Shown in pieces: positions 1 to 64,000 of a DNA stretch of 64,000 bases. Position numbers and translations under genes: made by a program. The DNA comes from Candidatus Iainarchaeum sp. GTDB taxonomy: Archaea > Iainarchaeota > Iainarchaeia > Iainarchaeales > JAGVWC01. The notes beneath the pieces were generated by a model that was not told the origin of the DNA, ran no database searches, and saw only the letters and a list, made by a program, of their open reading frames with translations. The DNA lies in NCBI GenBank assembly GCA_018304465.1, contig JAGVWC010000010.1, forward strand, positions 1 to 64,000, read 5' to 3'. The number at the start of each line of letters is the position of its first letter. Positions within the stretch are counted from its first letter, which is position 1.

Positions 1-1
1 A

Positions 2-1495
2 GTAACAATATCCGTCTGGTCCGACAACAACTGACGGTTTAAAACAATCTTTTCGAATGCATGTTTTGAGGTCAGGTGGATTTGTCAGAGTTGTAGGGGG
101 TATAGCTCTGACAACCTCATTAGTAGCTCGTGATAATGAGCTGTTTTCTTGTTTTTCTGGTTTTATAGCCAATTCGAGCCATTCTGTAAAGCTCATTAGC
201 GAATTCTGGGGTAGATAGCATTTGGCAAGGTATGACTTGGCTTCCTCGAGGGGGGCGACACTTCCCATTTTCCGGTAACGAGCTTCGTAAAACGCGTCCG
301 TTTGGCTTAAAAACCCATTTAAATCAAGAATAGGTCTTTTTAATGAGTTAGTAATGAGGTTCCCAAGAGGTCTCCAATAAATATTTGATGATCCAAGCCG
401 TTCTTGGTTCAGAAAACCCGCGTCAGACAATGATTTCAAATAACCGTATGCGGTAATCGATGAAATTCCAACAATTTCAGCGGCCTTGTTTTTGTCCACG
501 GCTGTGTCGCGCCCGAATGGGATCCTTTCCAAAAGTTCGAGCGCGGCTCGTGAAACCTGTGACGCTGTTAAACGAATAGCCACATCCCAAACCGCGACTG
601 CCACAATAAAATCTTCAGGTTCCGCGAGAACGTGAATTCCACCAGCCGTCAAGCGACGCTTCTGGTTCATACGAGCCGCGGCCTTGATCAGCGAAAGGAA
701 AAGCGGCAACAGGCGACGGTTCCCCAAAACCGGAAACGAAATATAGTCCGCGAATGGAACCAAAACAACGCACGGCGGCGCGTTGAAAATCTTTTCATTC
801 ACAGAACACAAAAACTCTTTTTCGTCATCCGAAAGTTGTTTTAGTCCAAGGCCGACGGTCTGAATCTGAAAATTAAAAACGGCTTGGTCTTGTTCACGTG
901 ATTCGTTCGGATTCAATAGCAACAAGCGGTTTTTCAATTGGTCATCGCTGACAGCGGAAACGGAATTAAACCACAACAAGGTTTTTCCTTTGAGTTCGAG
1001 CTTTAGCAAATCCCGTTTTGGTCCGAGCGTGAAGTGAACCGGTTTTCTGTTCGAACCACTATCAGTGAGCAAACGAAGCATCGCGGCCTTATCTTCATCG
1101 CGTGGATCGAGCACGAGTTCGGGCGTGTGGACGATCATTTGTGAAAAGTTTTTTTCGGAATCACTTTGCGCATAATAGAAAGCCTTCGGCGAAAAGCTCG
1201 CTAATCGGAGTGTGTTCTTATTTGGAAAAAAATCGAACACGGTTCCGGCGACATGGCTTTTTCCTCTCGAGCTCGCACCGACCGTGTAAAGCGACAGCGG
1301 ATCGACCCCGTCTAATCCAAGTGAATGCCCGGAGAGAAAATGCGCTAACAAAATTTCTTGGTCGCCGACATGTATTTTTCCTGCGGCTTCAAGCAAAAAT
1401 GGAATCGGATTATTTTTGACAAGAAATCTTTCGATTTTTTTTTCGGGCGAAACAAGATCCTCAATCTCTTGACTAGATAAACCTTTTTTGGTCAA
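2..1495 (-). CDS. MCM/AAA+-like replicative helicase or primase-associated ATPase with C-terminal wHTH; runs off the left window edge and is absent from the ORF track
   Basis: Manual translation from TTG at 1495, which overlaps the TGA of the upstream ORF, is open to position 2. It has a Walker A (YTVGASSRGKSH), SFSPKAFYY, an Arg-finger-like DDQLKNRLL, an MCM-lid-like RRLLPLFLSLIKAAAR...AEPEDF and a wHTH (AEIVGISSITAYGYLKSLSDAGFL). Confidence 0.75.
   Translation of the reverse strand, partial: MTKKGLSSQEIEDLVSPEKKIERFLVKNNPIPFLLEAAGKIHVGDQEILLAHFLSGHSLGLDGVDPLSLYTVGASSRGKSHVAGTVFDFFPNKNTLRLASFSPKAFYYAQSDSEKNFSQMIVHTPELVLDPRDEDKAAMLRLLTDSGSNRKPVHFTLGPKRDLLKLELKGKTLLWFNSVSAVSDDQLKNRLLLLNPNESREQDQAVFNFQIQTVGLGLKQLSDDEKEFLCSVNEKIFNAPPCVVLVPFADYISFPVLGNRRLLPLFLSLIKAAARMNQKRRLTAGGIHVLAEPEDFIVAVAVWDVAIRLTASQVSRAALELLERIPFGRDTAVDKNKAAEIVGISSITAYGYLKSLSDAGFLNQERLGSSNIYWRPLGNLITNSLKRPILDLNGFLSQTDAFYEARYRKMGSVAPLEEAKSYLAKCYLPQNSLMSFTEWLELAIKPEKQENSSLSRATNEVVRAIPPTTLTNPPDLKTCIRKDCFKPSVVVGPDGYCY
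82..358. repeat. Iteron-like repeats and hairpin inside the replication gene
   Basis: Five TAATGAG/CTCATTA copies at 116-122, 134-140, 192-198, 341-347 and 352-358, plus the inverted repeat TTGTCAGAG...CTCTGACAA at about 82-114. Confidence 0.55.
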
Positions 1496-1800
1496 CAGTT
1501 CACCTGCAGTTTTTTTTGGTTGGCGATTTTTTCCGGACCGCCCAAACCGGCAACATGGATAGTGTGGATAAGCGAAAATTTTGACATGTGGATCGCTGGG
1601 ATTTTGTCGATTATTTGTTGAACCGCCGCAGTTCCACCAAAAGAATCGACGCATCGAACACAAATGAAAAACGGTCGGTGGGCGGCTCCAAGAAAACGTA
1701 AACGCCGTTTTTCGGATAAAGAACAGAAATGACAAGCGGGTTTTACCAATGACTCCCGCACTTCATTTAAATTTTCAACGACTAAAATCATATAGCACAA
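1492..1800 (-). CDS. Small Zn-finger protein of the element
   Basis: CHFC...CVRC motifs; its stop overlaps the start of the downstream ATPase. Confidence 0.6.
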   Translation of the reverse strand: MCYMILVVENLNEVRESLVKPACHFCSLSEKRRLRFLGAAHRPFFICVRCVDSFGGTAAVQQIIDKIPAIHMSKFSLIHTIHVAGLGGPEKIANQKKLQVNC

Positions 1801-1990
1801 CTTCTTGGGTCCCCCGACCCGAAATTTTTAATCTTTCTTGCCCACCTCTGCAAGAACTGCTGAGATTAGTGGGAATTCTTTTATTCTTGTTTTTTCGTCC
1901 AGGCAAAGAATCGCTTTTGCCAAGACCCGGTACTGTTCCAAACTGCTCACCTGGTAGTACATAGGTTTTTAAAATATTTATACTATAACG

Positions 1991-2530
1991 GTGTTGGGGA
2001 GTAAAATGTACCAAAAAACACCGTTTCTGACATCAAAACAATTATATGCCGCGTTTGAAGCAGTATTGCTGGGTAGCAACACTGTTGAAGGACTAGCCAC
2101 CGCGTTAAACAAACCGAAGAGAACCGCCTTGAACAGATTGAACCAATTAATGAAATTTGGGTTAATCACAAGTTCTCGTCTAAAATACACAGACCCCAAT
2201 GCCGCAAATGGCCATATTCGTTGTTATTTGATCAGTCCTCAAAATCAAATTGTTTTTTGGCAAGAATACTTGAACTGGCTTAAAACAAAGGGGAAGATTA
2301 TTCGAGTATCCCCCGACAAACTCGTTGATGGAATGAGGGAACTTCAAGCAAAGAAAGTACAGGCGTTTGCATCCTTGTTAGAATATGTATCTGACCACCC
2401 CAAAGAAAAGCACGAAACTTTTACATGGTCCAGTTTCAAAAAGATCGGTGGTATTGATTTGCCGACTACTTTTGAAGAACATTTTGTTCAATGGAGTTTG
2501 GCTTTCGGAAAATATATTGAAAACGCGTAA
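1991..2530 (+). CDS. wHTH protein, repressor-like
   Basis: N-terminal TVEGLATALNKPKRTALNRLNQLMKFGLI helix-turn-helix pattern; divergent from the replication genes. Confidence 0.6.
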   Translation: MLGSKMYQKTPFLTSKQLYAAFEAVLLGSNTVEGLATALNKPKRTALNRLNQLMKFGLITSSRLKYTDPNAANGHIRCYLISPQNQIVFWQEYLNWLKTKGKIIRVSPDKLVDGMRELQAKKVQAFASLLEYVSDHPKEKHETFTWSSFKKIGGIDLPTTFEEHFVQWSLAFGKYIENA

Positions 2531-2535
2531 AATAG

Positions 2536-2561
2536 AAAAACCCGCGCTTGTTAAGGCGCGG
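2536..2561 (-). terminator. Hairpin plus T-tract between convergent genes
   Basis: CCGCGCTT/AGGCGCGG stem preceded by an A-run on the + strand. Confidence 0.45.
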
Positions 2562-2592
2562 TGTTATCACGGCTATGATTAAAAATTGTTTT

Positions 2593-3873
2593 TCATGGTC
2601 TTTTCACCTCCGCGTTAAGCAATAATTGCATTCCGCGCACGGTTTCTTCTAATTCAAGCATTCGCGCTTCGCTTCGAGTTTGTTCACTGATCAAAGCCGT
2701 TGGATCAAGGCTTAAATTACATTTCAAACAAAGCGAGGCGTTTGCCGGATAGCGCGAACCACATTTGAAACAAGTCTTTGGCGAATCCAATGCTTTGCCA
2801 TTCTTTGGATTGGTTAATCCAACCGTTTCAGCATAGGCTTCGTTTGAATCATCAAACAACATAGCCGAATAAACCTTGGCCATGCTGGATGATTCGTTTC
2901 CATGGGTTCGCTTCAAAGCAACCGCCATATTTTTCATGTTCTTCAAACACCAAGTAACATGGCTTCGCCGAAACATAGTCCAAAAAACCGGTTCACCATC
3001 GTATTGGTTGTAATAAAACCGATTGTTGGTTTTGTGTTTCTTCCATTTTCCCAATCCCGCCTTAACAGCGATCCGGTGTAATGTGTCGCTCAATGCTTTT
3101 TCGGTCATGGGTCTGAAACCGTTTTTTTGCACCAAGAAAACAAAATCGTTAGGGTCTTTTTTGGGAGATTCTTCAAACCAAACCGCCAAAAATCCGGCAA
3201 GTGTTGGTTCTAACAAAATTCCACGCCTTGGCGTTGTTTTGGATTCAATGAAATCAATGGACGCGCTTTTGTTTTCAGGGTTGAACAGCACGTCACGTCT
3301 TCGCAATCCCAAAACTTCGCCAGCGCGTGGCCCCATGCCATAACCCACGGCTACCAATGCTTTTTCTTGGGTGTTCCCCGCGTTTAATAATTTCAAAAAG
3401 CGTTCTTCGGTTATCAAAAAGTTTTCGATTCGGAGTTTTCGTTTTTTGTTTGCTTCAGGGCCGTATGGGTTGCCTGTTTTCATTTCGTCTTTGAGTTCCA
3501 AAAGCATGTTAGGGTATTCTTTTGGATTACACCACTTAATCAGAATCCGAAGGTCTTTGATTCGTCCTTTCCATGTTTGAAGGTTTGGTTCTCGGCCTTC
3601 TTTGCGTTCTTTTTGTTCAAAGTGCTTGATGATTTGCCGGATTTTGTCGGTTCCCAAGGGTGTTAATGGTTGGTCACCCAGTGCTTCGGCGAATTGTCTT
3701 AATGCCCTGGCTAAAAAGTATTTTCGACAAAGCCCGGGGGCTTTTCGTTCATGGGTGTAGTTGGTTAGAAAGTCATTGATTGTTTCTTGGTTTGGTTTGG
3801 ATAATTGGTTTATCTTGGTTGTTTCGCTTTCATATCTTCCTTGTATATAGTGTGGATCGAATTCCCCTGTCAT
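2593..3873 (-). CDS. Tyrosine recombinase/integrase with C-terminal Zn ribbon
   Basis: GPRAGEVLGL (R), ESKT (K), TMFRRSH, THG, KVY (Y) and CFKC..CLKC. The likely start is ATG 3873 after a GAGGGG SD. Confidence 0.9.
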   Translation of the reverse strand: MTGEFDPHYIQGRYESETTKINQLSKPNQETINDFLTNYTHERKAPGLCRKYFLARALRQFAEALGDQPLTPLGTDKIRQIIKHFEQKERKEGREPNLQTWKGRIKDLRILIKWCNPKEYPNMLLELKDEMKTGNPYGPEANKKRKLRIENFLITEERFLKLLNAGNTQEKALVAVGYGMGPRAGEVLGLRRRDVLFNPENKSASIDFIESKTTPRRGILLEPTLAGFLAVWFEESPKKDPNDFVFLVQKNGFRPMTEKALSDTLHRIAVKAGLGKWKKHKTNNRFYYNQYDGEPVFWTMFRRSHVTWCLKNMKNMAVALKRTHGNESSSMAKVYSAMLFDDSNEAYAETVGLTNPKNGKALDSPKTCFKCGSRYPANASLCLKCNLSLDPTALISEQTRSEARMLELEETVRGMQLLLNAEVKRP

Positions 3874-4016
3874 AATACCCCTCTCTTTTTCGAAATTTAA
3901 AAGGAGTGAGGCGTGGACTACAACCAACAACCCAAGAGCATCTGCGGGGCTATTCTTTTTTTCAGACATATTTAATAACTCTCGTCTACTTATTTTGAAA
4001 AAAAGGACGGATTCGA

Positions 4017-4610
4017 ATGCCTCGCCCGAGAAAACCAATTGCAAAACCGTTGCCAAAAATTGCAAAACCGCTGCCAACGATCGACCCCACCCATATATTC
4101 GTAACCACTTCTGTGGCCGCCCGAAAACTAAAAGACTATGGCGTCAAAATCACGGAAGGACAATTGGGAAAATGGATCGACAACGGATTATACACCGGCG
4201 CCCGAATAGTTCATCATCCGCGCAAAGCACGGATCATCGAAGAAAACGTAGTCGATCAGATGATCGCAAACGCAGCCGCCGGACAAAAACTGTACGCCGG
4301 CCTCAAGGCACCCAAAAAAGGCTTTGGGGCCCCGTCAGTTGATCAACGCAAAGAAATTTCCCGACGAATCGCCGCAAACAAAAGAAAAAGTGCAGCGGAC
4401 TGGAGGCAATTCGGAGGCAACATCGAAAAGAATCTGGACACAATCGCTCCGCTGCGAAGAGAACTCTTTTTGCGCGACGACGTGGATTACCAAAAACTGC
4501 TTGTGCTTGACCGGAAAATCAAAGAAGGATTAAAGCTTCCGCCCAAAGAATTCAACCAAAAAATCGTTCTGGTCATTCGACGCGTGCTAGCGAAAAAAAC
4601 CAAGCCGTAA
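4017..4610 (+). CDS. Basic orphan with MerR/excisionase-like HTH
   Basis: MPRPRKP leader, TTSVAARKL...QLGKWIDNG, and a 21-bp-period tandem repeat at 4037-4077 encoding IAKPLP twice. Confidence 0.7.
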   Translation: MPRPRKPIAKPLPKIAKPLPTIDPTHIFVTTSVAARKLKDYGVKITEGQLGKWIDNGLYTGARIVHHPRKARIIEENVVDQMIANAAAGQKLYAGLKAPKKGFGAPSVDQRKEISRRIAANKRKSAADWRQFGGNIEKNLDTIAPLRRELFLRDDVDYQKLLVLDRKIKEGLKLPPKEFNQKIVLVIRRVLAKKTKP

Positions 4611-4774
4611 ACAACTCATTTTTTCACTTCCCTTCAAAAATAAAAAATTATAAAAGTGAATGAACCCAGGTATTCGAACAACATCTCAAATCAAAAAGGG
4701 CGTTAAAACCATTTGTATCCAATAACGGCCAACTCATCGGAGTCGCCAGCGGAAAAGAGCTCATTGGTCTTTGC

Positions 4775-5089
4775 ATGTATGTTCCGGTTCGGACCGACTG
4801 GAATTTCATTTCGTTTATCTGGACACATCAGCGATCTCCGCACGCCAAAGAATTCAAAAAAAACTTTGGGTTGACCCCCGCCCAACAAATCTTTGAAGAA
4901 TTCTCCAAAAATGGAATGCGGTTCTTTTCCCACAACGAAACCACTCCCGCCGGAAACCGGTTTTTGGACTGGTTTAGGCGCGGAAACTTCGTGCGAAAAA
5001 CAGGCGAAAATATATTCGAATTCAATCCCGAAACGGAACATCCAAAAACAAATCCACGGTCCGCCATGCGACGAATCGTTCACCGGTAA
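4775..5089 (+). CDS. Hypothetical protein; start uncertain, possibly frameshifted
   Basis: The frame is open back to about 4664 but the nearest upstream ATG (4660) is out of frame. Confidence 0.5.
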   Translation: MYVPVRTDWNFISFIWTHQRSPHAKEFKKNFGLTPAQQIFEEFSKNGMRFFSHNETTPAGNRFLDWFRRGNFVRKTGENIFEFNPETEHPKTNPRSAMRRIVHR

Positions 5090-5142
5090 ACGGAAAAGCC
5101 GTCAGGGAAACAAATATATTGATCAAGTTCTTTTTGTATGAA

Positions 5143-6048
5143 ATGCCCAAAACACCCAAAGTTCAATTGGCATACCAAAAATACCGGCGGTTCCCCGGCC
5201 GCAAAATTTCTTTTAAAAAATTTTCCAGAATTGTGAACGCAGCTCCAAACGAATCAGTTTCCCATCTGGCCCAGCGGATTTCGTCACATATCCCGACTGT
5301 TCGACGAATCCTGATTCTTTCCGGACGAACACAAGAACAAATATCGGACGCAGGACGAAACGCGCACCAGCTTGCCAATCGCATTGATACCTACATGGAT
5401 CCCGCTACGATGCAATGGGTTGAGAACCAACTGAGTGCAAACCAGTTGACCATCACGAAAATTTCGTCCAGATCAGGAATATCCAAAAAGGCTTTACGAG
5501 GAATTAACAGCCGGAAAAAACTCCGACCCCATTCCCGAAGCAGTGGAAGCAGAATCCAGTGGAAAGAAAGACGAGAACCGGTGTGGGTTAGAATCAAAGG
5601 ACTGCTCAAGGCAAGAACCGTGGACGGAGATCTTAAATACACCGAAAAAGAAGTCAAAGATTTGCTCAGGAAAACTGGCGTCAGAGCAGGCCACGATCTG
5701 ATCGTCAAGATCGCCCAGCAAGTACGTTCCGAGGAAGAGCGAGCGTCAATGCAAGGACGGCAAATTCCCGCGACCGCCCGGCGTGAAACATTCCTGCGCA
5801 GAGCCCTTCGATCCACCTTCGAACCCACTCAAAGAATCATTCGGCGTGCGATCGACCGCGAGGCAGCGCACGGAAGAAAACCGTCTAAAGCAGGAATCCA
5901 ACTTGCCCTCACCCGCTTCAGTTCCAACCAACCCGGACAAAAGCGCAGATTCTTGGAAGGAGAAACCAACAAAAGAAAGATCATTCAAAGATATGCAAGA
6001 AAACTCCGCCCCCAAAAATTCAACTGGGAAGCCATGGCGACGAAATGA
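5143..6048 (+). CDS. Very basic orphan with HTH-like segments
   Basis: MPKTPK leader, Arg/Lys-rich, with SVSHLAQRISSHIPTVRRIL and TITKISSRSGISKKAL. Confidence 0.75.
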   Translation: MPKTPKVQLAYQKYRRFPGRKISFKKFSRIVNAAPNESVSHLAQRISSHIPTVRRILILSGRTQEQISDAGRNAHQLANRIDTYMDPATMQWVENQLSANQLTITKISSRSGISKKALRGINSRKKLRPHSRSSGSRIQWKERREPVWVRIKGLLKARTVDGDLKYTEKEVKDLLRKTGVRAGHDLIVKIAQQVRSEEERASMQGRQIPATARRETFLRRALRSTFEPTQRIIRRAIDREAAHGRKPSKAGIQLALTRFSSNQPGQKRRFLEGETNKRKIIQRYARKLRPQKFNWEAMATK

Positions 6049-6214
6049 AAATGCCTGTTTGGTTCATCCGCGAAACAATTTCGGAAGAATATCTTCGGCA
6101 GGGGTATCATCCAACCCGAATAACGGAGTTAACAGGACTACCCGAACCGGAATTATACCGACTGCGGGAAAACGTCAGACAGCAAACCAAACGAGGTAAA
6201 AAACCCGCCGCGGT

Positions 6215-6472
6215 TTAAACAAGAACGGTATCGCCAAGGATTAACGGTACAAACAAATCATTTTCATCTTTTTTGTTGTTTTTGAATTTCAGGGAAACAA
6301 ACGCATTTTTAATAAAACCAGAAAAATGATGCCCAAGACTTCGATCAACGGCAGCCATCCCAAATGCTTGTTGTACGCGTCGACTTTGCTGATGACCCAG
6401 GCGCCGCGTTGCAAGACGCGATGCGATTTTTTCTTTCGAGCCATATTTTTTCAACACTTGGGAGTTGACCAT
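6215..6472 (-). CDS. Small hypothetical protein
   Basis: ORF from ATG 6472 in an otherwise empty gap. Confidence 0.45.
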   Translation of the reverse strand: MVNSQVLKKYGSKEKIASRLATRRLGHQQSRRVQQAFGMAAVDRSLGHHFSGFIKNAFVSLKFKNNKKDENDLFVPLILGDTVLV

Positions 6473-6555
6473 ACTTACGCGATTGAGAAATAAAAGCACT
6501 TCGGTTGCAAAACCGAACCAATTGATGCAAAAAAGTTGTCCTGGTTTGTGCGGAT

Positions 6556-7092
6556 TCACGCATATAATTCCGCGTTTTCAAGGTGAATGAGCGCCATGCG
6601 AATCGCCTGCTGGGTATAATCTTTTCGGGTCACGCGATTACGCGTCAAAATTCCGATGATTCCTTCTTCTTTTCCCAAAGAATCGCTTTTCGTCAACCCC
6701 GCGTCTTTGACGGCTTTGGCCAATTCCATTTTTTGATGCAACACGCGGTCCATCACTTTAATGGGAACTTCGAACGCAGATGAACACCCGATATGAGCTT
6801 CTTTTCCGTCAAAAATCACGCACACGGTCACTTCCAAAAAACCCGTTTTGGTGTAAGGCACTGCCATCAAACCCGATTCGATTCCAAAACTCAAATCACA
6901 ATCCGAAAAAGCGTTTTTGGCACGCGCAATCGCGCCTTTGAGGATTTCTTCCAAAGACAACGGCTGTTCCGATACATCGGATGACACCGGGCGAAGCTCA
7001 AAAGACGCGTCCGCCAACAAGGGGTATTCGGGAATCAAATCCGTGACCGCCAATAACTTCACGGGGTTTTTCGACGCAACAACGATTTTCAT
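6556..7092 (-). CDS. yjjX: Inosine/xanthosine triphosphatase (YjjX family)
   Basis: MKIVVASKNPVK, SDVSEQP, GIESG, GIIGILT and VTRKD. Confidence 0.9.
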   Translation of the reverse strand: MKIVVASKNPVKLLAVTDLIPEYPLLADASFELRPVSSDVSEQPLSLEEILKGAIARAKNAFSDCDLSFGIESGLMAVPYTKTGFLEVTVCVIFDGKEAHIGCSSAFEVPIKVMDRVLHQKMELAKAVKDAGLTKSDSLGKEEGIIGILTRNRVTRKDYTQQAIRMALIHLENAELYA

Positions 7093-7192
7093 GCTATTAC
7101 TCGGAAAGAAAAAGACTAAAAAACCGTTTGAACCAAAAAAACCCAAAGAATATATACTGTTGAAAAAGAATGATTAAACCATACGGAGCACC

Positions 7193-7630
7193 ATGACCCG
7201 CATCAAAGGAATCCGATATACCCCAAACGACGTTTCCCGCGTCCAACGGCGGCGAAAACTACTTGTCGGAGCCACCGCAACAACGAAATGTATTACGGAA
7301 AAATCCATTGGAAAAAAGAAAACTTTCTCGGATATCCCGGAGCCGCGCGATCAACAGGTTTCGCAAACCCTTGACCCACGAAGGTTTTTCCGATTCGCGG
7401 TTCAAACCCAGATGCGGTCGCAGCAACAATTCTTTTCAATACTCCAAGGACAGCATAGCCGAAAAGAAACACGGCGGTTCGAATTAAAAAGGTTTTTGAA
7501 GGGTCACTCGAGAAACGTCAGGAAAAACATGACCAGAACTCCTAACGCCATGAGCAAGGTATGCGCAAAAATCGCGGAGGGCTTGGTTTCTTTTTTGGTT
7601 TCCGGAATCAAATCCGCCGCCGCGATGTAA
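7193..7630 (+). CDS. Possible basic hypothetical protein; 3' end overlaps the ZIP gene
   Basis: ATG after GGAG and a basic N-terminus, but about 127 bp of antisense overlap. Confidence 0.3.
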   Translation: MTRIKGIRYTPNDVSRVQRRRKLLVGATATTKCITEKSIGKKKTFSDIPEPRDQQVSQTLDPRRFFRFAVQTQMRSQQQFFSILQGQHSRKETRRFELKRFLKGHSRNVRKNMTRTPNAMSKVCAKIAEGLVSFLVSGIKSAAAM

Positions 7631-8259
7631 AGCATTCCGCCGGCCGCGATCGGCAGCAAAAAAGTCTGAACCATCCCCATTTTTTCAAATAAAAAAAACG
7701 TGATAAGCGCTCCGAGCACGGCACTCAACGCCGTAACAAAATTGAACAACAAGGCTTTTTTTTTGGAAAACCCAGAATACAACAAAATTCCAAAATCCCC
7801 GATTTCCTGGGGAATCTCATGAAAAATAACCGCCAAGGTGGTCGCGACTCCCGCCGGAAACGAAACCAAATACGCCCCCGCGATAATCATTCCATCAAGC
7901 AAGTTATGAATGCCGTCCCCCAAGAGATTCATAAACCCCAACGAATGCTGGTGCATTTCTTCTCCCACCGGGGTTCCCGAATGATGGTGCCAGTGCATGG
8001 TTTTTTCGATCAACAGAAAAATGAAAAAACCCACGCAGAAAAAAATCCCAAACGACCGCAACGATTCAGTGGATCCTTCAATGGCTTCCGGAATCAAGTG
8101 CAAAAAAACATCGCCCAACAAGGTGCCCGCGGCAAAGCTCACGAAAAAAAGCAGATATTTCTGCAAAATCGGAGATCTCCAAAACAACAACACGATTCCG
8201 ATGACCGAAACCAAACTGACCGTGAAAACGCTTCCCAAAATCCACAACAACGGATCCAT
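7504..8259 (-). CDS. ZIP family metal (Zn) transporter
   Basis: FLHLIPEA, HWHHH loop, GDGIHNLLDG and HEIPQEIGD. Confidence 0.95.
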   Translation of the reverse strand: MDPLLWILGSVFTVSLVSVIGIVLLFWRSPILQKYLLFFVSFAAGTLLGDVFLHLIPEAIEGSTESLRSFGIFFCVGFFIFLLIEKTMHWHHHSGTPVGEEMHQHSLGFMNLLGDGIHNLLDGMIIAGAYLVSFPAGVATTLAVIFHEIPQEIGDFGILLYSGFSKKKALLFNFVTALSAVLGALITFFLFEKMGMVQTFLLPIAAGGMLYIAAADLIPETKKETKPSAIFAHTLLMALGVLVMFFLTFLE

Positions 8260-8311
8260 ACAACAACCGCCCACACACGATTTTTTTCGGCCATTCAAAG
8301 CCCGAAACTAC

Positions 8312-8349
8312 TAATAACTATTTCTAAAATGTTATTATCAAATAACATT
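8312..8349. promoter_or_regulatory. Putative operator between the ZIP gene and the NikR-like regulator
   Basis: Perfect inverted repeat AATGTTATT-N4-AATAACATT (8328-8349), overlapped by TAATAAC-N12-GTTATTA (8312-8337). Confidence 0.55.
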
Positions 8350-8386
8350 AAAAACGGGTTTGTTAATAAGTATGAAGGAAGAAGTT

Positions 8387-8770
8387 ATGAAAATCGTTTC
8401 GGTTTCGTTTACGGAAAAAAACCTCGACGACATCCGCCAACTCAAACGCGACTTGGGCCTTGGGAATTCCTCGGAAACCCTGCGTGTCGCGCTCCAGTTC
8501 GCGCTGGAAAAACACACCGAAGAAAAAAAAATCCGCGGAAACCAAACCGCGGCCTTGGTGATCCGGCATTCGCACAAAACCGAACGCTTCGTTTCCGACA
8601 CCAAACACGACTTCCAAACGCTGGTCAAAAGTCAGAACCATTACTGCCAAAACAGCGACGAATGCGTCGACATGTTTTTGCTGTCCGGACCCGCCGAACA
8701 AATCAAAAAAATGCGAAACCAACTGCTGTCAAGCAAAGAAATCGGAAAAGTCGCTTTTTTGCCGCTTTAA
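8387..8770 (+). CDS. NikR-family ribbon-helix-helix metalloregulator
   Basis: RHH N-terminus (KIVSVSF..NSSETLRVAL) and an ACT-like C-domain with H..H-x-C..C. Confidence 0.8.
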   Translation: MKIVSVSFTEKNLDDIRQLKRDLGLGNSSETLRVALQFALEKHTEEKKIRGNQTAALVIRHSHKTERFVSDTKHDFQTLVKSQNHYCQNSDECVDMFLLSGPAEQIKKMRNQLLSSKEIGKVAFLPL

Positions 8771-9345
8771 TTTTCGTGCAGATGGTTTCTTGAAAGCTCG
8801 AACGAAAACACTTCGTGGGCCGGTTTTCTGGAACCGACAGGGGCTTTGTTCGAAACCGCCGAATATCCGATCCCGACCATCAAAGGAACGAAATCCCCGT
8901 GTTTTGCATTCAAGAGTCTTTTAGCGATTTCGTTGTCCGGCGTCAGGATGCAAGAGGCAAGACTCAGGTCAGTTGCCGCAAGCGACATGCACAACGCGGG
9001 CATTCCGGCCGAAAGAAAACTCTCGTAAAAACCGAGTTTTTTTTCCTTGATTCCTCGGAAAAATTCTTCGCTCCAATAACCTTCTTTCAAAACAACCGCG
9101 ATGATCGCGTTTGGAAGCGACGCGAAATGACCGTACTTCGCACAACCCACCAGATCGGAAATACGCTGCCGATCACGCACGAGCACGAACTCCCACGGTT
9201 GCACATTCAAATAGCTCGGCGAATATTGCGCACACGAAAGGATTTCATCGAGCAGTTCGGACGGAACTTGCTCGGAGGAATACGCGTACTCCGAGCCGCG
9301 CAATTTGAGCAAGGACAAGAAAGATTTGGGTGAAAACGCATCCAT
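8767..9345 (-). CDS. Nitroreductase family protein
   Basis: SPSYLNVQPWEFVLV and ATDLSLASC. Confidence 0.9.
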   Translation of the reverse strand: MDAFSPKSFLSLLKLRGSEYAYSSEQVPSELLDEILSCAQYSPSYLNVQPWEFVLVRDRQRISDLVGCAKYGHFASLPNAIIAVVLKEGYWSEEFFRGIKEKKLGFYESFLSAGMPALCMSLAATDLSLASCILTPDNEIAKRLLNAKHGDFVPLMVGIGYSAVSNKAPVGSRKPAHEVFSFELSRNHLHEN

Positions 9346-9607
9346 GTCAGGGCCTATAAACAATCCCAACGTAAAAAATATAAATTATTCATACGGGGGT
9401 AAACCACACAAACTATTTAAACGTCGATTGACGAAAGTTAAACGTATTGCTTTAAATTATCCCTGTCTTTAATGTATACTAATGGCTCTGCAAGGGGGAT
9501 TGCACAGCAATTAGCGAAAATCGGGGAAAAATTGATTTTCGTTCGCCAATTCCAGCATTGCAGAACCTGACTTTTCACAGCAATCATCAAAAGGGGAGGA
9601 AACGTAA

Positions 9608-9940
9608 ATGAATATGTCACAAATCGGCGCATATGCCTTTATCGTGGGCATCATCATCGCCATCCTGGCCGGAATCGTTGCACTTGACGCCAACACCACG
9701 CAATGGATTCTCTGGTTGATGGTCGTGCTGGGTCTCATCATCGGATTGCTCAATGTAACCGAAAAAGAAACAACTTCGTTTTTGGTTGCCGCGATCGCTC
9801 TGATCATGACAGCAACCGCACTCTCCGTACTCGCAGTCCCAATCATTGACCGCGTCGTCGGAAACATCGCGGTGCTTGCCGGACCGGCTGCACTCATCGT
9901 TGCGCTACGCGCAATCTGGAACATGGCCAAAAGCGCATAA
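9608..9940 (+). CDS. Small four-helix membrane protein
   Basis: Hydrophobic segments, GLLNVTEKE motif and a strong GGGGAGGA SD. Confidence 0.85.
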   Translation: MNMSQIGAYAFIVGIIIAILAGIVALDANTTQWILWLMVVLGLIIGLLNVTEKETTSFLVAAIALIMTATALSVLAVPIIDRVVGNIAVLAGPAALIVALRAIWNMAKSA

Positions 9941-9978
9941 AAGCGCCAACTCAACCATCTTCCTTTTTTTCTATTTTT

Positions 9979-10782
9979 TTATTTTTTTCGGATCTTAGCA
10001 TCCGCGCGCAACAATTTGGCGTTTTCCTTTAACGCCGATTTAAAATCCGACCGTAAAAAAACGCCCAAATAGCCCACCGCCAACAACGAGCCGAACAAAT
10101 GCGCCCAATTCGCTACGGGAACCTTTTGTTCAAACGCCACGCTTTCCTTTCGCTGTTCGATGGTTTGCTCCACCCGGTTCAATTCCTCCACTTTCTTTTC
10201 GATTTCCGCGGAATCGTTTTGGTCCAGCGCTTCCACCAATTCCGATTGCGCCTGATTTTTCCACGAATCCAACGCCGATTCGAAAGACGAATGCAAAAAC
10301 GGCAGAAGCGACGCCGCCAACACCACGATCACGACGGAGGCAAACAATGCGCCCAAGGCTTTTTTCGGATCCATTATCAACGCCGCGGTCACAAGCCCCA
10401 CGGCGCCACCACTGGCCCCGATCCCAAAAAAATTCAACTGAAAAAAATTGTACAACACCACGGAAAAAATCCCGCAAATCAAAAACAATCCGATCACATG
10501 AATCTTCGAAACCCGTTTTTCCAGCACAAACCCCGCAAGCAAAATCAACACGACATTGGCAATCAAATGGCCAAACCCCGTGTGAATCAGCAAAAAGAAA
10601 AACGCGTTTTCCGGCCGGAAAAAAACATTAAAAGCAAAGCGATGCAACGACTCCACCGAAATAAACCCCATTCCGGCGGAAAAAAACCAAAACGAGGCAA
10701 TCAAAACCACGCCCAGCGAAATCGAAGGCGAAAAAGCACTCAAAAACCAGGCAAAATGATTTTTCGAGGAATTCACAACCAC
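9979..10782 (-). CDS. Rhomboid family intramembrane protease
   Basis: HTGFGHLIAN, GASG and AHLFG. Confidence 0.9.
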   Translation of the reverse strand: MVVNSSKNHFAWFLSAFSPSISLGVVLIASFWFFSAGMGFISVESLHRFAFNVFFRPENAFFFLLIHTGFGHLIANVVLILLAGFVLEKRVSKIHVIGLFLICGIFSVVLYNFFQLNFFGIGASGGAVGLVTAALIMDPKKALGALFASVVIVVLAASLLPFLHSSFESALDSWKNQAQSELVEALDQNDSAEIEKKVEELNRVEQTIEQRKESVAFEQKVPVANWAHLFGSLLAVGYLGVFLRSDFKSALKENAKLLRADAKIRKK

Positions 10783-10837
10783 GAAAAAAGGGCAAAAACA
10801 TTATAAAAACTCTGATGTACAAACATATTCGATTTTA

Positions 10838-11155
10838 ATGGTAAAATTCCGATTCTGTCCCGCGTGTGGCGCCATCGACATGCACGTGCAATCCGACGGA
10901 ACCGACAAATGCGGAACCTGCAAGTACGTCGGAACCGCCATCGAAGGCGCTCCAGACAAACTCAACGAGTACAAAAAAAAGCTCAAGAACGGAACCGCCG
11001 GACCTCAAAGCCATAACCCCGAACCGGCTCCCGGTGTTGCACCCACGCCTTCAACGAACCCGCTCATCGGATCAACCACCGTTAACCAGACCAAAAAAAA
11101 CGGATTAATCGAAAAACACAAGCCCAAAGCAACCGACGAGTTCGAAATCTGGTAA
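10838..11155 (+). CDS. Zn-ribbon protein
   Basis: CPACG...CGTC followed by a low-complexity tail. Confidence 0.75.
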   Translation: MVKFRFCPACGAIDMHVQSDGTDKCGTCKYVGTAIEGAPDKLNEYKKKLKNGTAGPQSHNPEPAPGVAPTPSTNPLIGSTTVNQTKKNGLIEKHKPKATDEFEIW

Positions 11156-11175
11156 TTTGAAGCTTTAAAAAACGA

Positions 11176-11595
11176 TTGGATATTAATAACAACAAAAACG
11201 AAAAAGAATTCGCGAAAAAAGGAGAGATGTGTGTGGATGACTTGACGGTCACGAGCGATTTGTACCCGTTTCGTGTCAGCATGAAAAACAAAGAGCAATG
11301 GGAATTGATTTTAAACATCGAACACCGGGGCACCAAACCCATGAAACTATCGCTTGAAATTGATTTGCCGCGCCAAGTCACGTTTTCGAAAGTCGGACTC
11401 ACCGACAAATACGAAAAACGCTACGACACCTTCAAACCCGGCGACACGATTCGGCTCAAAGAACCGATTTACCTGTCCAATCAAAGCCAAACCGGCAATT
11501 ACTCAGGCTACGTCAAAATCGCGGAACACTTCGGCGATTACGGCTACGAAATGCAAACCAAAAAAAGAGAAGTCCTCTTTCGAATCGTTCCCTAA
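11176..11595 (+). CDS. Hypothetical beta-sandwich-like protein
   Basis: Core-like codon usage and alternating beta pattern; start uncertain. Confidence 0.7.
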   Translation: MDINNNKNEKEFAKKGEMCVDDLTVTSDLYPFRVSMKNKEQWELILNIEHRGTKPMKLSLEIDLPRQVTFSKVGLTDKYEKRYDTFKPGDTIRLKEPIYLSNQSQTGNYSGYVKIAEHFGDYGYEMQTKKREVLFRIVP

Positions 11596-11868
11596 ACCCC
11601 CTGAACCAGGGAACGCTTCATCCGAATTTTTTTTCCTTCCAAGGTTCGGTTCGCAAACAGCAAAACCATTTACAGACCAACCGCGTATTCAATACAGCTT
11701 GGGGAAAAAGGGGGTTGAACAATGACGATCCTTTCAAGCAACAAGGCGCGCAGATGACCCCGATGACATCATTCGCGCCAACGTTCATTCTTTCAAAAAT
11801 ATTGAAACCATCAAATACTTTTCCTGCCCGCCCTAAAAACGGAGTTTAAATAAAGTTCTTCATTTGGC

Positions 11869-12732
11869 TTGCATATGTCAAAACCAGATGATCACTACGA
11901 GCTAATTAGCCCAACCGCATGGGCTGTGGCCCACAGCATAACTTTCTCTGACATTCCCTTTGCTAAAGAAATCTTTGAAGCAATCGAAAAAAATGAAACT
12001 ACAAACGGAAACACTTCCAAATTCACCGAGCTACGCCTTGGTGAAGTCGCTCCCACTTATGAAGCTAGATACAAACTGGTAAATCATCTGTTAGAACAGA
12101 GCAAAGAGATACAGATATTGGAAATTGCCTCAGGACTATGTCCACGCGGAATTTCAATGACAACAAAAACCAATATTCGCTACGTTGAGATGGATTTACC
12201 CGAAGTGATTGCACAAAAAATGGCGATCTTACAATCTGTTGCGGTTCAACTTCCAGCAAACTTGCATCTGGAACCTGGCAACGCACTTGAACCAAAAGAC
12301 TTGCAATCCGCCTCGCGACACTTTGATACCGCTCAAGAGATTGCTGTGATCAACGAAGGATTATTGCGTTATTTGACCTTTGACGAAAAAGCAAAGGTCG
12401 CAAAAAACGTTCATTCACTTCTACAAAAATTCGGTGGTGTTTGGATCACGCCCGACATTACTCTCAAAAGCGGGTTAGCCAGAGAAAATAGGGCCGTTTG
12501 CATTGTCAAAAACACCAAACAAATGACTGGGATCGACATCCAGCAAAACGCGTTCGAAAATGTGGAACAAGCCAAAAAATTCTTTGAACAATTTGGCTTC
12601 ACCATCGAGATTCATAGCTTCTTGGAAATCGAAAAAGAACTCGTTTCTCCTGCAAAACTCAACCTTTCCGCAGCCAAAGTCAAAGACCTCATCGGCCAAT
12701 GGGTCGTTTTTGTGATGAAGATTACAAAATGA
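11869..12732 (+). CDS. Class I SAM methyltransferase (leucine carboxyl methyltransferase-like)
   Basis: QILEIASGLCPRG, YVEMDLPEV and NEGLLRYL. Confidence 0.9.
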   Translation: MHMSKPDDHYELISPTAWAVAHSITFSDIPFAKEIFEAIEKNETTNGNTSKFTELRLGEVAPTYEARYKLVNHLLEQSKEIQILEIASGLCPRGISMTTKTNIRYVEMDLPEVIAQKMAILQSVAVQLPANLHLEPGNALEPKDLQSASRHFDTAQEIAVINEGLLRYLTFDEKAKVAKNVHSLLQKFGGVWITPDITLKSGLARENRAVCIVKNTKQMTGIDIQQNAFENVEQAKKFFEQFGFTIEIHSFLEIEKELVSPAKLNLSAAKVKDLIGQWVVFVMKITK

Positions 12733-12741
12733 GAAACAGCC

Positions 12742-12815
12742 CAGCCAAAAGCCATGTTATTTCCGGTTCGTTTTTATTCCAGCGGATGAAACTGTCTTCC
12801 CAATACAGGAATACG
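12742..12815. repeat. Intergenic repeat copy A
   Basis: Core GTTCGTTTTTATTCCA (12766-12781) with flanks shared with copies B and C. Confidence 0.85.
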
Positions 12816-12909
12816 TTATTTGATTTTCATACGATAAAAATATGGAATCGGACCGAATTCGCGTCGGAATTTGAATAGTTTTTTATAACGGTCTTCACAT
12901 TATTTATTC

Positions 12910-13158
12910 ATGTATTCGTCAAAAATGGTGCCCGTTTCGCTTCCAATTGTAGTTAGCAAGGAAGGCGAATGGTTTGTGGCTTCTTGTCCGCTCCTGGATA
13001 TCGCTACGCAAGGGCAAACCGAAGAAGAAGTTAAGGAAAACATGCAGAATTTAATTCAGGACTATTTTGCGGATGAAGATACGAAAAAACCGTCTCTGGA
13101 AGAGATTTCTTCCGCGTCTGTTTCATTAATGAGCGTTTCGGTCAAACTAAAGGTGTAA
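12910..13158 (+). CDS. hicB: HicB-like antitoxin
   Basis: EGEWFVASCPLLDIATQGQTEEE. Confidence 0.85.
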   Translation: MYSSKMVPVSLPIVVSKEGEWFVASCPLLDIATQGQTEEEVKENMQNLIQDYFADEDTKKPSLEEISSASVSLMSVSVKLKV

Positions 13159-13161
13159 CCC

Positions 13162-13380
13162 ATGACCGGCCTTCGGCCTCTTGACCAAAGCAGAGTCATC
13201 CGAATGCTCGAACAAAACGGATTCAAACAGGCACGATCTGGAAAACATATCACGTTCAAGAAAACAGACGCCGATGGAAACGTACTGACGACATGGGTTC
13301 CGCACCACAAAACTGTCACGGTTTTCGTTATCAAATACATCATCAAACAAACCGGAAAACAAAAACAAGAATTCTACTGA
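13162..13380 (+). CDS. hicA: HicA-like mRNA interferase
   Basis: LEQNGF..RSGKHITF..VPHH. Confidence 0.85.
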   Translation: MTGLRPLDQSRVIRMLEQNGFKQARSGKHITFKKTDADGNVLTTWVPHHKTVTVFVIKYIIKQTGKQKQEFY

Positions 13381-13502
13381 TCACCCGATATCTTCCCACG
13401 ATTCCTCTCCGCTGCGCGATTTACCGACGCGTTTCGGAAGATGGCTAGCTGTAGCATCTTTTTTTTGAGAATTTTCCAGACGCATTAAAGGAATAAAAGA
13501 GA

Positions 13503-13859
13503 TTACTTTCTTTTATGGGTTAAAATAGCTTCCAAGTTATTCCATAGCTGTTTGAACTGGCTCGGAGAACAGCTTTTTTGCAATTGCAAACGAAAGGATT
13601 CCTTGCTGATGATTCCTGAACGGATTAACTGGGCTGCAAACCCAATCCTAAACTGTTCGCTTTGAACAATCTTCGGAACCTTGATCGCATTTTCAGGTAT
13701 AAAAACTGGACCCGTGTATCCTCGATCTACCTGTTTCTTGGCATATCGATTCATTTGTCGTTTTACAGTTTCAACCGTTTTTCTGACCTGACGCCCAGTA
13801 ACTCGTCTTGTTGGTATTACCTGTTTCTTTTTTGGTTTATTTTGTTTTCTCATAGCCAA
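13503..13859 (-). CDS. Basic orphan protein
   Basis: MRKQNKPKKK..RR leader; no recognised domain. Confidence 0.7.
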   Translation of the reverse strand: MAMRKQNKPKKKQVIPTRRVTGRQVRKTVETVKRQMNRYAKKQVDRGYTGPVFIPENAIKVPKIVQSEQFRIGFAAQLIRSGIISKESFRLQLQKSCSPSQFKQLWNNLEAILTHKRK

Positions 13860-13897
13860 TCCAAAGGTCAGGCAAATATCTTTTTAAGCAATGCAAT

Positions 13898-13992
13898 CAG
13901 CCAAACGCCTTATTTTCCCTGTTCGTTTTTATTCCATTTGATAAAGATGTCTTCCCACTACTTGAATACGCTGAACGACTTTTAGACGGATT
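13898..13992. repeat. Intergenic repeat copy B
   Basis: Core at 13921-13936, followed by ATAAAGATGTCTTCCC and AGACGGATT (13984-13992). Confidence 0.85.
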
Positions 13993-14013
13993 TCAGAAGA
14001 AGTGTGGCTGAAA

Positions 14014-14826
14014 TTAAGCGTCTTCTGCAGGCAAAAAATTTTCGATCCGCAAAACGCTTTCCTCTACTGCACGAATCGGGAGTTTATAACGATTCGCAAT
14101 ATCGGGTACCGATGGTTGCTGGCCTTTCTTGTGCAGCGCATTCAGAAACTGAAGAATACGAAAATCCACCATAGCTTTTTCCCGTGCAACCGGGTTTGTT
14201 CGCATGACAAATACTCTCATCGGTTCAGAGTGCGGTTTTTGGTGCGCCCAAGAAGTAATCCATATCCGCTTTCCGGTTTCCTCAAATGTTGCCCCGTACG
14301 CTTTTGCCAATTTTCGCATTCTGGAAAGATCTGCACGATGATCTTTGCGATAAACCAGGTTCATGTAATACGAGCGCATCAAAAATATCCCGCCTTTTTT
14401 ATTCAGCAAAGACCTCGCCAAAACAAGCGGAAGTCTAGGCCAAAGTGGAATCGGTTCAAAAGAAAAGCTCCAATCGAAACGGTTTTCGGTTCTAGGCATT
14501 AATTCGGCGATACGCGCTCGAACCGACGTAAGAGTCTGGGCTTTATTTTCACGCACAAAGTGTACGGCGGTTGGACTTATATCCGTATAATGAACTTCTG
14601 CGAATTGGCCGATCGCTTTAGCCCAGTCGCCATAATCTCCCGCAAAAACCAAAACCTTTTCCCCCGGTTTGATGCCGATCTTTTGCCCTAATTGGGAATC
14701 CTCAGGGACCAAGTCTTGGGTCTTTAAACTGCGTGGTTGATTCCAAAATCCAAGATCCGACCAATATTTTTTACTCCACGCGCGGTGAACAGGGAATTTA
14801 AGGGACACTGATTTTCGATTTTTCAT
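14014..14826 (-). CDS. Divergent SAM methyltransferase-like orphan with C-terminal HTH-like segment
   Basis: KPGEKVLVFAGDYGDW, YTDISP and FDWSFSFEP. Confidence 0.7.
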   Translation of the reverse strand: MKNRKSVSLKFPVHRAWSKKYWSDLGFWNQPRSLKTQDLVPEDSQLGQKIGIKPGEKVLVFAGDYGDWAKAIGQFAEVHYTDISPTAVHFVRENKAQTLTSVRARIAELMPRTENRFDWSFSFEPIPLWPRLPLVLARSLLNKKGGIFLMRSYYMNLVYRKDHRADLSRMRKLAKAYGATFEETGKRIWITSWAHQKPHSEPMRVFVMRTNPVAREKAMVDFRILQFLNALHKKGQQPSVPDIANRYKLPIRAVEESVLRIENFLPAEDA

Positions 14827-14870
14827 GATGAACAATAGCCGTTTGAACTTTAAAAACTGAATCCCCAAAA

Positions 14871-14956
14871 ATCAGGCAAGAAGTTTATTTTTCCTGTTCG
14901 TTTTTATTCCAGCACATAAAGATATCTTCCCGGAATTTTTCTTGCCAAGACGGATT
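14871..14956. repeat. Intergenic repeat copy C
   Basis: Core at 14896-14911, followed by ATAAAGATATCTTCCC and AGACGGATT (14948-14956). Confidence 0.85.
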
Positions 14957-15503
14957 ACACTTCGTTCCAAACCGTCACGAAATTGTCCACAAGATTATCC
15001 AGAAAGCTTCCCTGGTATTCGGACAACATTTGTGCGACTTTGTCCTTGTCCAGAATAAAAAAAGCGGTTTTGGCACCGGTTTTTTTCCGACCCAAAATCC
15101 CGATTTCCACCATTTTTTTCAAATACGTGGAAACCGTGGAAGGCGACAACGAAATCGCTTTTGAAATCACTTCATTGGTCGCAAAACGCTTTTGCAGCAA
15201 AAACAACACGATGTGACGCGGTTGCTCTTGACGCAACGTATTCATAAGTTCCTTGTTTTCCACGATTTTCGTGGTTTTCATCGCGTAATAACGGACGAAT
15301 TTTCCTTCTTTGACGGTGTGCACGAAACTTTTTTTGGACAAGTAATCCAAATGATACTGCAGGCTTCCAACCGCGATTCCGCTTCGTCGCTGAAGCTCCC
15401 TAAAATGCAGTCCCGGGGATTCCTCGATGATCCGGTACAAGCGATTACGCGTCTCAAGTTCGAGCGTGTTATCCTCAAATCGTTTCCGAAGCATCAACAT
15501 CAA
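14955..15503 (-). CDS. Archaeal double wHTH transcriptional regulator
   Basis: PGLHFRELQR..GSLQYHL and a second HTH, ISLSPSTVSTYL. Confidence 0.9.
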   Translation of the reverse strand: MMLMLRKRFEDNTLELETRNRLYRIIEESPGLHFRELQRRSGIAVGSLQYHLDYLSKKSFVHTVKEGKFVRYYAMKTTKIVENKELMNTLRQEQPRHIVLFLLQKRFATNEVISKAISLSPSTVSTYLKKMVEIGILGRKKTGAKTAFFILDKDKVAQMLSEYQGSFLDNLVDNFVTVWNEV

Positions 15504-15916
15504 TCTTTTCGCATGATCGCCAAAAACAAGGCAATGAGCACGAACAAATCAAACACGTTTTGTGCCGCCGAAGAAAAAAAATCTCCCGGACTATACACGG
15601 CATCCACGAGTTTAATTCCGAATTTGGCGAAAATGATTCCAAACGCCAACGTCAAAAACAAAAAACGGTTCGAACGGTTTTTTTCAAACGCTTTGGCGGA
15701 AACAAACAACATTCCCGCAGCCAACAAAAAAACCACGCCGGTCGTCACCCATTTAAGAGACTCCGCCACGGACTCCAGCGGTCGAAGCGAATTCCACAGC
15801 GGATTCTGGGTGTTTTCAGCCCAAAAAACGGCTCCCCACAACACAATGAGCGCTGCCACGGAAAGCAGCAGAATCGTACTTGCCTTCAAAAAGAAACCCC
15901 CGAAATACTCATGCAA
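15500..15916 (-). CDS. Membrane protein coupled to the wHTH regulator
   Basis: Four hydrophobic segments; ATGA overlap with the regulator. Confidence 0.75.
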   Translation of the reverse strand: MHEYFGGFFLKASTILLLSVAALIVLWGAVFWAENTQNPLWNSLRPLESVAESLKWVTTGVVFLLAAGMLFVSAKAFEKNRSNRFLFLTLAFGIIFAKFGIKLVDAVYSPGDFFSSAAQNVFDLFVLIALFLAIMRKD

Positions 15917-16081
15917 TGGTGCAACAAAACAAAGAAAAAACAGTCAGTGAGGAGGGAAAAGGGCATCCCGCCCCTTTGCCGCAAAACACGAAGATGAGGT
16001 GTAACTATACCTATTTCCGCCGGGGGTTAATAAACCCATTTTGGTACAAATCAGGAAAAAAACAGGTTACACCAAAAAAAG

Positions 16082-17479
16082 CTATTTTTTCTTGATTTTT
16101 TTTTCGATAAAACCCTGCAATTCCCGCGGATTGGCTTTTCCCTTGGCTTGCCGCATCATCTGACCCAACAAAAAATTCAAGGATTTTTGGTTCCCCTGTT
16201 TTAACTCCGACACGGCTTGCGGATTTGCCAAGAGCACCGATTCCACGATTTTTTCAGTATCCACGGAACCCAAATCAATCAACAAACCGCTTTTTTCCAA
16301 AAACACTTTCGGAGCAACCCCCGACAACACGTATTCGATCGCCGCTTGTTTGGCGTTTTTTTCCGAAACCTTTCCGCTTTCCAAAAGTTCCAATAAATCC
16401 CCCAGTTCTTTTTCCGACAACGCCACGGAATCAATTTCAAGACGGTTAAAATTCAGAATCCCCAACAATTCCCGTGACAAAAAACGACTTCCAAGACCCG
16501 GCGACACCCGTTTCGAAACGCTTTCGAACAAATCCGACAATTTTTTGTTCGAACACAACACTTTCGCGTCATAATCCGACAAACCGAATTCACGGACAAA
16601 ACGACGGGCTTTTTGGAACGGAAGCTCGGGAAGCGTTGAACGAATCGCATCCATCCATTTCGAATCAATCGTCGACGAAACCAAATCCGGTTCGAAAATA
16701 TACCCGTAATCCGCCTCGGTTTCTTTTTCACGCTGCAACACCGTGCGACCTGATTTGTCGTCAAAACCCCGGGTTTGCTGGCGGATTTCCTCGCCTTGCG
16801 ACAACAATTCGCGCTGGCGTTTTTCCTCGGCCAGCAACGCGCGCTCAACCGCTTGAAAACCCGAAACGTTTTTGATCTCTACTTTTGCATGACCCGAAAT
16901 CGAAAGATTACAATCCGCTTTCAGCACGTCTTCGCCCGGCGAAAACACGTCCAAAAAACCCAAAATCGTCCACAATTTATTCAAAAATTCCCGCGCTTCC
17001 CGGGCGCTTGCCAAATCCGGCTCCGTCACGATCTCAATCAACGGGATTCCCGCGCGGTTATAATCCACCAACGTAAACCCTTTTTCGTGAATCAACGCCG
17101 CGGGATCTTCCTCCAAATGCAACCGGCGAATACGGATTTTTTTTCCCGAATCCAATTCCACAAACCCGTTTTCCGACAACGGAATTTCATACTGCGTAAT
17201 CTGAAAATTTTTGGACATGTCAGGATAAAAATACGTTTTTCTCGAAAAGAAAAAAGACGGGTTTACCTTGCAGTTTAACGCCAACGCCACCTTGGCTGCC
17301 ATCTCCACCGCGGTCTTGTTCAACACGGGTTTTGACCCCGGATGCCCCAAACACACCGGACACACCGCGGAATTCGGTTCTTTGCCCCGCGTCGGACACG
17401 CACAAAACAACTTGGATTTGGTGGACAACTGAACATGCGATTCAAGCCCGATCACTGTTGGAAGCGAATCGATTTTCAT
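16082..17479 (-). CDS. gatB: Asp/Glu-tRNA amidotransferase subunit B
   Basis: IGLESHVQL, FSRKTYFYPD, LHLEED and DYNRAGIPLIEIVTEPD. Confidence 0.97.
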   Translation of the reverse strand: MKIDSLPTVIGLESHVQLSTKSKLFCACPTRGKEPNSAVCPVCLGHPGSKPVLNKTAVEMAAKVALALNCKVNPSFFFSRKTYFYPDMSKNFQITQYEIPLSENGFVELDSGKKIRIRRLHLEEDPAALIHEKGFTLVDYNRAGIPLIEIVTEPDLASAREAREFLNKLWTILGFLDVFSPGEDVLKADCNLSISGHAKVEIKNVSGFQAVERALLAEEKRQRELLSQGEEIRQQTRGFDDKSGRTVLQREKETEADYGYIFEPDLVSSTIDSKWMDAIRSTLPELPFQKARRFVREFGLSDYDAKVLCSNKKLSDLFESVSKRVSPGLGSRFLSRELLGILNFNRLEIDSVALSEKELGDLLELLESGKVSEKNAKQAAIEYVLSGVAPKVFLEKSGLLIDLGSVDTEKIVESVLLANPQAVSELKQGNQKSLNFLLGQMMRQAKGKANPRELQGFIEKKIKKK

Positions 17480-18807
17480 GGGTTCACCACCGACTCGATT
17501 CCTTTTCCGATTTCGGCAACGGATAATTCGTCAAAATGCTTTCCCGTTAACATCAAACCCACCGGTAATTTTTCAACTTCTTTAACCGGAATCGACAAAT
17601 GCGGAAAACCACCCAGGTTCGCGGGCACCGTGCACAAATCCGCCGCGTAATTTTGCATCGGAGACAACTTTTTGATGTCGGAAAAACGAGGCGCCACAAA
17701 CGGCATCGTCGGATGGCAAACCACGTCGCAATGCTTGAAAACTTCGAAATACTCTTTCATCAACGCCGAACGCGCTTTAAGGGCTTTCAAATAATAGGCA
17801 TCGCGGTACCCGCTCATGCGCGAAAACGTTCCCAAAATCACGCGGCGCTTGGCCTCGGCTCCGAAAAACTCGGATCGAACACGCGAAAAAAAATCGTCAA
17901 AATGACCCTGCAACGGCAATGACTGGCCAAATCGCATGCCGCAATACTTCGCCAGATTCGTGCTGGTTTCCGCCATGGCAATCAAATAATACGCGGCGAC
18001 TCCAAACCGCGCGTTTTTGGAAAGCGACACGGAAACCACCTTGGCCCCAGCGGATTTTGCGGCATCCAACGCGTTTTCGCACGATTTTGAGACCTTGGAA
18101 TCAATTCCGTCGCCGAAAAATTCTTCGACGATTCCAATGGTTTTTCCTTTTAACACGGGTTTTGCGTTTGAAATCTCGGGCACCGGTTGGTTCACGCTGG
18201 TCGAATCCCGCGGATCAAACCCCATCAAAATCTCAAGCAATAACGACGCTTTCGAAACGGTTTTTCCCATAGAACCGATTTTATCCAAAGAATTCGCATA
18301 ATCAATCAAACCAAAACGCGACACGCGGCCATACGTCGGAGTAAAACCCGCGACCCCGCAAAACGCCGCCGGACACGCGATGCTACCACCGGTTGATTCC
18401 GCCAAAGCGGTATGCGGAGCCGACGCAAACCGCGTAAAACCCGCGGCGCCACCGCTGCTTCCACCGCAACTACGGTTTGGATCCACCGGATTTTTGGGCA
18501 TCGAAAGCCCTTTTCCGATGTTCACGGAAAACGTTCCGAAACCAAACTCGTCTTGACTGGTTTTGCCGACAATCAAACCGCCTTCCGCCAACACTTTTTC
18601 AATCACGGTCGCGTTAAACACGGGAACGTAATTCGACAAAATCGCGCTTCCCGCGGTGGACGGCAATCCTTCCACGCAAATATTGTCCTTGACCGAAATC
18701 CCGATGCCCGCCAAACGACCCTTCGAAAAAGCTTTGGGGTTGGGATTAATCGCGTTAAACAACCCGAATTTTTCCTTGGCGACCAAGGCTTCGTCCATGA
18801 TTTTCAT
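17476..18807 (-). CDS. gatA: Amidotransferase subunit A
   Basis: SVKDNI, GGSSGG, TGGSI and PTYGRVSRFGL. Confidence 0.96.
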   Translation of the reverse strand: MKIMDEALVAKEKFGLFNAINPNPKAFSKGRLAGIGISVKDNICVEGLPSTAGSAILSNYVPVFNATVIEKVLAEGGLIVGKTSQDEFGFGTFSVNIGKGLSMPKNPVDPNRSCGGSSGGAAGFTRFASAPHTALAESTGGSIACPAAFCGVAGFTPTYGRVSRFGLIDYANSLDKIGSMGKTVSKASLLLEILMGFDPRDSTSVNQPVPEISNAKPVLKGKTIGIVEEFFGDGIDSKVSKSCENALDAAKSAGAKVVSVSLSKNARFGVAAYYLIAMAETSTNLAKYCGMRFGQSLPLQGHFDDFFSRVRSEFFGAEAKRRVILGTFSRMSGYRDAYYLKALKARSALMKEYFEVFKHCDVVCHPTMPFVAPRFSDIKKLSPMQNYAADLCTVPANLGGFPHLSIPVKEVEKLPVGLMLTGKHFDELSVAEIGKGIESVVNP

Positions 18808-19100
18808 TCCATCGCCCTGGGTCCTTTGAAATACGGCGCTTGCTTGTGCACGGCGTTTTTTAACGCCGACGCATTATCCAGACTTTTTCCAATCACATCC
18901 GCGCGAAACACGTTTTCAAGCTTCACCGGCTGAAACGCGGGCGATTCCTTGGAAACATCCAGTTGATTGAGGGTTTCAAACGCCTTCAAAATGTTTTCCA
19001 ATTGCAAAAGCAGTTCGTCTTTTTCCGTCTCGGTTAAAACCAACCGGGCGTTTTTCGCGACTTTTTCAAGCAAATCACGGTTAATTATCATTTGGGTCAT
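18804..19100 (-). CDS. gatC: Amidotransferase subunit C
   Basis: VAKNARL, NVFRAD and YFKGPR; located upstream of gatA. Confidence 0.9.
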   Translation of the reverse strand: MTQMIINRDLLEKVAKNARLVLTETEKDELLLQLENILKAFETLNQLDVSKESPAFQPVKLENVFRADVIGKSLDNASALKNAVHKQAPYFKGPRAME

Positions 19101-19175
19101 CGATACACCATACAAGCGAAAACCAATAAAAAACCCAAACGTGACAATAAAACAGCGAATCATCCAAAAAAATGG

Positions 19176-19526
19176 TCAGCAATCCGACGGACACGCACCA
19201 GGCGTTTCGCCCCGCAACGAATCGCATAACCCGTCCTGGTTACACGCAAAACAATCGATCATGCAACTGACTTTGGTTTCGTTTTCTTCGCAAATCTTGT
19301 TGCCGCAAAAAAAACGCGGCAACCCGTTAGTATCGATGCCGTCCAGGGATTTTTTGTTGGGAATGGGGCCCGCATCGGAACCCGTCCAAAACAAGGTTCC
19401 CAAACCATACAACACGATGCCCACGATCGCGGCAATCACGGTCAGTTTTAAAACGCGTTCAAACGACGCAAGCTGGTTCGATTTTTTTTCGAAAACAATT
19501 TCATCCGAAGACGAATCCATGACCAT
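19176..19526 (-). CDS. Membrane-anchored Cys-rich protein
   Basis: One TM helix followed by two Cys-rich repeats, CGNKICEENE..CMIDC and a second similar one. Confidence 0.75.
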   Translation of the reverse strand: MVMDSSSDEIVFEKKSNQLASFERVLKLTVIAAIVGIVLYGLGTLFWTGSDAGPIPNKKSLDGIDTNGLPRFFCGNKICEENETKVSCMIDCFACNQDGLCDSLRGETPGACPSDC

Positions 19527-19702
19527 TACGTAGATTCAACGAAAACAGACTATAAAAAAGTACCGAAACAGCTCTTTTAATCCGAAAAATCCGGCCCAGG
19601 GAAACGGATGACACCACAGAACCGGAGACATTCGGATTTTCGGACATGAATAGAAAACCATTTCATCCAATTTAATGGTTTTGCCCGGAACAAAAAAAAC
19701 CG

Positions 19703-21475
19703 TTACTTATCCAAATCCAGCTTTAAGTGCAGTTCGCGGAGTTGCTTTTGGTCCACGATATCGGGCGCCTCGTCCATGAGCGAAATCGCGGCTTTGTTTT
19801 TTGGAAACGCGATCACGTCCCGGATGCTTTCCGAGTGCGTCAAAATCGTTGCCAATCGATCCACGCCCAACGCCAATCCGCCGTGCGGAGGCGCTCCGTA
19901 ACGAAACGCGGACAAGAGAAAACCGAATCGACGCTCGGCTTCTGACGGAGAAATCTTCAGTATTCCGAACATTTTTTCCTGAAGCGCACGCTCGTGAATT
20001 CTGATGCTTCCACCGCCGACTTCGGAACCATTCAAGACACAATCATAGGCTTCCGCCAAAACCTTCATCGGATCCGAATCCATCAAAGAAAAGAACTCTT
20101 TTTTGGGTCGCGTAAACGGATGGTGGTTGGCCGCGGGACGATTCTCTTCCTTGTCCCACACATACAATGGAAAATCAATGACCCATAAAAAATTCAGTTT
20201 GTTGGGGTCCATCAAACCCAGTTTTTCACCGATTTTTAAGCGAACCGCACCCATTGCCGTGCACGCGGTTTCCCATTCGTCCGCCACGACCAAAATCAAG
20301 TCGTTGTCTTTTGCCGCGGTTTTCTTCAAAACTCCCTTGATTTGCTTTTCGGACAAAAACTTCGTGATGCTTGATTCAAACGACTTGTCCTTGACTTTGA
20401 AGGTAAACAATCCCTTGGCGCCATACACTTTCGCGGCATCCGTTAATTTTTCCAGATCGCCTTTCGAAAACTTTTCGGCTCCATCGGAAACAACCACGGC
20501 TTTGGCTTTTCCGTGATTTTTGAAAACGCTTTCCAATACCTGGAACTCCGAACCCGACAATTCGTCGGTGACATCCAACAATTTCAAATCAAACCGGGTA
20601 TCCGGCTTGTCGGAACCAAACTGATCCATGGCGTTTGCAAACGTCATGCGAACAAACGGCGTGGAAACCTTTTTTCCGGTGGATTTTTCAACGGCAAACG
20701 CAAGGCTTCGTTCCGTCACGTCAATCACGTCGTTTTCATTGACAAAACTCATTTCCAAGTCGATTTGGGTGAACTCCGGCTGGCGATCCGAACGCAAATC
20801 CTCGTCCCGAAAACAACGCGCAACCTGCATATATTTTTCGAAACCCGCGACCATCAACAACTGCTTGAAAATCTGGGGAGATTGCGGCAACGCGTAGAAT
20901 TTTCCGGGGTGAACCCGCGACGGAACCAAATAATCCCGGCTTCCTTCCGGCGTCGACTTGGCCATAATCGGAGTTTCGATTTCAAGAAAACCTTCCTTGT
21001 CGAAAAAATCGCGAAACGCCTTGATCATGTGATGCCGAAAAATAAGGTTGTTTTTCAATTGTTCACGGCGCAAATCCAAAAACCGATACTTCAAACGCTG
21101 TTCTTCGCTTGCCAGCACATGCGCGTCCAGTTCGATGGGCAACGGCTGCTCCGCCTTGTTCAAAATCTCAAGATCGATCGCTTCCACTTCGATTTTTCCC
21201 GACGCGATCTTTGGATTTTCCGTTCCTTTGGGGCGCAACGAAACGTTTCCCGTCAACGACACAACGAATTCTTTTCCCAGTTCTTCCGAGTCCTTATGGG
21301 CTTTTTGGCTGTTCTTGGGATTAAAAACGATCTGGCACAAACCGCTTCGGTCGCGCAAATCAATAAAAATCAAGGAACCGTGATCGCGTCGATTTGCGAC
21401 CCAACCGTTTAACACCACGGTTTGACCCACCATTTTTTCGTTCAATTCTTGGCATGCATGCGTTCTTTTTTTCAT
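19703..21475 (-). CDS. aspS: Aspartate-tRNA ligase, bacterial type with GAD insertion, probably non-discriminating
   Basis: 590 aa with RRDHGSLIFIDLRD, STPEGSRDY, FRDEDLRSDRQPEFTQ and GAPPHGG. Confidence 0.97.
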   Translation of the reverse strand: MKKRTHACQELNEKMVGQTVVLNGWVANRRDHGSLIFIDLRDRSGLCQIVFNPKNSQKAHKDSEELGKEFVVSLTGNVSLRPKGTENPKIASGKIEVEAIDLEILNKAEQPLPIELDAHVLASEEQRLKYRFLDLRREQLKNNLIFRHHMIKAFRDFFDKEGFLEIETPIMAKSTPEGSRDYLVPSRVHPGKFYALPQSPQIFKQLLMVAGFEKYMQVARCFRDEDLRSDRQPEFTQIDLEMSFVNENDVIDVTERSLAFAVEKSTGKKVSTPFVRMTFANAMDQFGSDKPDTRFDLKLLDVTDELSGSEFQVLESVFKNHGKAKAVVVSDGAEKFSKGDLEKLTDAAKVYGAKGLFTFKVKDKSFESSITKFLSEKQIKGVLKKTAAKDNDLILVVADEWETACTAMGAVRLKIGEKLGLMDPNKLNFLWVIDFPLYVWDKEENRPAANHHPFTRPKKEFFSLMDSDPMKVLAEAYDCVLNGSEVGGGSIRIHERALQEKMFGILKISPSEAERRFGFLLSAFRYGAPPHGGLALGVDRLATILTHSESIRDVIAFPKNKAAISLMDEAPDIVDQKQLRELHLKLDLDK

Positions 21476-21813
21476 GTGGACCCCTGCTGTTTTGCTTCCA
21501 AATCAAAAAACCGTTTTCCCAGCACGGTATAATCATTCTTGATGCGCTGGTTTTTTCCGGTTTCCATTTTAATTTTTTGTTCCAACGCCGCGATAAGGCT
21601 TTTGGATGGTTCGTTTTGACGTTTTTCCCTCTTCAATCGGGATGCAAGATCGTTTAATCTCGCATCGCTTTCGCATTTCAACAGATGCAACCCAACCAAG
21701 CGTTTATCCAACTTGGAAATTGAAAACGCCGGCACCCGTTGTTTTAAACGGGTTCTTCGACGCTGTTCGTTTTTGCGGTTCCAAGCCGAAGGATCCGGTT
21801 TTGGTTTTCGCAT
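21472..21813 (-). CDS. Basic orphan coiled-coil protein
   Basis: MRKPKP...RRR leader; ATGA overlap with aspS. Confidence 0.65.
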   Translation of the reverse strand: MRKPKPDPSAWNRKNEQRRRTRLKQRVPAFSISKLDKRLVGLHLLKCESDARLNDLASRLKREKRQNEPSKSLIAALEQKIKMETGKNQRIKNDYTVLGKRFFDLEAKQQGST

Positions 21814-21869
21814 CCTACATATGCCTGAAAAAAGGGTTTTTAAAGCCGTATTTCGGGGATAAACGAAGT

Positions 21870-22871
21870 TTAGGCAAACGCGAATTCCGCCAAAGACTGC
21901 TGGGATTTGTCCCCCAATGCCCGCGCAGGAATCCGAAATTTTCGGGTAACCGCCTGGGCGAATTCCTTGGCATAGCCATGCATCGTCAAGACTTGTTTGG
22001 GGTTTGATTGCTGTACATAATCCAATAATTCGTTGTAATCGCAATGATCCGACAAACAAAACGACTTGTCGAATCCGTATCCGTATGGCCAACCCGTGGC
22101 CACCGCGGACACCACTTTTTTGCCTGTGGAAAACTCAAGCGCCGGCACCAATGTTTTGTCAAACAAACTCGGCGGAATAATCATGACATTTGAATCCTTC
22201 AAATTGTGATTTGCCAGCAGGTATTTTCCGAGCTTTAACCCGAATTTTTCATACACCTGGTTATTCTGAAAAACGCGTTCGTGCACGAGCGGAACCTGAT
22301 TCGAATACTCATTAACGATTTTGGTTAATTCCTGGGATTTCCCCAACGCGTAACCGCACAACACCACAAACTTGTTGGCTTTCACGTTTTTTTCGATCCA
22401 CTGCCCCATTTCCTGATACACGTCTTCACGCGGCGGAAACGCATACTGCGGCAAACCAAACGTCGTTTCCATGACCAGGGTATCACACGGAACCGGAACC
22501 GCGCCTTGGGTCAAAAGCGAATCTTCGAGTTTAAAATCCCCCGAAATCACGGTCGTGGACGCGTTTTCAAGCACGATTTGGCCCGACCCCAAAATATGCC
22601 CCGAATTCTCAAACCGAATATTACACTCGCCGATCGAATGCTGTTTTCCAAACTCAGTCGACTCGGTTTTCTTGACGTTTTTTCCCTGGACTTTTAACAA
22701 CTCGTAGGTGGCCAAGGTCATCAAATACTGCTTGTGCCCCACTGACACGTGATCCGAATGCCCATGCGAAATAATCGCGACATCCGCCTTTTTTTTGCCG
22801 GAAGACGGATCCACCGCAATTTTGGAATTTCCTTCCGAAAACCAGATTCCTTTTTCAAAAAAAAGACGCAT
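21870..22871 (-). CDS. MBL-fold / beta-CASP-like exonuclease
   Basis: SHGHSDH, GHILGS, ETTFG, LSDHCD and MHG. Confidence 0.9.
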   Translation of the reverse strand: MRLFFEKGIWFSEGNSKIAVDPSSGKKKADVAIISHGHSDHVSVGHKQYLMTLATYELLKVQGKNVKKTESTEFGKQHSIGECNIRFENSGHILGSGQIVLENASTTVISGDFKLEDSLLTQGAVPVPCDTLVMETTFGLPQYAFPPREDVYQEMGQWIEKNVKANKFVVLCGYALGKSQELTKIVNEYSNQVPLVHERVFQNNQVYEKFGLKLGKYLLANHNLKDSNVMIIPPSLFDKTLVPALEFSTGKKVVSAVATGWPYGYGFDKSFCLSDHCDYNELLDYVQQSNPKQVLTMHGYAKEFAQAVTRKFRIPARALGDKSQQSLAEFAFA

Positions 22872-22921
22872 ACATAAAAGAAGGAATAAGAAAAATAAAA
22901 GGCTTGGCATTCCAACCGCGA

Positions 22922-24799
22922 TTACAGGCGTTTTTCAATCGCTTTTTTCAATGCCGCGGAAACCCGCTCGCCGGATACCCGGCCCCGCAATTGTTTCATG
23001 ACGTCGCCCATCAACGGACCGATCGCACCGAATTTTTTCGAAGAAACCAACACCATGTTTCTCGAAACCACGTCGTCGCACACCGAAAGAATATCCTCAT
23101 CGGATAATTCGTCTTTGCGATGCGATTCCACCAACGACAACACGCTTTGGGACGGATTGGACGCAAGCGCTTTTAGCAATTCTTTGGCGTTGTCTCGCAA
23201 CACGCGGCCTTTTTTTTCCAATTCGAAAAACGCGACCAGTTTTCCGTTCGGAATCCGTTCCACATAAACGTTTTCGCGCTTTAATTCCACCCAGGTTTCA
23301 AGCAACACTGTCGCGCAAAACGTGGGATTCAAATCTTTCTCGATCAAAGACTCGAAAAAACACGCCCAATTATCGAGTTTCATTTTTTCGGCCAATTGCC
23401 GCGACAACCCTTTTTCAACATACAAACCCACACGAGCGTCCGGGGACAACGGAAGACGCGAACGCAGATTCGAAAGCTTTTCGGGTAACACGTCAATCGG
23501 CGCCAAATCGGTTTCCGGATACATCCGCGCGGCCCCCGGCAACGGACGCAAATACTCCGTGTTGCCGTCTTCCAATGCTTGACGCGTTTCGGGAGGAACC
23601 CCCGACAAACACTGTTGACACCGGTTCAAAGCCTCCGCCAACGCGGTTTGGGCCTTGGTTTTTTCGGATGACACCATCACGAATCCATCGTATTCCTGAC
23701 ACGACAAGGCGTGACGAACCTGCGAAACCTCGGAATCGCTTACGCCGTACCCCGGCAACTCGTCCGAATGCAAAATTCCTTTCAAACCGGTTTTGGTTTT
23801 CACGTAATTCGCGACTTCGGTTCCCACGCGGCGATTCGGCTGGATTTCCCGGCCAAAAAAACCCTTAAACTTCGGCACGCGCACGCCGAACACGGTTTTT
23901 CCAGCCAAAAACTTGCACTCCGTCTTGCCAAAAATACCCGTTACTTCGATGACCGGCTGACGAAAATCGTTTTCTTCGAAACGCTTTTTTTGCAATTCAT
24001 CCCGCACTTCCAATAATTTTTCCTGGCGCTGCATTTCGCGACGCACGAACTCGTCGATCAACTCCAAATCCTGCATTCCCTTGATTTCAATGCGATTACC
24101 GCCTTCAATTGAAATATTCAGGTCTTGACGGATCGTTCCAAGGCCCCGCTTGGCGTTACACGTGCGACGAAACAAGGTTCCGATCGCCAACGCCGCCGCC
24201 TTGGCTTCTTCAGGCGTTTCAATATCCGGTTCCGTGGACAATTCGATCAACGGAATCCCCAATCGATCCAAGCGATACACGATATGGAAATCGGTTTTTT
24301 CCATCGGACGCGCGGCGTCTTCTTCCAACGCCATGGCCTGCAAACGGATTTTCTTGTTTCCGATATCGAGTTCGCCGCCCAAACAAATCAGCGCAGTTCT
24401 CTGAAAACCACTCGTGTTGCTTCCGTCAATCACGGTTTTTCGCATCACGAAAGCTTTGTCGACAAACGTGGAATTACAGAGTACTCCAACCGTCAGAATC
24501 GTATCCAGGGCTCTTTCATTCATCGGTTGCGGCGGCTCGTCATCGGTTTCCACGAGTGAAATTGAATCCTTGTAACACTCGTACCAGTACTCCAATCCTT
24601 TGCGATACTGTTCCAAGGCCGCGGCATCGAATTCACCTAACTCGCTTGCAACCGGCCGCAATCTGCGCTTGATCACGAAATCGGGTTTTTCCTCGCGCAG
24701 CTCCCCGGGAGTCCGGGAAAACAATTTTCCCGTATCGAGTTGCTGGTGCACTTCCAGACCGCACTTTAATTTTGGAACCGGTTTCATTTCATTCGCCAT
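22922..24799 (-). CDS. gatE: Glu-tRNA(Gln) amidotransferase subunit E
   Basis: GLEVHQQL, RKTVIDGSNTSGFQRT, LDRLGIPL and RPLPGAARMYPETD. Confidence 0.97.
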   Translation of the reverse strand: MANEMKPVPKLKCGLEVHQQLDTGKLFSRTPGELREEKPDFVIKRRLRPVASELGEFDAAALEQYRKGLEYWYECYKDSISLVETDDEPPQPMNERALDTILTVGVLCNSTFVDKAFVMRKTVIDGSNTSGFQRTALICLGGELDIGNKKIRLQAMALEEDAARPMEKTDFHIVYRLDRLGIPLIELSTEPDIETPEEAKAAALAIGTLFRRTCNAKRGLGTIRQDLNISIEGGNRIEIKGMQDLELIDEFVRREMQRQEKLLEVRDELQKKRFEENDFRQPVIEVTGIFGKTECKFLAGKTVFGVRVPKFKGFFGREIQPNRRVGTEVANYVKTKTGLKGILHSDELPGYGVSDSEVSQVRHALSCQEYDGFVMVSSEKTKAQTALAEALNRCQQCLSGVPPETRQALEDGNTEYLRPLPGAARMYPETDLAPIDVLPEKLSNLRSRLPLSPDARVGLYVEKGLSRQLAEKMKLDNWACFFESLIEKDLNPTFCATVLLETWVELKRENVYVERIPNGKLVAFFELEKKGRVLRDNAKELLKALASNPSQSVLSLVESHRKDELSDEDILSVCDDVVSRNMVLVSSKKFGAIGPLMGDVMKQLRGRVSGERVSAALKKAIEKRL

Positions 24800-25140
24800 T
24801 ATTTGAATTTCCAGTTGCGCGAATCGACGTCGAGATCCGAAATCTCGTGCGTCATGTCTTTGTCAACCAAGCGCTTAAGCAAAAAACCAAAACCGACAAT
24901 GGTCCAGACGCCGAAAACCAACTGGAACACCACGTCACCTAAAACAAACGCGTAATACAACAACAGAACCGATCCTACCAGGTTCAATCCGTTGTATTCA
25001 ACCGAATACCGCTTCATTTTTTTCATGGCATTCAAGCCCAACGCCGCCGCCAACAGCAAAAAGCCGGCAAGCGCAACGATTTGATTCAAACCCCATTCGA
25101 ACATTTCATCAAACTCCTTTTTTTCACTCCATTTTTTCAT
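24799..25140 (-). CDS. Small three-TM membrane protein
   Basis: YNGLNLVGSVLL..YA pattern; coupled between gatD and gatE. Confidence 0.7.
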   Translation of the reverse strand: MKKWSEKKEFDEMFEWGLNQIVALAGFLLLAAALGLNAMKKMKRYSVEYNGLNLVGSVLLLYYAFVLGDVVFQLVFGVWTIVGFGFLLKRLVDKDMTHEISDLDVDSRNWKFK

Positions 25141-26468
25141 ACATGACTGTCAATCGGTGTAAACGCACTGATTTCTCCGACCAAATTGGTGGCGATCAGA
25201 CGCTTGACTTCGTCTTTGTCCTTGAAATTACCCAAAAGCCAGGCCAGTTTCACAAAAGCTGTTTCCGGCAGCATGTCTTCGCAGCCAACAACCCCCATAT
25301 TCGCAAGATCAACGGCCTTATCATACACATGCATATGCACCCGGCCAAAAAGACACTGACTCGCCATGGCCACCACACAGCCTTTTTGAAGAATTTTCTC
25401 AAGCATTTCCCGATTCTTCAAATTCGGTTTGGAAAGTTCATTCGGAGCAGCGATGGGTGCATGACCCAAGGCCATTCCTTCCAAAACCAACCCGTCGTAT
25501 TTCAGATAAGGTTCCAGCTGGTCTGCAGAAAAATGCGTGTGAAGCTTCACCAACGCAACCCGGTCCGCAAAATCCGGACGAATTAAAGGAACGCGTTTTC
25601 CTTTTCGAAGATAATCGGTTTTCACAAACTGAATCTCCCCGGTTTTTGAATGGACCCGGGCAATAATCGAATCGTTTATCGGCTGAAATGCGTCTCTTCG
25701 AGACGAATGCATTTTCCGGGTTTTACAAGCAGGCAAAATCGCACACCAGTCATCATCCGAAGTTTCATGCATACAGATCGCAACCCCGGAAAAATCGGAT
25801 TTTACGATAAAATTGGCCGCCGCCAACATATTGGTGTGTGCATCACTGGATCCACGGTCGCTTGAACGCTGAGCTCCGACAAAAATAATCGGAATCGGAG
25901 AATTCTGAATCGCAAAAGCCAATGCAGCGGAAGAATAATGCATGGTGTCGGTTCCATGCGCAATAATGATCCCCGCCAGGGACGGGTTTTTTTGAATTTC
26001 TTTCCCGATTTCTTTTGCAATTAAAGAATAATGCGGAAAACGCATGTCTTCAGACCACATTTTTGATAACAAACGCGATTCAAAATTCGCAATCGCTTCA
26101 AGCCCCGGAAAAAGAGGAACCAAATCTTCGGGATTAAACGACGCAAACACCGCACCTGTGCGGTAATCCACGCGGCTAGCAATCGTTCCGCCCGTATGCA
26201 AAATCAAAATCGTCGGAAGCCCCGGAATGTTCTGCAAAGAATTTGAAGGCGCTTTGGCCACGCGTTTTCCACTTGAAAGTTTTTCAACCGAATCAATCGA
26301 CCCGGCATCAAGCCCGACATTATACCCGTTATCCATTTTCAGAACCAAAACCGATTCATCCGACGACGGAATAATCGTGCCTTTGAAAACCGCGCCCGAC
26401 TTTGTCACGGACACATGATCGCCTTCGGCCACTTTATGCTTCTTCAACAACTGGGACGCGTTCAACAA
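25137..26468 (-). CDS. gatD: Glu-tRNA(Gln) amidotransferase subunit D
   Basis: TGGTIASRVDY, HGTDT, GAQRSSDR and KMHSSRRDAF. Confidence 0.97.
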   Translation of the reverse strand: MLNASQLLKKHKVAEGDHVSVTKSGAVFKGTIIPSSDESVLVLKMDNGYNVGLDAGSIDSVEKLSSGKRVAKAPSNSLQNIPGLPTILILHTGGTIASRVDYRTGAVFASFNPEDLVPLFPGLEAIANFESRLLSKMWSEDMRFPHYSLIAKEIGKEIQKNPSLAGIIIAHGTDTMHYSSAALAFAIQNSPIPIIFVGAQRSSDRGSSDAHTNMLAAANFIVKSDFSGVAICMHETSDDDWCAILPACKTRKMHSSRRDAFQPINDSIIARVHSKTGEIQFVKTDYLRKGKRVPLIRPDFADRVALVKLHTHFSADQLEPYLKYDGLVLEGMALGHAPIAAPNELSKPNLKNREMLEKILQKGCVVAMASQCLFGRVHMHVYDKAVDLANMGVVGCEDMLPETAFVKLAWLLGNFKDKDEVKRLIATNLVGEISAFTPIDSHV

Positions 26469-26529
26469 AAATTCCCCGCAAAACGAACGAATAAATATAC
26501 GAAAGAATTAATTTTAATGGGTTTGCATA

Positions 26530-27441
26530 TTGGAAAAACCGTTTATTGCCGGAAAACGACTCGTTAACGCCGCTTTCAAACAACGCTTTGCGATCGGCGC
26601 GTTTAACACCGTGAACCTCGAAGTCAACCAAGCGATCATCGAAACCGCCAAAGAAGAAAACGCGCCGTGTTGGGTTCAAACCTCCGAAAAAACCATTTCG
26701 TACGCGAAAATTCCGAATTTGGTGTCCATGACCCGAATCATCGCAAACGAAAACAAAATTCCCGTCGTTCTCCACTTGGATCACGGGCACTCGGTTACCC
26801 AAGCCAAGGTCTGCATCGACGCGGGCTACTCAAGCGTGATGATCGACACTTCGCTTGAAGAATACGAAACAAACCTGAAATTAACCCGGCAAGTCGTCAC
26901 GTATGCGCGATCAAGAGGCGTCTCCGTCGAAGCCGAACTCGGCGTGCTGTCGCGACAATCCGACATGTACACGGATCCCGATCAAGCCGTCGAATTCGTG
27001 GAAAAAACCGGAATCGATTACCTGGCGGTCGCGGTCGGCACCAAACACGGCGCTTTCAAACTCAAAGGACGCGAAAAAATCGATTTGAAACGATTGAAAA
27101 CCATTCATGAAAAAGTACCGGTTCCCCTCGTATTGCACGGTGCTTCCAGCGTGAACCCAAAAACCGTTAAAACCGCGAACAAATACGGCGCCGCCTTAAC
27201 CGGGCTCAAAGGAATCCCCGAAGAAACCATCCGCAAAGCCATCAAACTCGGAATCGCCAAAATCAACATCGACACCGACTTGCGGCTCGCGTTCACGACC
27301 GGACTACGCCAATTTCTCGCGGAAAACCCAAACGAATTCGGAACCCGCGAAGCATTATTGTTTGCCAAAGAAAAAGTCAAAGAAGAACTTCGGCACAAAA
27401 TCAAATTGTTTGGAATGAAAAACAAAGCCCACAACCCATAG
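26530..27441 (+). CDS. fba: Class II fructose-bisphosphate aldolase
   Basis: LHLDHG, SVMID, EAELG, LVLHGAS and KINIDTD. Confidence 0.93.
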   Translation: MEKPFIAGKRLVNAAFKQRFAIGAFNTVNLEVNQAIIETAKEENAPCWVQTSEKTISYAKIPNLVSMTRIIANENKIPVVLHLDHGHSVTQAKVCIDAGYSSVMIDTSLEEYETNLKLTRQVVTYARSRGVSVEAELGVLSRQSDMYTDPDQAVEFVEKTGIDYLAVAVGTKHGAFKLKGREKIDLKRLKTIHEKVPVPLVLHGASSVNPKTVKTANKYGAALTGLKGIPEETIRKAIKLGIAKINIDTDLRLAFTTGLRQFLAENPNEFGTREALLFAKEKVKEELRHKIKLFGMKNKAHNP

Positions 27442-27449
27442 GAATCCCT

Positions 27450-28142
27450 TTGCCCACCCGACCACTTCCGCTTTCAATGATCAAACGGCTTCGACAAGCC
27501 GTTTTGCGCCAAGAAAAAAAAGACTCCGGCCAAATCCGCCTAAACCGATTACTTGGAAAACTGCCGATTGCGGATCATCGCCAGCCAAGGCTTCGCGTAC
27601 CCACATATGAAACCGCGAGACCCGGCGGACGCATCCGCGGATTTAGAACCGAACGAAATTATCCCACGGAACCCGAAATCATCATCAAACGCGTTCATGG
27701 AACCGCCGGCGAAAACCAAAAAGCGTCTCAAATCGTTCGAACACTCCAAAAAATCGTGCAAGAGCACAACCGACGATTTCCTTTCACCCGGTACGAATTA
27801 CGGTCACCCCATGCGTACCCGCTTGGAGAACGATTCGTGGCCATGGCAAAAACCACGGTCCCAAGCATCGGAGAAATCCTCGGAAGCCACAAAACCCAAC
27901 GCGGAATAAACTTTTTCAGATACCTCAAAAGAACCCATGGAATTAGAAAACGCGACCTGCGAGAAGCGGTCGCGGAATTGTGTGACCATCTTCGCCCATT
28001 GTACGAACCATTTTACCCCCATGTTCTAAGCGACACTGCCGCCCGTCGAATTCAAAATTCCAACGTACTTAATTCCAACATACTTGTCGCGGGGGTGAAA
28101 AACAAAAAAATAATTTTTGTTCCGCTCATCGACTGGTTCTGA
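27450..28142 (+). CDS. Basic orphan with protein-kinase-like fold, possibly a pseudokinase
   Basis: IIIKR, PHAY..FVAM, NILV...LID in kinase order, with an MPTRP leader. Confidence 0.55.
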   Translation: MPTRPLPLSMIKRLRQAVLRQEKKDSGQIRLNRLLGKLPIADHRQPRLRVPTYETARPGGRIRGFRTERNYPTEPEIIIKRVHGTAGENQKASQIVRTLQKIVQEHNRRFPFTRYELRSPHAYPLGERFVAMAKTTVPSIGEILGSHKTQRGINFFRYLKRTHGIRKRDLREAVAELCDHLRPLYEPFYPHVLSDTAARRIQNSNVLNSNILVAGVKNKKIIFVPLIDWF

Positions 28143-28339
28143 AAAAAATTCGTCAACTACCGAAAAAAAAATAGTTTTTCTCTTGTTGTGTAGCAAACTG
28201 AAAGAAGGCATTTAAATGTTTTTATTCTTCATGAATGAAAATAGAGAAAGAAAAACAAATCACTCCCGCTTTTTTGGCAACAACCAATATTCGAGGCATT
28301 GCCAGAGCCAACGGCGGAGAAAACAGGAGAGGAATAGAC

Positions 28340-28993
28340 ATGAACGTATGCGTCCTATTTTCAGGCGGAAAAGACAGTATGCTGGCAACCCAACTGGCGA
28401 TTACCAGCGGGCACCAAATCAAATGCTTGGTATCGTTTAAGTGCGACACAAATTATTTGTTCGACACCATCAACCTAAAATTCGTGGAAATGGCGGCGCA
28501 AGCCATGCAAATCCCGCTGCAAGAATTCGAACTTGGAAGCGGAAAAGACGAAACCCTGCTTTGCCTGCACGAAAGCCTCATCAGCCTCAAAAAACAGTTC
28601 AAAATCCAGGGAATCGTCACCGGCGCGCAAACCCCGTCCGGAAAAAGCCAGCTCCTTGAACGACTCTGCGCCGAACTCCAGTTGACCTGCATTCACCCGT
28701 TGATCGGAATCAAACAACACAACGTGCTGTACGCGGCCCTCAAAAACAAATACAAAGTCATGATCGTCAAAACCGACGGGTATCAACAGCTCTTGGGACA
28801 AGTACTCGACGAAAAAACCATCGAAGAACACGATTCGAAAACCCTCGAACACGCGGTTGACTTCGGGAAAGGATCCATTATCCTGGATTCCCCCTTGTTC
28901 CGCAAAAAAATACACGTCGTGGAATCCGAATCCGTTCACGAAGGCACCATCATGAAACTACTGTTGACAGGAATGGTGCTCGAAAACAAGTGA
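28340..28993 (+). CDS. Diphthine-ammonia ligase (Dph6)-like PP-loop ATPase
   Basis: VLFSGGKDS, GIVTGA and LDSPLF. Confidence 0.8.
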   Translation: MNVCVLFSGGKDSMLATQLAITSGHQIKCLVSFKCDTNYLFDTINLKFVEMAAQAMQIPLQEFELGSGKDETLLCLHESLISLKKQFKIQGIVTGAQTPSGKSQLLERLCAELQLTCIHPLIGIKQHNVLYAALKNKYKVMIVKTDGYQQLLGQVLDEKTIEEHDSKTLEHAVDFGKGSIILDSPLFRKKIHVVESESVHEGTIMKLLLTGMVLENK

Positions 28994-29003
28994 AACGAAA
29001 AAA

Positions 29004-29966
29004 TCAGTCACAGTGCCCGTTCACCGGAGTCGACAACACCCACGCCGACAAAAAATCGCCTTCCACAAACGACTGGTTCGGATCCGCGTTTTTCCACGCG
29101 AACAAACATTGCGCCGCAAGCACGCATTCTTCGCACGCGAATTTTTTTTTGCACAAATCGTTTTCCGAGTCAAAACTGGTTTGTGGCGGCGCATCCGTTA
29201 TTGCGCGACAGTTGGATTGAACCACGCCAACAGATTTGAAATTAATCGTTTTCGAATCCGAACCCGCTTTTTCCCCGGTCACTTCAACCTGCGCTTCCAT
29301 GTCCCCGATTTGATTCAAAATCACTTCAAACGAAACGGTTTGCGATTCTTGGGCTTCCAATTCCCCCACGGGAAGCTCCCGAAAAGACACCGGAACCAAT
29401 TCCCCGTCTTTTCGAACGAACAAACGCAAAAACACGGTATTCGAAACGCCTCGCACGGAACCCGTGTTTTTGATTTTAACCAAAAACGGCACTTTCGAAT
29501 CCACGGACAAATCCACGACCGGAGAAACAAAAAGCGATTCGATTGAAACCTGGGCGGGTTTGGAACCGACAAACAACGAGCACGCGAAAAAATTGAACAA
29601 TTGTTCACAGCGCACGAAAAAAGGAATTTCCTGACGCGACTGGAACAACACGCGCGACGAATCCCACAACGCGCCTTTTTCGCACGCAACCGAACGATCG
29701 CAACAATACGACGGAGAAGTGCATTCGATCTGCAAATCCACGGCCAGATCCGAAAACGGCTTCGAAGCAAAACCCTCCCCCTGGTTCACCAAAAGCATTC
29801 CGACCGAAACCGTCTGATTGTTTTTCAATTTGGCGTTTTCGATCGCGTCCCGGATCGATTTTTCATTCTGACCCGGAGCCGAAAAAAACGGCGCCATGAA
29901 CTGGTAAAAAAAAACCATCAAAGCCACTGCGGCAATCGCCATCACGAGCAACTGGAACGAATTCAA
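29004..29966 (-). CDS. Membrane-anchored surface protein with CARDB/Ig-like domain
   Basis: N-terminal TM, VKIKNTG..LEAQESQTVSF and Cys clusters. Confidence 0.75.
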   Translation of the reverse strand: MNSFQLLVMAIAAVALMVFFYQFMAPFFSAPGQNEKSIRDAIENAKLKNNQTVSVGMLLVNQGEGFASKPFSDLAVDLQIECTSPSYCCDRSVACEKGALWDSSRVLFQSRQEIPFFVRCEQLFNFFACSLFVGSKPAQVSIESLFVSPVVDLSVDSKVPFLVKIKNTGSVRGVSNTVFLRLFVRKDGELVPVSFRELPVGELEAQESQTVSFEVILNQIGDMEAQVEVTGEKAGSDSKTINFKSVGVVQSNCRAITDAPPQTSFDSENDLCKKKFACEECVLAAQCLFAWKNADPNQSFVEGDFLSAWVLSTPVNGHCD

Positions 29967-30232
29967 CGCAACCGACCTTTCCGCGCGACGAAAAGATTAT
30001 GAAACTCCATTTGCGCGAGTTTTTTGAGCAAAAAACCCACCGAAAAACTGAACGCCACCAAATACAGGAAGTTTTCCCACTGCCCCGTGAAAAAAAAAGC
30101 GAACAAATATTCGTTTCGCCAGCCATCAATCAAAATAATGGTGCCCGCAACCACGACCAACGTCGCCACTAACACCAACAATTTTTCGAACAAAACAACG
30201 AGGCTCATGGCAAATAAGAACGCAAAACCCAT
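29963..30232 (-). CDS. Small membrane protein
   Basis: Two TM segments; overlaps the next start. Confidence 0.65.
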   Translation of the reverse strand: MGFAFLFAMSLVVLFEKLLVLVATLVVVAGTIILIDGWRNEYLFAFFFTGQWENFLYLVAFSFSVGFLLKKLAQMEFHNLFVARKGRLR

Positions 30233-30250
30233 TAATATAGGTTACAGAAA

Positions 30251-30697
30251 CTACGGGGATTTGGGTTTGGAATTAAACACCCGCGCCGAAATTTCGCGGT
30301 CCAATTCCGGCGAAGACACCTTGGGTTTTAGGATTCCTTTGGCCACCAACGCGTCGCGCATGGCCACGATTTCGATTTCGGCGTTGTTTCGAAACTCGGT
30401 TAATCGCTCGATTTTCCGCAAAAAATCCGCCAAATCAAACCGCTGCTGCAAGGCATCGAGCGGAATCTGGGACAAAATCGTTTCGGTGCGCGTCACCCGC
30501 TCGTTTAACAAACCGATTTTATGGTTGATCGCAAGCAAATTCGCCGCCGCCACATCCGGGTCCTGCAGCACGGTCATGGAAGCGGCATAATCCCCCGAAG
30601 AACGACGCGGCTTGGTCAAAATCAAAACCGCGTTTCCGACACCGAAAACCCCGACGATTCCAAGCAAAGACCACAAAACAACGTCCACGAAGACCAC
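30251..30697 (-). CDS. Single-pass membrane coiled-coil protein
   Basis: N-terminal TM followed by a helical domain. Confidence 0.7.
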   Translation of the reverse strand: MVFVDVVLWSLLGIVGVFGVGNAVLILTKPRRSSGDYAASMTVLQDPDVAAANLLAINHKIGLLNERVTRTETILSQIPLDALQQRFDLADFLRKIERLTEFRNNAEIEIVAMRDALVAKGILKPKVSSPELDREISARVFNSKPKSP

Positions 30698-30792
30698 TCA
30701 AAAAAAACGGTTTCAAACACCTTAAAAAAAAACCGGTTGTCCATGGGCTTAAAAAGCCTGCAGGGGACAAAAATAGTATCGGGAGAAACCAC

Positions 30793-31878
30793 ATGACCAA
30801 AACCAACCAAACGAATACGATCAAGACGCGCATTGGCACCAAAACCGAACCGGGTTTTTGGGTTCAATCCATGCCCATCTACATCGGAGTAATGCTTTTG
30901 ATCGTCGGACTGCTTGCGGGATTCGGACTACGCGCCGCTTTTTTCGAAGCCCCCGTGATCACGAACCCGGATCAAAACAACGACACGAACCAAACCAACT
31001 CCATCGAAGTCAAGGTATTCACCGACCAAACCTGCGCCATCTGCAACGAAACCACTTCGTTTGAATTATTGCTTCAAAAACGCGGCGTTGCCTATACCCG
31101 CACCAGCATTGACATTTCAAACCCCCAAAACCGCGCCACATTCGATTCCTTGGATGCCAACACCGTTCCCACGGTCAGCGTCAACGCGGCCGACTTGAAG
31201 AAAAAAGACGCCGCATTGGAAGCCACTCTTTCGCGCCAATTCAAAACCAAAAACGGCCAATTGATCATGGAAGAAATCGAATTGTACGCCGTCACCAAAC
31301 CCGATTATCCGATCCCCGTGAAATTCGTGCAAAATCCTTCGCCTGCCGCGTGCGTGACCGCTCAAACCCCCTTGGTGTGGGAATTCGGAGACTTCCTGTG
31401 CCCCGAATGCTACGATACTTTGCCGCAAGTCGTTCAACTCGAAAGCGATTTTAACAACCAAATCCAATACGATTTCAAACACATGATTTATTTCGGACAA
31501 GACACCGATTCCGAACGGGTCGCGAACTCCGCAGAATGCGCCCGCGACCAAAACAAATTCACCCAATACAAAAAAACCATTTTCGAACAATTCTTCGGAC
31601 TCAATTTTCCCAGTTGGGATCCGGCACGCCAACTGGTGGCCGCCACCCAAGCCCAGATTCCCGACCAAAACCAATTCAAAACCTGCATTGACTCGAACCA
31701 ACACTTCGACAAAGTAAACCGCACCAACGGAACCGACATCACAATCGCGCGCCAATTCAAAGTCGCGATGGTTCCGGCGTTTTTGATCGACTGCCAATAC
31801 CTCGTCTTGCGCCCCGCAAACATCGCGAACACGCTTTGCGGTTTGCACCCCGCGCTTGCCGCCTGTGACAACCAATGA
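30793..31878 (+). CDS. DsbA/thioredoxin-fold membrane-anchored protein
   Basis: TM helix, CAIC, EFGDFLCPEC, AECARDQNKF and VPAF. Confidence 0.88.
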   Translation: MTKTNQTNTIKTRIGTKTEPGFWVQSMPIYIGVMLLIVGLLAGFGLRAAFFEAPVITNPDQNNDTNQTNSIEVKVFTDQTCAICNETTSFELLLQKRGVAYTRTSIDISNPQNRATFDSLDANTVPTVSVNAADLKKKDAALEATLSRQFKTKNGQLIMEEIELYAVTKPDYPIPVKFVQNPSPAACVTAQTPLVWEFGDFLCPECYDTLPQVVQLESDFNNQIQYDFKHMIYFGQDTDSERVANSAECARDQNKFTQYKKTIFEQFFGLNFPSWDPARQLVAATQAQIPDQNQFKTCIDSNQHFDKVNRTNGTDITIARQFKVAMVPAFLIDCQYLVLRPANIANTLCGLHPALAACDNQ

Positions 31879-32423
31879 AAACCAAAGACGCGATCCTGTT
31901 CCTCACTGGATTACTCATCGGCGCAACCCTCAGCGTTTTTTTCGCGCCCCAATTCACCGGTTTTACCACGGGCCCCGGAACAAACCCCGAAAACATATCG
32001 GTTTTTTTCTGTCCAACGGATCCTTGCGCCGAAGAACTCATTTTTCGCATCAATTCCGCGCAATCCTCGGTGGACATCGCGATTTATTCCTTCACCTTAG
32101 ACGAAATCTCGGACGCGTTAATCGACGCCAAACAACGCGGCGTGAAAGTCCGCGTATTGTTTGACGAAGGCGAATCCAAAAGCCAGTATTCCGAAGACGA
32201 AAAACTCGCGGCCAACCAAATTTCCATCAAAAGATTCGAAAAAACCCGGGGCTTGATGCACAACAAATTCGCGATCATCGACCAACACACCGTGATCACG
32301 GGATCCTACAATTACAGCCAAAACGCGACCCAATACAACAACGAAAACCTCATCGCGATCAAAAACACCCGAATTGCCAGCCAATACCAAACGGCTTTCG
32401 AATTCCTCTGGAATCAGAGCTGA
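31875..32423 (+). CDS. Exported phospholipase D-family nuclease (single HKD)
   Basis: MHNKFAIID..ITGSYNYS and an N-terminal signal or TM segment. Confidence 0.9.
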   Translation: MKTKDAILFLTGLLIGATLSVFFAPQFTGFTTGPGTNPENISVFFCPTDPCAEELIFRINSAQSSVDIAIYSFTLDEISDALIDAKQRGVKVRVLFDEGESKSQYSEDEKLAANQISIKRFEKTRGLMHNKFAIIDQHTVITGSYNYSQNATQYNNENLIAIKNTRIASQYQTAFEFLWNQS

Positions 32424-32427
32424 AAAA

Positions 32428-33045
32428 ATGAACAACAAAATTTTTGAACAACTCAAAATCACTTCTTTGGAAGGAATTTATCCGATCGGCGAAGACTCGG
32501 AACTGCTTTCAAGCGCACTATTCATCCCCAAAAACGCGTCGTGCCTGGATCTTGGCTGTGGCACCGGCATCCAAGGAATCACCATGGCAAAGCAAGGCGC
32601 AAAAAAAATCACGTTCGGTGACATCAATCCAAACGCCCTAGAAAACGCCCGCATCAACGTTTTGCAAAACCACGTCAAAACCCGGGTTTCGTTCGTGCAA
32701 ACCGACGTGTTCTCGAATGTATCCGAATCCTTTGACGTCATCGCATTTAATCCGCCGTATGTTCCAAGCGACGACATCCAATGGATCGAAACCGACGGCG
32801 GAAAAAAAGGACGGAAAATCCTCGATCGGTTCCTTGAAACCGTTTCCGATCATCTTTCTCCCGCGGGAGAGGTATTTTTTTTGCAAACCAGTTTGAACGG
32901 AACAAAAAAAACCGAGGAAATCCTTCGAAAAAAAGGTTTTCGATTTGAAATCATCTGCCGACAAAAACTGTTCTTTGAAGAACTCCTGGTTTTTCACGCC
33001 CAAAAAAACCCAAAACCGGCTGATATTCGAAAACAAAAAAAATAA
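32428..33045 (+). CDS. HemK2/MTQ2-type protein methyltransferase
   Basis: YP.GEDS, LDLGCGTG, FNPPY and DGGKKGR. Confidence 0.9.
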   Translation: MNNKIFEQLKITSLEGIYPIGEDSELLSSALFIPKNASCLDLGCGTGIQGITMAKQGAKKITFGDINPNALENARINVLQNHVKTRVSFVQTDVFSNVSESFDVIAFNPPYVPSDDIQWIETDGGKKGRKILDRFLETVSDHLSPAGEVFFLQTSLNGTKKTEEILRKKGFRFEIICRQKLFFEELLVFHAQKNPKPADIRKQKK

Positions 33046-33083
33046 ATAGTTCTTCTTCCTTTGGCCCCATAGGTGACCAAAAC

Positions 33084-33539
33084 ATGCAAAACCAAAAAAT
33101 TTTCCTCGTCTTGATGGCGTTGTTCATCGGCTTGGCCGGATGCACCCAGCCTCCCGCCCCGATGGATGACACCAATTTCCAAAACGAACCCGATCAAAAC
33201 CAGGCCATCGTTGGAAACGATCGGGATTCCCACGGCTGTATTCCATCCGCCGGATACAGTTGGTGCGAAGCCAAACAAAAATGCCTGCGTTCATGGGAAG
33301 AACCCTGCGAAGAAAACAACGCCATGACCGAACAAACCGCCCGCGAAATCGCCCAAAACAGTTCCGCGTGCCAACAATACTTGTCAGCGGATGCCAACGC
33401 GACCTATAACGAAACCACTGCCACCTGGTGGTTTGACCTTGACATTATCCAAAAAGGTTGTTCGCCCGCTTGCGTGGTATTCGAATCGGACGAAAACGCG
33501 GAAATCAACTGGCGCTGCACGGGACTCGTTTCCCCGTAA
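33084..33539 (+). CDS. Cys-rich lipoprotein
   Basis: Lipobox LAGC and the motif GNDRDSHGCIPSAGYSWC. Confidence 0.8.
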   Translation: MQNQKIFLVLMALFIGLAGCTQPPAPMDDTNFQNEPDQNQAIVGNDRDSHGCIPSAGYSWCEAKQKCLRSWEEPCEENNAMTEQTAREIAQNSSACQQYLSADANATYNETTATWWFDLDIIQKGCSPACVVFESDENAEINWRCTGLVSP

Positions 33540-33629
33540 AAAAAAACCGGTTGATTTTCTTTTTTTTTAAAATCCCACCTTCGAAAACGAATCTGAGGTA
33601 TTTTAATCGTTTTTGGGGCTAATCCCCAT

Positions 33630-34769
33630 ATGCCGATTAATGCCGGATACGAGTTTGAGAACGCCAAACGAAAATACGAAGAAGCCCAAACCCCCGAAGC
33701 CAAACTCGCGGCTTTGCAAGAAATGTACACCACGGTACCAAAACACAAAGGCACCGAAAACATCCGCGCGGAATTATCCAAAAAAATCGCGTTAATGAAA
33801 CGCGAAATCGAAAAACAAGCCGAACAAAAATCAAAACGCGGCGGGGGAGAAAGTCTCGCCGTCAAAAAAGAAGGCTGTGCCCAAATCGTTCTCATCGGGT
33901 TTCCCAACAGCGGAAAAAGCACCTGCCTCAAAAACCTCACCAACGCCGACGTCGAAGTATCCGCGTTTCCTTTCACGACCGTCAAACCCCAAATCGGAAT
34001 GATGATGATCGAAGGCGCCAAAGTCCAGCTCGTCGAAGTACCCGCGCTCATCGAAGGAAGCAGTCAAGGCAAAGCCAACGGACCCCAATTGCTCTCCGTG
34101 ATCCGCACCGCGGACGCGGTCGTCCTGGTTCTAGACGCGGACAACGCAAAAAACGAATTCGAAATCCTTCTAAAAGAACTCGAACAAGCCGGCATTCACT
34201 TAAACCGCCATCGCCCCAAAATCATCATCAAAACCGGGGACACCAAAGGAATTTCCATCGGCGGAAAACAATTCTTAAAAATTCCCCAGGACGAACTCGT
34301 CGAATTTCTGAAAAACCACGGCATGCACAATGCTTCCGTGATCATCGAAGAAGAAATCAACAACTTGGCCCAAGTATTCGAAGCCCAAGACGAACGCCTC
34401 GTGTACCAGAAAGCCTTCGCGATCCTGAATTTCAAGGGAAACACCCCCCGGCCCATCGACGGAATCCGGTTTCCCACATTCCCGGTGTCAAACGAAAAAG
34501 AATTCGGACAATTAAAACCCGAATTTTTCGGTTTGCTTGAAATGGTGCGCGTGTACACCAAACGCCCCGGACAAAAACCCGACACCGATTCGCCGCTTGT
34601 GCTCAAAAAAGGAAGCACGATCATGGATCTCGCCGGACACCTGCACAAAGACTTCGCCAAATACCTCAAACACGCCAAATTATTCGGAAAAAACGCCAAA
34701 TTCGAAGGCCAACGCATCCAACAAGACTACGATTTGCACGACGGCGACATCGTCGAAATACAGTCGTAA
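33630..34769 (+). CDS. DRG/OBG-family GTPase with TGS domain
   Basis: PKHKGTE, GFPNSGKST, FPFTT and RVYTK. Confidence 0.95.
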   Translation: MPINAGYEFENAKRKYEEAQTPEAKLAALQEMYTTVPKHKGTENIRAELSKKIALMKREIEKQAEQKSKRGGGESLAVKKEGCAQIVLIGFPNSGKSTCLKNLTNADVEVSAFPFTTVKPQIGMMMIEGAKVQLVEVPALIEGSSQGKANGPQLLSVIRTADAVVLVLDADNAKNEFEILLKELEQAGIHLNRHRPKIIIKTGDTKGISIGGKQFLKIPQDELVEFLKNHGMHNASVIIEEEINNLAQVFEAQDERLVYQKAFAILNFKGNTPRPIDGIRFPTFPVSNEKEFGQLKPEFFGLLEMVRVYTKRPGQKPDTDSPLVLKKGSTIMDLAGHLHKDFAKYLKHAKLFGKNAKFEGQRIQQDYDLHDGDIVEIQS

Positions 34770-34813
34770 AACGCGAATTCACAAGTTTTTTATAGCACTA
34801 TTGTGATATACTA

Positions 34814-36586
34814 ATGACATTAATGAAACAATATATTGGAATTCTGGCCATTTTGTTTTTTCTTTTGACAAGCATTGTTCCCGTGAGCGCCCAGGTTTCC
34901 TGCGGAAACCATTCCTGTGAACCCGGAGAAAACTCCTGCACCTGCACGCAAGACTGCGGAAGCTGCGAATCCTACTCCAACCAATTCTTTGACTACAAAT
35001 GCGTCGAAACCATCTGTAAACAATTACCCAAAAGCGGCGTGTGTGGAAACAACGTGTGCGAAGAACAATTCAGCGAAGACTACGGAAACTGTCCCCAGGA
35101 CTGCGAACCCAAAACACTCGAAATCGAAATCATTTCTCCCAAACCCAATGATTCTTTTGCCCGAAACGGAAAAGGAACCCTTGAAATCAAAATCACGGCC
35201 AACGGCCGCGACATTCCCGGTGCCCAAGTATCCGCCGTACAGCCTTTTCGCAACATTCAACTCGTCAACACCCTGTTCTCTAACGAATACAAAGGCGAAT
35301 TTCAAATTCCAGCCGACATTGCCCCCAATTCCTACGACGTTGAAATATCCGCGTCGTTTCGAAAAGCCATCGGAAAAACCACGCTCCCGATTACCATTGA
35401 ACCGCGTTTAAACACCACCTTTTCTGTGCAACCCAAAACCCTATTGGGCGACACGTTACTCATCAGCGGTACCATTCAAAACGGATCCGCTCCCGTATCC
35501 ACCCCCATTACAATCAAAATCCTGGATACCGAACGAAAAAGCCTATTCAACCAAACCGTTTCATCGCAAGCGGATGGATCGTTTCAAATCCAATTCAAAA
35601 CCAGTTTAAACGACCTCCCCGGCAACTGGCTGATCACGGGAAACGGAACCGACGATTACAACAACGCCATTTCAGTCGAAGGAACCACCACGATGGTCAC
35701 CCCCCAATCCCAACGCCAACTCGCCATCACCACGTACCTGGACCAAAACGCGTCGGTTTCACGCGGAACCCAACTAACCATCATCGCGCAAGTCACGGAC
35801 TCAAATATTCCGACCACCGACGCAAACCTCGTGCTCGTTTCCCCCAGCCAACAAACCATTCCATTCCAACTGGCTCCCGACGGGAACTACACCTTGTTCT
35901 ACACGATTCCCAGCAACCTGCCGTTTGGAAAAAACACGTTTCACTTACAAGCCACAAAAATCGGAATCATTCCACTGGAAGGACAACTACCGCTTGAAAT
36001 CACCATTATCCCCACCCTGTTTTCAATTCAACTCGTCAAACCCCAAACCACGTTTTTTTCGATCGGAGACAACGTCGAGTTCCGCGTATTCGCGCAATAC
36101 GAATCCGGAGAACCGGTGCTTGATGCCAACACCTCGCTTTTGGTCAACCAACTTGAAATCCCCCTGCAAGCCCAAGGCGGCGGATACTACAGCGGAAACT
36201 ATACCGCGCAAGAACAAGACGCCGGCGAACTACGCCTGAAAATCACGTCGACAGACGGATTCAACCAAACCGCAAGCGCGGACACCAAACTCAACATCTA
36301 CGGATACGGAACCAATTACTATCTGACCCGCTACGGCGCCATTGGCCTTGGTGCCCTCGCCCTATTGATCGTGGGATACTTTGTCGCTGCCAGATTCGCA
36401 ACCAAACGATTCGACCAAACCAAAGCCAAAAAACGCGCCGAACAAATCATCGAACTCGAAAAAGACCTGCAATCCAAATACTTTGAAAAAGGAAGCATCC
36501 AAAAATCAGATTACGAAAGCCAAATGCTTGATTACGAAGACGAATTGAAAAAAATAAAAGAACAACTTGGACGTGCACCCAAATGA
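34814..36586 (+). CDS. Surface protein with Cys-rich repeats, Ig-like domains, C-terminal TM and SHOCT-like tail
   Basis: Signal peptide, two CGNxxCE repeats, TM and LQSKYFEKGSI. Confidence 0.8.
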   Translation: MTLMKQYIGILAILFFLLTSIVPVSAQVSCGNHSCEPGENSCTCTQDCGSCESYSNQFFDYKCVETICKQLPKSGVCGNNVCEEQFSEDYGNCPQDCEPKTLEIEIISPKPNDSFARNGKGTLEIKITANGRDIPGAQVSAVQPFRNIQLVNTLFSNEYKGEFQIPADIAPNSYDVEISASFRKAIGKTTLPITIEPRLNTTFSVQPKTLLGDTLLISGTIQNGSAPVSTPITIKILDTERKSLFNQTVSSQADGSFQIQFKTSLNDLPGNWLITGNGTDDYNNAISVEGTTTMVTPQSQRQLAITTYLDQNASVSRGTQLTIIAQVTDSNIPTTDANLVLVSPSQQTIPFQLAPDGNYTLFYTIPSNLPFGKNTFHLQATKIGIIPLEGQLPLEITIIPTLFSIQLVKPQTTFFSIGDNVEFRVFAQYESGEPVLDANTSLLVNQLEIPLQAQGGGYYSGNYTAQEQDAGELRLKITSTDGFNQTASADTKLNIYGYGTNYYLTRYGAIGLGALALLIVGYFVAARFATKRFDQTKAKKRAEQIIELEKDLQSKYFEKGSIQKSDYESQMLDYEDELKKIKEQLGRAPK

Positions 36587-37758
36587 AACAACCCCTCGTA
36601 CTCGCTTTGTTCCTGCTGTTATTGATCGGAAGCGTTTTCGGAGCAACAATCCAGCTTGACAAAACCACCGTCCAAAAAGGCGAAACCGTTTTCATCAACG
36701 GAACCTGCGTAACCGCATTCGAACTCGAGATCCGACAAAACAACCGACACATTCAAACCGAACCCGTTCCGTGTTCGGCCGGTGGATTCCAAATCGAAAA
36801 AAAAATCCCGCTGTGGTTTCCAAGCGGAGAAACCCAAGTAGTGGCCCTTGAATCCGGAAGAGAAAACACGCAAACCATCCAAATCAACCCCAGCCGCGAA
36901 AGCGGATTCTTGTCTTTAACCACCCTAAGCCCCACAACGACCGCGATTGAACGCCAAAACACGATTTCCTTCAAAGTCCAAATCCAAGACGGAGTATCCC
37001 TGCTGACCAACGCTATGGTCCAAATCTGGGACCTAAACGGCAAGCAGGTGCCCCTCGTTCACACCCAAGAAGGAATCTACGAAGCCGCATTTGCGATTCC
37101 GTACAATGCCGCATTGGAAACCCATTCGTTTGTCATCACCGCGGTCACGGCGGATGAAAACGCCGGCGGCGAACGAACCCTTGTTATGGAAGTCACACCC
37201 GCCAACATCCAGATTCAGCTGACCCAACCCAACCTCAACAGCATTCCCTCCGCGACCGAAGTGGAATTCGTGGCCAATGCCACGTACGCGGACGGCTCAG
37301 CGCTCCACAACCCAAAACTCGAAGTGGTCCTTGCCGAAACACTTCCCATGGCCCAAACCAATCCCACGACGTTTTCAACGAAAACCGTTTTCACGTCGAA
37401 CGCCGTTGGCAGCGGAACCTTTTTCATCTTCGCCCAAGACGACGCGAACAACACCAAAACCCAAACCTTCGAATACTCGGTGACCCCAACCTTGCAATTA
37501 CAACTGATTCGCTACGCGCCCTACATTCTTGGCCTTGGCCTCTTTTTGGTCCTCGTATGGATCTTCATCATCCCCAAAATCCGCGGAAAAAAAAGTAAAG
37601 CGTCTTTAGAACAGCGAAAAAACCAAATCGAAAAAGAACTGACGGAACTGCAAACCCAATACTTCGAACAAAACGCGATTTCCAAAGAACAGTTCACCAA
37701 ACGCTCCGCGGTACTCGAAAAAGAACTCGCAGAAACAGGCAAAAAATTAAAAACATAG
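36583..37758 (+). CDS. Related surface protein with Ig-like domains, TM and SHOCT-like tail
   Basis: Signal peptide, TM and LQTQYFEQNAI. Confidence 0.8.
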   Translation: MKQPLVLALFLLLLIGSVFGATIQLDKTTVQKGETVFINGTCVTAFELEIRQNNRHIQTEPVPCSAGGFQIEKKIPLWFPSGETQVVALESGRENTQTIQINPSRESGFLSLTTLSPTTTAIERQNTISFKVQIQDGVSLLTNAMVQIWDLNGKQVPLVHTQEGIYEAAFAIPYNAALETHSFVITAVTADENAGGERTLVMEVTPANIQIQLTQPNLNSIPSATEVEFVANATYADGSALHNPKLEVVLAETLPMAQTNPTTFSTKTVFTSNAVGSGTFFIFAQDDANNTKTQTFEYSVTPTLQLQLIRYAPYILGLGLFLVLVWIFIIPKIRGKKSKASLEQRKNQIEKELTELQTQYFEQNAISKEQFTKRSAVLEKELAETGKKLKT

Positions 37759-37782
37759 AACCCCTAATTAAAGCGACCGGGG

Positions 37783-38718
37783 ATGAAGACCATGGAAACG
37801 CAAAACAAGAAAAAAGCACTCGCCAAAACGCCCAACCAGCTGGACGCCGCCATCGAAATGCTTGAAAACATGAAGAAAAAAAGCGACACCAAAAACATCA
37901 ACCCCGTTTCCCTGCCGCTACCCGGGACCAACCTTGAAACCACACCCGTAGGAATAGAAGGCGAAATCAAACCCGAAAAAACCAAAATCGAAAAAAAATT
38001 CGAAATTCTCCCCGTAAACGTTGACCGGTTCGACTTGCTGCTCCAAGACGGCGGAATCGAACGCGGACTCACCATTCTCATTTCCGGCGGTGCCGGAACA
38101 GGCAAAACCACGTTTTGCGTCCAATCCTTATACTACAACGCCTTGGCGGGACAACGCGGCGTATACATTTCTTTCGAAGAAGATCCCGAAAACATCAAAC
38201 ACCACATGAAAAAAAATTACGGATGGGACCTATATGAACTTGAAAAAAAAGGACTGCTTGCGTTCATCAAATTCGATCCCGTAAAAATCGCGCGACAAGT
38301 CGAAGAAGTCCTCGTTCAGGAATCCGGAATGCTGCGCATCAAAATTCAAAATCTCGTGCTCCCCATTCAACCCGACCGCATCGTCATCGACTCCATTTCC
38401 GCGCTCGCCATCGAATTCGAAAGCGACAAAAACTTCCGAAAATACCTCAAAGAACTCTTTCACATGCTCGAAAAATACAATTCCCTCAACTTCATCATCG
38501 GAGAAACCGAACAAAACCCGCAAACCTATTCGCGCAGCGGAGTCGAAGAATTCCTCGGCGACGGCGTCATCGTATTCTACAACCTCAAAATCGCGGGCGT
38601 TCGAAAAAACGCGCTTGAAATCCTCAAACTTCGAAGCGGAAAACACGTCAAAGAAATGATTCCATACGCGCTCGACGAAAAAGGAATCGAAATTTACTAC
38701 AAACAAAAATACGACTAA
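37783..38718 (+). CDS. KaiC-like RecA-superfamily ATPase (single domain)
   Basis: GGAGTGKT, YISFEE, RIVIDS and ILKLRS. Confidence 0.92.
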   Translation: MKTMETQNKKKALAKTPNQLDAAIEMLENMKKKSDTKNINPVSLPLPGTNLETTPVGIEGEIKPEKTKIEKKFEILPVNVDRFDLLLQDGGIERGLTILISGGAGTGKTTFCVQSLYYNALAGQRGVYISFEEDPENIKHHMKKNYGWDLYELEKKGLLAFIKFDPVKIARQVEEVLVQESGMLRIKIQNLVLPIQPDRIVIDSISALAIEFESDKNFRKYLKELFHMLEKYNSLNFIIGETEQNPQTYSRSGVEEFLGDGVIVFYNLKIAGVRKNALEILKLRSGKHVKEMIPYALDEKGIEIYYKQKYD

Positions 38719-38775
38719 ACCCTTTGTCAGACCCTCTTAAACGCTTTTCTATAAACAAATACCATTGAGTCCCTT

Positions 38776-40041
38776 ATGAGACCCCGCTCGATTTTCCAGC
38801 GCTTGACCGAAGGCGTCAAAATCGTTGCCGACACCATTATCCGGCTTTTTACGGACGCGGAACTCGCGACGGTAGCCGTCAAAAACCTTCGCAACCAAAA
38901 AATGCGCAGAAACCTCACATTACTCGGAATCGTCATCGGAATATCGTCGATCGTCGCGTTGCTCTTGCTTGGCACCGGACTTAACAACGCGATCACGAAA
39001 CAATTCGAAAGCCTCGGACTCAACACGATTCAAATCCAAGCCGGCGAAGACTTTTCATCCGCCGTATTCTCCCGCATGCGCACCCATGACGCCGAACTCA
39101 TCGAACGCATACCGCACGTGGAACACGTAATCGCGTTTTACGAAGGCTCCGGCGTCGCCAAAAACAAAAACAGCGAAGCCAGCGTATTCCTCATCGGCGT
39201 CGAACCCAAAGACTATCCCTACCTTGAAAAAATGGGGTACGTTTCGCTTGCCGAAGGACGCTACTTAAACGAAAACGACGCCACCGGACTCGTCGTATAC
39301 CAGAATTTCGTAGACGACGCTTTTGACCAACCCATCGGATTACGACAAAACATCACGATCAACGGCAAAAAATTCAAAATCGTTGGAATATCCAAACCAA
39401 CCGACGTCGCGTTTGGCGCAACCGGAATTACCAACATGGTGTACACAAGCGCCGAAGCCATGAAAACCCACTTCAACGAAAAAAATCCCACCGAACTCAT
39501 AGTCAATGTTTCAAGCAAAGAAAAAGTACCCGAAACCGCGGCCAGAATCGAAAAAGAACTGGAACGCGACCACAAAGAAAAAGACTTTACGGTCAACACC
39601 ATGGAAAATTTATTGGCGCAAGTGTTTTCCATCATCGGCGCGGTTCAATTCTTCGTGCTTGCGATCGCCGCGATATCGTTACTGGTTGGCGGCATCGGCA
39701 TCATGAACACCATGTTCATGGCCGTCACCGAACGCACCAGCGAAATCGGAACCATGAAAGCCATGGGCGGAACCGACGCGCTTATCCGCAGCTTGTTTCT
39801 GGCCGAAGCCGGCATCATCGGATTCATCGGCGGCGTCCTGGGTATCCTCGTTGGATACCTGCTGGCAATGCTGGTCGGCGTCATCGCGGACCAATCCGGT
39901 TTTCCCCTGCCGATTTCATTCGAACCCGGCATCATCCTGTTCGCGTTGTTTTTCTCGTTGTTTGTCGGAATACTCTCAGGGCTTGCTCCCGCCGAAAAAG
40001 CCATTCGCTTGGACCCCGTTGAGGCGATTCGATATGAATAA
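38776..40041 (+). CDS. ABC transporter permease, MacB/FtsX family
   Basis: LTLLGIVIGI and GGIGIMNTM..VTERTSEIG..KAMG. Confidence 0.93.
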   Translation: MRPRSIFQRLTEGVKIVADTIIRLFTDAELATVAVKNLRNQKMRRNLTLLGIVIGISSIVALLLLGTGLNNAITKQFESLGLNTIQIQAGEDFSSAVFSRMRTHDAELIERIPHVEHVIAFYEGSGVAKNKNSEASVFLIGVEPKDYPYLEKMGYVSLAEGRYLNENDATGLVVYQNFVDDAFDQPIGLRQNITINGKKFKIVGISKPTDVAFGATGITNMVYTSAEAMKTHFNEKNPTELIVNVSSKEKVPETAARIEKELERDHKEKDFTVNTMENLLAQVFSIIGAVQFFVLAIAAISLLVGGIGIMNTMFMAVTERTSEIGTMKAMGGTDALIRSLFLAEAGIIGFIGGVLGILVGYLLAMLVGVIADQSGFPLPISFEPGIILFALFFSLFVGILSGLAPAEKAIRLDPVEAIRYE

Positions 40042-40065
40042 AACCCACGGAGACGATGCGTTTCC

Positions 40066-41262
40066 ATGATCGACCAAGAATCGATAAAAACCGCGGCCAA
40101 GACCCTGCAAAGCCAAGGATGGCGCACATCCCTCACGGTTCTTGCCATCGTGCTTGGCATCACCGCCATCATCACCCTGGTTTCGCTTGGAGAAGGACTC
40201 AACGCCAGCGTCACCAAACAATTCCAAAGCATGGGAACCGACACCCTGGTAGTGTTACCCGGCAAAGGATTCGTGGAAAGCGCGTTTGCCCAACTTCGCG
40301 ACGACGACGATGAAACCATCGAAACCGTCCGCGGCGTCTCGTTTGCGGCCGAAATCTACATCGCCAGCCAGCAAATGGAATACAAAGGAGAACGCAAAAC
40401 CCGCCTCGTGATCGGAATCGATCCCGCCCAAATGAGCCAAATGAACATCATCGGACTCGTAAGCCTCGAATCCGGACGCGTCTTATCCCCCCGCGACCAA
40501 ACCGCTGTCATGGTCGGACCCCGCCTTGCCGAAAAAACATTCGAAAAAATCGTGTACGTCAACAACGAAATCAAAATGAACGACGCGCACTACCGGGTCG
40601 TCGCAAGACTCTCAAAAGCCACCAATTCTTTTTACGGAAACTTCATGGACAACGCCGTGATCCTCAATTCGGACCAACTCACCAAAATACAACCCGGCAT
40701 CAAACCCAACCGCATATTCGTCAAACTCGATGAAGGCGTAAAACCCGACGACGTCAAAGAACGCATCGAAAACGAACTCGAACTACGCCACAACCAAACC
40801 GACTTTCAAGTCATGACCCCGTCGCAAGTCGGAGAAACCGCAGGCAGCGTCATCGGACTCATTCAAACCATTCTCGTTGGAATCGCCGCCATCTCGCTTG
40901 TAGTCGGAGGCGTCGGCGTCATGAACACGATGTACATGAGCGTCACCGAACGCACCAGCGAAGTCGGCGTCATGAAAGCCATCGGCGCCGGCAACGAACA
41001 AATCCGAGACATTTTTCTCACCGAAGCCGCGCTCATCGGAATCATCGGCGGCATCATCGGAACCATCCTCGGCGTCGGACTCGCGACCATCATCACGATT
41101 GCGGCCCAATACGGCGGATTCGATCTGGAAGCCGTCATCACCTGGCCAACCATTGCCGGCGCGGTGCTGTTTTCCATGGGACTATGTTTGGTATTCGGTT
41201 ACCTACCCGCCAAACAAGCCGCGGACCTCGACCCGGTTGAAGCCATTCGAAGAAAAGGATGA
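40066..41262 (+). CDS. ABC transporter permease, MacB/FtsX family (second copy)
   Basis: GGVGVMNTM..VTERTSEVG..KAIGA and LDPVEAIR. Confidence 0.93.
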   Translation: MIDQESIKTAAKTLQSQGWRTSLTVLAIVLGITAIITLVSLGEGLNASVTKQFQSMGTDTLVVLPGKGFVESAFAQLRDDDDETIETVRGVSFAAEIYIASQQMEYKGERKTRLVIGIDPAQMSQMNIIGLVSLESGRVLSPRDQTAVMVGPRLAEKTFEKIVYVNNEIKMNDAHYRVVARLSKATNSFYGNFMDNAVILNSDQLTKIQPGIKPNRIFVKLDEGVKPDDVKERIENELELRHNQTDFQVMTPSQVGETAGSVIGLIQTILVGIAAISLVVGGVGVMNTMYMSVTERTSEVGVMKAIGAGNEQIRDIFLTEAALIGIIGGIIGTILGVGLATIITIAAQYGGFDLEAVITWPTIAGAVLFSMGLCLVFGYLPAKQAADLDPVEAIRRKG

Positions 41263-41439
41263 CACCGGAATCGGTGTCCCTGCAATAAAGTGAATAATCG
41301 TTCGAGCACTTTTTGTTCCATTAAACCTTTTCTGGTAATAATTTTCGGCTTCGGAATGTAAGTTGACTCCTTTGTCAGTCAAAGACACAGCATACCCCCC
41401 AGTTATTCATCCAAGATATCACGTGTCACAAAGGTACAA

Positions 41440-41556
41440 TGCGGGAGGCAGGATTCGAACCTGCGAAGGCACTAAGCCAGCGGGTCGCTTCAAGACTAAA
41501 ACATCCGCTTCAATCTTGCCTAAGCCCGCCCGAGTAGACCGCTATCGTACTCCCGC
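41440..41556 (-). tRNA. tRNA-Leu(UAG) with a 33-nt intron at 37/38 (41486-41518)
   Basis: Acceptor stem GCGGGAG/CTCCCGC, anticodon stem GCGGG/CCCGC, long variable arm and T-arm GCAGG-TTCGAAT-CCTGC. Confidence 0.92.
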
Positions 41557-41669
41557 TTCGCTCAAAAAGTGCAGAAATTCGATCCGCCCTTTTGGGTAAA
41601 TAAATAGCACACAGTAGGTCTTTAAATTTCTTCATTTCCGATTTTGGGGCTTGAGATTACGAAAAAAAC

Positions 41670-41840
41670 TTAGTGCTTGAGGATCTCTAAAGTTTTAACA
41701 TTTTTTTTCATGAGCTTTCGGACATTCGCCATGGCGCGACCCATATCCGAAAGAGGGACCGCTTTAAACTTGGATTGCACCAAGGCTATCTTTGGAATTT
41801 CAGATCCCGAAAAAAGGCGCGTTTCTTTTTTTGAACTCAT
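41670..41840 (-). CDS. 56-aa putative antitoxin of the Doc/Fic toxin (not in the ORF track)
   Basis: MSSKKETRLF...RKLMKKNVKTLEILKH; the C-terminal helix resembles Doc antitoxin tails and the gene is adjacent to the toxin. Confidence 0.5.
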   Translation of the reverse strand: MSSKKETRLFSGSEIPKIALVQSKFKAVPLSDMGRAMANVRKLMKKNVKTLEILKH

Positions 41841-41873
41841 CCTATAGTACTCTTCCCCGAACTATTTAAACAT

Positions 41874-42485
41874 TTATTTATCGGATTCTGAATCCCCCTT
41901 GAGTTTTTTCAAAATAGTTTGAATAAATTCAAATAACCAAGGGTGGGCAAATTTCTCATCTTCCGCCCGGATAACAAGGAGCTTGATTTGAGGATAGATA
42001 TCCACCGGACTTTCATAGTTGACGGCCGGATCGGCGCCGCTAAGCTCGAACAAAAGCCGGATCAACTTATACTCTCTGGAACCCTTGTTGTCTTTGAAGG
42101 TTTCCTCGATGGCGGCCAGCGGTCGCTCTCCATTCGAAATGAGTTGGGTTATTTTGTCCAAGGCTTCATTGGATTTTGCCTCGCTGTAAAACGGAGAAAA
42201 ACCGTTGCCCATCAAAAAGATGCTAAAGGATAGAAAAGCGGTTCGTTTGTTTCCATCACTAAACGGATGCCGCTTGGTCAGATAAAAAATGAGATAGCAG
42301 GCCACATAAATAATCTTGGTTTGCACATCCGAAGGAATAATGCCTGCGCTTTCCGGAAATTCGTTAACGGTTTCAAACAAGAATTCAAAATTGCTCTTTA
42401 AAACAAAACCTTTGGCATCCAGCGGAAGCGACTCATGAATTTTCAAAGCCAGTTCCTTTTGAACAGACTTATATTCCAAAGGCAT
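41874..42485 (-). CDS. Fic/Doc family protein
   Basis: HPFSDGNKRTA. Confidence 0.9.
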   Translation of the reverse strand: MPLEYKSVQKELALKIHESLPLDAKGFVLKSNFEFLFETVNEFPESAGIIPSDVQTKIIYVACYLIFYLTKRHPFSDGNKRTAFLSFSIFLMGNGFSPFYSEAKSNEALDKITQLISNGERPLAAIEETFKDNKGSREYKLIRLLFELSGADPAVNYESPVDIYPQIKLLVIRAEDEKFAHPWLFEFIQTILKKLKGDSESDK

Positions 42486-42628
42486 TCCAAGTGAATTAAC
42501 CATTGTTCCTTTAAGACCATCGAAAAATCGCTTCCAAAAAAAATCGAGCCAAACCAAAGACAAACAGAAAATAGTTTTAAACTGGTTTTGGCGATAATAC
42601 TTTTACAAACCGAAAACCGTTGGCATTC

Positions 42629-43027
42629 ATGACCCAAGAATTCGTCGTCCACAAATCTGTCATTCACGGAAAAGGCGTGTTTGCTTTGCGCGATTTCAAA
42701 CCCGGAGAAATCGTGATTCATTGGGACACCACGCGACAAATTTCCCGCGCTCAATTCGACCAGTTACCTGAAAACGAAAAAGCATTCATCGCAACATACA
42801 AGGGAAAACTCATTGTCCAGCAAGCCCCCGCAAAATTCGTGAACCACTCCTGTGACCCGAATACTCGCGTGAAAAACTTCTGCGACACCGCAATCAAGCC
42901 CATCAAAAAAGGAGACGAAATCACAACCGATTACCGCGACGACCCCGGATCCGAACTCGACATGTCCTGCAACTGTCAAACCCAAAATTGCACCGGGCGC
43001 ATCAAAGGAAAAAAACAAACAGTCTAA
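42629..43027 (+). CDS. SET domain protein with post-SET motif
   Basis: HGKGVFA, FVNHSCDPN, EITTDY and CNCQTQNC. Confidence 0.93.
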   Translation: MTQEFVVHKSVIHGKGVFALRDFKPGEIVIHWDTTRQISRAQFDQLPENEKAFIATYKGKLIVQQAPAKFVNHSCDPNTRVKNFCDTAIKPIKKGDEITTDYRDDPGSELDMSCNCQTQNCTGRIKGKKQTV

Positions 43028-43599
43028 TTCATCAAGCCTTTTTTCTTGAGCAACAAATAGGGATACCCGCGCTTGTCGGCTTTTGACACATTCAACCCCA
43101 GCGACTCCGCGAACCGATGCACACGCAAACGAGTTTCGTCCACGCCTCCAAAATCCTTTAACGCTTCGATTTCAACGAAAAAACCCAAATCCTTGACGTC
43201 GTCAAGCGCGATTTCAAACTCGTGTTGAAAAACAAAAGCCTCGCGTTTTTTCTCGATCGAAACGATTTTTCGAAAACCCAAAGAAACAAACAAGCGCTCC
43301 AAACCATCGCGGTTGCCCACATCGGTTTCGAATTCTTCGCAATGCGAAAACACTTCCACATTCTCGGGAAAAAAATGCTTGTAATTCAAAATTACTTTGG
43401 GACCGCGTTTTCGAATGCTTAACCATTCGAACGGATAGGCAACCGCCAAAAAATCCCGATGCGGCGCATTGAAATAATCATCCAACTGGTTTGAAACATG
43501 ACTGGCACCGCACGAACCCGATAAGCGTTCGGTTAACCGGTCAAACTCAGCTTTGTCCACCGGAATCTTGATTTCAACTTCCTGATTATGGGCCGCCAT
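43024..43599 (-). CDS. cyaB: CYTH / class IV adenylate cyclase family
   Basis: EVEIK, QLDDYF, LDDVKDLGFFVEIE and GY. Confidence 0.88.
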   Translation of the reverse strand: MAAHNQEVEIKIPVDKAEFDRLTERLSGSCGASHVSNQLDDYFNAPHRDFLAVAYPFEWLSIRKRGPKVILNYKHFFPENVEVFSHCEEFETDVGNRDGLERLFVSLGFRKIVSIEKKREAFVFQHEFEIALDDVKDLGFFVEIEALKDFGGVDETRLRVHRFAESLGLNVSKADKRGYPYLLLKKKGLMN

Positions 43600-43689
43600 G
43601 CCGAAGTCAAGGAAAAAAACCGTTAAAAACGCCACGGGTGGCCAAAAAAATAAAAAATGAGAAAAAAATAGAAAAAAAACAGCGATTAT

Positions 43690-43818
43690 TTATTCGTCAA
43701 ATTCTTCTTCGCTGTCCGAATCGTCGTCATCGTCATCGTCCCAGTCGTCGTCACCGGAATCGCTGTCGTCACCCGAATCGTCGTCATCGTCGAACGCCAT
43801 GAAATCTAAGGCTTTCAT
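43690..43818 (-). CDS. 42-aa hyperacidic peptide (not in the ORF track)
   Basis: MKALDFMAFDDDDDSGDDSDSGDDDWDDDDDDDSDSEEEFDE, with an AAGGAGGG SD and a TATA-like sequence upstream. Confidence 0.75.
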   Translation of the reverse strand: MKALDFMAFDDDDDSGDDSDSGDDDWDDDDDDDSDSEEEFDE

Positions 43819-43968
43819 CGTTGTGCCCCTCCTTTAGAACTATAAAAAATTTTAACAACTATTTCTCCGTAGTATATATAAATCCGACGGCGGGAAGGGT
43901 TGTATAAGGGAAAAAACCGCCTTTAAAGCCGTTTTAAAGGTTTTTTGGCCTTCCATTACCTCGAAAAA

Positions 43969-44041
43969 GGGCCCATGGTCTAGCGGTTAGGACGCGACAT
44001 TCACACTGTCGAGCTCGCCGGTTCGATCCCGGCTGGGCCCA
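43969..44041 (+). tRNA. tRNA-Val(CAC)
   Basis: GGGCCCA/TGGGCCC, CGACA-TTCACAC-TGTCG and GCCGG-TTCGATC-CCGGC, with TTTTAAA at 43932-43938. Confidence 0.95.
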
Positions 44042-44127
44042 ATTTTTTTGGTCAAAAAAACCAACCACTATTTTTTTGATAGTATTCAATGTCCTTAAAA
44101 ACAACTTTTCACGGAAAAACATATACC

Positions 44128-44817
44128 ATGGCAGAACACGACCTCCTGCTGATTCGAAAAATCGAAAACCTGCAGCGCGAACTCATCAACACCAAACAAA
44201 AACTCGGAGAAGTCGAGCAACTCAAAAAACAATTCAGTCTCCTCCAAAACGCGTTTAAGGAAATCCAAGAAATGGCAGGACACAACCCCGAACTGGGACC
44301 CGTCATCCAGCGGCACCTTCAAGACAAACAAATCTACACCTGGTTTTACCACCTCAAAACCACGGCGCATCAAACCAACAACCTGTTAAACGACTTCAAC
44401 CAAGACATGGTGGAAGCCACCGCGTTTTTGGAAACCCAACGCACCTGGCGCAATTATTCTTTTCCAAGCCACATCGACCTCATCACGTTTTTGGAAGAAA
44501 CCGGATTCGTATTCGACATCAAAACCTTCAAGTTCCGCCCCAACTACATGGGCGTCATTGATTTTTCGCCGCTCGAAAAAGAAGAAATCATTCTCAAAGC
44601 AACCAACGATTCGTGGACCATCGAACCCTCGAACATCAAATACGTCATCAGCTACCTGATGGACAAACGCGCGCCCGTGAGCTTCAAACTTGAAAACGAA
44701 TTCATGCGATTATTGGTGAAAAACAGCCAAACCGTCAAAATCGAAGGCCAAAACCTCATGATCCGCCGCCTGGATTTGATCGTCAAAACCAAAAACGGAA
44801 CCGTCCAAAACGATTAA
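44128..44817 (+). CDS. Hypothetical protein with N-terminal coiled coil
   Basis: Core-like codon usage and heptad pattern. Confidence 0.8.
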   Translation: MAEHDLLLIRKIENLQRELINTKQKLGEVEQLKKQFSLLQNAFKEIQEMAGHNPELGPVIQRHLQDKQIYTWFYHLKTTAHQTNNLLNDFNQDMVEATAFLETQRTWRNYSFPSHIDLITFLEETGFVFDIKTFKFRPNYMGVIDFSPLEKEEIILKATNDSWTIEPSNIKYVISYLMDKRAPVSFKLENEFMRLLVKNSQTVKIEGQNLMIRRLDLIVKTKNGTVQND

Positions 44818-44842
44818 AAAAAACAAAAACACTCTTCTTTTC

Positions 44843-45418
44843 ATGCCAAAACCCAAAGAAAACACCCGACGGTTGCGACCCATCGTCGTGCATCTGGGAA
44901 ACATCGGCGAATACCGCAAAGGAGAACGACCCGCCGAAAAAACCCGTCGGTACGCGCGCAGGTTTCCCGGCATCCAATTCATCGGCATCGATTTGAATCG
45001 GTTCGAAGGACGCCAACGCCGAAACTGGCGCCAACTTCAGGACAACTACCGAAAACAACTCAAGCGATATTCCCCCGAAAGCATTTCCTTGATCAGTTCC
45101 GACATGAGTCTCGGCCACACCTTCGAATTCCTCCTCGGACCCAGGGCCACGCACCGCGAAATATTCCAAACGATCTACGAAAAACTAAAACCCGGCGGAA
45201 AATTCTTGATGACGGTCGGCGAAACCCAACTGGAAGGAAAACCCAATGTCGTCATGATGTACTTGCTTGCCTGCGAAATATTCGGGGAACGAAACGTCGA
45301 AATCAAAAAGGTTCCGCCCGGCAAAAGCTGGACGCACTGGATGAAAAGATGGGAAAAAGAAGACAAAACCCCGGTGTACGTGATCACGGCAATGAAAGAA
45401 CGGAGGAAGAAAAAGTAG
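44843..45418 (+). CDS. Basic orphan, SAM methyltransferase-like
   Basis: VVHLG, FIGID and IYEKLKPGGKF, with an MPKPK leader and an ERRKKK tail. Confidence 0.7.
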   Translation: MPKPKENTRRLRPIVVHLGNIGEYRKGERPAEKTRRYARRFPGIQFIGIDLNRFEGRQRRNWRQLQDNYRKQLKRYSPESISLISSDMSLGHTFEFLLGPRATHREIFQTIYEKLKPGGKFLMTVGETQLEGKPNVVMMYLLACEIFGERNVEIKKVPPGKSWTHWMKRWEKEDKTPVYVITAMKERRKKK

Positions 45419-45471
45419 CCGCGGAAAAAAAGTTATGTAGATTTTAGCGACATAACAAATTCGTGTTTTTT

Positions 45472-48060
45472 TTAATCCGTAAACGCCGTCGCGGTCACGC
45501 CGCCATCCCAACTAAACCGCGGACGAATCTTAACCAACCACAACTTTTCCGTATTGTCATCCAAAATCAACGCATATCCTTTTCCGCGCGGCATTTCCTG
45601 GTACAACTTGTCAAAATCCGAATGCAAATACGTCGGACGAAGCTCCGACACCGCGGCAATATCCGATTGCGCCGTCATGCGATGACTGATAAACAAATCA
45701 CACTGCGAAATCGCGTCCGGATGAATCTTGTTCGGCCGCTGGGTCGCAAGCAACAACGACAACCCCGGCTGTCTTCCGACACGCACCCATTCCAACAACA
45801 CATCCAACGCGACATTTTGCTCGTCTTTGGGCATAAACATGTGGGCTTCGTCAATCAACATCCAAATCAACGGCATTTTCGATTCGCGACTGCCGCCTGC
45901 AATCAAATTCGCTTCTTCTTTTTTCCGATACAACATCCGTTCCTCGAACAGTTTTTTTCCGACCAACGCCACGATAATATCCCGCGGTCCTTCCATTCCA
46001 ATCGCCTGGCGATACGCGGACACATCAATAATCGTCACGACCCCCGGCTTTGCCAATTCGCTTAATTTTGTTCCGTCTTTTTCGAGTAGTCCCCAGGTTT
46101 TTGCGGCTCCGAGCCTTCCGATCAACGCGGACTTTGTCAAGGCATCCGATTCCGGATCTTGTCGCACCATTTTAATCATGTCATCAATGCCGTAATAGGT
46201 TCCCAGTTTTTCCTTGATGTCTTCCACCAACCGCGTCAACAACACGCCTTCGGGATCCTTCCAGGTTAATTTGAACAACGCCAACCATTCTACGCCCTCC
46301 AATTCACTGACTTTTAACGTGAACGCGCCGTCCACCGGAATCCCGTTTTTCTGATAAAACTCGAGTTTTCCCGCGGGCACCATCACGCGCACCGGAGAAG
46401 AATCCGGTTCCAAATCCCACGATTTCAACTCCGCTTTTTCGCGCGAATTCGGAATCTTTAACGTCCAAAAAATCCCCACGGTATCGATCGTGATCACGGA
46501 GATGCGGCTTTTGATATCCGCCATTTGCCGCGCGAACTCTTCAATGATGACGGACATCGTGTAACTGTTATGAACAATAATGTCATTGGCCACGAAATTG
46601 TGGTGCTCCGGCACCGAAATATCGAATACTTCGCACGGACCCGATAATACCCGCACAGACTTTATTTCGTCCCAGAAAATATCCGAATCCGCTAACTTTT
46701 CGATGATTTTGTTATGGTCTAACCGCGCGATCTGCAATAGTTTTAGCCGGGTTGGAGCGTAATGAATCGATTCGCGCAAGCTCTTTGGGAACGTTAATCC
46801 CATTTCTCGTCCGATTTTTGCCCAGGATTCCGGGCGGTATTGGTTCCAGATTTCTTTTGGGATCGTATCCGTGTTCGCATTGCGCTTGATTGACTTTATC
46901 TGTTCCAACGCTTCTTTTTGGCGGGTTTCCTTCTGTCCGAAAAACCCGATTTTTTTCAGGAAAAATTCGACATTGTTTCCTCGCAATTCCAACTCAAAAC
47001 TTGGAAAGACACGTCCTTCAAAAACAGTGTTCTTCTTTCGAAGCACTGAAAGGATCCCGAATCGATTCAACAGATGCTGAACCTGGCGGATTAATTGCTC
47101 CGAAACAGATGCGTACGCGATTCGCCAGGATTCGGTATTCGCATCGAAAAAGATTGTTCCGTCACAGCTGAACAGACGGTTTAGGAAAAGAGAAACTTTT
47201 TGTTCCGGCGACTTCAAGATCGAATCAGGAATAAATTTTGTATGCGAATTAACGTTGAATAGGCTCAATTCCTTCAGACGCTGTTTTAATCGATGCGGCT
47301 TTCGCGTCAGATCCATCTTGACAGGATAATCCCGGTTCTTTTTTGGTCTGAATCCCGCGACAACACGCAAACACGCGTTTGAAGCGACGGGTTCCACTCG
47401 AAGATTCGAGTCAAATTCCTTCAGAGCGTTTTCAAAATCACCCTGAATGGCTTCGTCGGTATTCGAAAACCACACGGCGTGCCGGGCCAAATGCCCTTCC
47501 GCGATCAAATACGCGAGGAGTTTCGTTTCCGCTTCAGAAACGAACTCGCTCCCAAAAAACGGCTGAATTCGCGGTGTTGCGATTCGAGAACCGATCGGAA
47601 GATCCTTGGCCGGAAACCAACCGCTAATCGTCAAAAGCGGATGCTCCGGAGTCAATTTGATCTTTTTTCCACTGTGCAATTCGATTTCAAGAAGTTCGTT
47701 AACAGTTCGGGAAAAAAATTCTGTTTTTTCCGATCCCACGATCTTGTAATCGGCATTCAATGAAGCCACTTTGTTTGATTCTTGTGCCAGTTCGCGGATC
47801 GGTTTTAGGGAACCGTCCGCCAATGGGATCAATGTATCTCCGTCCAGGCACTTTCCCCCACCGCGTTTTCCGCACACCAAAATCATATGCGGCTCGGCGA
47901 TGTCAATCAAGACTTTTCGTCCCAGCACGGGTGTTTGTCCGCCGCTCATCACGACTTTTCCGATGTACGCGGTCGCGCGTTCCCCGTACTTGGCAATCTT
48001 GCTTTCGCTTCGACCCAGAATCTGTATGCCTTCGCCCAAATTCACGTTTTCCATTGCCAT
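45472..48060 (-). CDS. HerA/FtsK-like (DUF87-type) ATPase containing an intein
   Basis: GKRGGGK/SYT Walker A split by the intein, MLIDEAH, GRQPG and ATQRP. Confidence 0.9.
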   Translation of the reverse strand: MAMENVNLGEGIQILGRSESKIAKYGERATAYIGKVVMSGGQTPVLGRKVLIDIAEPHMILVCGKRGGGKCLDGDTLIPLADGSLKPIRELAQESNKVASLNADYKIVGSEKTEFFSRTVNELLEIELHSGKKIKLTPEHPLLTISGWFPAKDLPIGSRIATPRIQPFFGSEFVSEAETKLLAYLIAEGHLARHAVWFSNTDEAIQGDFENALKEFDSNLRVEPVASNACLRVVAGFRPKKNRDYPVKMDLTRKPHRLKQRLKELSLFNVNSHTKFIPDSILKSPEQKVSLFLNRLFSCDGTIFFDANTESWRIAYASVSEQLIRQVQHLLNRFGILSVLRKKNTVFEGRVFPSFELELRGNNVEFFLKKIGFFGQKETRQKEALEQIKSIKRNANTDTIPKEIWNQYRPESWAKIGREMGLTFPKSLRESIHYAPTRLKLLQIARLDHNKIIEKLADSDIFWDEIKSVRVLSGPCEVFDISVPEHHNFVANDIIVHNSYTMSVIIEEFARQMADIKSRISVITIDTVGIFWTLKIPNSREKAELKSWDLEPDSSPVRVMVPAGKLEFYQKNGIPVDGAFTLKVSELEGVEWLALFKLTWKDPEGVLLTRLVEDIKEKLGTYYGIDDMIKMVRQDPESDALTKSALIGRLGAAKTWGLLEKDGTKLSELAKPGVVTIIDVSAYRQAIGMEGPRDIIVALVGKKLFEERMLYRKKEEANLIAGGSRESKMPLIWMLIDEAHMFMPKDEQNVALDVLLEWVRVGRQPGLSLLLATQRPNKIHPDAISQCDLFISHRMTAQSDIAAVSELRPTYLHSDFDKLYQEMPRGKGYALILDDNTEKLWLVKIRPRFSWDGGVTATAFTD
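46567..47850 (-). mobile_element. Intein (428 aa) with LAGLIDADG homing endonuclease
   Basis: Starts CLDGDT, has block B TPEHP, LLAYLIAEG and FLNRLFSCDG, and ends IVHN followed by S. Confidence 0.95.
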
Positions 48061-48171
48061 GGCATACTTTACACGAAGTCCGAATTTTTAAAACTGTCTC
48101 ATTGCCAAAAGCAATGGAATAGGTTCAAACCATTCAATGAAAAACAGTCGTTCAAAAACGAAAAAAAAGTG

Positions 48172-48378
48172 TTATCGTTGACCAGGCAACGACGTGAGTC
48201 TTCGCCGCGAAACCGCGGTTGTTTTGGCGGGAACACTCGAAAAAGCGGTTCGTTCCTCCACGATTTTTTTCCGTGGCAACCGATTCGTTTCAAACGCTTC
48301 AATATGCTGGTCTTGTACGCGTCGACCCGTTACCGAGTTTCTTCGAAAACCCCTAAAATCCACAAATGTATCAGACAA
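48172..48378 (-). CDS. Small basic hypothetical protein
   Basis: AGGTGG SD before the TTG start; lies upstream of the HerA-like gene. Confidence 0.55.
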   Translation of the reverse strand: MSDTFVDFRGFRRNSVTGRRVQDQHIEAFETNRLPRKKIVEERTAFSSVPAKTTAVSRRRLTSLPGQR

Positions 48379-48579
48379 ACAAAACCACCTATACTATTTA
48401 TGCGCCCATCTCATTTAATACCCGAGAAACCCGGTTTTTTTGAAAAAAAAGACTTTTTTACTGGAATCGATGGCGTTGGCTGGAAAGAATAGGGGAGGAG
48501 AGCCGCGGGGGAGCGGCCCTCCCAAAATCCTTTTGTTGGACAAAAGGAGGTGGGGTTAAGGGGGGTAATGAAATTAGCA

Positions 48580-49110
48580 TCAATGGTTCGCGAGATACAC
48601 GACCTTTTTTCCGGATTGGATTTTTTTCAGGTAACCTTCTTTGAACAACTTGTTCAAACGCTGACACGCCGCATTCAAGCCTTTGTATCCCAAAGACGCT
48701 TTGACGATTTCGGCGTCGACTTTGCCTTTTTGATCCACCAGGGTCAAAATCATTTGGTCTTGTTCGGGCAATACCTCAAACAAGTTTTTTTTGAGTTCCC
48801 TGGTTTCGGGAGAAGGGGCGGATGATTGCAGGAGGGGGTTAAGGGGGGAAAACCCTGCCTTTTGGGTTTTCCACTCAAACATCAACTGGTCATACTTTTC
48901 ATTTAACTGCGAAAGCAATTTGTTCGTTTCTTGACGCTCTTGCACGAGTTTAAACAACAAGGCCGAAACAACCGCCGGATTGTTCGAAACCTTTAGAATC
49001 TGATTCAAATCCACGGATAAAGAGTGGAACTCCGGAGAAACACTTTTTAAAACCGTTTCTACATCCGTTCTAAGCGCATCTGCTGATTGTTTCGAATCAT
49101 GATTTTTCAT
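48580..49110 (-). CDS. Coiled-coil plus C-terminal wHTH regulator
   Basis: AEIVKASLGYKGLNAACQRLNKLFKEGYL..GKKVVY. Confidence 0.85.
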   Translation of the reverse strand: MKNHDSKQSADALRTDVETVLKSVSPEFHSLSVDLNQILKVSNNPAVVSALLFKLVQERQETNKLLSQLNEKYDQLMFEWKTQKAGFSPLNPLLQSSAPSPETRELKKNLFEVLPEQDQMILTLVDQKGKVDAEIVKASLGYKGLNAACQRLNKLFKEGYLKKIQSGKKVVYLANH

Positions 49111-49135
49111 GCTGTATCATGATAGTATCATGATA
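49095..49135. promoter_or_regulatory. Triple palindromic operator over the wHTH start and promoter
   Basis: AATCATGATT at 49095-49104 and TATCATGATA at 49115-49124 and 49126-49135, abutting TTTATAAA. Confidence 0.65.
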
Positions 49136-49234
49136 TTTATAAATGAATGTGTCCAAACGGGCCTAAAAATAAAAAGGAAAAACTATTTTTGAAAAGACTC
49201 TTTGAACCCAGTTGATCTGCCAAAAAAAGCTTAT

Positions 49235-50077
49235 ATGGTAGAAAGACGTTCTTTTGCCATGAAATTATCCGAGACCGATTTGGCATGGCTCGTCGGCTTT
49301 ATTGAAGGAGAAGGAAGTTTCGGAGTTTCAATTTGCATTTCAAAAACCGACCAAGGCATAAAACCCACTCTTCTTTTCAAACTCGCTTTAGCAGAACGCG
49401 ACAAAGAAGTCATCTACAAGCTGAGAGAAATGCTTGGCATCGGATGGATTACGTTCAAACGAAAAGAACTCTGGCAAAAACACGGCATAAAAAACGCCTC
49501 CAATCAATATTCTTTCTTGGTGACCAGCGTCGATGAATGCCAAACACTCTGTAACCTGCTTGATGAAAGCCTATTCAAAACCGCCAAGAAAAATGATTTC
49601 CTTTTATGGAAAGAAGCAGTAAAAAACATTGGCAATTTTGAACACCTTAAAAAAGATGGATTGCTACGACTCGCAGAAATCCGAGACATGATAAACGGAC
49701 CTGAAAAAACAACAAACTACAAAGCCAAAGCATTTTTCATGAATGCCATTGAAAAAAGACCCCAATTATTCACCATACAAGCCATTGAAAAAAGAACAGC
49801 AAAAGCAATTATTGTTCGGGAATCTATCAAACAAAAGAAATCCAAAATTTCCCAATACAAACCCAAATTTGAGATAGCCCCCGAGGACCACGTGTGCATT
49901 GATTGTAGAAAAAGCCTCGCAGATCGAAACGTCCGAGCCGAGCGATGCGAGACCTGCAGAAGAAAACACCTTAACAAACTTGGATACCAATGGCTCAAAA
50001 AACACCGGGCAGCGGTTCGATACATGGCCCAAGACGTGTTGGCGGGAAAAAAAACCGATCGCTGGCAAAAACAATAA
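49235..50077 (+). CDS. Free-standing single-motif LAGLIDADG endonuclease with C-terminal Zn finger
   Basis: WLVGFIEGEGSF, KKNDFLLW and CIDC..CETC. Confidence 0.88.
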   Translation: MVERRSFAMKLSETDLAWLVGFIEGEGSFGVSICISKTDQGIKPTLLFKLALAERDKEVIYKLREMLGIGWITFKRKELWQKHGIKNASNQYSFLVTSVDECQTLCNLLDESLFKTAKKNDFLLWKEAVKNIGNFEHLKKDGLLRLAEIRDMINGPEKTTNYKAKAFFMNAIEKRPQLFTIQAIEKRTAKAIIVRESIKQKKSKISQYKPKFEIAPEDHVCIDCRKSLADRNVRAERCETCRRKHLNKLGYQWLKKHRAAVRYMAQDVLAGKKTDRWQKQ

Positions 50078-50115
50078 TCCGTTCTGATTCAAAGCCTTTT
50101 TTTGATAAAGAACCA

Positions 50116-52173
50116 TCAGCGTTTTACGCTTTCGAAAAAACTTTTGGCGGAATCCGCCACGATTTGGGTGTACGGGGTTTCTTTTTTGATGTCCAGCATT
50201 TGGCGATGCTCTTTGTCCAATGTTTTGTCAATAGCGCCATTCGATAACACCGCGAAAAAACCATAGTCTTCACGGGACCGGGTTAACCGTCCAATGGCTT
50301 GAATGAAATTTTTGCGGGTCGTCAACACGAAAAACCAGGTGTTGGCATCGATTTTCCACTTGTGTTTTTTGGCGAGTTCATCGAATTTTTTGATTTCAAA
50401 ATCATACACTTGCGGATACGGAATCCCGATCAAAAGCAAGATGCGACACCCATTGTCTTTGAGCATATTGCTTCCGCGGGCATATTTGGTGTACATCGTT
50501 GAAAACATGACTTTTTTTCCGCTTGATTGCTTGAATTTTTCCCATTGTTCGTCGCGGCTATGCGACGCGTCCAGTTTTTTTTCTTCGTCCAAAAAAATCG
50601 TAACCCCGTTTTTTTCCAACAAGGAAAACAACGGGTCTTTTACGGGATTAAAGGCTCCGTACGCGTTAAAAAAAACCACGATTTCGCGTTTGACTTCGGA
50701 TAATTCCAAAATCAGGTCGCCGATCATCTGGGCCTTAAGACCAATGTCGGCAAATCGTTTTCGCGACGAAAAATCCAGGGCCGGGTGCTTTAGAATAATG
50801 CCTTGTTTTTGTCCGGTTAACCCCGCGTTTTTTGGAACCGTAAACCAATCGACTTTTTCGCCGAACTGGATTTCAAGCATTTCCTGAAACGGTAACGTCG
50901 CGGACATCACCACGATTTTTTCGAATCGACGCGCTAACGATTGAAAAAACTCGGTGAACACCAAGGGCCGGCGCACGAAAAAAACGTCGGTTTGATCGCC
51001 GCGTTTTCGTTTGGACACCGAATCCACGAACGTAATCGCGTTTTTTTGATCCACCGAAAACGCCAACCGAAAATGAAACGCCAGCACGTGGCGATACGGA
51101 TCGTGTTTTTTGGCGGAATCCGAAATCAATTTGAAAAAATCGCTTTCATTTGCCTTAAACACCTGGTTAAACCGTTCAAACGCCAGTCGATACAACGGAA
51201 CCCCAAAAAACGCTTTTTCGACTTCGATTCCCTTGGGAACATCCATCGGAAGTCCTTTGGAGGCATGATCCAGAAACGTTTTCAGACTCTCGGCATACAA
51301 TTCCAGTTCATACGCCAGTTCGCGACGCTTGTTGATCTCCATTTTTTCAAAATCCCGCAAAAACAAATCCCGATTCGTCGGCCGCAAATCCGACAACACG
51401 TGGGTCAACTGGCTTTGCGACAAACTGATCTTGAATTGTTCGCGCAAACGTTCTTCAAACTTGTCAAACTCGTCAATCACCAGCAAAAACTCCGACGTGT
51501 CTTCTTCCAGATACTTCGGATTGATCAAATACTGATAATCGCACACCTGGATTTTGGCCGAAGAAAAGTTTTTTTTGAACAAATAATACGGACACAATTG
51601 TTTTTCCTTTAAGTTACCGATGATTTGCACCAAATCGTTTTCCCCAAGATCCAAGTGTGGATCCGACAATTTGGAATGCAATTCTTTGACCGCGGCTTCG
51701 CCGGACGGCTTTAATGTTTTCTGACCCGCTTTTTGTTCTCCGAACACGTTTTCGTAATGAACACAATCCCCGGATTCTTTCGCCCGATCGCACAAGGAAT
51801 AAATGCTTTCTTGTCCGTCAATTTCGGACCCGGGTTCGTCCGACAAAAACACGCAGGGTTTATACGTCGGGTTTCCTTTTCCGATCAAAAAACCCAAATC
51901 CACGTTCGACGGATTCAATCCTTCTTGCTTTAAATGATCCTTCCAAAAATTCACGGTGTGATTCGTGGCCGCGGTCGCGATCAACACCCGCTTTTTTTTC
52001 TCCAACACGAAATTCTTGGCCAACCCCAACGCCAAAAACGTTTTTCCAAACCCCGTTGGCGCTTCCAACGCCACGATATCGGATTCTTCCAACGCGTCAA
52101 ACACGTTTTTAGCAATCGCGTTTTGAACCCTGGACCGGGTTTCTTTTGCCGCCGAAATCTCGTATAGCGCCAT
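50116..52173 (-). CDS. XPD/Rad3/DinG-family helicase with Fe-S cysteines
   Basis: EAPTGFGKT, four Cys including CPYY, IDE, MSATL, GIPYP and QAIGRLTR. Confidence 0.9.
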   Translation of the reverse strand: MALYEISAAKETRSRVQNAIAKNVFDALEESDIVALEAPTGFGKTFLALGLAKNFVLEKKKRVLIATAATNHTVNFWKDHLKQEGLNPSNVDLGFLIGKGNPTYKPCVFLSDEPGSEIDGQESIYSLCDRAKESGDCVHYENVFGEQKAGQKTLKPSGEAAVKELHSKLSDPHLDLGENDLVQIIGNLKEKQLCPYYLFKKNFSSAKIQVCDYQYLINPKYLEEDTSEFLLVIDEFDKFEERLREQFKISLSQSQLTHVLSDLRPTNRDLFLRDFEKMEINKRRELAYELELYAESLKTFLDHASKGLPMDVPKGIEVEKAFFGVPLYRLAFERFNQVFKANESDFFKLISDSAKKHDPYRHVLAFHFRLAFSVDQKNAITFVDSVSKRKRGDQTDVFFVRRPLVFTEFFQSLARRFEKIVVMSATLPFQEMLEIQFGEKVDWFTVPKNAGLTGQKQGIILKHPALDFSSRKRFADIGLKAQMIGDLILELSEVKREIVVFFNAYGAFNPVKDPLFSLLEKNGVTIFLDEEKKLDASHSRDEQWEKFKQSSGKKVMFSTMYTKYARGSNMLKDNGCRILLLIGIPYPQVYDFEIKKFDELAKKHKWKIDANTWFFVLTTRKNFIQAIGRLTRSREDYGFFAVLSNGAIDKTLDKEHRQMLDIKKETPYTQIVADSAKSFFESVKR

Positions 52174-52251
52174 ACTCAAAACACCATACGAAAAGGGTTT
52201 TAACCACCCGTCTTCATCGCAATCCTCGTTAAACCGCCGCAAATAAAAGCG

Positions 52252-52461
52252 ATGGGCTCCAACCCAAAGAAAAAGAAGCGGCTTTCCAACGATGGCAAAA
52301 CGATACCCGCCCGATCGCGTCCGCATCTGGCCAAAGACGGCACCAAAACCGATTTTGAAAAACCCACTCTAAAAGACATGGTAAAAGTCTATGACCAATG
52401 GGTCGAAGCACCCGGTGCCATCACGATTCGCTGGCGAAAAAACGTCCGATCCTATTTATAA
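52252..52461 (+). CDS. Small basic hypothetical protein
   Basis: MGSNPKKKKR leader; fills an intergenic gap. Confidence 0.55.
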   Translation: MGSNPKKKKRLSNDGKTIPARSRPHLAKDGTKTDFEKPTLKDMVKVYDQWVEAPGAITIRWRKNVRSYL

Positions 52462-52509
52462 AAAAAAAACATCAAAACCCTTTAATTCTACCGCTTCGAA
52501 ATACTTGAC

Positions 52510-53196
52510 ATGCCGTCACGCCGAAAACCCGTTACGCGTCTCACCCGCCCCACAGCCGTTTTGCGCCGGCCCTTGCGACCGGCCCACCCACGACCCTATC
52601 GAATCATTGAAAAAACCCCTAACATTGCGCGCGCCGAAATGGCCTGGTTTCGATCCAAAGGAAAACCCGGTTACTTGCGCGAAAGTGCATCCGCGCGCCG
52701 ACTGGACCATGTGTATCCCGGACCCCCAAAACCCGGCGAACACGCGTTTGTTCACACCCACCCCTTCACGCGCGTCATGGGAACCGTTTCGACTCCGTCA
52801 TTATCCGATCTAGCGACTTTTTTTGCCGAACACGTCTTTGATTCCGACGTACGGGTATGGGAAATCGCAACTGTGGACAAAAAAGGAAAAGAAATCGGCG
52901 TATTCGCTTTTCGCGCCCAAAAAAAACTATTGGATTCACAAACAGAATCTGACCGAATCCGATTCCTGATCGAACGCGTTTTCATCAATAACCTAGACAA
53001 ACCCACCGTGGAAAAATACCGTATCGCCGAACGACTGCGGCAATACCTCGTAAAAAACAAATTTTTCGTCGAACACGCCGTAAGCCGGCGCGGATACGAA
53101 TTCGCATACGATTCCAGTCGACACGTCGGATTTTTCAGGAAAAAACGAAAAAAACCAGGCGAAGAAATCACGAAAACGTCAAGCCAACGCCGTTGA
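52510..53196 (+). CDS. Basic orphan with JAB/MPN (JAMM) metalloenzyme motif
   Basis: E...FVHTHP......TPSLSD, with an MPSRRKP leader and an RKKRKK tail. Confidence 0.7.
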   Translation: MPSRRKPVTRLTRPTAVLRRPLRPAHPRPYRIIEKTPNIARAEMAWFRSKGKPGYLRESASARRLDHVYPGPPKPGEHAFVHTHPFTRVMGTVSTPSLSDLATFFAEHVFDSDVRVWEIATVDKKGKEIGVFAFRAQKKLLDSQTESDRIRFLIERVFINNLDKPTVEKYRIAERLRQYLVKNKFFVEHAVSRRGYEFAYDSSRHVGFFRKKRKKPGEEITKTSSQRR

Positions 53197-54003
53197 TTTC
53201 AACGCGTTCCACGCCTTGAACCCAAAAAACGCTGAAACCGCGACAAAAACCATTAAAGCGCCGTATACTTCGAATAAACCCGCGGTTTGCGCCAAATACA
53301 CGACGACCGCGTCCACCAACGAATGCAACACAATCGCGAGAATTAACCAAATTTTGTTCGACTCCACGATGCTTCGAAACACCAACAACGAAAACGACAA
53401 ATGCAATCCCATCGCAAGCAATCGTTCCAACAAACCCGGCAACGCATCGACCGGAGTCAAGTTTTTCACGGTTTCTTGCTGTTGCTTGATTTGATCCACT
53501 TGTTCTTGGGTTAACGTTCCGCCGGATTGTTGATTCAAATCCGCAATTCCCGCGTCATCCAAGGATTCCAAGGTCGAAAACCCAACCGCGGTCACAATCA
53601 AGATAACGCCAATCAACATGCATTCGACGCCGCCCCACCCCACTCCAAACAACAAACCGTTTTCACGCGAAAGCGACACTTTTTGATTCTGAAAAACATA
53701 TTTGAACACGAGCCAGCGTCCGATTTCCTCGAACAACCCCGCAAGCAAACCCAAATACAAGGCGGAAAGCACCAATGGAATCGGGGGTTCAAACCAACCC
53801 GAAAACAAACCCGACAACGGAGTTTGGGTCAAAAAAACGAACGGCACGTGTAGGACTTGCACCAAAATGAAAAAACCAAGTCCAAGACCAAACACTTTCC
53901 ACGAAAGATGATACTTTTTAACAATCCAAAACCCCAATGCCAATGGAATCAAGATCTCAAGCAAGGCGACGATTCCAAACGTCAACAAAACAACGGGGTC
54001 CAT
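53179..54003 (-). CDS. YhfC/PrsW-like intramembrane metalloprotease
   Basis: AGLFEEIGR, GVGWGGVE, ERLLAMGLH and HSLVD. Confidence 0.88.
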   Translation of the reverse strand: MDPVVLLTFGIVALLEILIPLALGFWIVKKYHLSWKVFGLGLGFFILVQVLHVPFVFLTQTPLSGLFSGWFEPPIPLVLSALYLGLLAGLFEEIGRWLVFKYVFQNQKVSLSRENGLLFGVGWGGVECMLIGVILIVTAVGFSTLESLDDAGIADLNQQSGGTLTQEQVDQIKQQQETVKNLTPVDALPGLLERLLAMGLHLSFSLLVFRSIVESNKIWLILAIVLHSLVDAVVVYLAQTAGLFEVYGALMVFVAVSAFFGFKAWNALKSTALA

Positions 54004-54086
54004 GCAACACCACTTTACCGACAAGTTTTAACGGGTGTGCTAAAAAAACATGCTAAAAAAGAACAACCCTGTTACGAGAAAGTAGG

Positions 54087-54395
54087 TCAGGCTTGTTTAA
54101 TTTTTTTTACTTTCTTAACCCTAAACACAGATAACATCAATTTTCTTGCAATTGGTTGATAGATAAGTAAGAACAATCCACTTCCAGCAAAAATTGGCAT
54201 GCTATAGTCAATCATGGTTTTTTGGACTTCATTCAATGTATGACCTTGCAAGAGAACCCAATAGACAAGCAAAATTTCCACCCCGCTAATAATCAGCACT
54301 AGAACACTAAGCACACTAAGGAACCATATAAACAGAGAGCAAAACAAGTCTTTTAGGGCAAGCGGTTTTTGAATAGGCGTTTTTGGTTTTATCAT
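54087..54395 (-). CDS. Two-TM membrane protein
   Basis: Hydrophobic segments; ATGA overlap with the upstream ORF. Confidence 0.65.
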   Translation of the reverse strand: MIKPKTPIQKPLALKDLFCSLFIWFLSVLSVLVLIISGVEILLVYWVLLQGHTLNEVQKTMIDYSMPIFAGSGLFLLIYQPIARKLMLSVFRVKKVKKIKQA

Positions 54396-54571
54396 TTTTT
54401 ACGCCTCCAATCTAAAGGTTGCCAACAATTTGGACAAATTGGCGCATCTTTTGCCACAGGGTAGTTACATCGGGGACAACGATTTTGGTTAAGCGCATCA
54501 ATAATTAGCTTCCCTAAAAGTATCATCCCTGCCGCGTCGACAATATCTTTTATCCAGTCATCTTTTGCCAT
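54392..54571 (-). CDS. Small Zn-ribbon protein
   Basis: CPRC..CPNC after a hydrophobic helix. Confidence 0.7.
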   Translation of the reverse strand: MAKDDWIKDIVDAAGMILLGKLIIDALNQNRCPRCNYPVAKDAPICPNCWQPLDWRRKK

Positions 54572-54732
54572 AAACCAATTTGGACTAGCTACGAATTTTT
54601 GTATCTTACTATTTGTTCTATCTAGTGAAAAACGAGGATGCTTGCAGTTGAAATTCCCCCGCGATTGAAAAAGCTCATTCGCAAACCATAAAAACCCCAA
54701 ATGCATTCTATTTGCATAAAAGAAGACCCCTC

Positions 54733-56262
54733 ATGACAAAAATTACTAATGGAACCAAAGAAGGTTTCGAACAAAAAATGTGGACCGCCGCCGACAAAAT
54801 GCGAAACAACATGGACGCTGCCGAATACAAACATGTCGTCTTGGGCCTTATTTTCTTAAAATATATTTCTGATCGGTTTGAAGTCATACATAAAGAATTG
54901 TCCAAAGATCCTGAAGGCTTAGGGCCCGAAGAACGAGACGAATACATTTCCCGCAACGTATTTTGGGTTCCAAAAAAAGCACGTTGGGGCTATTTACAAG
55001 ACCGCGCCAAACAACCCGAAATCGGACAATTCCTCGACGATGCCATGGAACTTGTCGAAAAAGAAAACCCCACGCTAAAAGGCGTATTACCCAAAGATTA
55101 CGCTCGCCCTACACTCAACAAACGAAGACTTGGGGAACTCATCGACCTAATCGGAACCATCACACTGGGAGACGAAGAAAGCAACAAGAAAGACGTTTTA
55201 GGACAAGTATATGAGTATTTCTTGGGCCAATTCGCAGATGCAGAAGGAAAAAAAGGCGGCCAATTCTATACCCCGGCTAGCATTGTAAAACTCCTCGTTG
55301 AAATGATCGAACCCTACAAAGGCCGTGTATTCGATCCGTGCTGTGGAAGCGGAGGAATGTTCGTTCAAAGCGAAAAATTCATTTCCGAGCACCAAGGAAA
55401 AATTGACGAAGTATCCATTTACGGCCAAGAAAGCAACCCGACCACCTGGAAACTCTGCAAAATGAACTTGGCGATACGCGGAATCGACGGAAACATTTCG
55501 CTTGGAGATTCTTTTCACCAAGACCAACACAAAGACCTCAAAGCAGACTTTATTTTAGCCAATCCACCCTTCAATGTCTCCGACTGGAGCGGAGAAAGCC
55601 TACGCGACGATTCCCGCTGGAAATACGGAGTTCCACCAACCGGAAACGCCAATTTTGCATGGGTCCAACACTTTATTTCCCATTTGAGTCCCACCGGAAT
55701 CGCCGGATTCGTTCTCGCCAACGGTTCCATGTCATCTAACCAATCCGGCGAAGGCGAAATTCGAAAAAAAATCGTTCAAGAAGACCTAGTGGATTGCATG
55801 GTGGCACTTCCAAGCCAATTATTCTTCAACACCATGATCCCTGCCTGCTTATGGTTTGTGGCACGCGACAAAAAAAACAATAAACACCGCGACCGCCGCG
55901 GACAAGTACTATTCATTGACGCTCGCAAAATGGGGACCATGATTGATCGCCGCCACCGCGAACTCACCACTGAAGACATCCAAAAAATTGCTTCAACTTA
56001 TCACGCGTGGCGAAACAAAGATGGGAAACACCAAGACATCAAAGGATTCTGCAAGTCCATATCACTCAAAGAAATCGAAAAGCAAGGATTCATCCTAACC
56101 CCCGGACGATACGTTGGAACCGAAGAAATAGAAGACGACTGTGAACCCTTCGAAGAAAAAATGAAACGTCTCACGAACGAATTAAAAATGCAATTTGAAG
56201 AATCGAAACGTCTAGAAAAAGAAATTGAAAAAAATCTGAAGGGGATCGGTTTTGACTTTTAA
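54733..56262 (+). CDS. hsdM: Type I RM methyltransferase subunit M
   Basis: [14 protein letters not shown] and NPPF. Confidence 0.97.
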
Positions 56263-56719
56263 CATTTTCATAAGTTACTCAACAAAGGATATCGAAACGG
56301 CTAAAAGACAGCAGAATTATTTTTCTCAAATTCAAGGAACGCGAGTTTTTCTATCTGAGTCAAGCCTGATTTTGGGTCAACTAAGTGATGTATTCATTAA
56401 CGAAATCAAAAAGTGTGATTTATTCATAGTCCTTTACAGTAAGAATTCTCAAAATTCGACTTATGTTCAACAAGAAATTGGTGTTGCGAAAGGAAACGGA
56501 AAACTTGTTATCCCCGTTCTGCTTGATGCTGAAGCAAAACCGGATGCAATGCTTCAAGGTATTAGTTATCTTTCAATTTACGATGAAGAAAAGCGCAACA
56601 CACAAATGCCTCGGTTATATCAGTACATCACACAAGAAACACAAAAGAAAGCAACTGGAGAAACACTTCTCTTTCTTGGAGCGCTTTATACACTATACTC
56701 TTTGTCGAGACACAGGTGA
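56252..56719 (+). CDS. TIR domain protein
   Basis: [26 protein letters not shown] (catalytic Glu position), VIPVLL and a hydrophobic C-tail. Confidence 0.9.
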
Positions 56720-57978
56720 CTATAGTGCCCAAGTTTAAAGAAACGGAAAACGGAAAAATTCCCCCTGGCTGGGAAGTTACTATAATTAGTAATGCAATCG
56801 AAGTTAATCCCGAGAGAGCGCTAAAAAAAGGATCAAATGCAAAGTCAGTTGCAATGCAAGACTTAAAAGAGTTTAATAAAAAAATACAAAATTTTACAAT
56901 TAAATCCTTCAGAGGAGGTTCAAAATTCAAAAACGAGGACACTCTGATGGCTAGGATTACGCCTTGTTTAGAAAATGGTAAAACAGCATTCGTTGATATT
57001 CTTGAAAAAGAGGAAATCGGGTTTGGATCTACAGAATTTATAGTTCTATCCGGAAAACCAGAAAAAACAACAAATGAATTCGTCTTCTACTTATCTATTT
57101 CCCCAAAATTAAGAAGCGAAGCTATTCAATCAATGTCCGGTACATCCGGAAGACAAAGAATTCAAACCGATTTATTCAGGTCTAAGGAAATTGCGATACC
57201 AAAAATTTTCGAACAAAAGGCAGTCGTAAAAATTCTTTCAGATTTAGATTCTAAAATCGAATTGAACAATCAGACGAATCGTACGCTCGAACAAATTGCT
57301 CAAACTTTGTTCAAACATTGGTTTGTTGATTTTGAATTTCCAAACGTAGAAGGAAAACCATACAAATCCAGCGGCGGAAAAATGATTGAATCTGGGCTTG
57401 GATTGGTTCCCGAAGGGTGGAAAGTTCGATCATTGGATCAAATTGCTGATTTTCTCAATGGCCTTGCGTTACAAAAATATCCCCCTGCAGGAGAAGATTT
57501 TCTTCCAGTAATAAAAATTCGAGAATTGCGACAGGGAGTTACAGTGGATAGTGACAAAGCAGATATTTCCATTCCAGATGAATATATTGTTGAAGATGGA
57601 GATGTACTTTTTTCTTGGTCTGGCAGTTTAGAAGTGGTTATCTGGTGTGGCGGGCCTGGAGCATTAAATCAGCACTTATTTAAGATTACATCAAAAGAAT
57701 ACCCTAAATGGTTTTTTTATCAATGGACCAAATATCATTTAACCGAGTTTCAGCTTATCGCAGAGGGAAAAGCAACAACAATGGGGCACATACAACGCCA
57801 CCATTTAACCGAAGCAAAAATTTTGGTTCCACAACGGGCAATCTTAGAAAAAATTAATAAAATTATGGCCCCAAAATTCGAATTGCTTGTTAATAACAAA
57901 ATTGAAATTCGAAACTTGACACAGATTCGTGATTCTTTGCTTCCAAAACTAATGTCTGGAAAAATCCGAGTGAGTTGA
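56716..57978 (+). CDS. hsdS: Type I RM specificity subunit S
   Basis: IPPGW and VPEGW starts of two TRDs, LDSKIELN and RDSLLPKLMSG. Confidence 0.96.
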   Translation: MTIVPKFKETENGKIPPGWEVTIISNAIEVNPERALKKGSNAKSVAMQDLKEFNKKIQNFTIKSFRGGSKFKNEDTLMARITPCLENGKTAFVDILEKEEIGFGSTEFIVLSGKPEKTTNEFVFYLSISPKLRSEAIQSMSGTSGRQRIQTDLFRSKEIAIPKIFEQKAVVKILSDLDSKIELNNQTNRTLEQIAQTLFKHWFVDFEFPNVEGKPYKSSGGKMIESGLGLVPEGWKVRSLDQIADFLNGLALQKYPPAGEDFLPVIKIRELRQGVTVDSDKADISIPDEYIVEDGDVLFSWSGSLEVVIWCGGPGALNQHLFKITSKEYPKWFFYQWTKYHLTEFQLIAEGKATTMGHIQRHHLTEAKILVPQRAILEKINKIMAPKFELLVNNKIEIRNLTQIRDSLLPKLMSGKIRVS

Positions 57979-57982
57979 TGTA

Positions 57983-60900
57983 ATGTCGTTTATTGTAGAA
58001 CAGGATATCGAAGAAGCCGCCTTGGACATTTTGAAGGAATTAGGGTACACGATCTATTATGGGCCATCTATTGCGGTGGATGGTGAAAATCCAAAAAGAA
58101 CGGCTCGAGACGACGTAGTGTTGAAAGAGCATTTAATCACCGCAGTCCGAAAGATAAACCCACCCTCAATTCCTACTGTGGCAATTGAAGAAGCTGTCAA
58201 AAAAGTAATGAGAACCACGAGTGCAAAAACAATTGTGGATAATGAACGATTCCACGAGTTTTTAGTAAATGGCGTTGAAGTCGAAATCCGAGTCAAAGAC
58301 CGAATAAAAGGAATCAGTGTAAAACTATTTGATTTTGAAAAACCTGAAAACAACGATTTTGTTGCGATTAATCAAGTTACAATCGTAGAAAATGGAAATA
58401 ACCGACGACCAGACATTCTCCTGTTTGTAAACGGTTTGCCCCTGGGTTTACTCGAGTTGAAAAATCCTGCTGCACCCAATGCAACCATTTATTCGGCTTT
58501 TGAACAAGTCCAAACGTATTTAGCCGAAATTCCAAGTGTCTTTACGTATAATGAATTTGTTATTTTGGCGGATGGAACCACCGCCAAAATCGGGTCAATC
58601 ACTTCGCCTTGGGAATGGTTTTTGCCCTGGAGAACCATCGACGGAAAAAGCCGCGCCCCAAAAACAATCCCTCAATTAGAAGTTGTATTGAAAGGAATGT
58701 GCAATCAAAAAGTCGTTTTAGACTTGGTCAAAAACTTTGTCGGATACCAAAAAACAAAAAAAGAAACCATCAAAGTCATCGGCGGTTATCACCAATATCA
58801 TGCCGCCAACAAAGCCGTGGAACGAACCGTCAAAGCGATTGGAGGATCAAAAAAAGCCGGTGTCGTTTGGCATACGCAAGGAACGGGAAAATCCCTGACC
58901 ATGGCTTTTTTTGTCGGAAAAATAACTCGCGATCCTCGAATGAGAAATCCTTCCATTGTTTTACTCACAGACCGAAACGATTTGGATGACCAATTGTTTA
59001 ATACTTTTTCAGATTATCGCCAGATATTTCGCGAAACCCCCAAAAAAATCAACAACCAGCCCGAACTAAAGGAAAGCTTGAAGATTTCATCGGGCGGAAT
59101 CTTTTTTACTACAATCCAAAAATTCTTAGACAAAAAAGAATCTTCTTTCGAGCTACTTTCAAAAAGAGACAATATTGTCGTTGTGGCCGATGAAGCCCAT
59201 CGAACGCAATATGGATTAAAAGGAAAAATCAGTAAAGATCAAAAATTACGATTTGGTTTTGCAAAATACTTAAGAGACGCGTTGCCGAATGCTTCTTTTC
59301 TTGGTTTTACTGGGACTCCGATTGATTTTGCCGATAAAAGTACTCGTGCGATTTTTGGGGATTACATTGACATTTATGACATGCATTCGGCAATTGAAGA
59401 TTGCCGCGTTGTTCGGATTTTTCACGAACCCAAACTGATTAAACTGGGAAAAAACGAGGATATTTTCAAAGAACTGGATCAAGACCTTGCGGATGTGACG
59501 GAATTTGAAGAACAAAACAACCGAGAATATCTAAAATCCAAGTGGAGCAAAGTAGAAGCATTGGTTGGAACAAAAACCAGGATTGAAACCATTGCCAATA
59601 CAATCGTAAAGCATTATGAATTACGCCAAGCCACGCAAAACGGAAAAGCATTGGTTGTTTGTATGAGCCGTCGAATTTGTGTGGACTTGCATGATCAAAT
59701 TAAGCGAATTCGACCCGAATGGTATCACACGGAAGATACTAAGGGACGGATAAAAATCATTATGACGGGTTCAGCTTCCGATGGAAAAGCTTGGCAAGAG
59801 CATATTCGCACCAAACAAAAAAGAAGAGAAATGGCAGAACTGTTTAAAGATTCTGATTCAGACTTCAAAATCGCTATTGTCAGAGATATGTGGTTAACCG
59901 GATTCGATGTTCCGGCATTAAATACCATGTATTTGGATAAACCCATTCGCCACCATAACCTTATGCAAGCCATTGCTCGCGTAAACCGCGTATACAAGGA
60001 CAAACAAGGCGGAATCGTGGTAGATTTTGTTGGGATTGCAGAAGAATTGAAGAAAGCCATTACTATTTACACACAAAGTGGCGGAAACGGAAGCCCCGCA
60101 TATGAAATCGAAGATGCAATCAAAGTAATGATGGAACGATACGAAGTTGTCAAATCAATCGTTGGCAAATTCGAATACGCAAAATTTTTTACCGGAACGC
60201 ATCAAGAAAAAATGCGCGTAATTCCGGGACTGATGGAACAGGTTCTTGGACAAGCAAAAGGAAAAGAACGTTTCATGAAAAACACCATTGCTCTGACGAG
60301 GGCATTTTCGTTGGCTTCCGCGACTCCGGAAGCCCAACAAATCCGAAACGATGTGGCGTTATTCCAAGCAATTACAAGTGCTTTTACAAAAACCGATACC
60401 ACTCAAGGCACGAGGTCCGATTTGATGGATACGGCCATCAAGCAACTGGTTTCCAAAGCAATCGAAGCCTACGGCGTAATCGATATTTATCGAGAACTCG
60501 GCGTGGAAAAACCAGAAATTTCAATTTTATCCGATAAGTTTCTAGATGAATTTCAAAAAATGGAATACAAAAACCTCGCATATGAAGCTTTGAAAAAATT
60601 GTTATATGAAGAAATTATCCTGCGATTTAAAACGAATAAAATAAAATCAAGAAAATTTTCGGAAATGCTCGAAGAAGCGATTCGAAAGTATACCAATCGA
60701 AGCATCGATTCCGCCCAAGTCGTCAAAGAACTCATCGAAATTGCTAAAGAAGTTCGAGAAGCCCAAAAACAAGGTGAAGAATTAGGTCTTTCAGAAGAAG
60801 AAGTCGCTTTTTACGATGCCTTGGCCAATAACGAAAGTGCGGTCGATTCATTAGGCGAAGAAATTCTGAAAAAAATTGCACGAGAATTAACCGATATGAT

Positions 60901-61090
60901 TAAGCAAAATACCTCTATTGATTGGAAATTCAGACAGAGTGTACGCGCCAAACTACGGCTCATGGTAAAAAAACTATTGAAAAAATATGGTTATCCTCCG
61001 GATAAAACTCAAATCGCAACAGATCTCGTGTTAGAACAAGCCGAAATTCTTTCCGATAAATGGGTAGATTTGCAGTACGCTACCGTGTGA
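57983..61090 (+). CDS. hsdR: Type I RM restriction subunit R
   Basis: RPDILLFVNGLPLGLLELK, WHTQGTGKS, DEAHR, FTGTP and QAIARVNR. Confidence 0.97.
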   Translation: MSFIVEQDIEEAALDILKELGYTIYYGPSIAVDGENPKRTARDDVVLKEHLITAVRKINPPSIPTVAIEEAVKKVMRTTSAKTIVDNERFHEFLVNGVEVEIRVKDRIKGISVKLFDFEKPENNDFVAINQVTIVENGNNRRPDILLFVNGLPLGLLELKNPAAPNATIYSAFEQVQTYLAEIPSVFTYNEFVILADGTTAKIGSITSPWEWFLPWRTIDGKSRAPKTIPQLEVVLKGMCNQKVVLDLVKNFVGYQKTKKETIKVIGGYHQYHAANKAVERTVKAIGGSKKAGVVWHTQGTGKSLTMAFFVGKITRDPRMRNPSIVLLTDRNDLDDQLFNTFSDYRQIFRETPKKINNQPELKESLKISSGGIFFTTIQKFLDKKESSFELLSKRDNIVVVADEAHRTQYGLKGKISKDQKLRFGFAKYLRDALPNASFLGFTGTPIDFADKSTRAIFGDYIDIYDMHSAIEDCRVVRIFHEPKLIKLGKNEDIFKELDQDLADVTEFEEQNNREYLKSKWSKVEALVGTKTRIETIANTIVKHYELRQATQNGKALVVCMSRRICVDLHDQIKRIRPEWYHTEDTKGRIKIIMTGSASDGKAWQEHIRTKQKRREMAELFKDSDSDFKIAIVRDMWLTGFDVPALNTMYLDKPIRHHNLMQAIARVNRVYKDKQGGIVVDFVGIAEELKKAITIYTQSGGNGSPAYEIEDAIKVMMERYEVVKSIVGKFEYAKFFTGTHQEKMRVIPGLMEQVLGQAKGKERFMKNTIALTRAFSLASATPEAQQIRNDVALFQAITSAFTKTDTTQGTRSDLMDTAIKQLVSKAIEAYGVIDIYRELGVEKPEISILSDKFLDEFQKMEYKNLAYEALKKLLYEEIILRFKTNKIKSRKFSEMLEEAIRKYTNRSIDSAQVVKELIEIAKEVREAQKQGEELGLSEEEVAFYDALANNESAVDSLGEEILKKIARELTDMIKQNTSIDWKFRQSVRAKLRLMVKKLLKKYGYPPDKTQIATDLVLEQAEILSDKWVDLQYATV

Positions 61091-61094
61091 GAAC

Positions 61095-61481
61095 ATGAAA
61101 TACTGGCTGGTAAATCGCTCATGGGAATCGTTTAAACGAACCCAAGAGTTTTGCGGTTTTATTTCTGAGACAGAAAGAGATAAAATCATTGTTGGAGACA
61201 AAATAGTATACTTTGGAAACGGGATTGTTTTAGGGGTTTTCGAAGCAATCGCGTTACCCAACTTCGAGTTTAAGGGTTGGCAAAAGAACTATCCTTTTCA
61301 AGTTAAGTTAAAATTGCTCTCCATCTCAAAACGAGGATTGCTCGCCAAACCACTGGAAAGCAAGATTTTGATGCAAAAAAGCCAAGGCCAATCCCAAAAC
61401 CTGGTTGAACTCACCGAAAAAGAATTCCATCAAATAAAAGACGTGATAGATGCCAATGAAAAGGAGTTGATATTTAAATGA
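61095..61481 (+). CDS. EVE/PUA-like domain protein
   Basis: MKYWL, IIVGDKIVYF and YPFQVKL. Confidence 0.75.
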   Translation: MKYWLVNRSWESFKRTQEFCGFISETERDKIIVGDKIVYFGNGIVLGVFEAIALPNFEFKGWQKNYPFQVKLKLLSISKRGLLAKPLESKILMQKSQGQSQNLVELTEKEFHQIKDVIDANEKELIFK

Positions 61482-61708
61482 CTGGGAAAGCATGGGTTGC
61501 TGGAATTCAAGAACCTGAAAAAATGGATTTGAATTGTCCGAAATGCGGCGCATTAAACGAAGTATTGTATTTTCCGGGCTTTACACAATCATATGCCGTT
61601 ACGGGTTCGACAGGTAAAGGAAGTCGAAGAATCGATCGCAAACCTGAAAAAGTTGACGGCGCGTGTAAGGATTGTGGGTACAAATTCAAGTCAAAGGATT
61701 TGGAGTAG
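61478..61708 (+). CDS. Zn-ribbon protein
   Basis: CPKCG...CKDCG; ATGA overlap with the EVE gene. Confidence 0.7.
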   Translation: MTGKAWVAGIQEPEKMDLNCPKCGALNEVLYFPGFTQSYAVTGSTGKGSRRIDRKPEKVDGACKDCGYKFKSKDLE

Positions 61709-62357
61709 CTTCACTAACTGAATAATAGGGTTCATGGTCGATAGGTTCTAATCGCATAAACTTAAATCGGTCCAAGTGATAGGCTACGATTGCTCGTTTG
61801 GCTTGCTTGCAAAACGTTTCGTCGTTGGTAACAAAGCGATTAAGATCCGTTTGAAGCATGGCGGCAATACATTCGATAAAAATTTCCCGGTCCTCAGAAT
61901 CGGAAAAAACAGCCGTTTTGAGTTTTTCCCATAACTCAAGTTGCTCCACAGTTAAGTCTGATAGCGAAACCCAATTAATTTTTCCGATGATTTCCGATAG
62001 TTTGGTTTCAAGGCTTGCTTTCGCCATCGGAATGCTGGTTTCAAAGTCAATTACGCCGATTCCGGTTTCATTTTTTCCAATCTCGGATAATATTAGTCGA
62101 TGAAAGTTTTCAAACTGAGGCGATAGTTTATTCAGTTCTTCAATTGTCGGCAAACAAAAATGGATATTTGTAAAAGCAATAATTTCAGAAAGCGAGTCCA
62201 AATAATGCTGTAGGAATTTAGTTCGGGTTTCAATGAGAACACTGTCCAAAAGGAATAATTCTTCTTTTTGGTCACGATAGTAACGGAAAGAAGCTTGATG
62301 CAAGCGATCTTTGGGATTAATCAAGCCAATAATCAAATTGGTATCATACGCGTACAT
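61686..62357 (-). CDS. PIN domain nuclease, extended
   Basis: YDTNLII..D.LH, E, EDREI and FVTND. Confidence 0.8.
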   Translation of the reverse strand: MYAYDTNLIIGLINPKDRLHQASFRYYRDQKEELFLLDSVLIETRTKFLQHYLDSLSEIIAFTNIHFCLPTIEELNKLSPQFENFHRLILSEIGKNETGIGVIDFETSIPMAKASLETKLSEIIGKINWVSLSDLTVEQLELWEKLKTAVFSDSEDREIFIECIAAMLQTDLNRFVTNDETFCKQAKRAIVAYHLDRFKFMRLEPIDHEPYYSVSEATPNPLT

Positions 62358-62365
62358 TTTTTTAC

Positions 62366-63070
62366 CTAAAAGTTAGTCAAGGCAGCCCAGTAATCTTTGA
62401 ACCGTTTCTTTTCTTCGTTAGAAACTGGGATCGGATTCGCCGCAATTGTTTTTAGCAATTGCTCTTCCGAAACAGTTTTGTTCAAAAAAGCGAATGTTTT
62501 GAGTAAAAGAACAATAAAAGAAATTTGAAAGCGTTCAATACGATTAGGGTTTTTGTTTTTTAGTTCTTGGATAATTACCTTGGTGAGAATGCTCAACTCA
62601 AGAATCGCTTGGTCAAAAACCAGAATTTTTTTGATCTGGGTTTTATCGTTCGTTAGACCGAGCGCATTATGATTAAACGTTCTGATTTCGGCTAGTTTTC
62701 CTTCAATTCGAACATACAATTGAAGCGTAAATGAAAGCTGCTGATTTTCGGGAATTGCCTCAATGTGCTTTCGTAACGAAGAAAACTTTTTACTTTCAAA
62801 CAAGTTTCGAAACGTATCCAGAACATTCTGTTGGTTCCTCGGGGATAATTCTGTTTTTCCCAGTTCTTCCATCGTTTTGAGTAACGAAGGATCAGGAGTG
62901 CTAGCAATTTTTTCGAGTTCTTGAAACGCTTTGACAAGCGCTTCACGCTTTGGTTGATGTAAGTCGACCTGTAATTGAGTGCTTGAAACCGATTGAATAA
63001 CATAGGTTAAGGGAGATAAGGCTAACTCAAAAGGGTTTGGCGTTACAGCATCGCTTTTTGATGGGTACAT
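62366..63070 (-). CDS. Helical hypothetical protein, partner of the PIN gene
   Basis: Ends 8 bp upstream of the PIN gene on the same strand. Confidence 0.7.
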   Translation of the reverse strand: MYPSKSDAVTPNPFELALSPLTYVIQSVSSTQLQVDLHQPKREALVKAFQELEKIASTPDPSLLKTMEELGKTELSPRNQQNVLDTFRNLFESKKFSSLRKHIEAIPENQQLSFTLQLYVRIEGKLAEIRTFNHNALGLTNDKTQIKKILVFDQAILELSILTKVIIQELKNKNPNRIERFQISFIVLLLKTFAFLNKTVSEEQLLKTIAANPIPVSNEEKKRFKDYWAALTNF

Positions 63071-63092
63071 AACAATCCATTCTTTTTTATTG

Positions 63093-63929
63093 TTAAAAAC
63101 ATATCGATTTTTCGTATTGTTGCGGATAAAGGAAGTTTAGGATGATTTTGGCGGTTTTTGAAATTGCTTCGAAAAAATAAGTTAAATCTTTGGAAGGAAA
63201 CCCCAAAGGTGCCAGATATACCGAACTTTTAGAGTTTAAGCCAATGGCTCTGGTCACTACATAGCAAACGCTTTCCGCTTGAATTTCTTTTGCTCGCGTA
63301 GGCAAAGAAGAATACGGTAAGGAATAATGTAATAACTCATGGGCGATCTCATGAATAAGTGTACAGGTTTTCATATCGATGGATTGATCTTCTCCAATAA
63401 TGATTTTTCCACCGGCACTATAACCGTAAGCATTGTGTAAGCCCAATTTTTCGAATGACACTTTTATTTTTTGAAGTTCACAAAATTCAATTAACCGAAG
63501 GAATGTTGATTCATGAAATGAACTATTAATCACTGGAGACGCATCTAGCAAAGGAGCTCCACTGGTTTGAGAAATATCAAACACGGATACGGAATGAAAA
63601 TATACCCGTGTTTCTTCCTCTTCATTTCCAGTAGTTTCAGATGAGGTTAATTTTTTCTTAAACGGAGCGAGAATTTTAATAGCTTTTTCTCCTGCGTTTA
63701 CCTGGCGACCCAATGCGCACCAGGCCCGATACCCTGCCACGCGCGTTGCGGTTTCTTTTTGCGCTAAGATAAGCAACTGGTTGCGATAAGAGTAATTCCA
63801 AAAACGAGTCAACAGGTCCAAGTAGTTCTTGAATTTCTCAGATTGACGAACTGAATTCGTTTCTTGGGCCAAATCCTCCAAATACTGTTTTATTTTTGTA
63901 TCGAGGATAGAATTTTCATACTGTTGCAT
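63093..63929 (-). CDS. ArdC-like ssDNA-binding antirestriction protein with HExxH domain
   Basis: YSYRNQLLI, VAGYRAW..LGRQV..GEKAI, VFDISQT and HEIAH..E..AE. Confidence 0.88.
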   Translation of the reverse strand: MQQYENSILDTKIKQYLEDLAQETNSVRQSEKFKNYLDLLTRFWNYSYRNQLLILAQKETATRVAGYRAWCALGRQVNAGEKAIKILAPFKKKLTSSETTGNEEEETRVYFHSVSVFDISQTSGAPLLDASPVINSSFHESTFLRLIEFCELQKIKVSFEKLGLHNAYGYSAGGKIIIGEDQSIDMKTCTLIHEIAHELLHYSLPYSSLPTRAKEIQAESVCYVVTRAIGLNSKSSVYLAPLGFPSKDLTYFFEAISKTAKIILNFLYPQQYEKSICF

Positions 63930-64000
63930 TCGAAGGAATATCTGCTGAGCTAAGAAGAATGTTTGTAGGCGCCGCATTGCCACTGATATTGTCGAAAAAA

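Follow-up and report, generated by a model that had tools for sequence, protein, structure and literature searches.

Displaced 3' ends of scpA as probable recombinase attachment sites between small accessory modules in an iainarchaeal genome

Why should imperfect copies of one short sequence separate successive accessory genes in an archaeon with a small genome? DPANN genomes are tiny and streamlined, and little is known of how they gain accessory genes. The locus considered here lies in a 64,000-nt stretch of an iainarchaeal contig (hereafter the window), for which a preliminary description had read the repeat either as recombination sites for serial cassette capture or as what repeated insertion had left behind of a gene's 3' end. 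It is the latter that is borne out, the gene being scpA, directly downstream of which lies an array of its displaced tails. The two readings are nevertheless not exclusive, since these remnants are best read as tyrosine-recombinase attachment (att) sites, and hence also as recombination sites.

The 16-mer GTTCGTTTTTATTCCA that drew attention to the locus is indeed found exactly at 12766, 13921 and 14896. With up to two mismatches there are 4 matches against 0.21 expected, a number reached in 0 of 100 shuffles; the fourth (1223-1238, minus strand) lies outside any repeat context. The longer similar flanks reported around the exact matches correspond to repeat families D1 (three copies, 62 nt, 66-81% identity) and D2 (74 nt, 74%), and our analysis recovers the truncated copy GATATCTTCCC at 13387 (family D10), AGACG(G/C)ATT at 13478, 13984 and 14948, and the minus-strand peptides WEDSFIRWNKNE, WEDIFIKWNKNEQGK* and EDIFMCWNKNEQEK*, all as originally given. 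That the repeat is unlike an attC hairpin also holds: six single-strand DNA folds (three copies, both strands) gave z of -0.75 to +0.48, and we reject such a structure. By definition, a dif site has inverted arms of ~11 bp on either side of a ~6-bp spacer (PMC2958812). A dif/Xer site was likewise tried and rejected, given that the best 11-nt arms pair at 9/11 positions around a 4-nt spacer, that 45/500 shuffles reach this, and that these arms show no conservation between copies.

The repeat is the 3' end of scpA, the kleisin gene of chromosome segregation, and comprises the last ~21 codons, the stop and a further ~16 nt. An intact scpA is present on another contig of the same genome (G000:C7:97586-98392, PF02616), and its 268-aa product is the only long ORF to terminate in the repeat (SMC_ScpA match, residues 58-261, 3.9e-16). 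This protein reaches position 231 of 232 of the Pfam model, so the target reading frame is complete, and the ScpA proteins of relatives terminate at the same motif. When 12 codons of 10 copies are compared with scpA, differences fall 15, 7 and 41 times at codon positions 1, 2 and 3, with 30 synonymous and 21 nonsynonymous codon changes. Since most differences are at third codon positions, the divergence took place while the copies were coding.

In the genome as a whole (1.2 Mb, a 15-contig bin), nhmmer detects 14 tail copies at E <= 0.005, on one strand only and at five loci, while two further left-half copies were found via a left arm of 60-70 nt, here called type A (7 matches at E <= 2.3e-4), to give 16 places in total. 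Seven of the 14 lie within 10 kb at or downstream of scpA, namely its own tail and six displaced or partial copies, with uvrC on the upstream side of the gene. Rather than forming a genome-wide MITE without relation to gene boundaries, the copies at all five loci stand always at gene boundaries and are without terminal inverted repeats or target-site duplications. Between them lie units of one to three accessory genes, and the cargo across the five loci includes toxin-antitoxin (TA) pairs, methyltransferases, secreted proteins and orphans. Units measure 0.45-1.4 kb and hold one gene or one TA pair with hardly any spare DNA; one interval holds three genes over 5.4 kb. The type-A arm is common to seven copies despite their unrelated cargo, two different TA pairs carry the same att plus promoter arm, and a hicBA and a parDE-like module each have a clean left-half att on one side and a full att on the other. 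Three left-half copies stop no more than ~13 nt apart, at or just right of the core palindrome. Displaced scpA tails provide a single, easily recognised signature that marks 16 recombination junctions and delimits a large share of the accessory DNA seen at the five loci. A pattern scan for the repeat found no match in 40 relatives or in genome_contigs, and matched one metagenome contig, which is the same organism's scpA locus, with the same order of scpA, a 205-aa gene and a relE-like gene. The end of C13:89137-89985, beside an integrase remnant, has a weak att-like score (19 against 17.5 for the next) and is not an outlier.

Table 1 Features of the window that bear on the repeat array, with att designations following the reading of the copies as putative attachment sites
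Feature	Position	Strand	Evidence
494-aa tyrosine recombinase, C-terminal Zn ribbon	2593..4077	-	PF00589 6.2e-8
Frame-split (309 + 57 aa) paralogue of 356-aa scpA-array module protein	5119..6218	+	tblastx to C7:95155-96225
Conserved 139-aa gene, distal flank	11176..11595	+	46% identical orthologue abuts wHTH gene in G003
Inserted island of four modules with putative att bounds	11596..14954		Flanking genes adjacent in G003/G002; 3.4 kb
SAM-dependent methyltransferase (LCM/TIGR00027 type), distal module	11869..12732	+	PF04072 5.7e-10; TIGR00027 1.9e-10, below cut-off
R1: full att copy 12738-12817 + type-A left arm 12801-12860	12738..12860	-	nhmmer E 3.7e-17; arm E 2.2e-7
82-aa putative antitoxin, HicB position	12910..13158	+	3 nt upstream of hicA
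HicA toxin	13162..13380	+	PF07927 3.3e-10, 40.3 bits vs cut-off 27
R4: att left half, type-A arm 13397-13453 + core up to TGGGAAGATATC	13387..13453	-	arm nhmmer E 1.7e-8
Basic 118-aa orphan	13503..13859	-	paralogue G000:C7:94636-95010, likewise between att copies
R2: full att copy 13895-13975 + type-A left arm 13956-14014	13895..14014	-	nhmmer E 3.9e-17; arm E 7.5e-12
284-aa ORF, probable start ATG at 14826	14014..14868	-	Methyltransf_31 2.7e-5, below cut-off
R3: full att copy, type B (scpA-like from W249 codon)	14868..14949	-	nhmmer E 3.5e-18; 87% identity to scpA 3' end
Conserved two-wHTH regulator, proximal flank	14955..15503	-	orthologues in G002 and G003, 67-69% identical

Within the window the copies occupy an island (Table 1) with a GC content of 0.40-0.45, against 0.45-0.52 in its flanks. 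Its flanking genes are back to back in family relatives: the G003 homologue of the 139-aa gene converges on the wHTH gene with 4 nt between annotated ORF ends, and G002 is similar, so that the island is a 3.4-kb insertion. It is absent from both relatives, and gene content at this position is therefore not fixed within the family. The empty-site comparison covers this island and one at endA, where G003 has an AlaX-like gene ~240 nt after endA and our genome has ~3.5 kb that starts with an att copy; the endA island is absent from G003. Independent Logan contigs of run X5 match the window at 11273-13050 and 13620-15277 without a single difference, and at 13132-13647 with one substitution and one gap, and because they reproduce the junctions, the order of units is no artefact of the assembly. 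Logan contigs of four runs, which drop rare variants, contain no excision or empty-site joint at the repeats. Two apparent joints were set aside: one from 14948 to 13564 (X5, X6) is a record with 5-8 differences that fits the paralogous C7 locus, and one in X5 from 11801 to 16111, with 39 letters between and an estimated ~18 nt on one side, is not counted as an empty-site allele.

The three modules R3-R2, R2-R4 and R4-R1 have att copies at both bounds and hold no recombinase or transfer genes, an organisation characteristic of CIMEs (cis-mobilizable elements). No att was found beyond the distal methyltransferase module. The window modules are free of pseudogene remnants; the array is headed by the conserved wHTH gene, as the main array is by scpA. 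R1 shares with G000:C7:96296-96413 a further ~30 nt including a TA promoter region, and matches the C7 copy beside a relE-like pair over 121 nt at 75%. The core of R4, after TGGGAAGATATC, is joined 6 nt from the hicA stop. As regards cargo, the methyltransferase and HicA of the preliminary description stand, yet its HicB is an antitoxin by position only: the 82-aa ORF has no HicB match in Pfam or NCBIfam at E <= 0.01 (only a 0.39 match to 2yzt), and its position and spacing fit. Of the supposed two basic orphans, one remains. The 118-aa ORF has no match in 150 other genomes of the order, Pfam, NCBIfam or PDB sequences, and nothing usable in Atlas, whereas the 284-aa ORF shows weak sub-threshold methyltransferase-domain matches and has a partial paralogue at G000:C7:14514-14861 (tblastx). 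The basic-orphan module occurs in two arrays, with 75.7% nucleotide identity over 329 nt between the 118-aa gene and its C7 paralogue, and the homology extends from within the right half of the upstream att to the stop codon.

A comparable pattern exists at scpA in other genomes of the order, three of which have a Zn-ribbon tyrosine integrase directly after the gene. In G028 the gene immediately after scpA encodes a 478-aa Phage_integrase plus Zn-ribbon protein, and an exact tail repeat of 18 nt is found 10.66 kb downstream; G057 has an integrase 68% identical to it in the same position, with a terminase large subunit nearby; and in G015 the integrase match begins 78 nt after scpA. G073 has a 51-nt, 94% tail repeat 2.6 kb downstream of scpA, with 4 genes and no integrase between. 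The repeats in relatives all cover the same FGEIFI codons, and the insertions form a size series, from 10.7 kb where an integrase is present to 2.6 kb and 1.6 kb where it is absent. When the scpA-tail search was repeated with each relative's own tail (E <= 0.01, 60 loci), same-strand repeats were found in 7 and opposite-strand repeats in 5, G028 and G073 alone being clearly above chance and G017, G167 and G063 borderline. No attR of the G057 element was detected within the 14 kb around it or, at E <= 1, anywhere in the genome, genome-wide searches for own-tail copies in G057 and G028 returned nothing further, and an insensitive search with the G000 protein found no extra scpA fragments in 37 relatives with scpA. 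Nor was an enrichment of assembly breaks at scpA demonstrated: contigs end <1 kb after scpA at 4/20 plus-strand loci and in 8/~78 minus-strand matches, and start <1 kb before it in ~5/66. Integrase-bearing elements use the same site in no fewer than three further families of the order, one of them with a tailed-virus-type terminase gene, and this use across families offers a practical handle, with a defined att sequence and candidate integrases, for mobile elements and proviruses in uncultured archaea.

We consider it likely that the repeats are att sites derived from the scpA 3' end and left by serial tyrosine-recombinase integration, in modules that now lack an integrase. Mobile elements of the order would integrate at the conserved (F/W)(G/E)(E/D)IFI codons towards the 3' end of scpA, each attP supplying a replacement tail and pushing the old one downstream, and repetition of this process, which would have occurred many times in our genome, would produce a series of displaced tails in direct repeat, separated by cargo. 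Att-bearing DNA may also have landed at four places other than scpA, where each ectopic att could in turn receive further modules. The window island would be a secondary array of this kind, inserted where the conserved wHTH gene ends and reading, in scpA orientation, R3, methyltransferase-like gene, R2, basic orphan, R4, hicBA, R1 and methyltransferase. Here R4 (the left half) and R1 (the right half, with a left arm of its own) may be the junctions of a 620-bp hicBA module that recombined into one resident att, the crossover probably falling at or next to the palindrome AAGATATCTT. Any further movement of modules would need an integrase in trans, as no module carries one. Against canonical recombination between attP and a secondary site, the proximal island junction falls outside the att core: a complete R3 begins 6 nt after the wHTH stop. 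The last two wHTH codons (GK) have been replaced, giving VWNEV* where G003 has VWNEVGK*. A look-alike secondary site at the ancestral wHTH 3' end was also rejected, since the ends of the gene in G003 (score 10, rank 372) and G002 (score 9, rank 563) resemble the 80-nt att no better than the ordinary ends among 1109 gene ends of our genome.

The best candidate for the trans-acting integrase appears to be the 494-aa recombinase of the window. It has the architecture of the scpA-adjacent integrases of G028 and G057, but is only 23% identical to them (E 1e-10, 1e-7), no closer than they are to XerA. None of the five arrays has an integrase inside or beside it, the nearest (window 2593-4077; C7:680-2038) being ~9 kb off and separated from the arrays by housekeeping genes. 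The search for att sites of the window integrase gave no tRNA genes, and no convincing direct repeats in positions 1-11900 of the window. The 356-aa module protein of the scpA array, whose paralogue lies in the window, has no relatives in genome_contigs or viral_contigs.

An alternative hypothesis is that of a dedicated, integron-like gene-cassette system, in which units are independently mobile mini-circles moved by a recombinase in trans. Each would consist of one gene or TA pair together with a double-stranded attP of ~130 nt, made up of the type-A arm and the scpA-derived core, and would be captured and shuffled at scpA and at ectopic att copies, a proposal that refines the reading of the repeats as displaced att sites without contradicting it. 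The compactness of the units, the seven copies with one left arm and unrelated cargo, the placing of the hicBA and parDE-like modules between left-half and full att, the presence of the basic-orphan module in two arrays and the lack of an integrase in every module are all consistent with such a system. However, relatives carry ordinary large elements at scpA (10.7 kb with an integrase in one case, an integrase and then a terminase gene in another) and, in G073, an intermediate insertion without integrase, which together fit a decay series. Moreover, the paralogue of the 356-aa module protein adjoins the window integrase, as expected of a larger element's remnant, one interval holds three genes, and neither circles nor variant arrays were observed in the Logan contigs of the four runs. 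Because the genomes of DPANN archaea have a strong deletion bias, trimmed remnants are to be expected in them. We regard a dedicated system as unlikely. Somewhat less doubtful, and still tentative, is the broader suggestion that cassette capture arose in this DPANN lineage independently of integrons, with a Zn-ribbon tyrosine recombinase encoded elsewhere inserting, excising and shuffling mini-modules that mimic scpA, scpA serving as the primary platform and ectopic att copies as new ones. As each ectopic att would be a new platform, arrays of accessory genes could then self-seed around the 1.2-Mb genome, and if small modules do move individually, this would constitute a second, non-integron route to cassette arrays.

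Two further explanations have much less to recommend them. A MITE-like or other transposase-moved dispersed repeat that includes the scpA end, or picked it up, might account for five loci of which four are unrelated to scpA, and for an insertion at the wHTH end outside the att core. Yet the copies lack the terminal inverted repeats and target-site duplications of such elements (among the 11 inverted pairs listed for 11000-16000 of the window, 0 have arms flanking a copy), they are single direct sites between cargo genes and not the paired ends of a short element, their third-position-biased divergence indicates that they evolved as coding tails, and integrases lie at the homologous site in relatives; we therefore find this highly improbable. 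Segmental duplication or gene conversion without a site-specific recombinase, or an assembly artefact of the metagenome bin, is equally hard to credit. Homologous recombination could in principle spread the basic-orphan paralogues and att copies, and the genome is a bin of several contigs, but the cargo is almost wholly unrelated between units, the junctions recur in independent Logan contigs, a separate metagenome contig preserves the gene order at scpA, and breakpoints are clustered at the core.

The kind of event proposed here, accretion at the 3' end of a gene, is known, and we found no earlier description of scpA as its target; the very small size of the modules and their spread to secondary sites are unusual. 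In Streptococcus thermophilus the target of accretion is fda. Tandem accretion of ICEs, IMEs and CIMEs, as set out in the part of the source available, involves insertions that regenerate the gene 3' end, repeated integration into att and integrase-less att-flanked units, all features that the ICESt1/ICESt3-related elements of S. thermophilus share with the arrays as interpreted here (PMC5704250). Unlike those elements, the arrays are archaeal, target scpA, lack conjugation genes, have far smaller units and are found at four further sites besides the target gene. In the available part of their description, the tycheposon islands of Prochlorococcus likewise grow by successive integrations at one site, with scattered partial tRNAs, degraded elements and cargo-only DNA between remnants (10.1101/2020.12.28.424599). 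They differ, on the same partial account, in that the target is a tRNA gene, many keep integrase and replication modules, and activity is demonstrated experimentally, while any activity of the present modules is proposed from sequence. For another archaeal group, the passages available report that, of 68 elements whose sites are defined, 14 occupy the 3'-distal portion of protein genes and supply a new stop, and note arrays from re-use of a site (PMC6563490). In those passages the direct repeats are short, arrays of single-gene units do not appear and scpA is absent from the part of the target list that they give.

Integrons have been reported in Archaea, according to the part of that work available (10.1101/2022.02.06.479319). 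The arrays resemble integrons in their mostly single-gene units between recombination sites and in a recombinase acting, as we propose, in trans, yet no IntI-attI-Pc platform lies beside any of them, the sites are double-stranded, gene-derived and non-folding, and the units face both ways, apparently with their own promoters. TA cassettes occur in large integron arrays. Xer-exploiting elements (IMEX) and the pdif modules of Acinetobacter plasmids are small and integrase-less, often consist of single genes or TA pairs, and rely on a recombinase encoded elsewhere. The modules described here are similar in their size, their lack of an integrase and their bounding by sites for a recombinase probably encoded elsewhere, but unlike pdif sites, theirs are all direct rather than alternating, and the att is not dif-like.

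The 16-mer GTTCGTTTTTATTCCA, which a preliminary description made from the sequence alone had placed at 12766, 13921 and 14896, is exact at all three positions, and the other elements of that account were likewise recovered: the similar flanks extend over 62-74 nt at 66-81% identity, a truncated copy is present at 13387, AGACG(G/C)ATT occurs at 13478, 13984 and 14948, and the minus-strand peptides of the copies read as given there. The 16-mer has four matches in the window, including one unrelated site with 2 mismatches, where 0.21 would be expected; none of 100 shuffles attains this count. The junctions are reproduced with 0 differences over 11273-13050 and 13620-15277 in contigs assembled independently from one public run. 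Across the genome (1.25 Mb, 15 contigs) there are 7 occurrences at ≤1 mismatch, compared with 0 for the reversed control; the one on contig C10, which falls within a long unrelated ORF and is missed by the profile search described below, was treated as chance.

In a six-frame scan, the sole long ORF that ends in the peptide motif encodes 268 aa (end ...IMIWQEQFWEDIFIRWNKNQQEK), of which residues 58-261 match Pfam SMC_ScpA (model positions 2-231 of 232, 3.9e-16), so the peptide encoded by the repeats is the genuine end of the kleisin ScpA. The aligned copies have in common the last ~21 codons of scpA, its stop and ~16 nt more, reaching the start codon of the gene that follows. A separate assembly, on an 1801-nt metagenome contig, also contains this organism's scpA locus; there ScpA is identical, the next gene has a 3-codon insertion difference and a relE-like gene comes after. 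With a profile made from 11 copies, 14 sites score at E ≤ 0.005, every one of them on the same strand (see table; we refer to these scpA-tail copies as att). Their left flanks are of two classes: in type B (R3, C7 94.55k and C7 119.5k) the scpA sequence extends upstream as far as the W249 codon, and in type A there is a different 60-70-nt arm, conserved among the type A copies. A profile of this arm gives 7 matches at E ≤ 2.3e-4 (R1, R2, the left half-site R4, and C7 at 96.3k, 118.1k, 117.5k and 10.7k), exposing two more left-half sites and so bringing the total to 16 att-related sites. A perfect palindrome, AAGATATCTT, lies within the best-conserved part of the copies in scpA, R3 and two others. 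Two decayed partial right halves, ...TTGGCTGA and then ...AATAAAAATCAGCAGGAAAAATAA...GGCTGA, stand in tandem upstream of a paralogous basic gene (G000:C7:~94990-95100), which suggests further, older events.

Location of att sites and associated features in the source genome (G000; the window lies on C15); island rows follow scpA orientation, from high to low coordinates
Feature	Coordinates	Remarks
att site	C7 9982-10050	profile search
att sites (n=7, including scpA itself)	C7 88578-97649	profile search
att sites (n=3)	C7 117452-119530	profile search
att sites R1, R2, R3	C15 12738-14949 (window)	profile search
att site	C15 104684-104763	profile search
scpA	G000:C7:97586-98392(-)	six-frame scan
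Island: wHTH stop, then R3		full type-B att
Island, after R3: 284-aa methyltransferase-like gene, then R2		type-A att
Island, after R2: 118-aa basic orphan, then R4		type-A arm and core only to TGGGAAGATATC
Island, after R4: hicA and partner, reversed; TA promoter region; type-A arm; R1		full att
Island, after R1: LCM-type methyltransferase, reversed; 270 nt non-coding; conserved 139-aa gene
Tyrosine recombinase, 452 aa	C7:680-2038
Tyrosine recombinase, 494 aa	window 2593-4077 (-)
Broken recombinase paralogue	G000:C13:~90.1-91.3 kb	beside 266-aa ORF, C13:91581-92381
309-aa ORF and overlapping 57-aa ORF	window 5119-6218 (+)
356-aa protein of scpA array	C7:95155-96225
400-aa paralogue	C15:238368-239570

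Over 12 gap-free codons, 10 copies differ from scpA at 15, 7 and 41 sites in codon positions 1, 2 and 3 respectively, with 30 synonymous codon changes and 21 that are not; because the copies are mutually related, these counts do not amount to a formal test. The "synonymous-looking" changes noted in the preliminary description are thus explained by divergence as coding sequence. Every copy was formerly a working ScpA tail, either chromosomal or borne by an element that must restore the gene on integration.

The wHTH regulator at 14955-15503 is conserved, with 67-69% identity to its counterparts in two relatives from the family, G002 and G003. In G003 the convergent orthologue of window 11176-11595 comes 4 nt after it and the orthologue of 10838-11155 is next, with a similar arrangement in G002. 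As the orthologues of the wHTH and 139-aa genes adjoin in these relatives, window 11596-14954 (3.36 kb) is inserted DNA. Its GC is slightly lower, and the insertion replaced the last two wHTH codons (VWNEVGK* in G003 versus VWNEV* in the window). At the endA locus, an AlaX-like gene lies ~240 nt after endA in G003, whereas ~3.5 kb separate the two in the source genome, where the insert opens with an att copy 35 nt past the endA stop. The AGACG[GC]ATT motif (AATSCGTCT in scpA orientation) lies upstream of the core by 16 nt in R3, 27 nt in R2 and ~75 nt in R4, and in R3 it begins 1 nt past the wHTH stop, at the extreme edge of the island; it is perhaps an arm-type binding site.

Within the island, a 620-bp hicBA module appears to have split one att, giving R4 and R1 as its two junctions: R4 retains the resident left arm, and in R1 the module's own left arm is joined to the resident right half. 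The best genome match of R1 (83.6% identity) is the att after a paralogous basic gene on C7. The same pattern recurs at C7 10 kb, where a type-A arm plus GGGAAAAC is followed by an antitoxin and ParE and then by a full att, and at C7 117.45k there is a third left half, which extends 9 nt further to the right. Three independent left-half breakpoints consequently fall in a stretch of ~13 nt on or adjacent to the palindrome, a clustering that is the outcome expected if strands were exchanged at a core site. The arm-plus-promoter segment beside hicBA matches (121 nt at 75% identity) the segment that adjoins a relE-like pair, unrelated to hicBA, within the scpA array, and the basic-orphan module is present in both arrays, its homology running from the right half of the upstream att to the stop codon.

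Of 40 relatives, 37 have one copy of ScpA, and with the ScpA protein of the source genome as query extra tail fragments turned up in that genome only. For 60 genomes of the order we also retrieved as much as 14 kb of the sequence following scpA (4 of the contigs stop less than 1 kb beyond it) and queried each locus with its own 95-nt scpA tail. Two cases are clear: an exact 18-nt repeat 10.66 kb downstream in G028 (E 1.4e-5), and a 51-nt repeat at 94% identity 2.6 kb downstream in G073 (E 4.7e-18). G017 probably has a displaced tail repeat as well (20/22 nt, in frame FFGEIFI, right after the first downstream gene, E 0.003). At E ≤ 0.01, 7 loci have same-strand matches versus 5 with opposite-strand matches, and given this background the weaker matches in G167, G063, G102 and G091 were left uncounted. 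The relatives' repeats span the codons (F/W)(G/E)(E/D)IFI, the best-conserved part of the copies in the source genome.

In G028 the gene right after scpA encodes a 478-aa tyrosine recombinase with a C-terminal Zn ribbon, and the remainder of this 10.7-kb element consists mostly of ORFans. An integrase 68% identical to it occupies the same position in G057, and in G015 an integrase match begins 78 nt after scpA, at the contig end. The G057 element (locus C3:59334-74084) also carries a MarR-like regulator and a terminase large subunit (Terminase_6N/6C), the latter alone marking it as a probable provirus; its far att was not recovered, whether within 14 kb or across the genome. In G073 the insert comprises four genes, among them one that encodes a Fic domain, and lacks an integrase. 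On contig C12 of G073, at 3670-6039 (-) of locus L135, a 790-aa PurD (GARS_A, GARS_C) has a LAGLIDADG domain between its halves, apparently an intein in phosphoribosylamine-glycine ligase. In many metagenome bins contigs stop no more than a few hundred bases after scpA (2 nt in G042, 74 nt in G013, 124 nt in G003, 213 nt in G051), which would fit strain-variable insertions, although enrichment over ordinary fragmentation could not be demonstrated.

Of the two readings proposed initially, that the repeats are 3' remnants of a gene left by repeated insertion was right, the gene being scpA, with 14 tail sites by profile. That the modules are individually mobile cassettes we consider less likely than not. 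The array fails the defining test for an integron (neither an IntI platform nor a folding attC), for a MITE (TIRs and TSDs are lacking) and for a dif site. The best-supported explanation is serial recombination by a tyrosine recombinase, which would act site-specifically on scpA-derived att, with accretion following. Several observations fit this explanation poorly: the window island has a complete att at its proximal boundary instead of the half-site that would be expected there, the att bears no resemblance by sequence to the ancestral insertion site, no integrase lies near any of the arrays, and the assembled public contigs show the fixed arrangement only. Passages in PMC6563490 describe archaeal elements that integrate in the 3'-distal portion of protein-coding genes and bring a replacement end with them, as well as arrays arising from site re-use; portions of PMC5704250 treat accretion of streptococcal elements and their decay to att-flanked CIMEs (cis-mobilizable elements), and part of 10.1101/2020.12.28.424599 concerns tycheposons, whose islands are strewn with partial target copies. 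The finding is real and is a new instance of a known process. It stands out by its undescribed target gene, scpA, and by unusually dense footprints, with modules the size of single genes and secondary arrays that seed themselves. Full-text searches of the literature turned up no mention of scpA as a target of integration, and preprint supplements may list such sites; in a 2025 preprint on archaeal proviruses, integration sites and ScpA are absent from the main text.

The source genome has 4 tyrosine-recombinase loci: XerA with an intein, the 452-aa gene, the 494-aa gene in the window and a broken paralogue of the latter on C13. The present modules, being without integrases, are CIME-like. The 494-aa recombinase has a C-terminal CxxC...CxxC Zn ribbon and a coiled-coil tail, and shares the catalytic-domain-plus-Zn-ribbon layout of the scpA-adjacent integrases of G028 and G057; as it is only 23% identical to these, its role here is conjectural. 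Among the 150 other genomes of the order that were searched, 72 contain relatives of the G057 integrase at E ≤ 1e-20. The 356-aa protein of the scpA array belongs to a family with no Pfam or NCBIfam match; its copy in the window is frameshift-split, the two overlapping ORFs jointly matching it and also matching the 400-aa paralogue.
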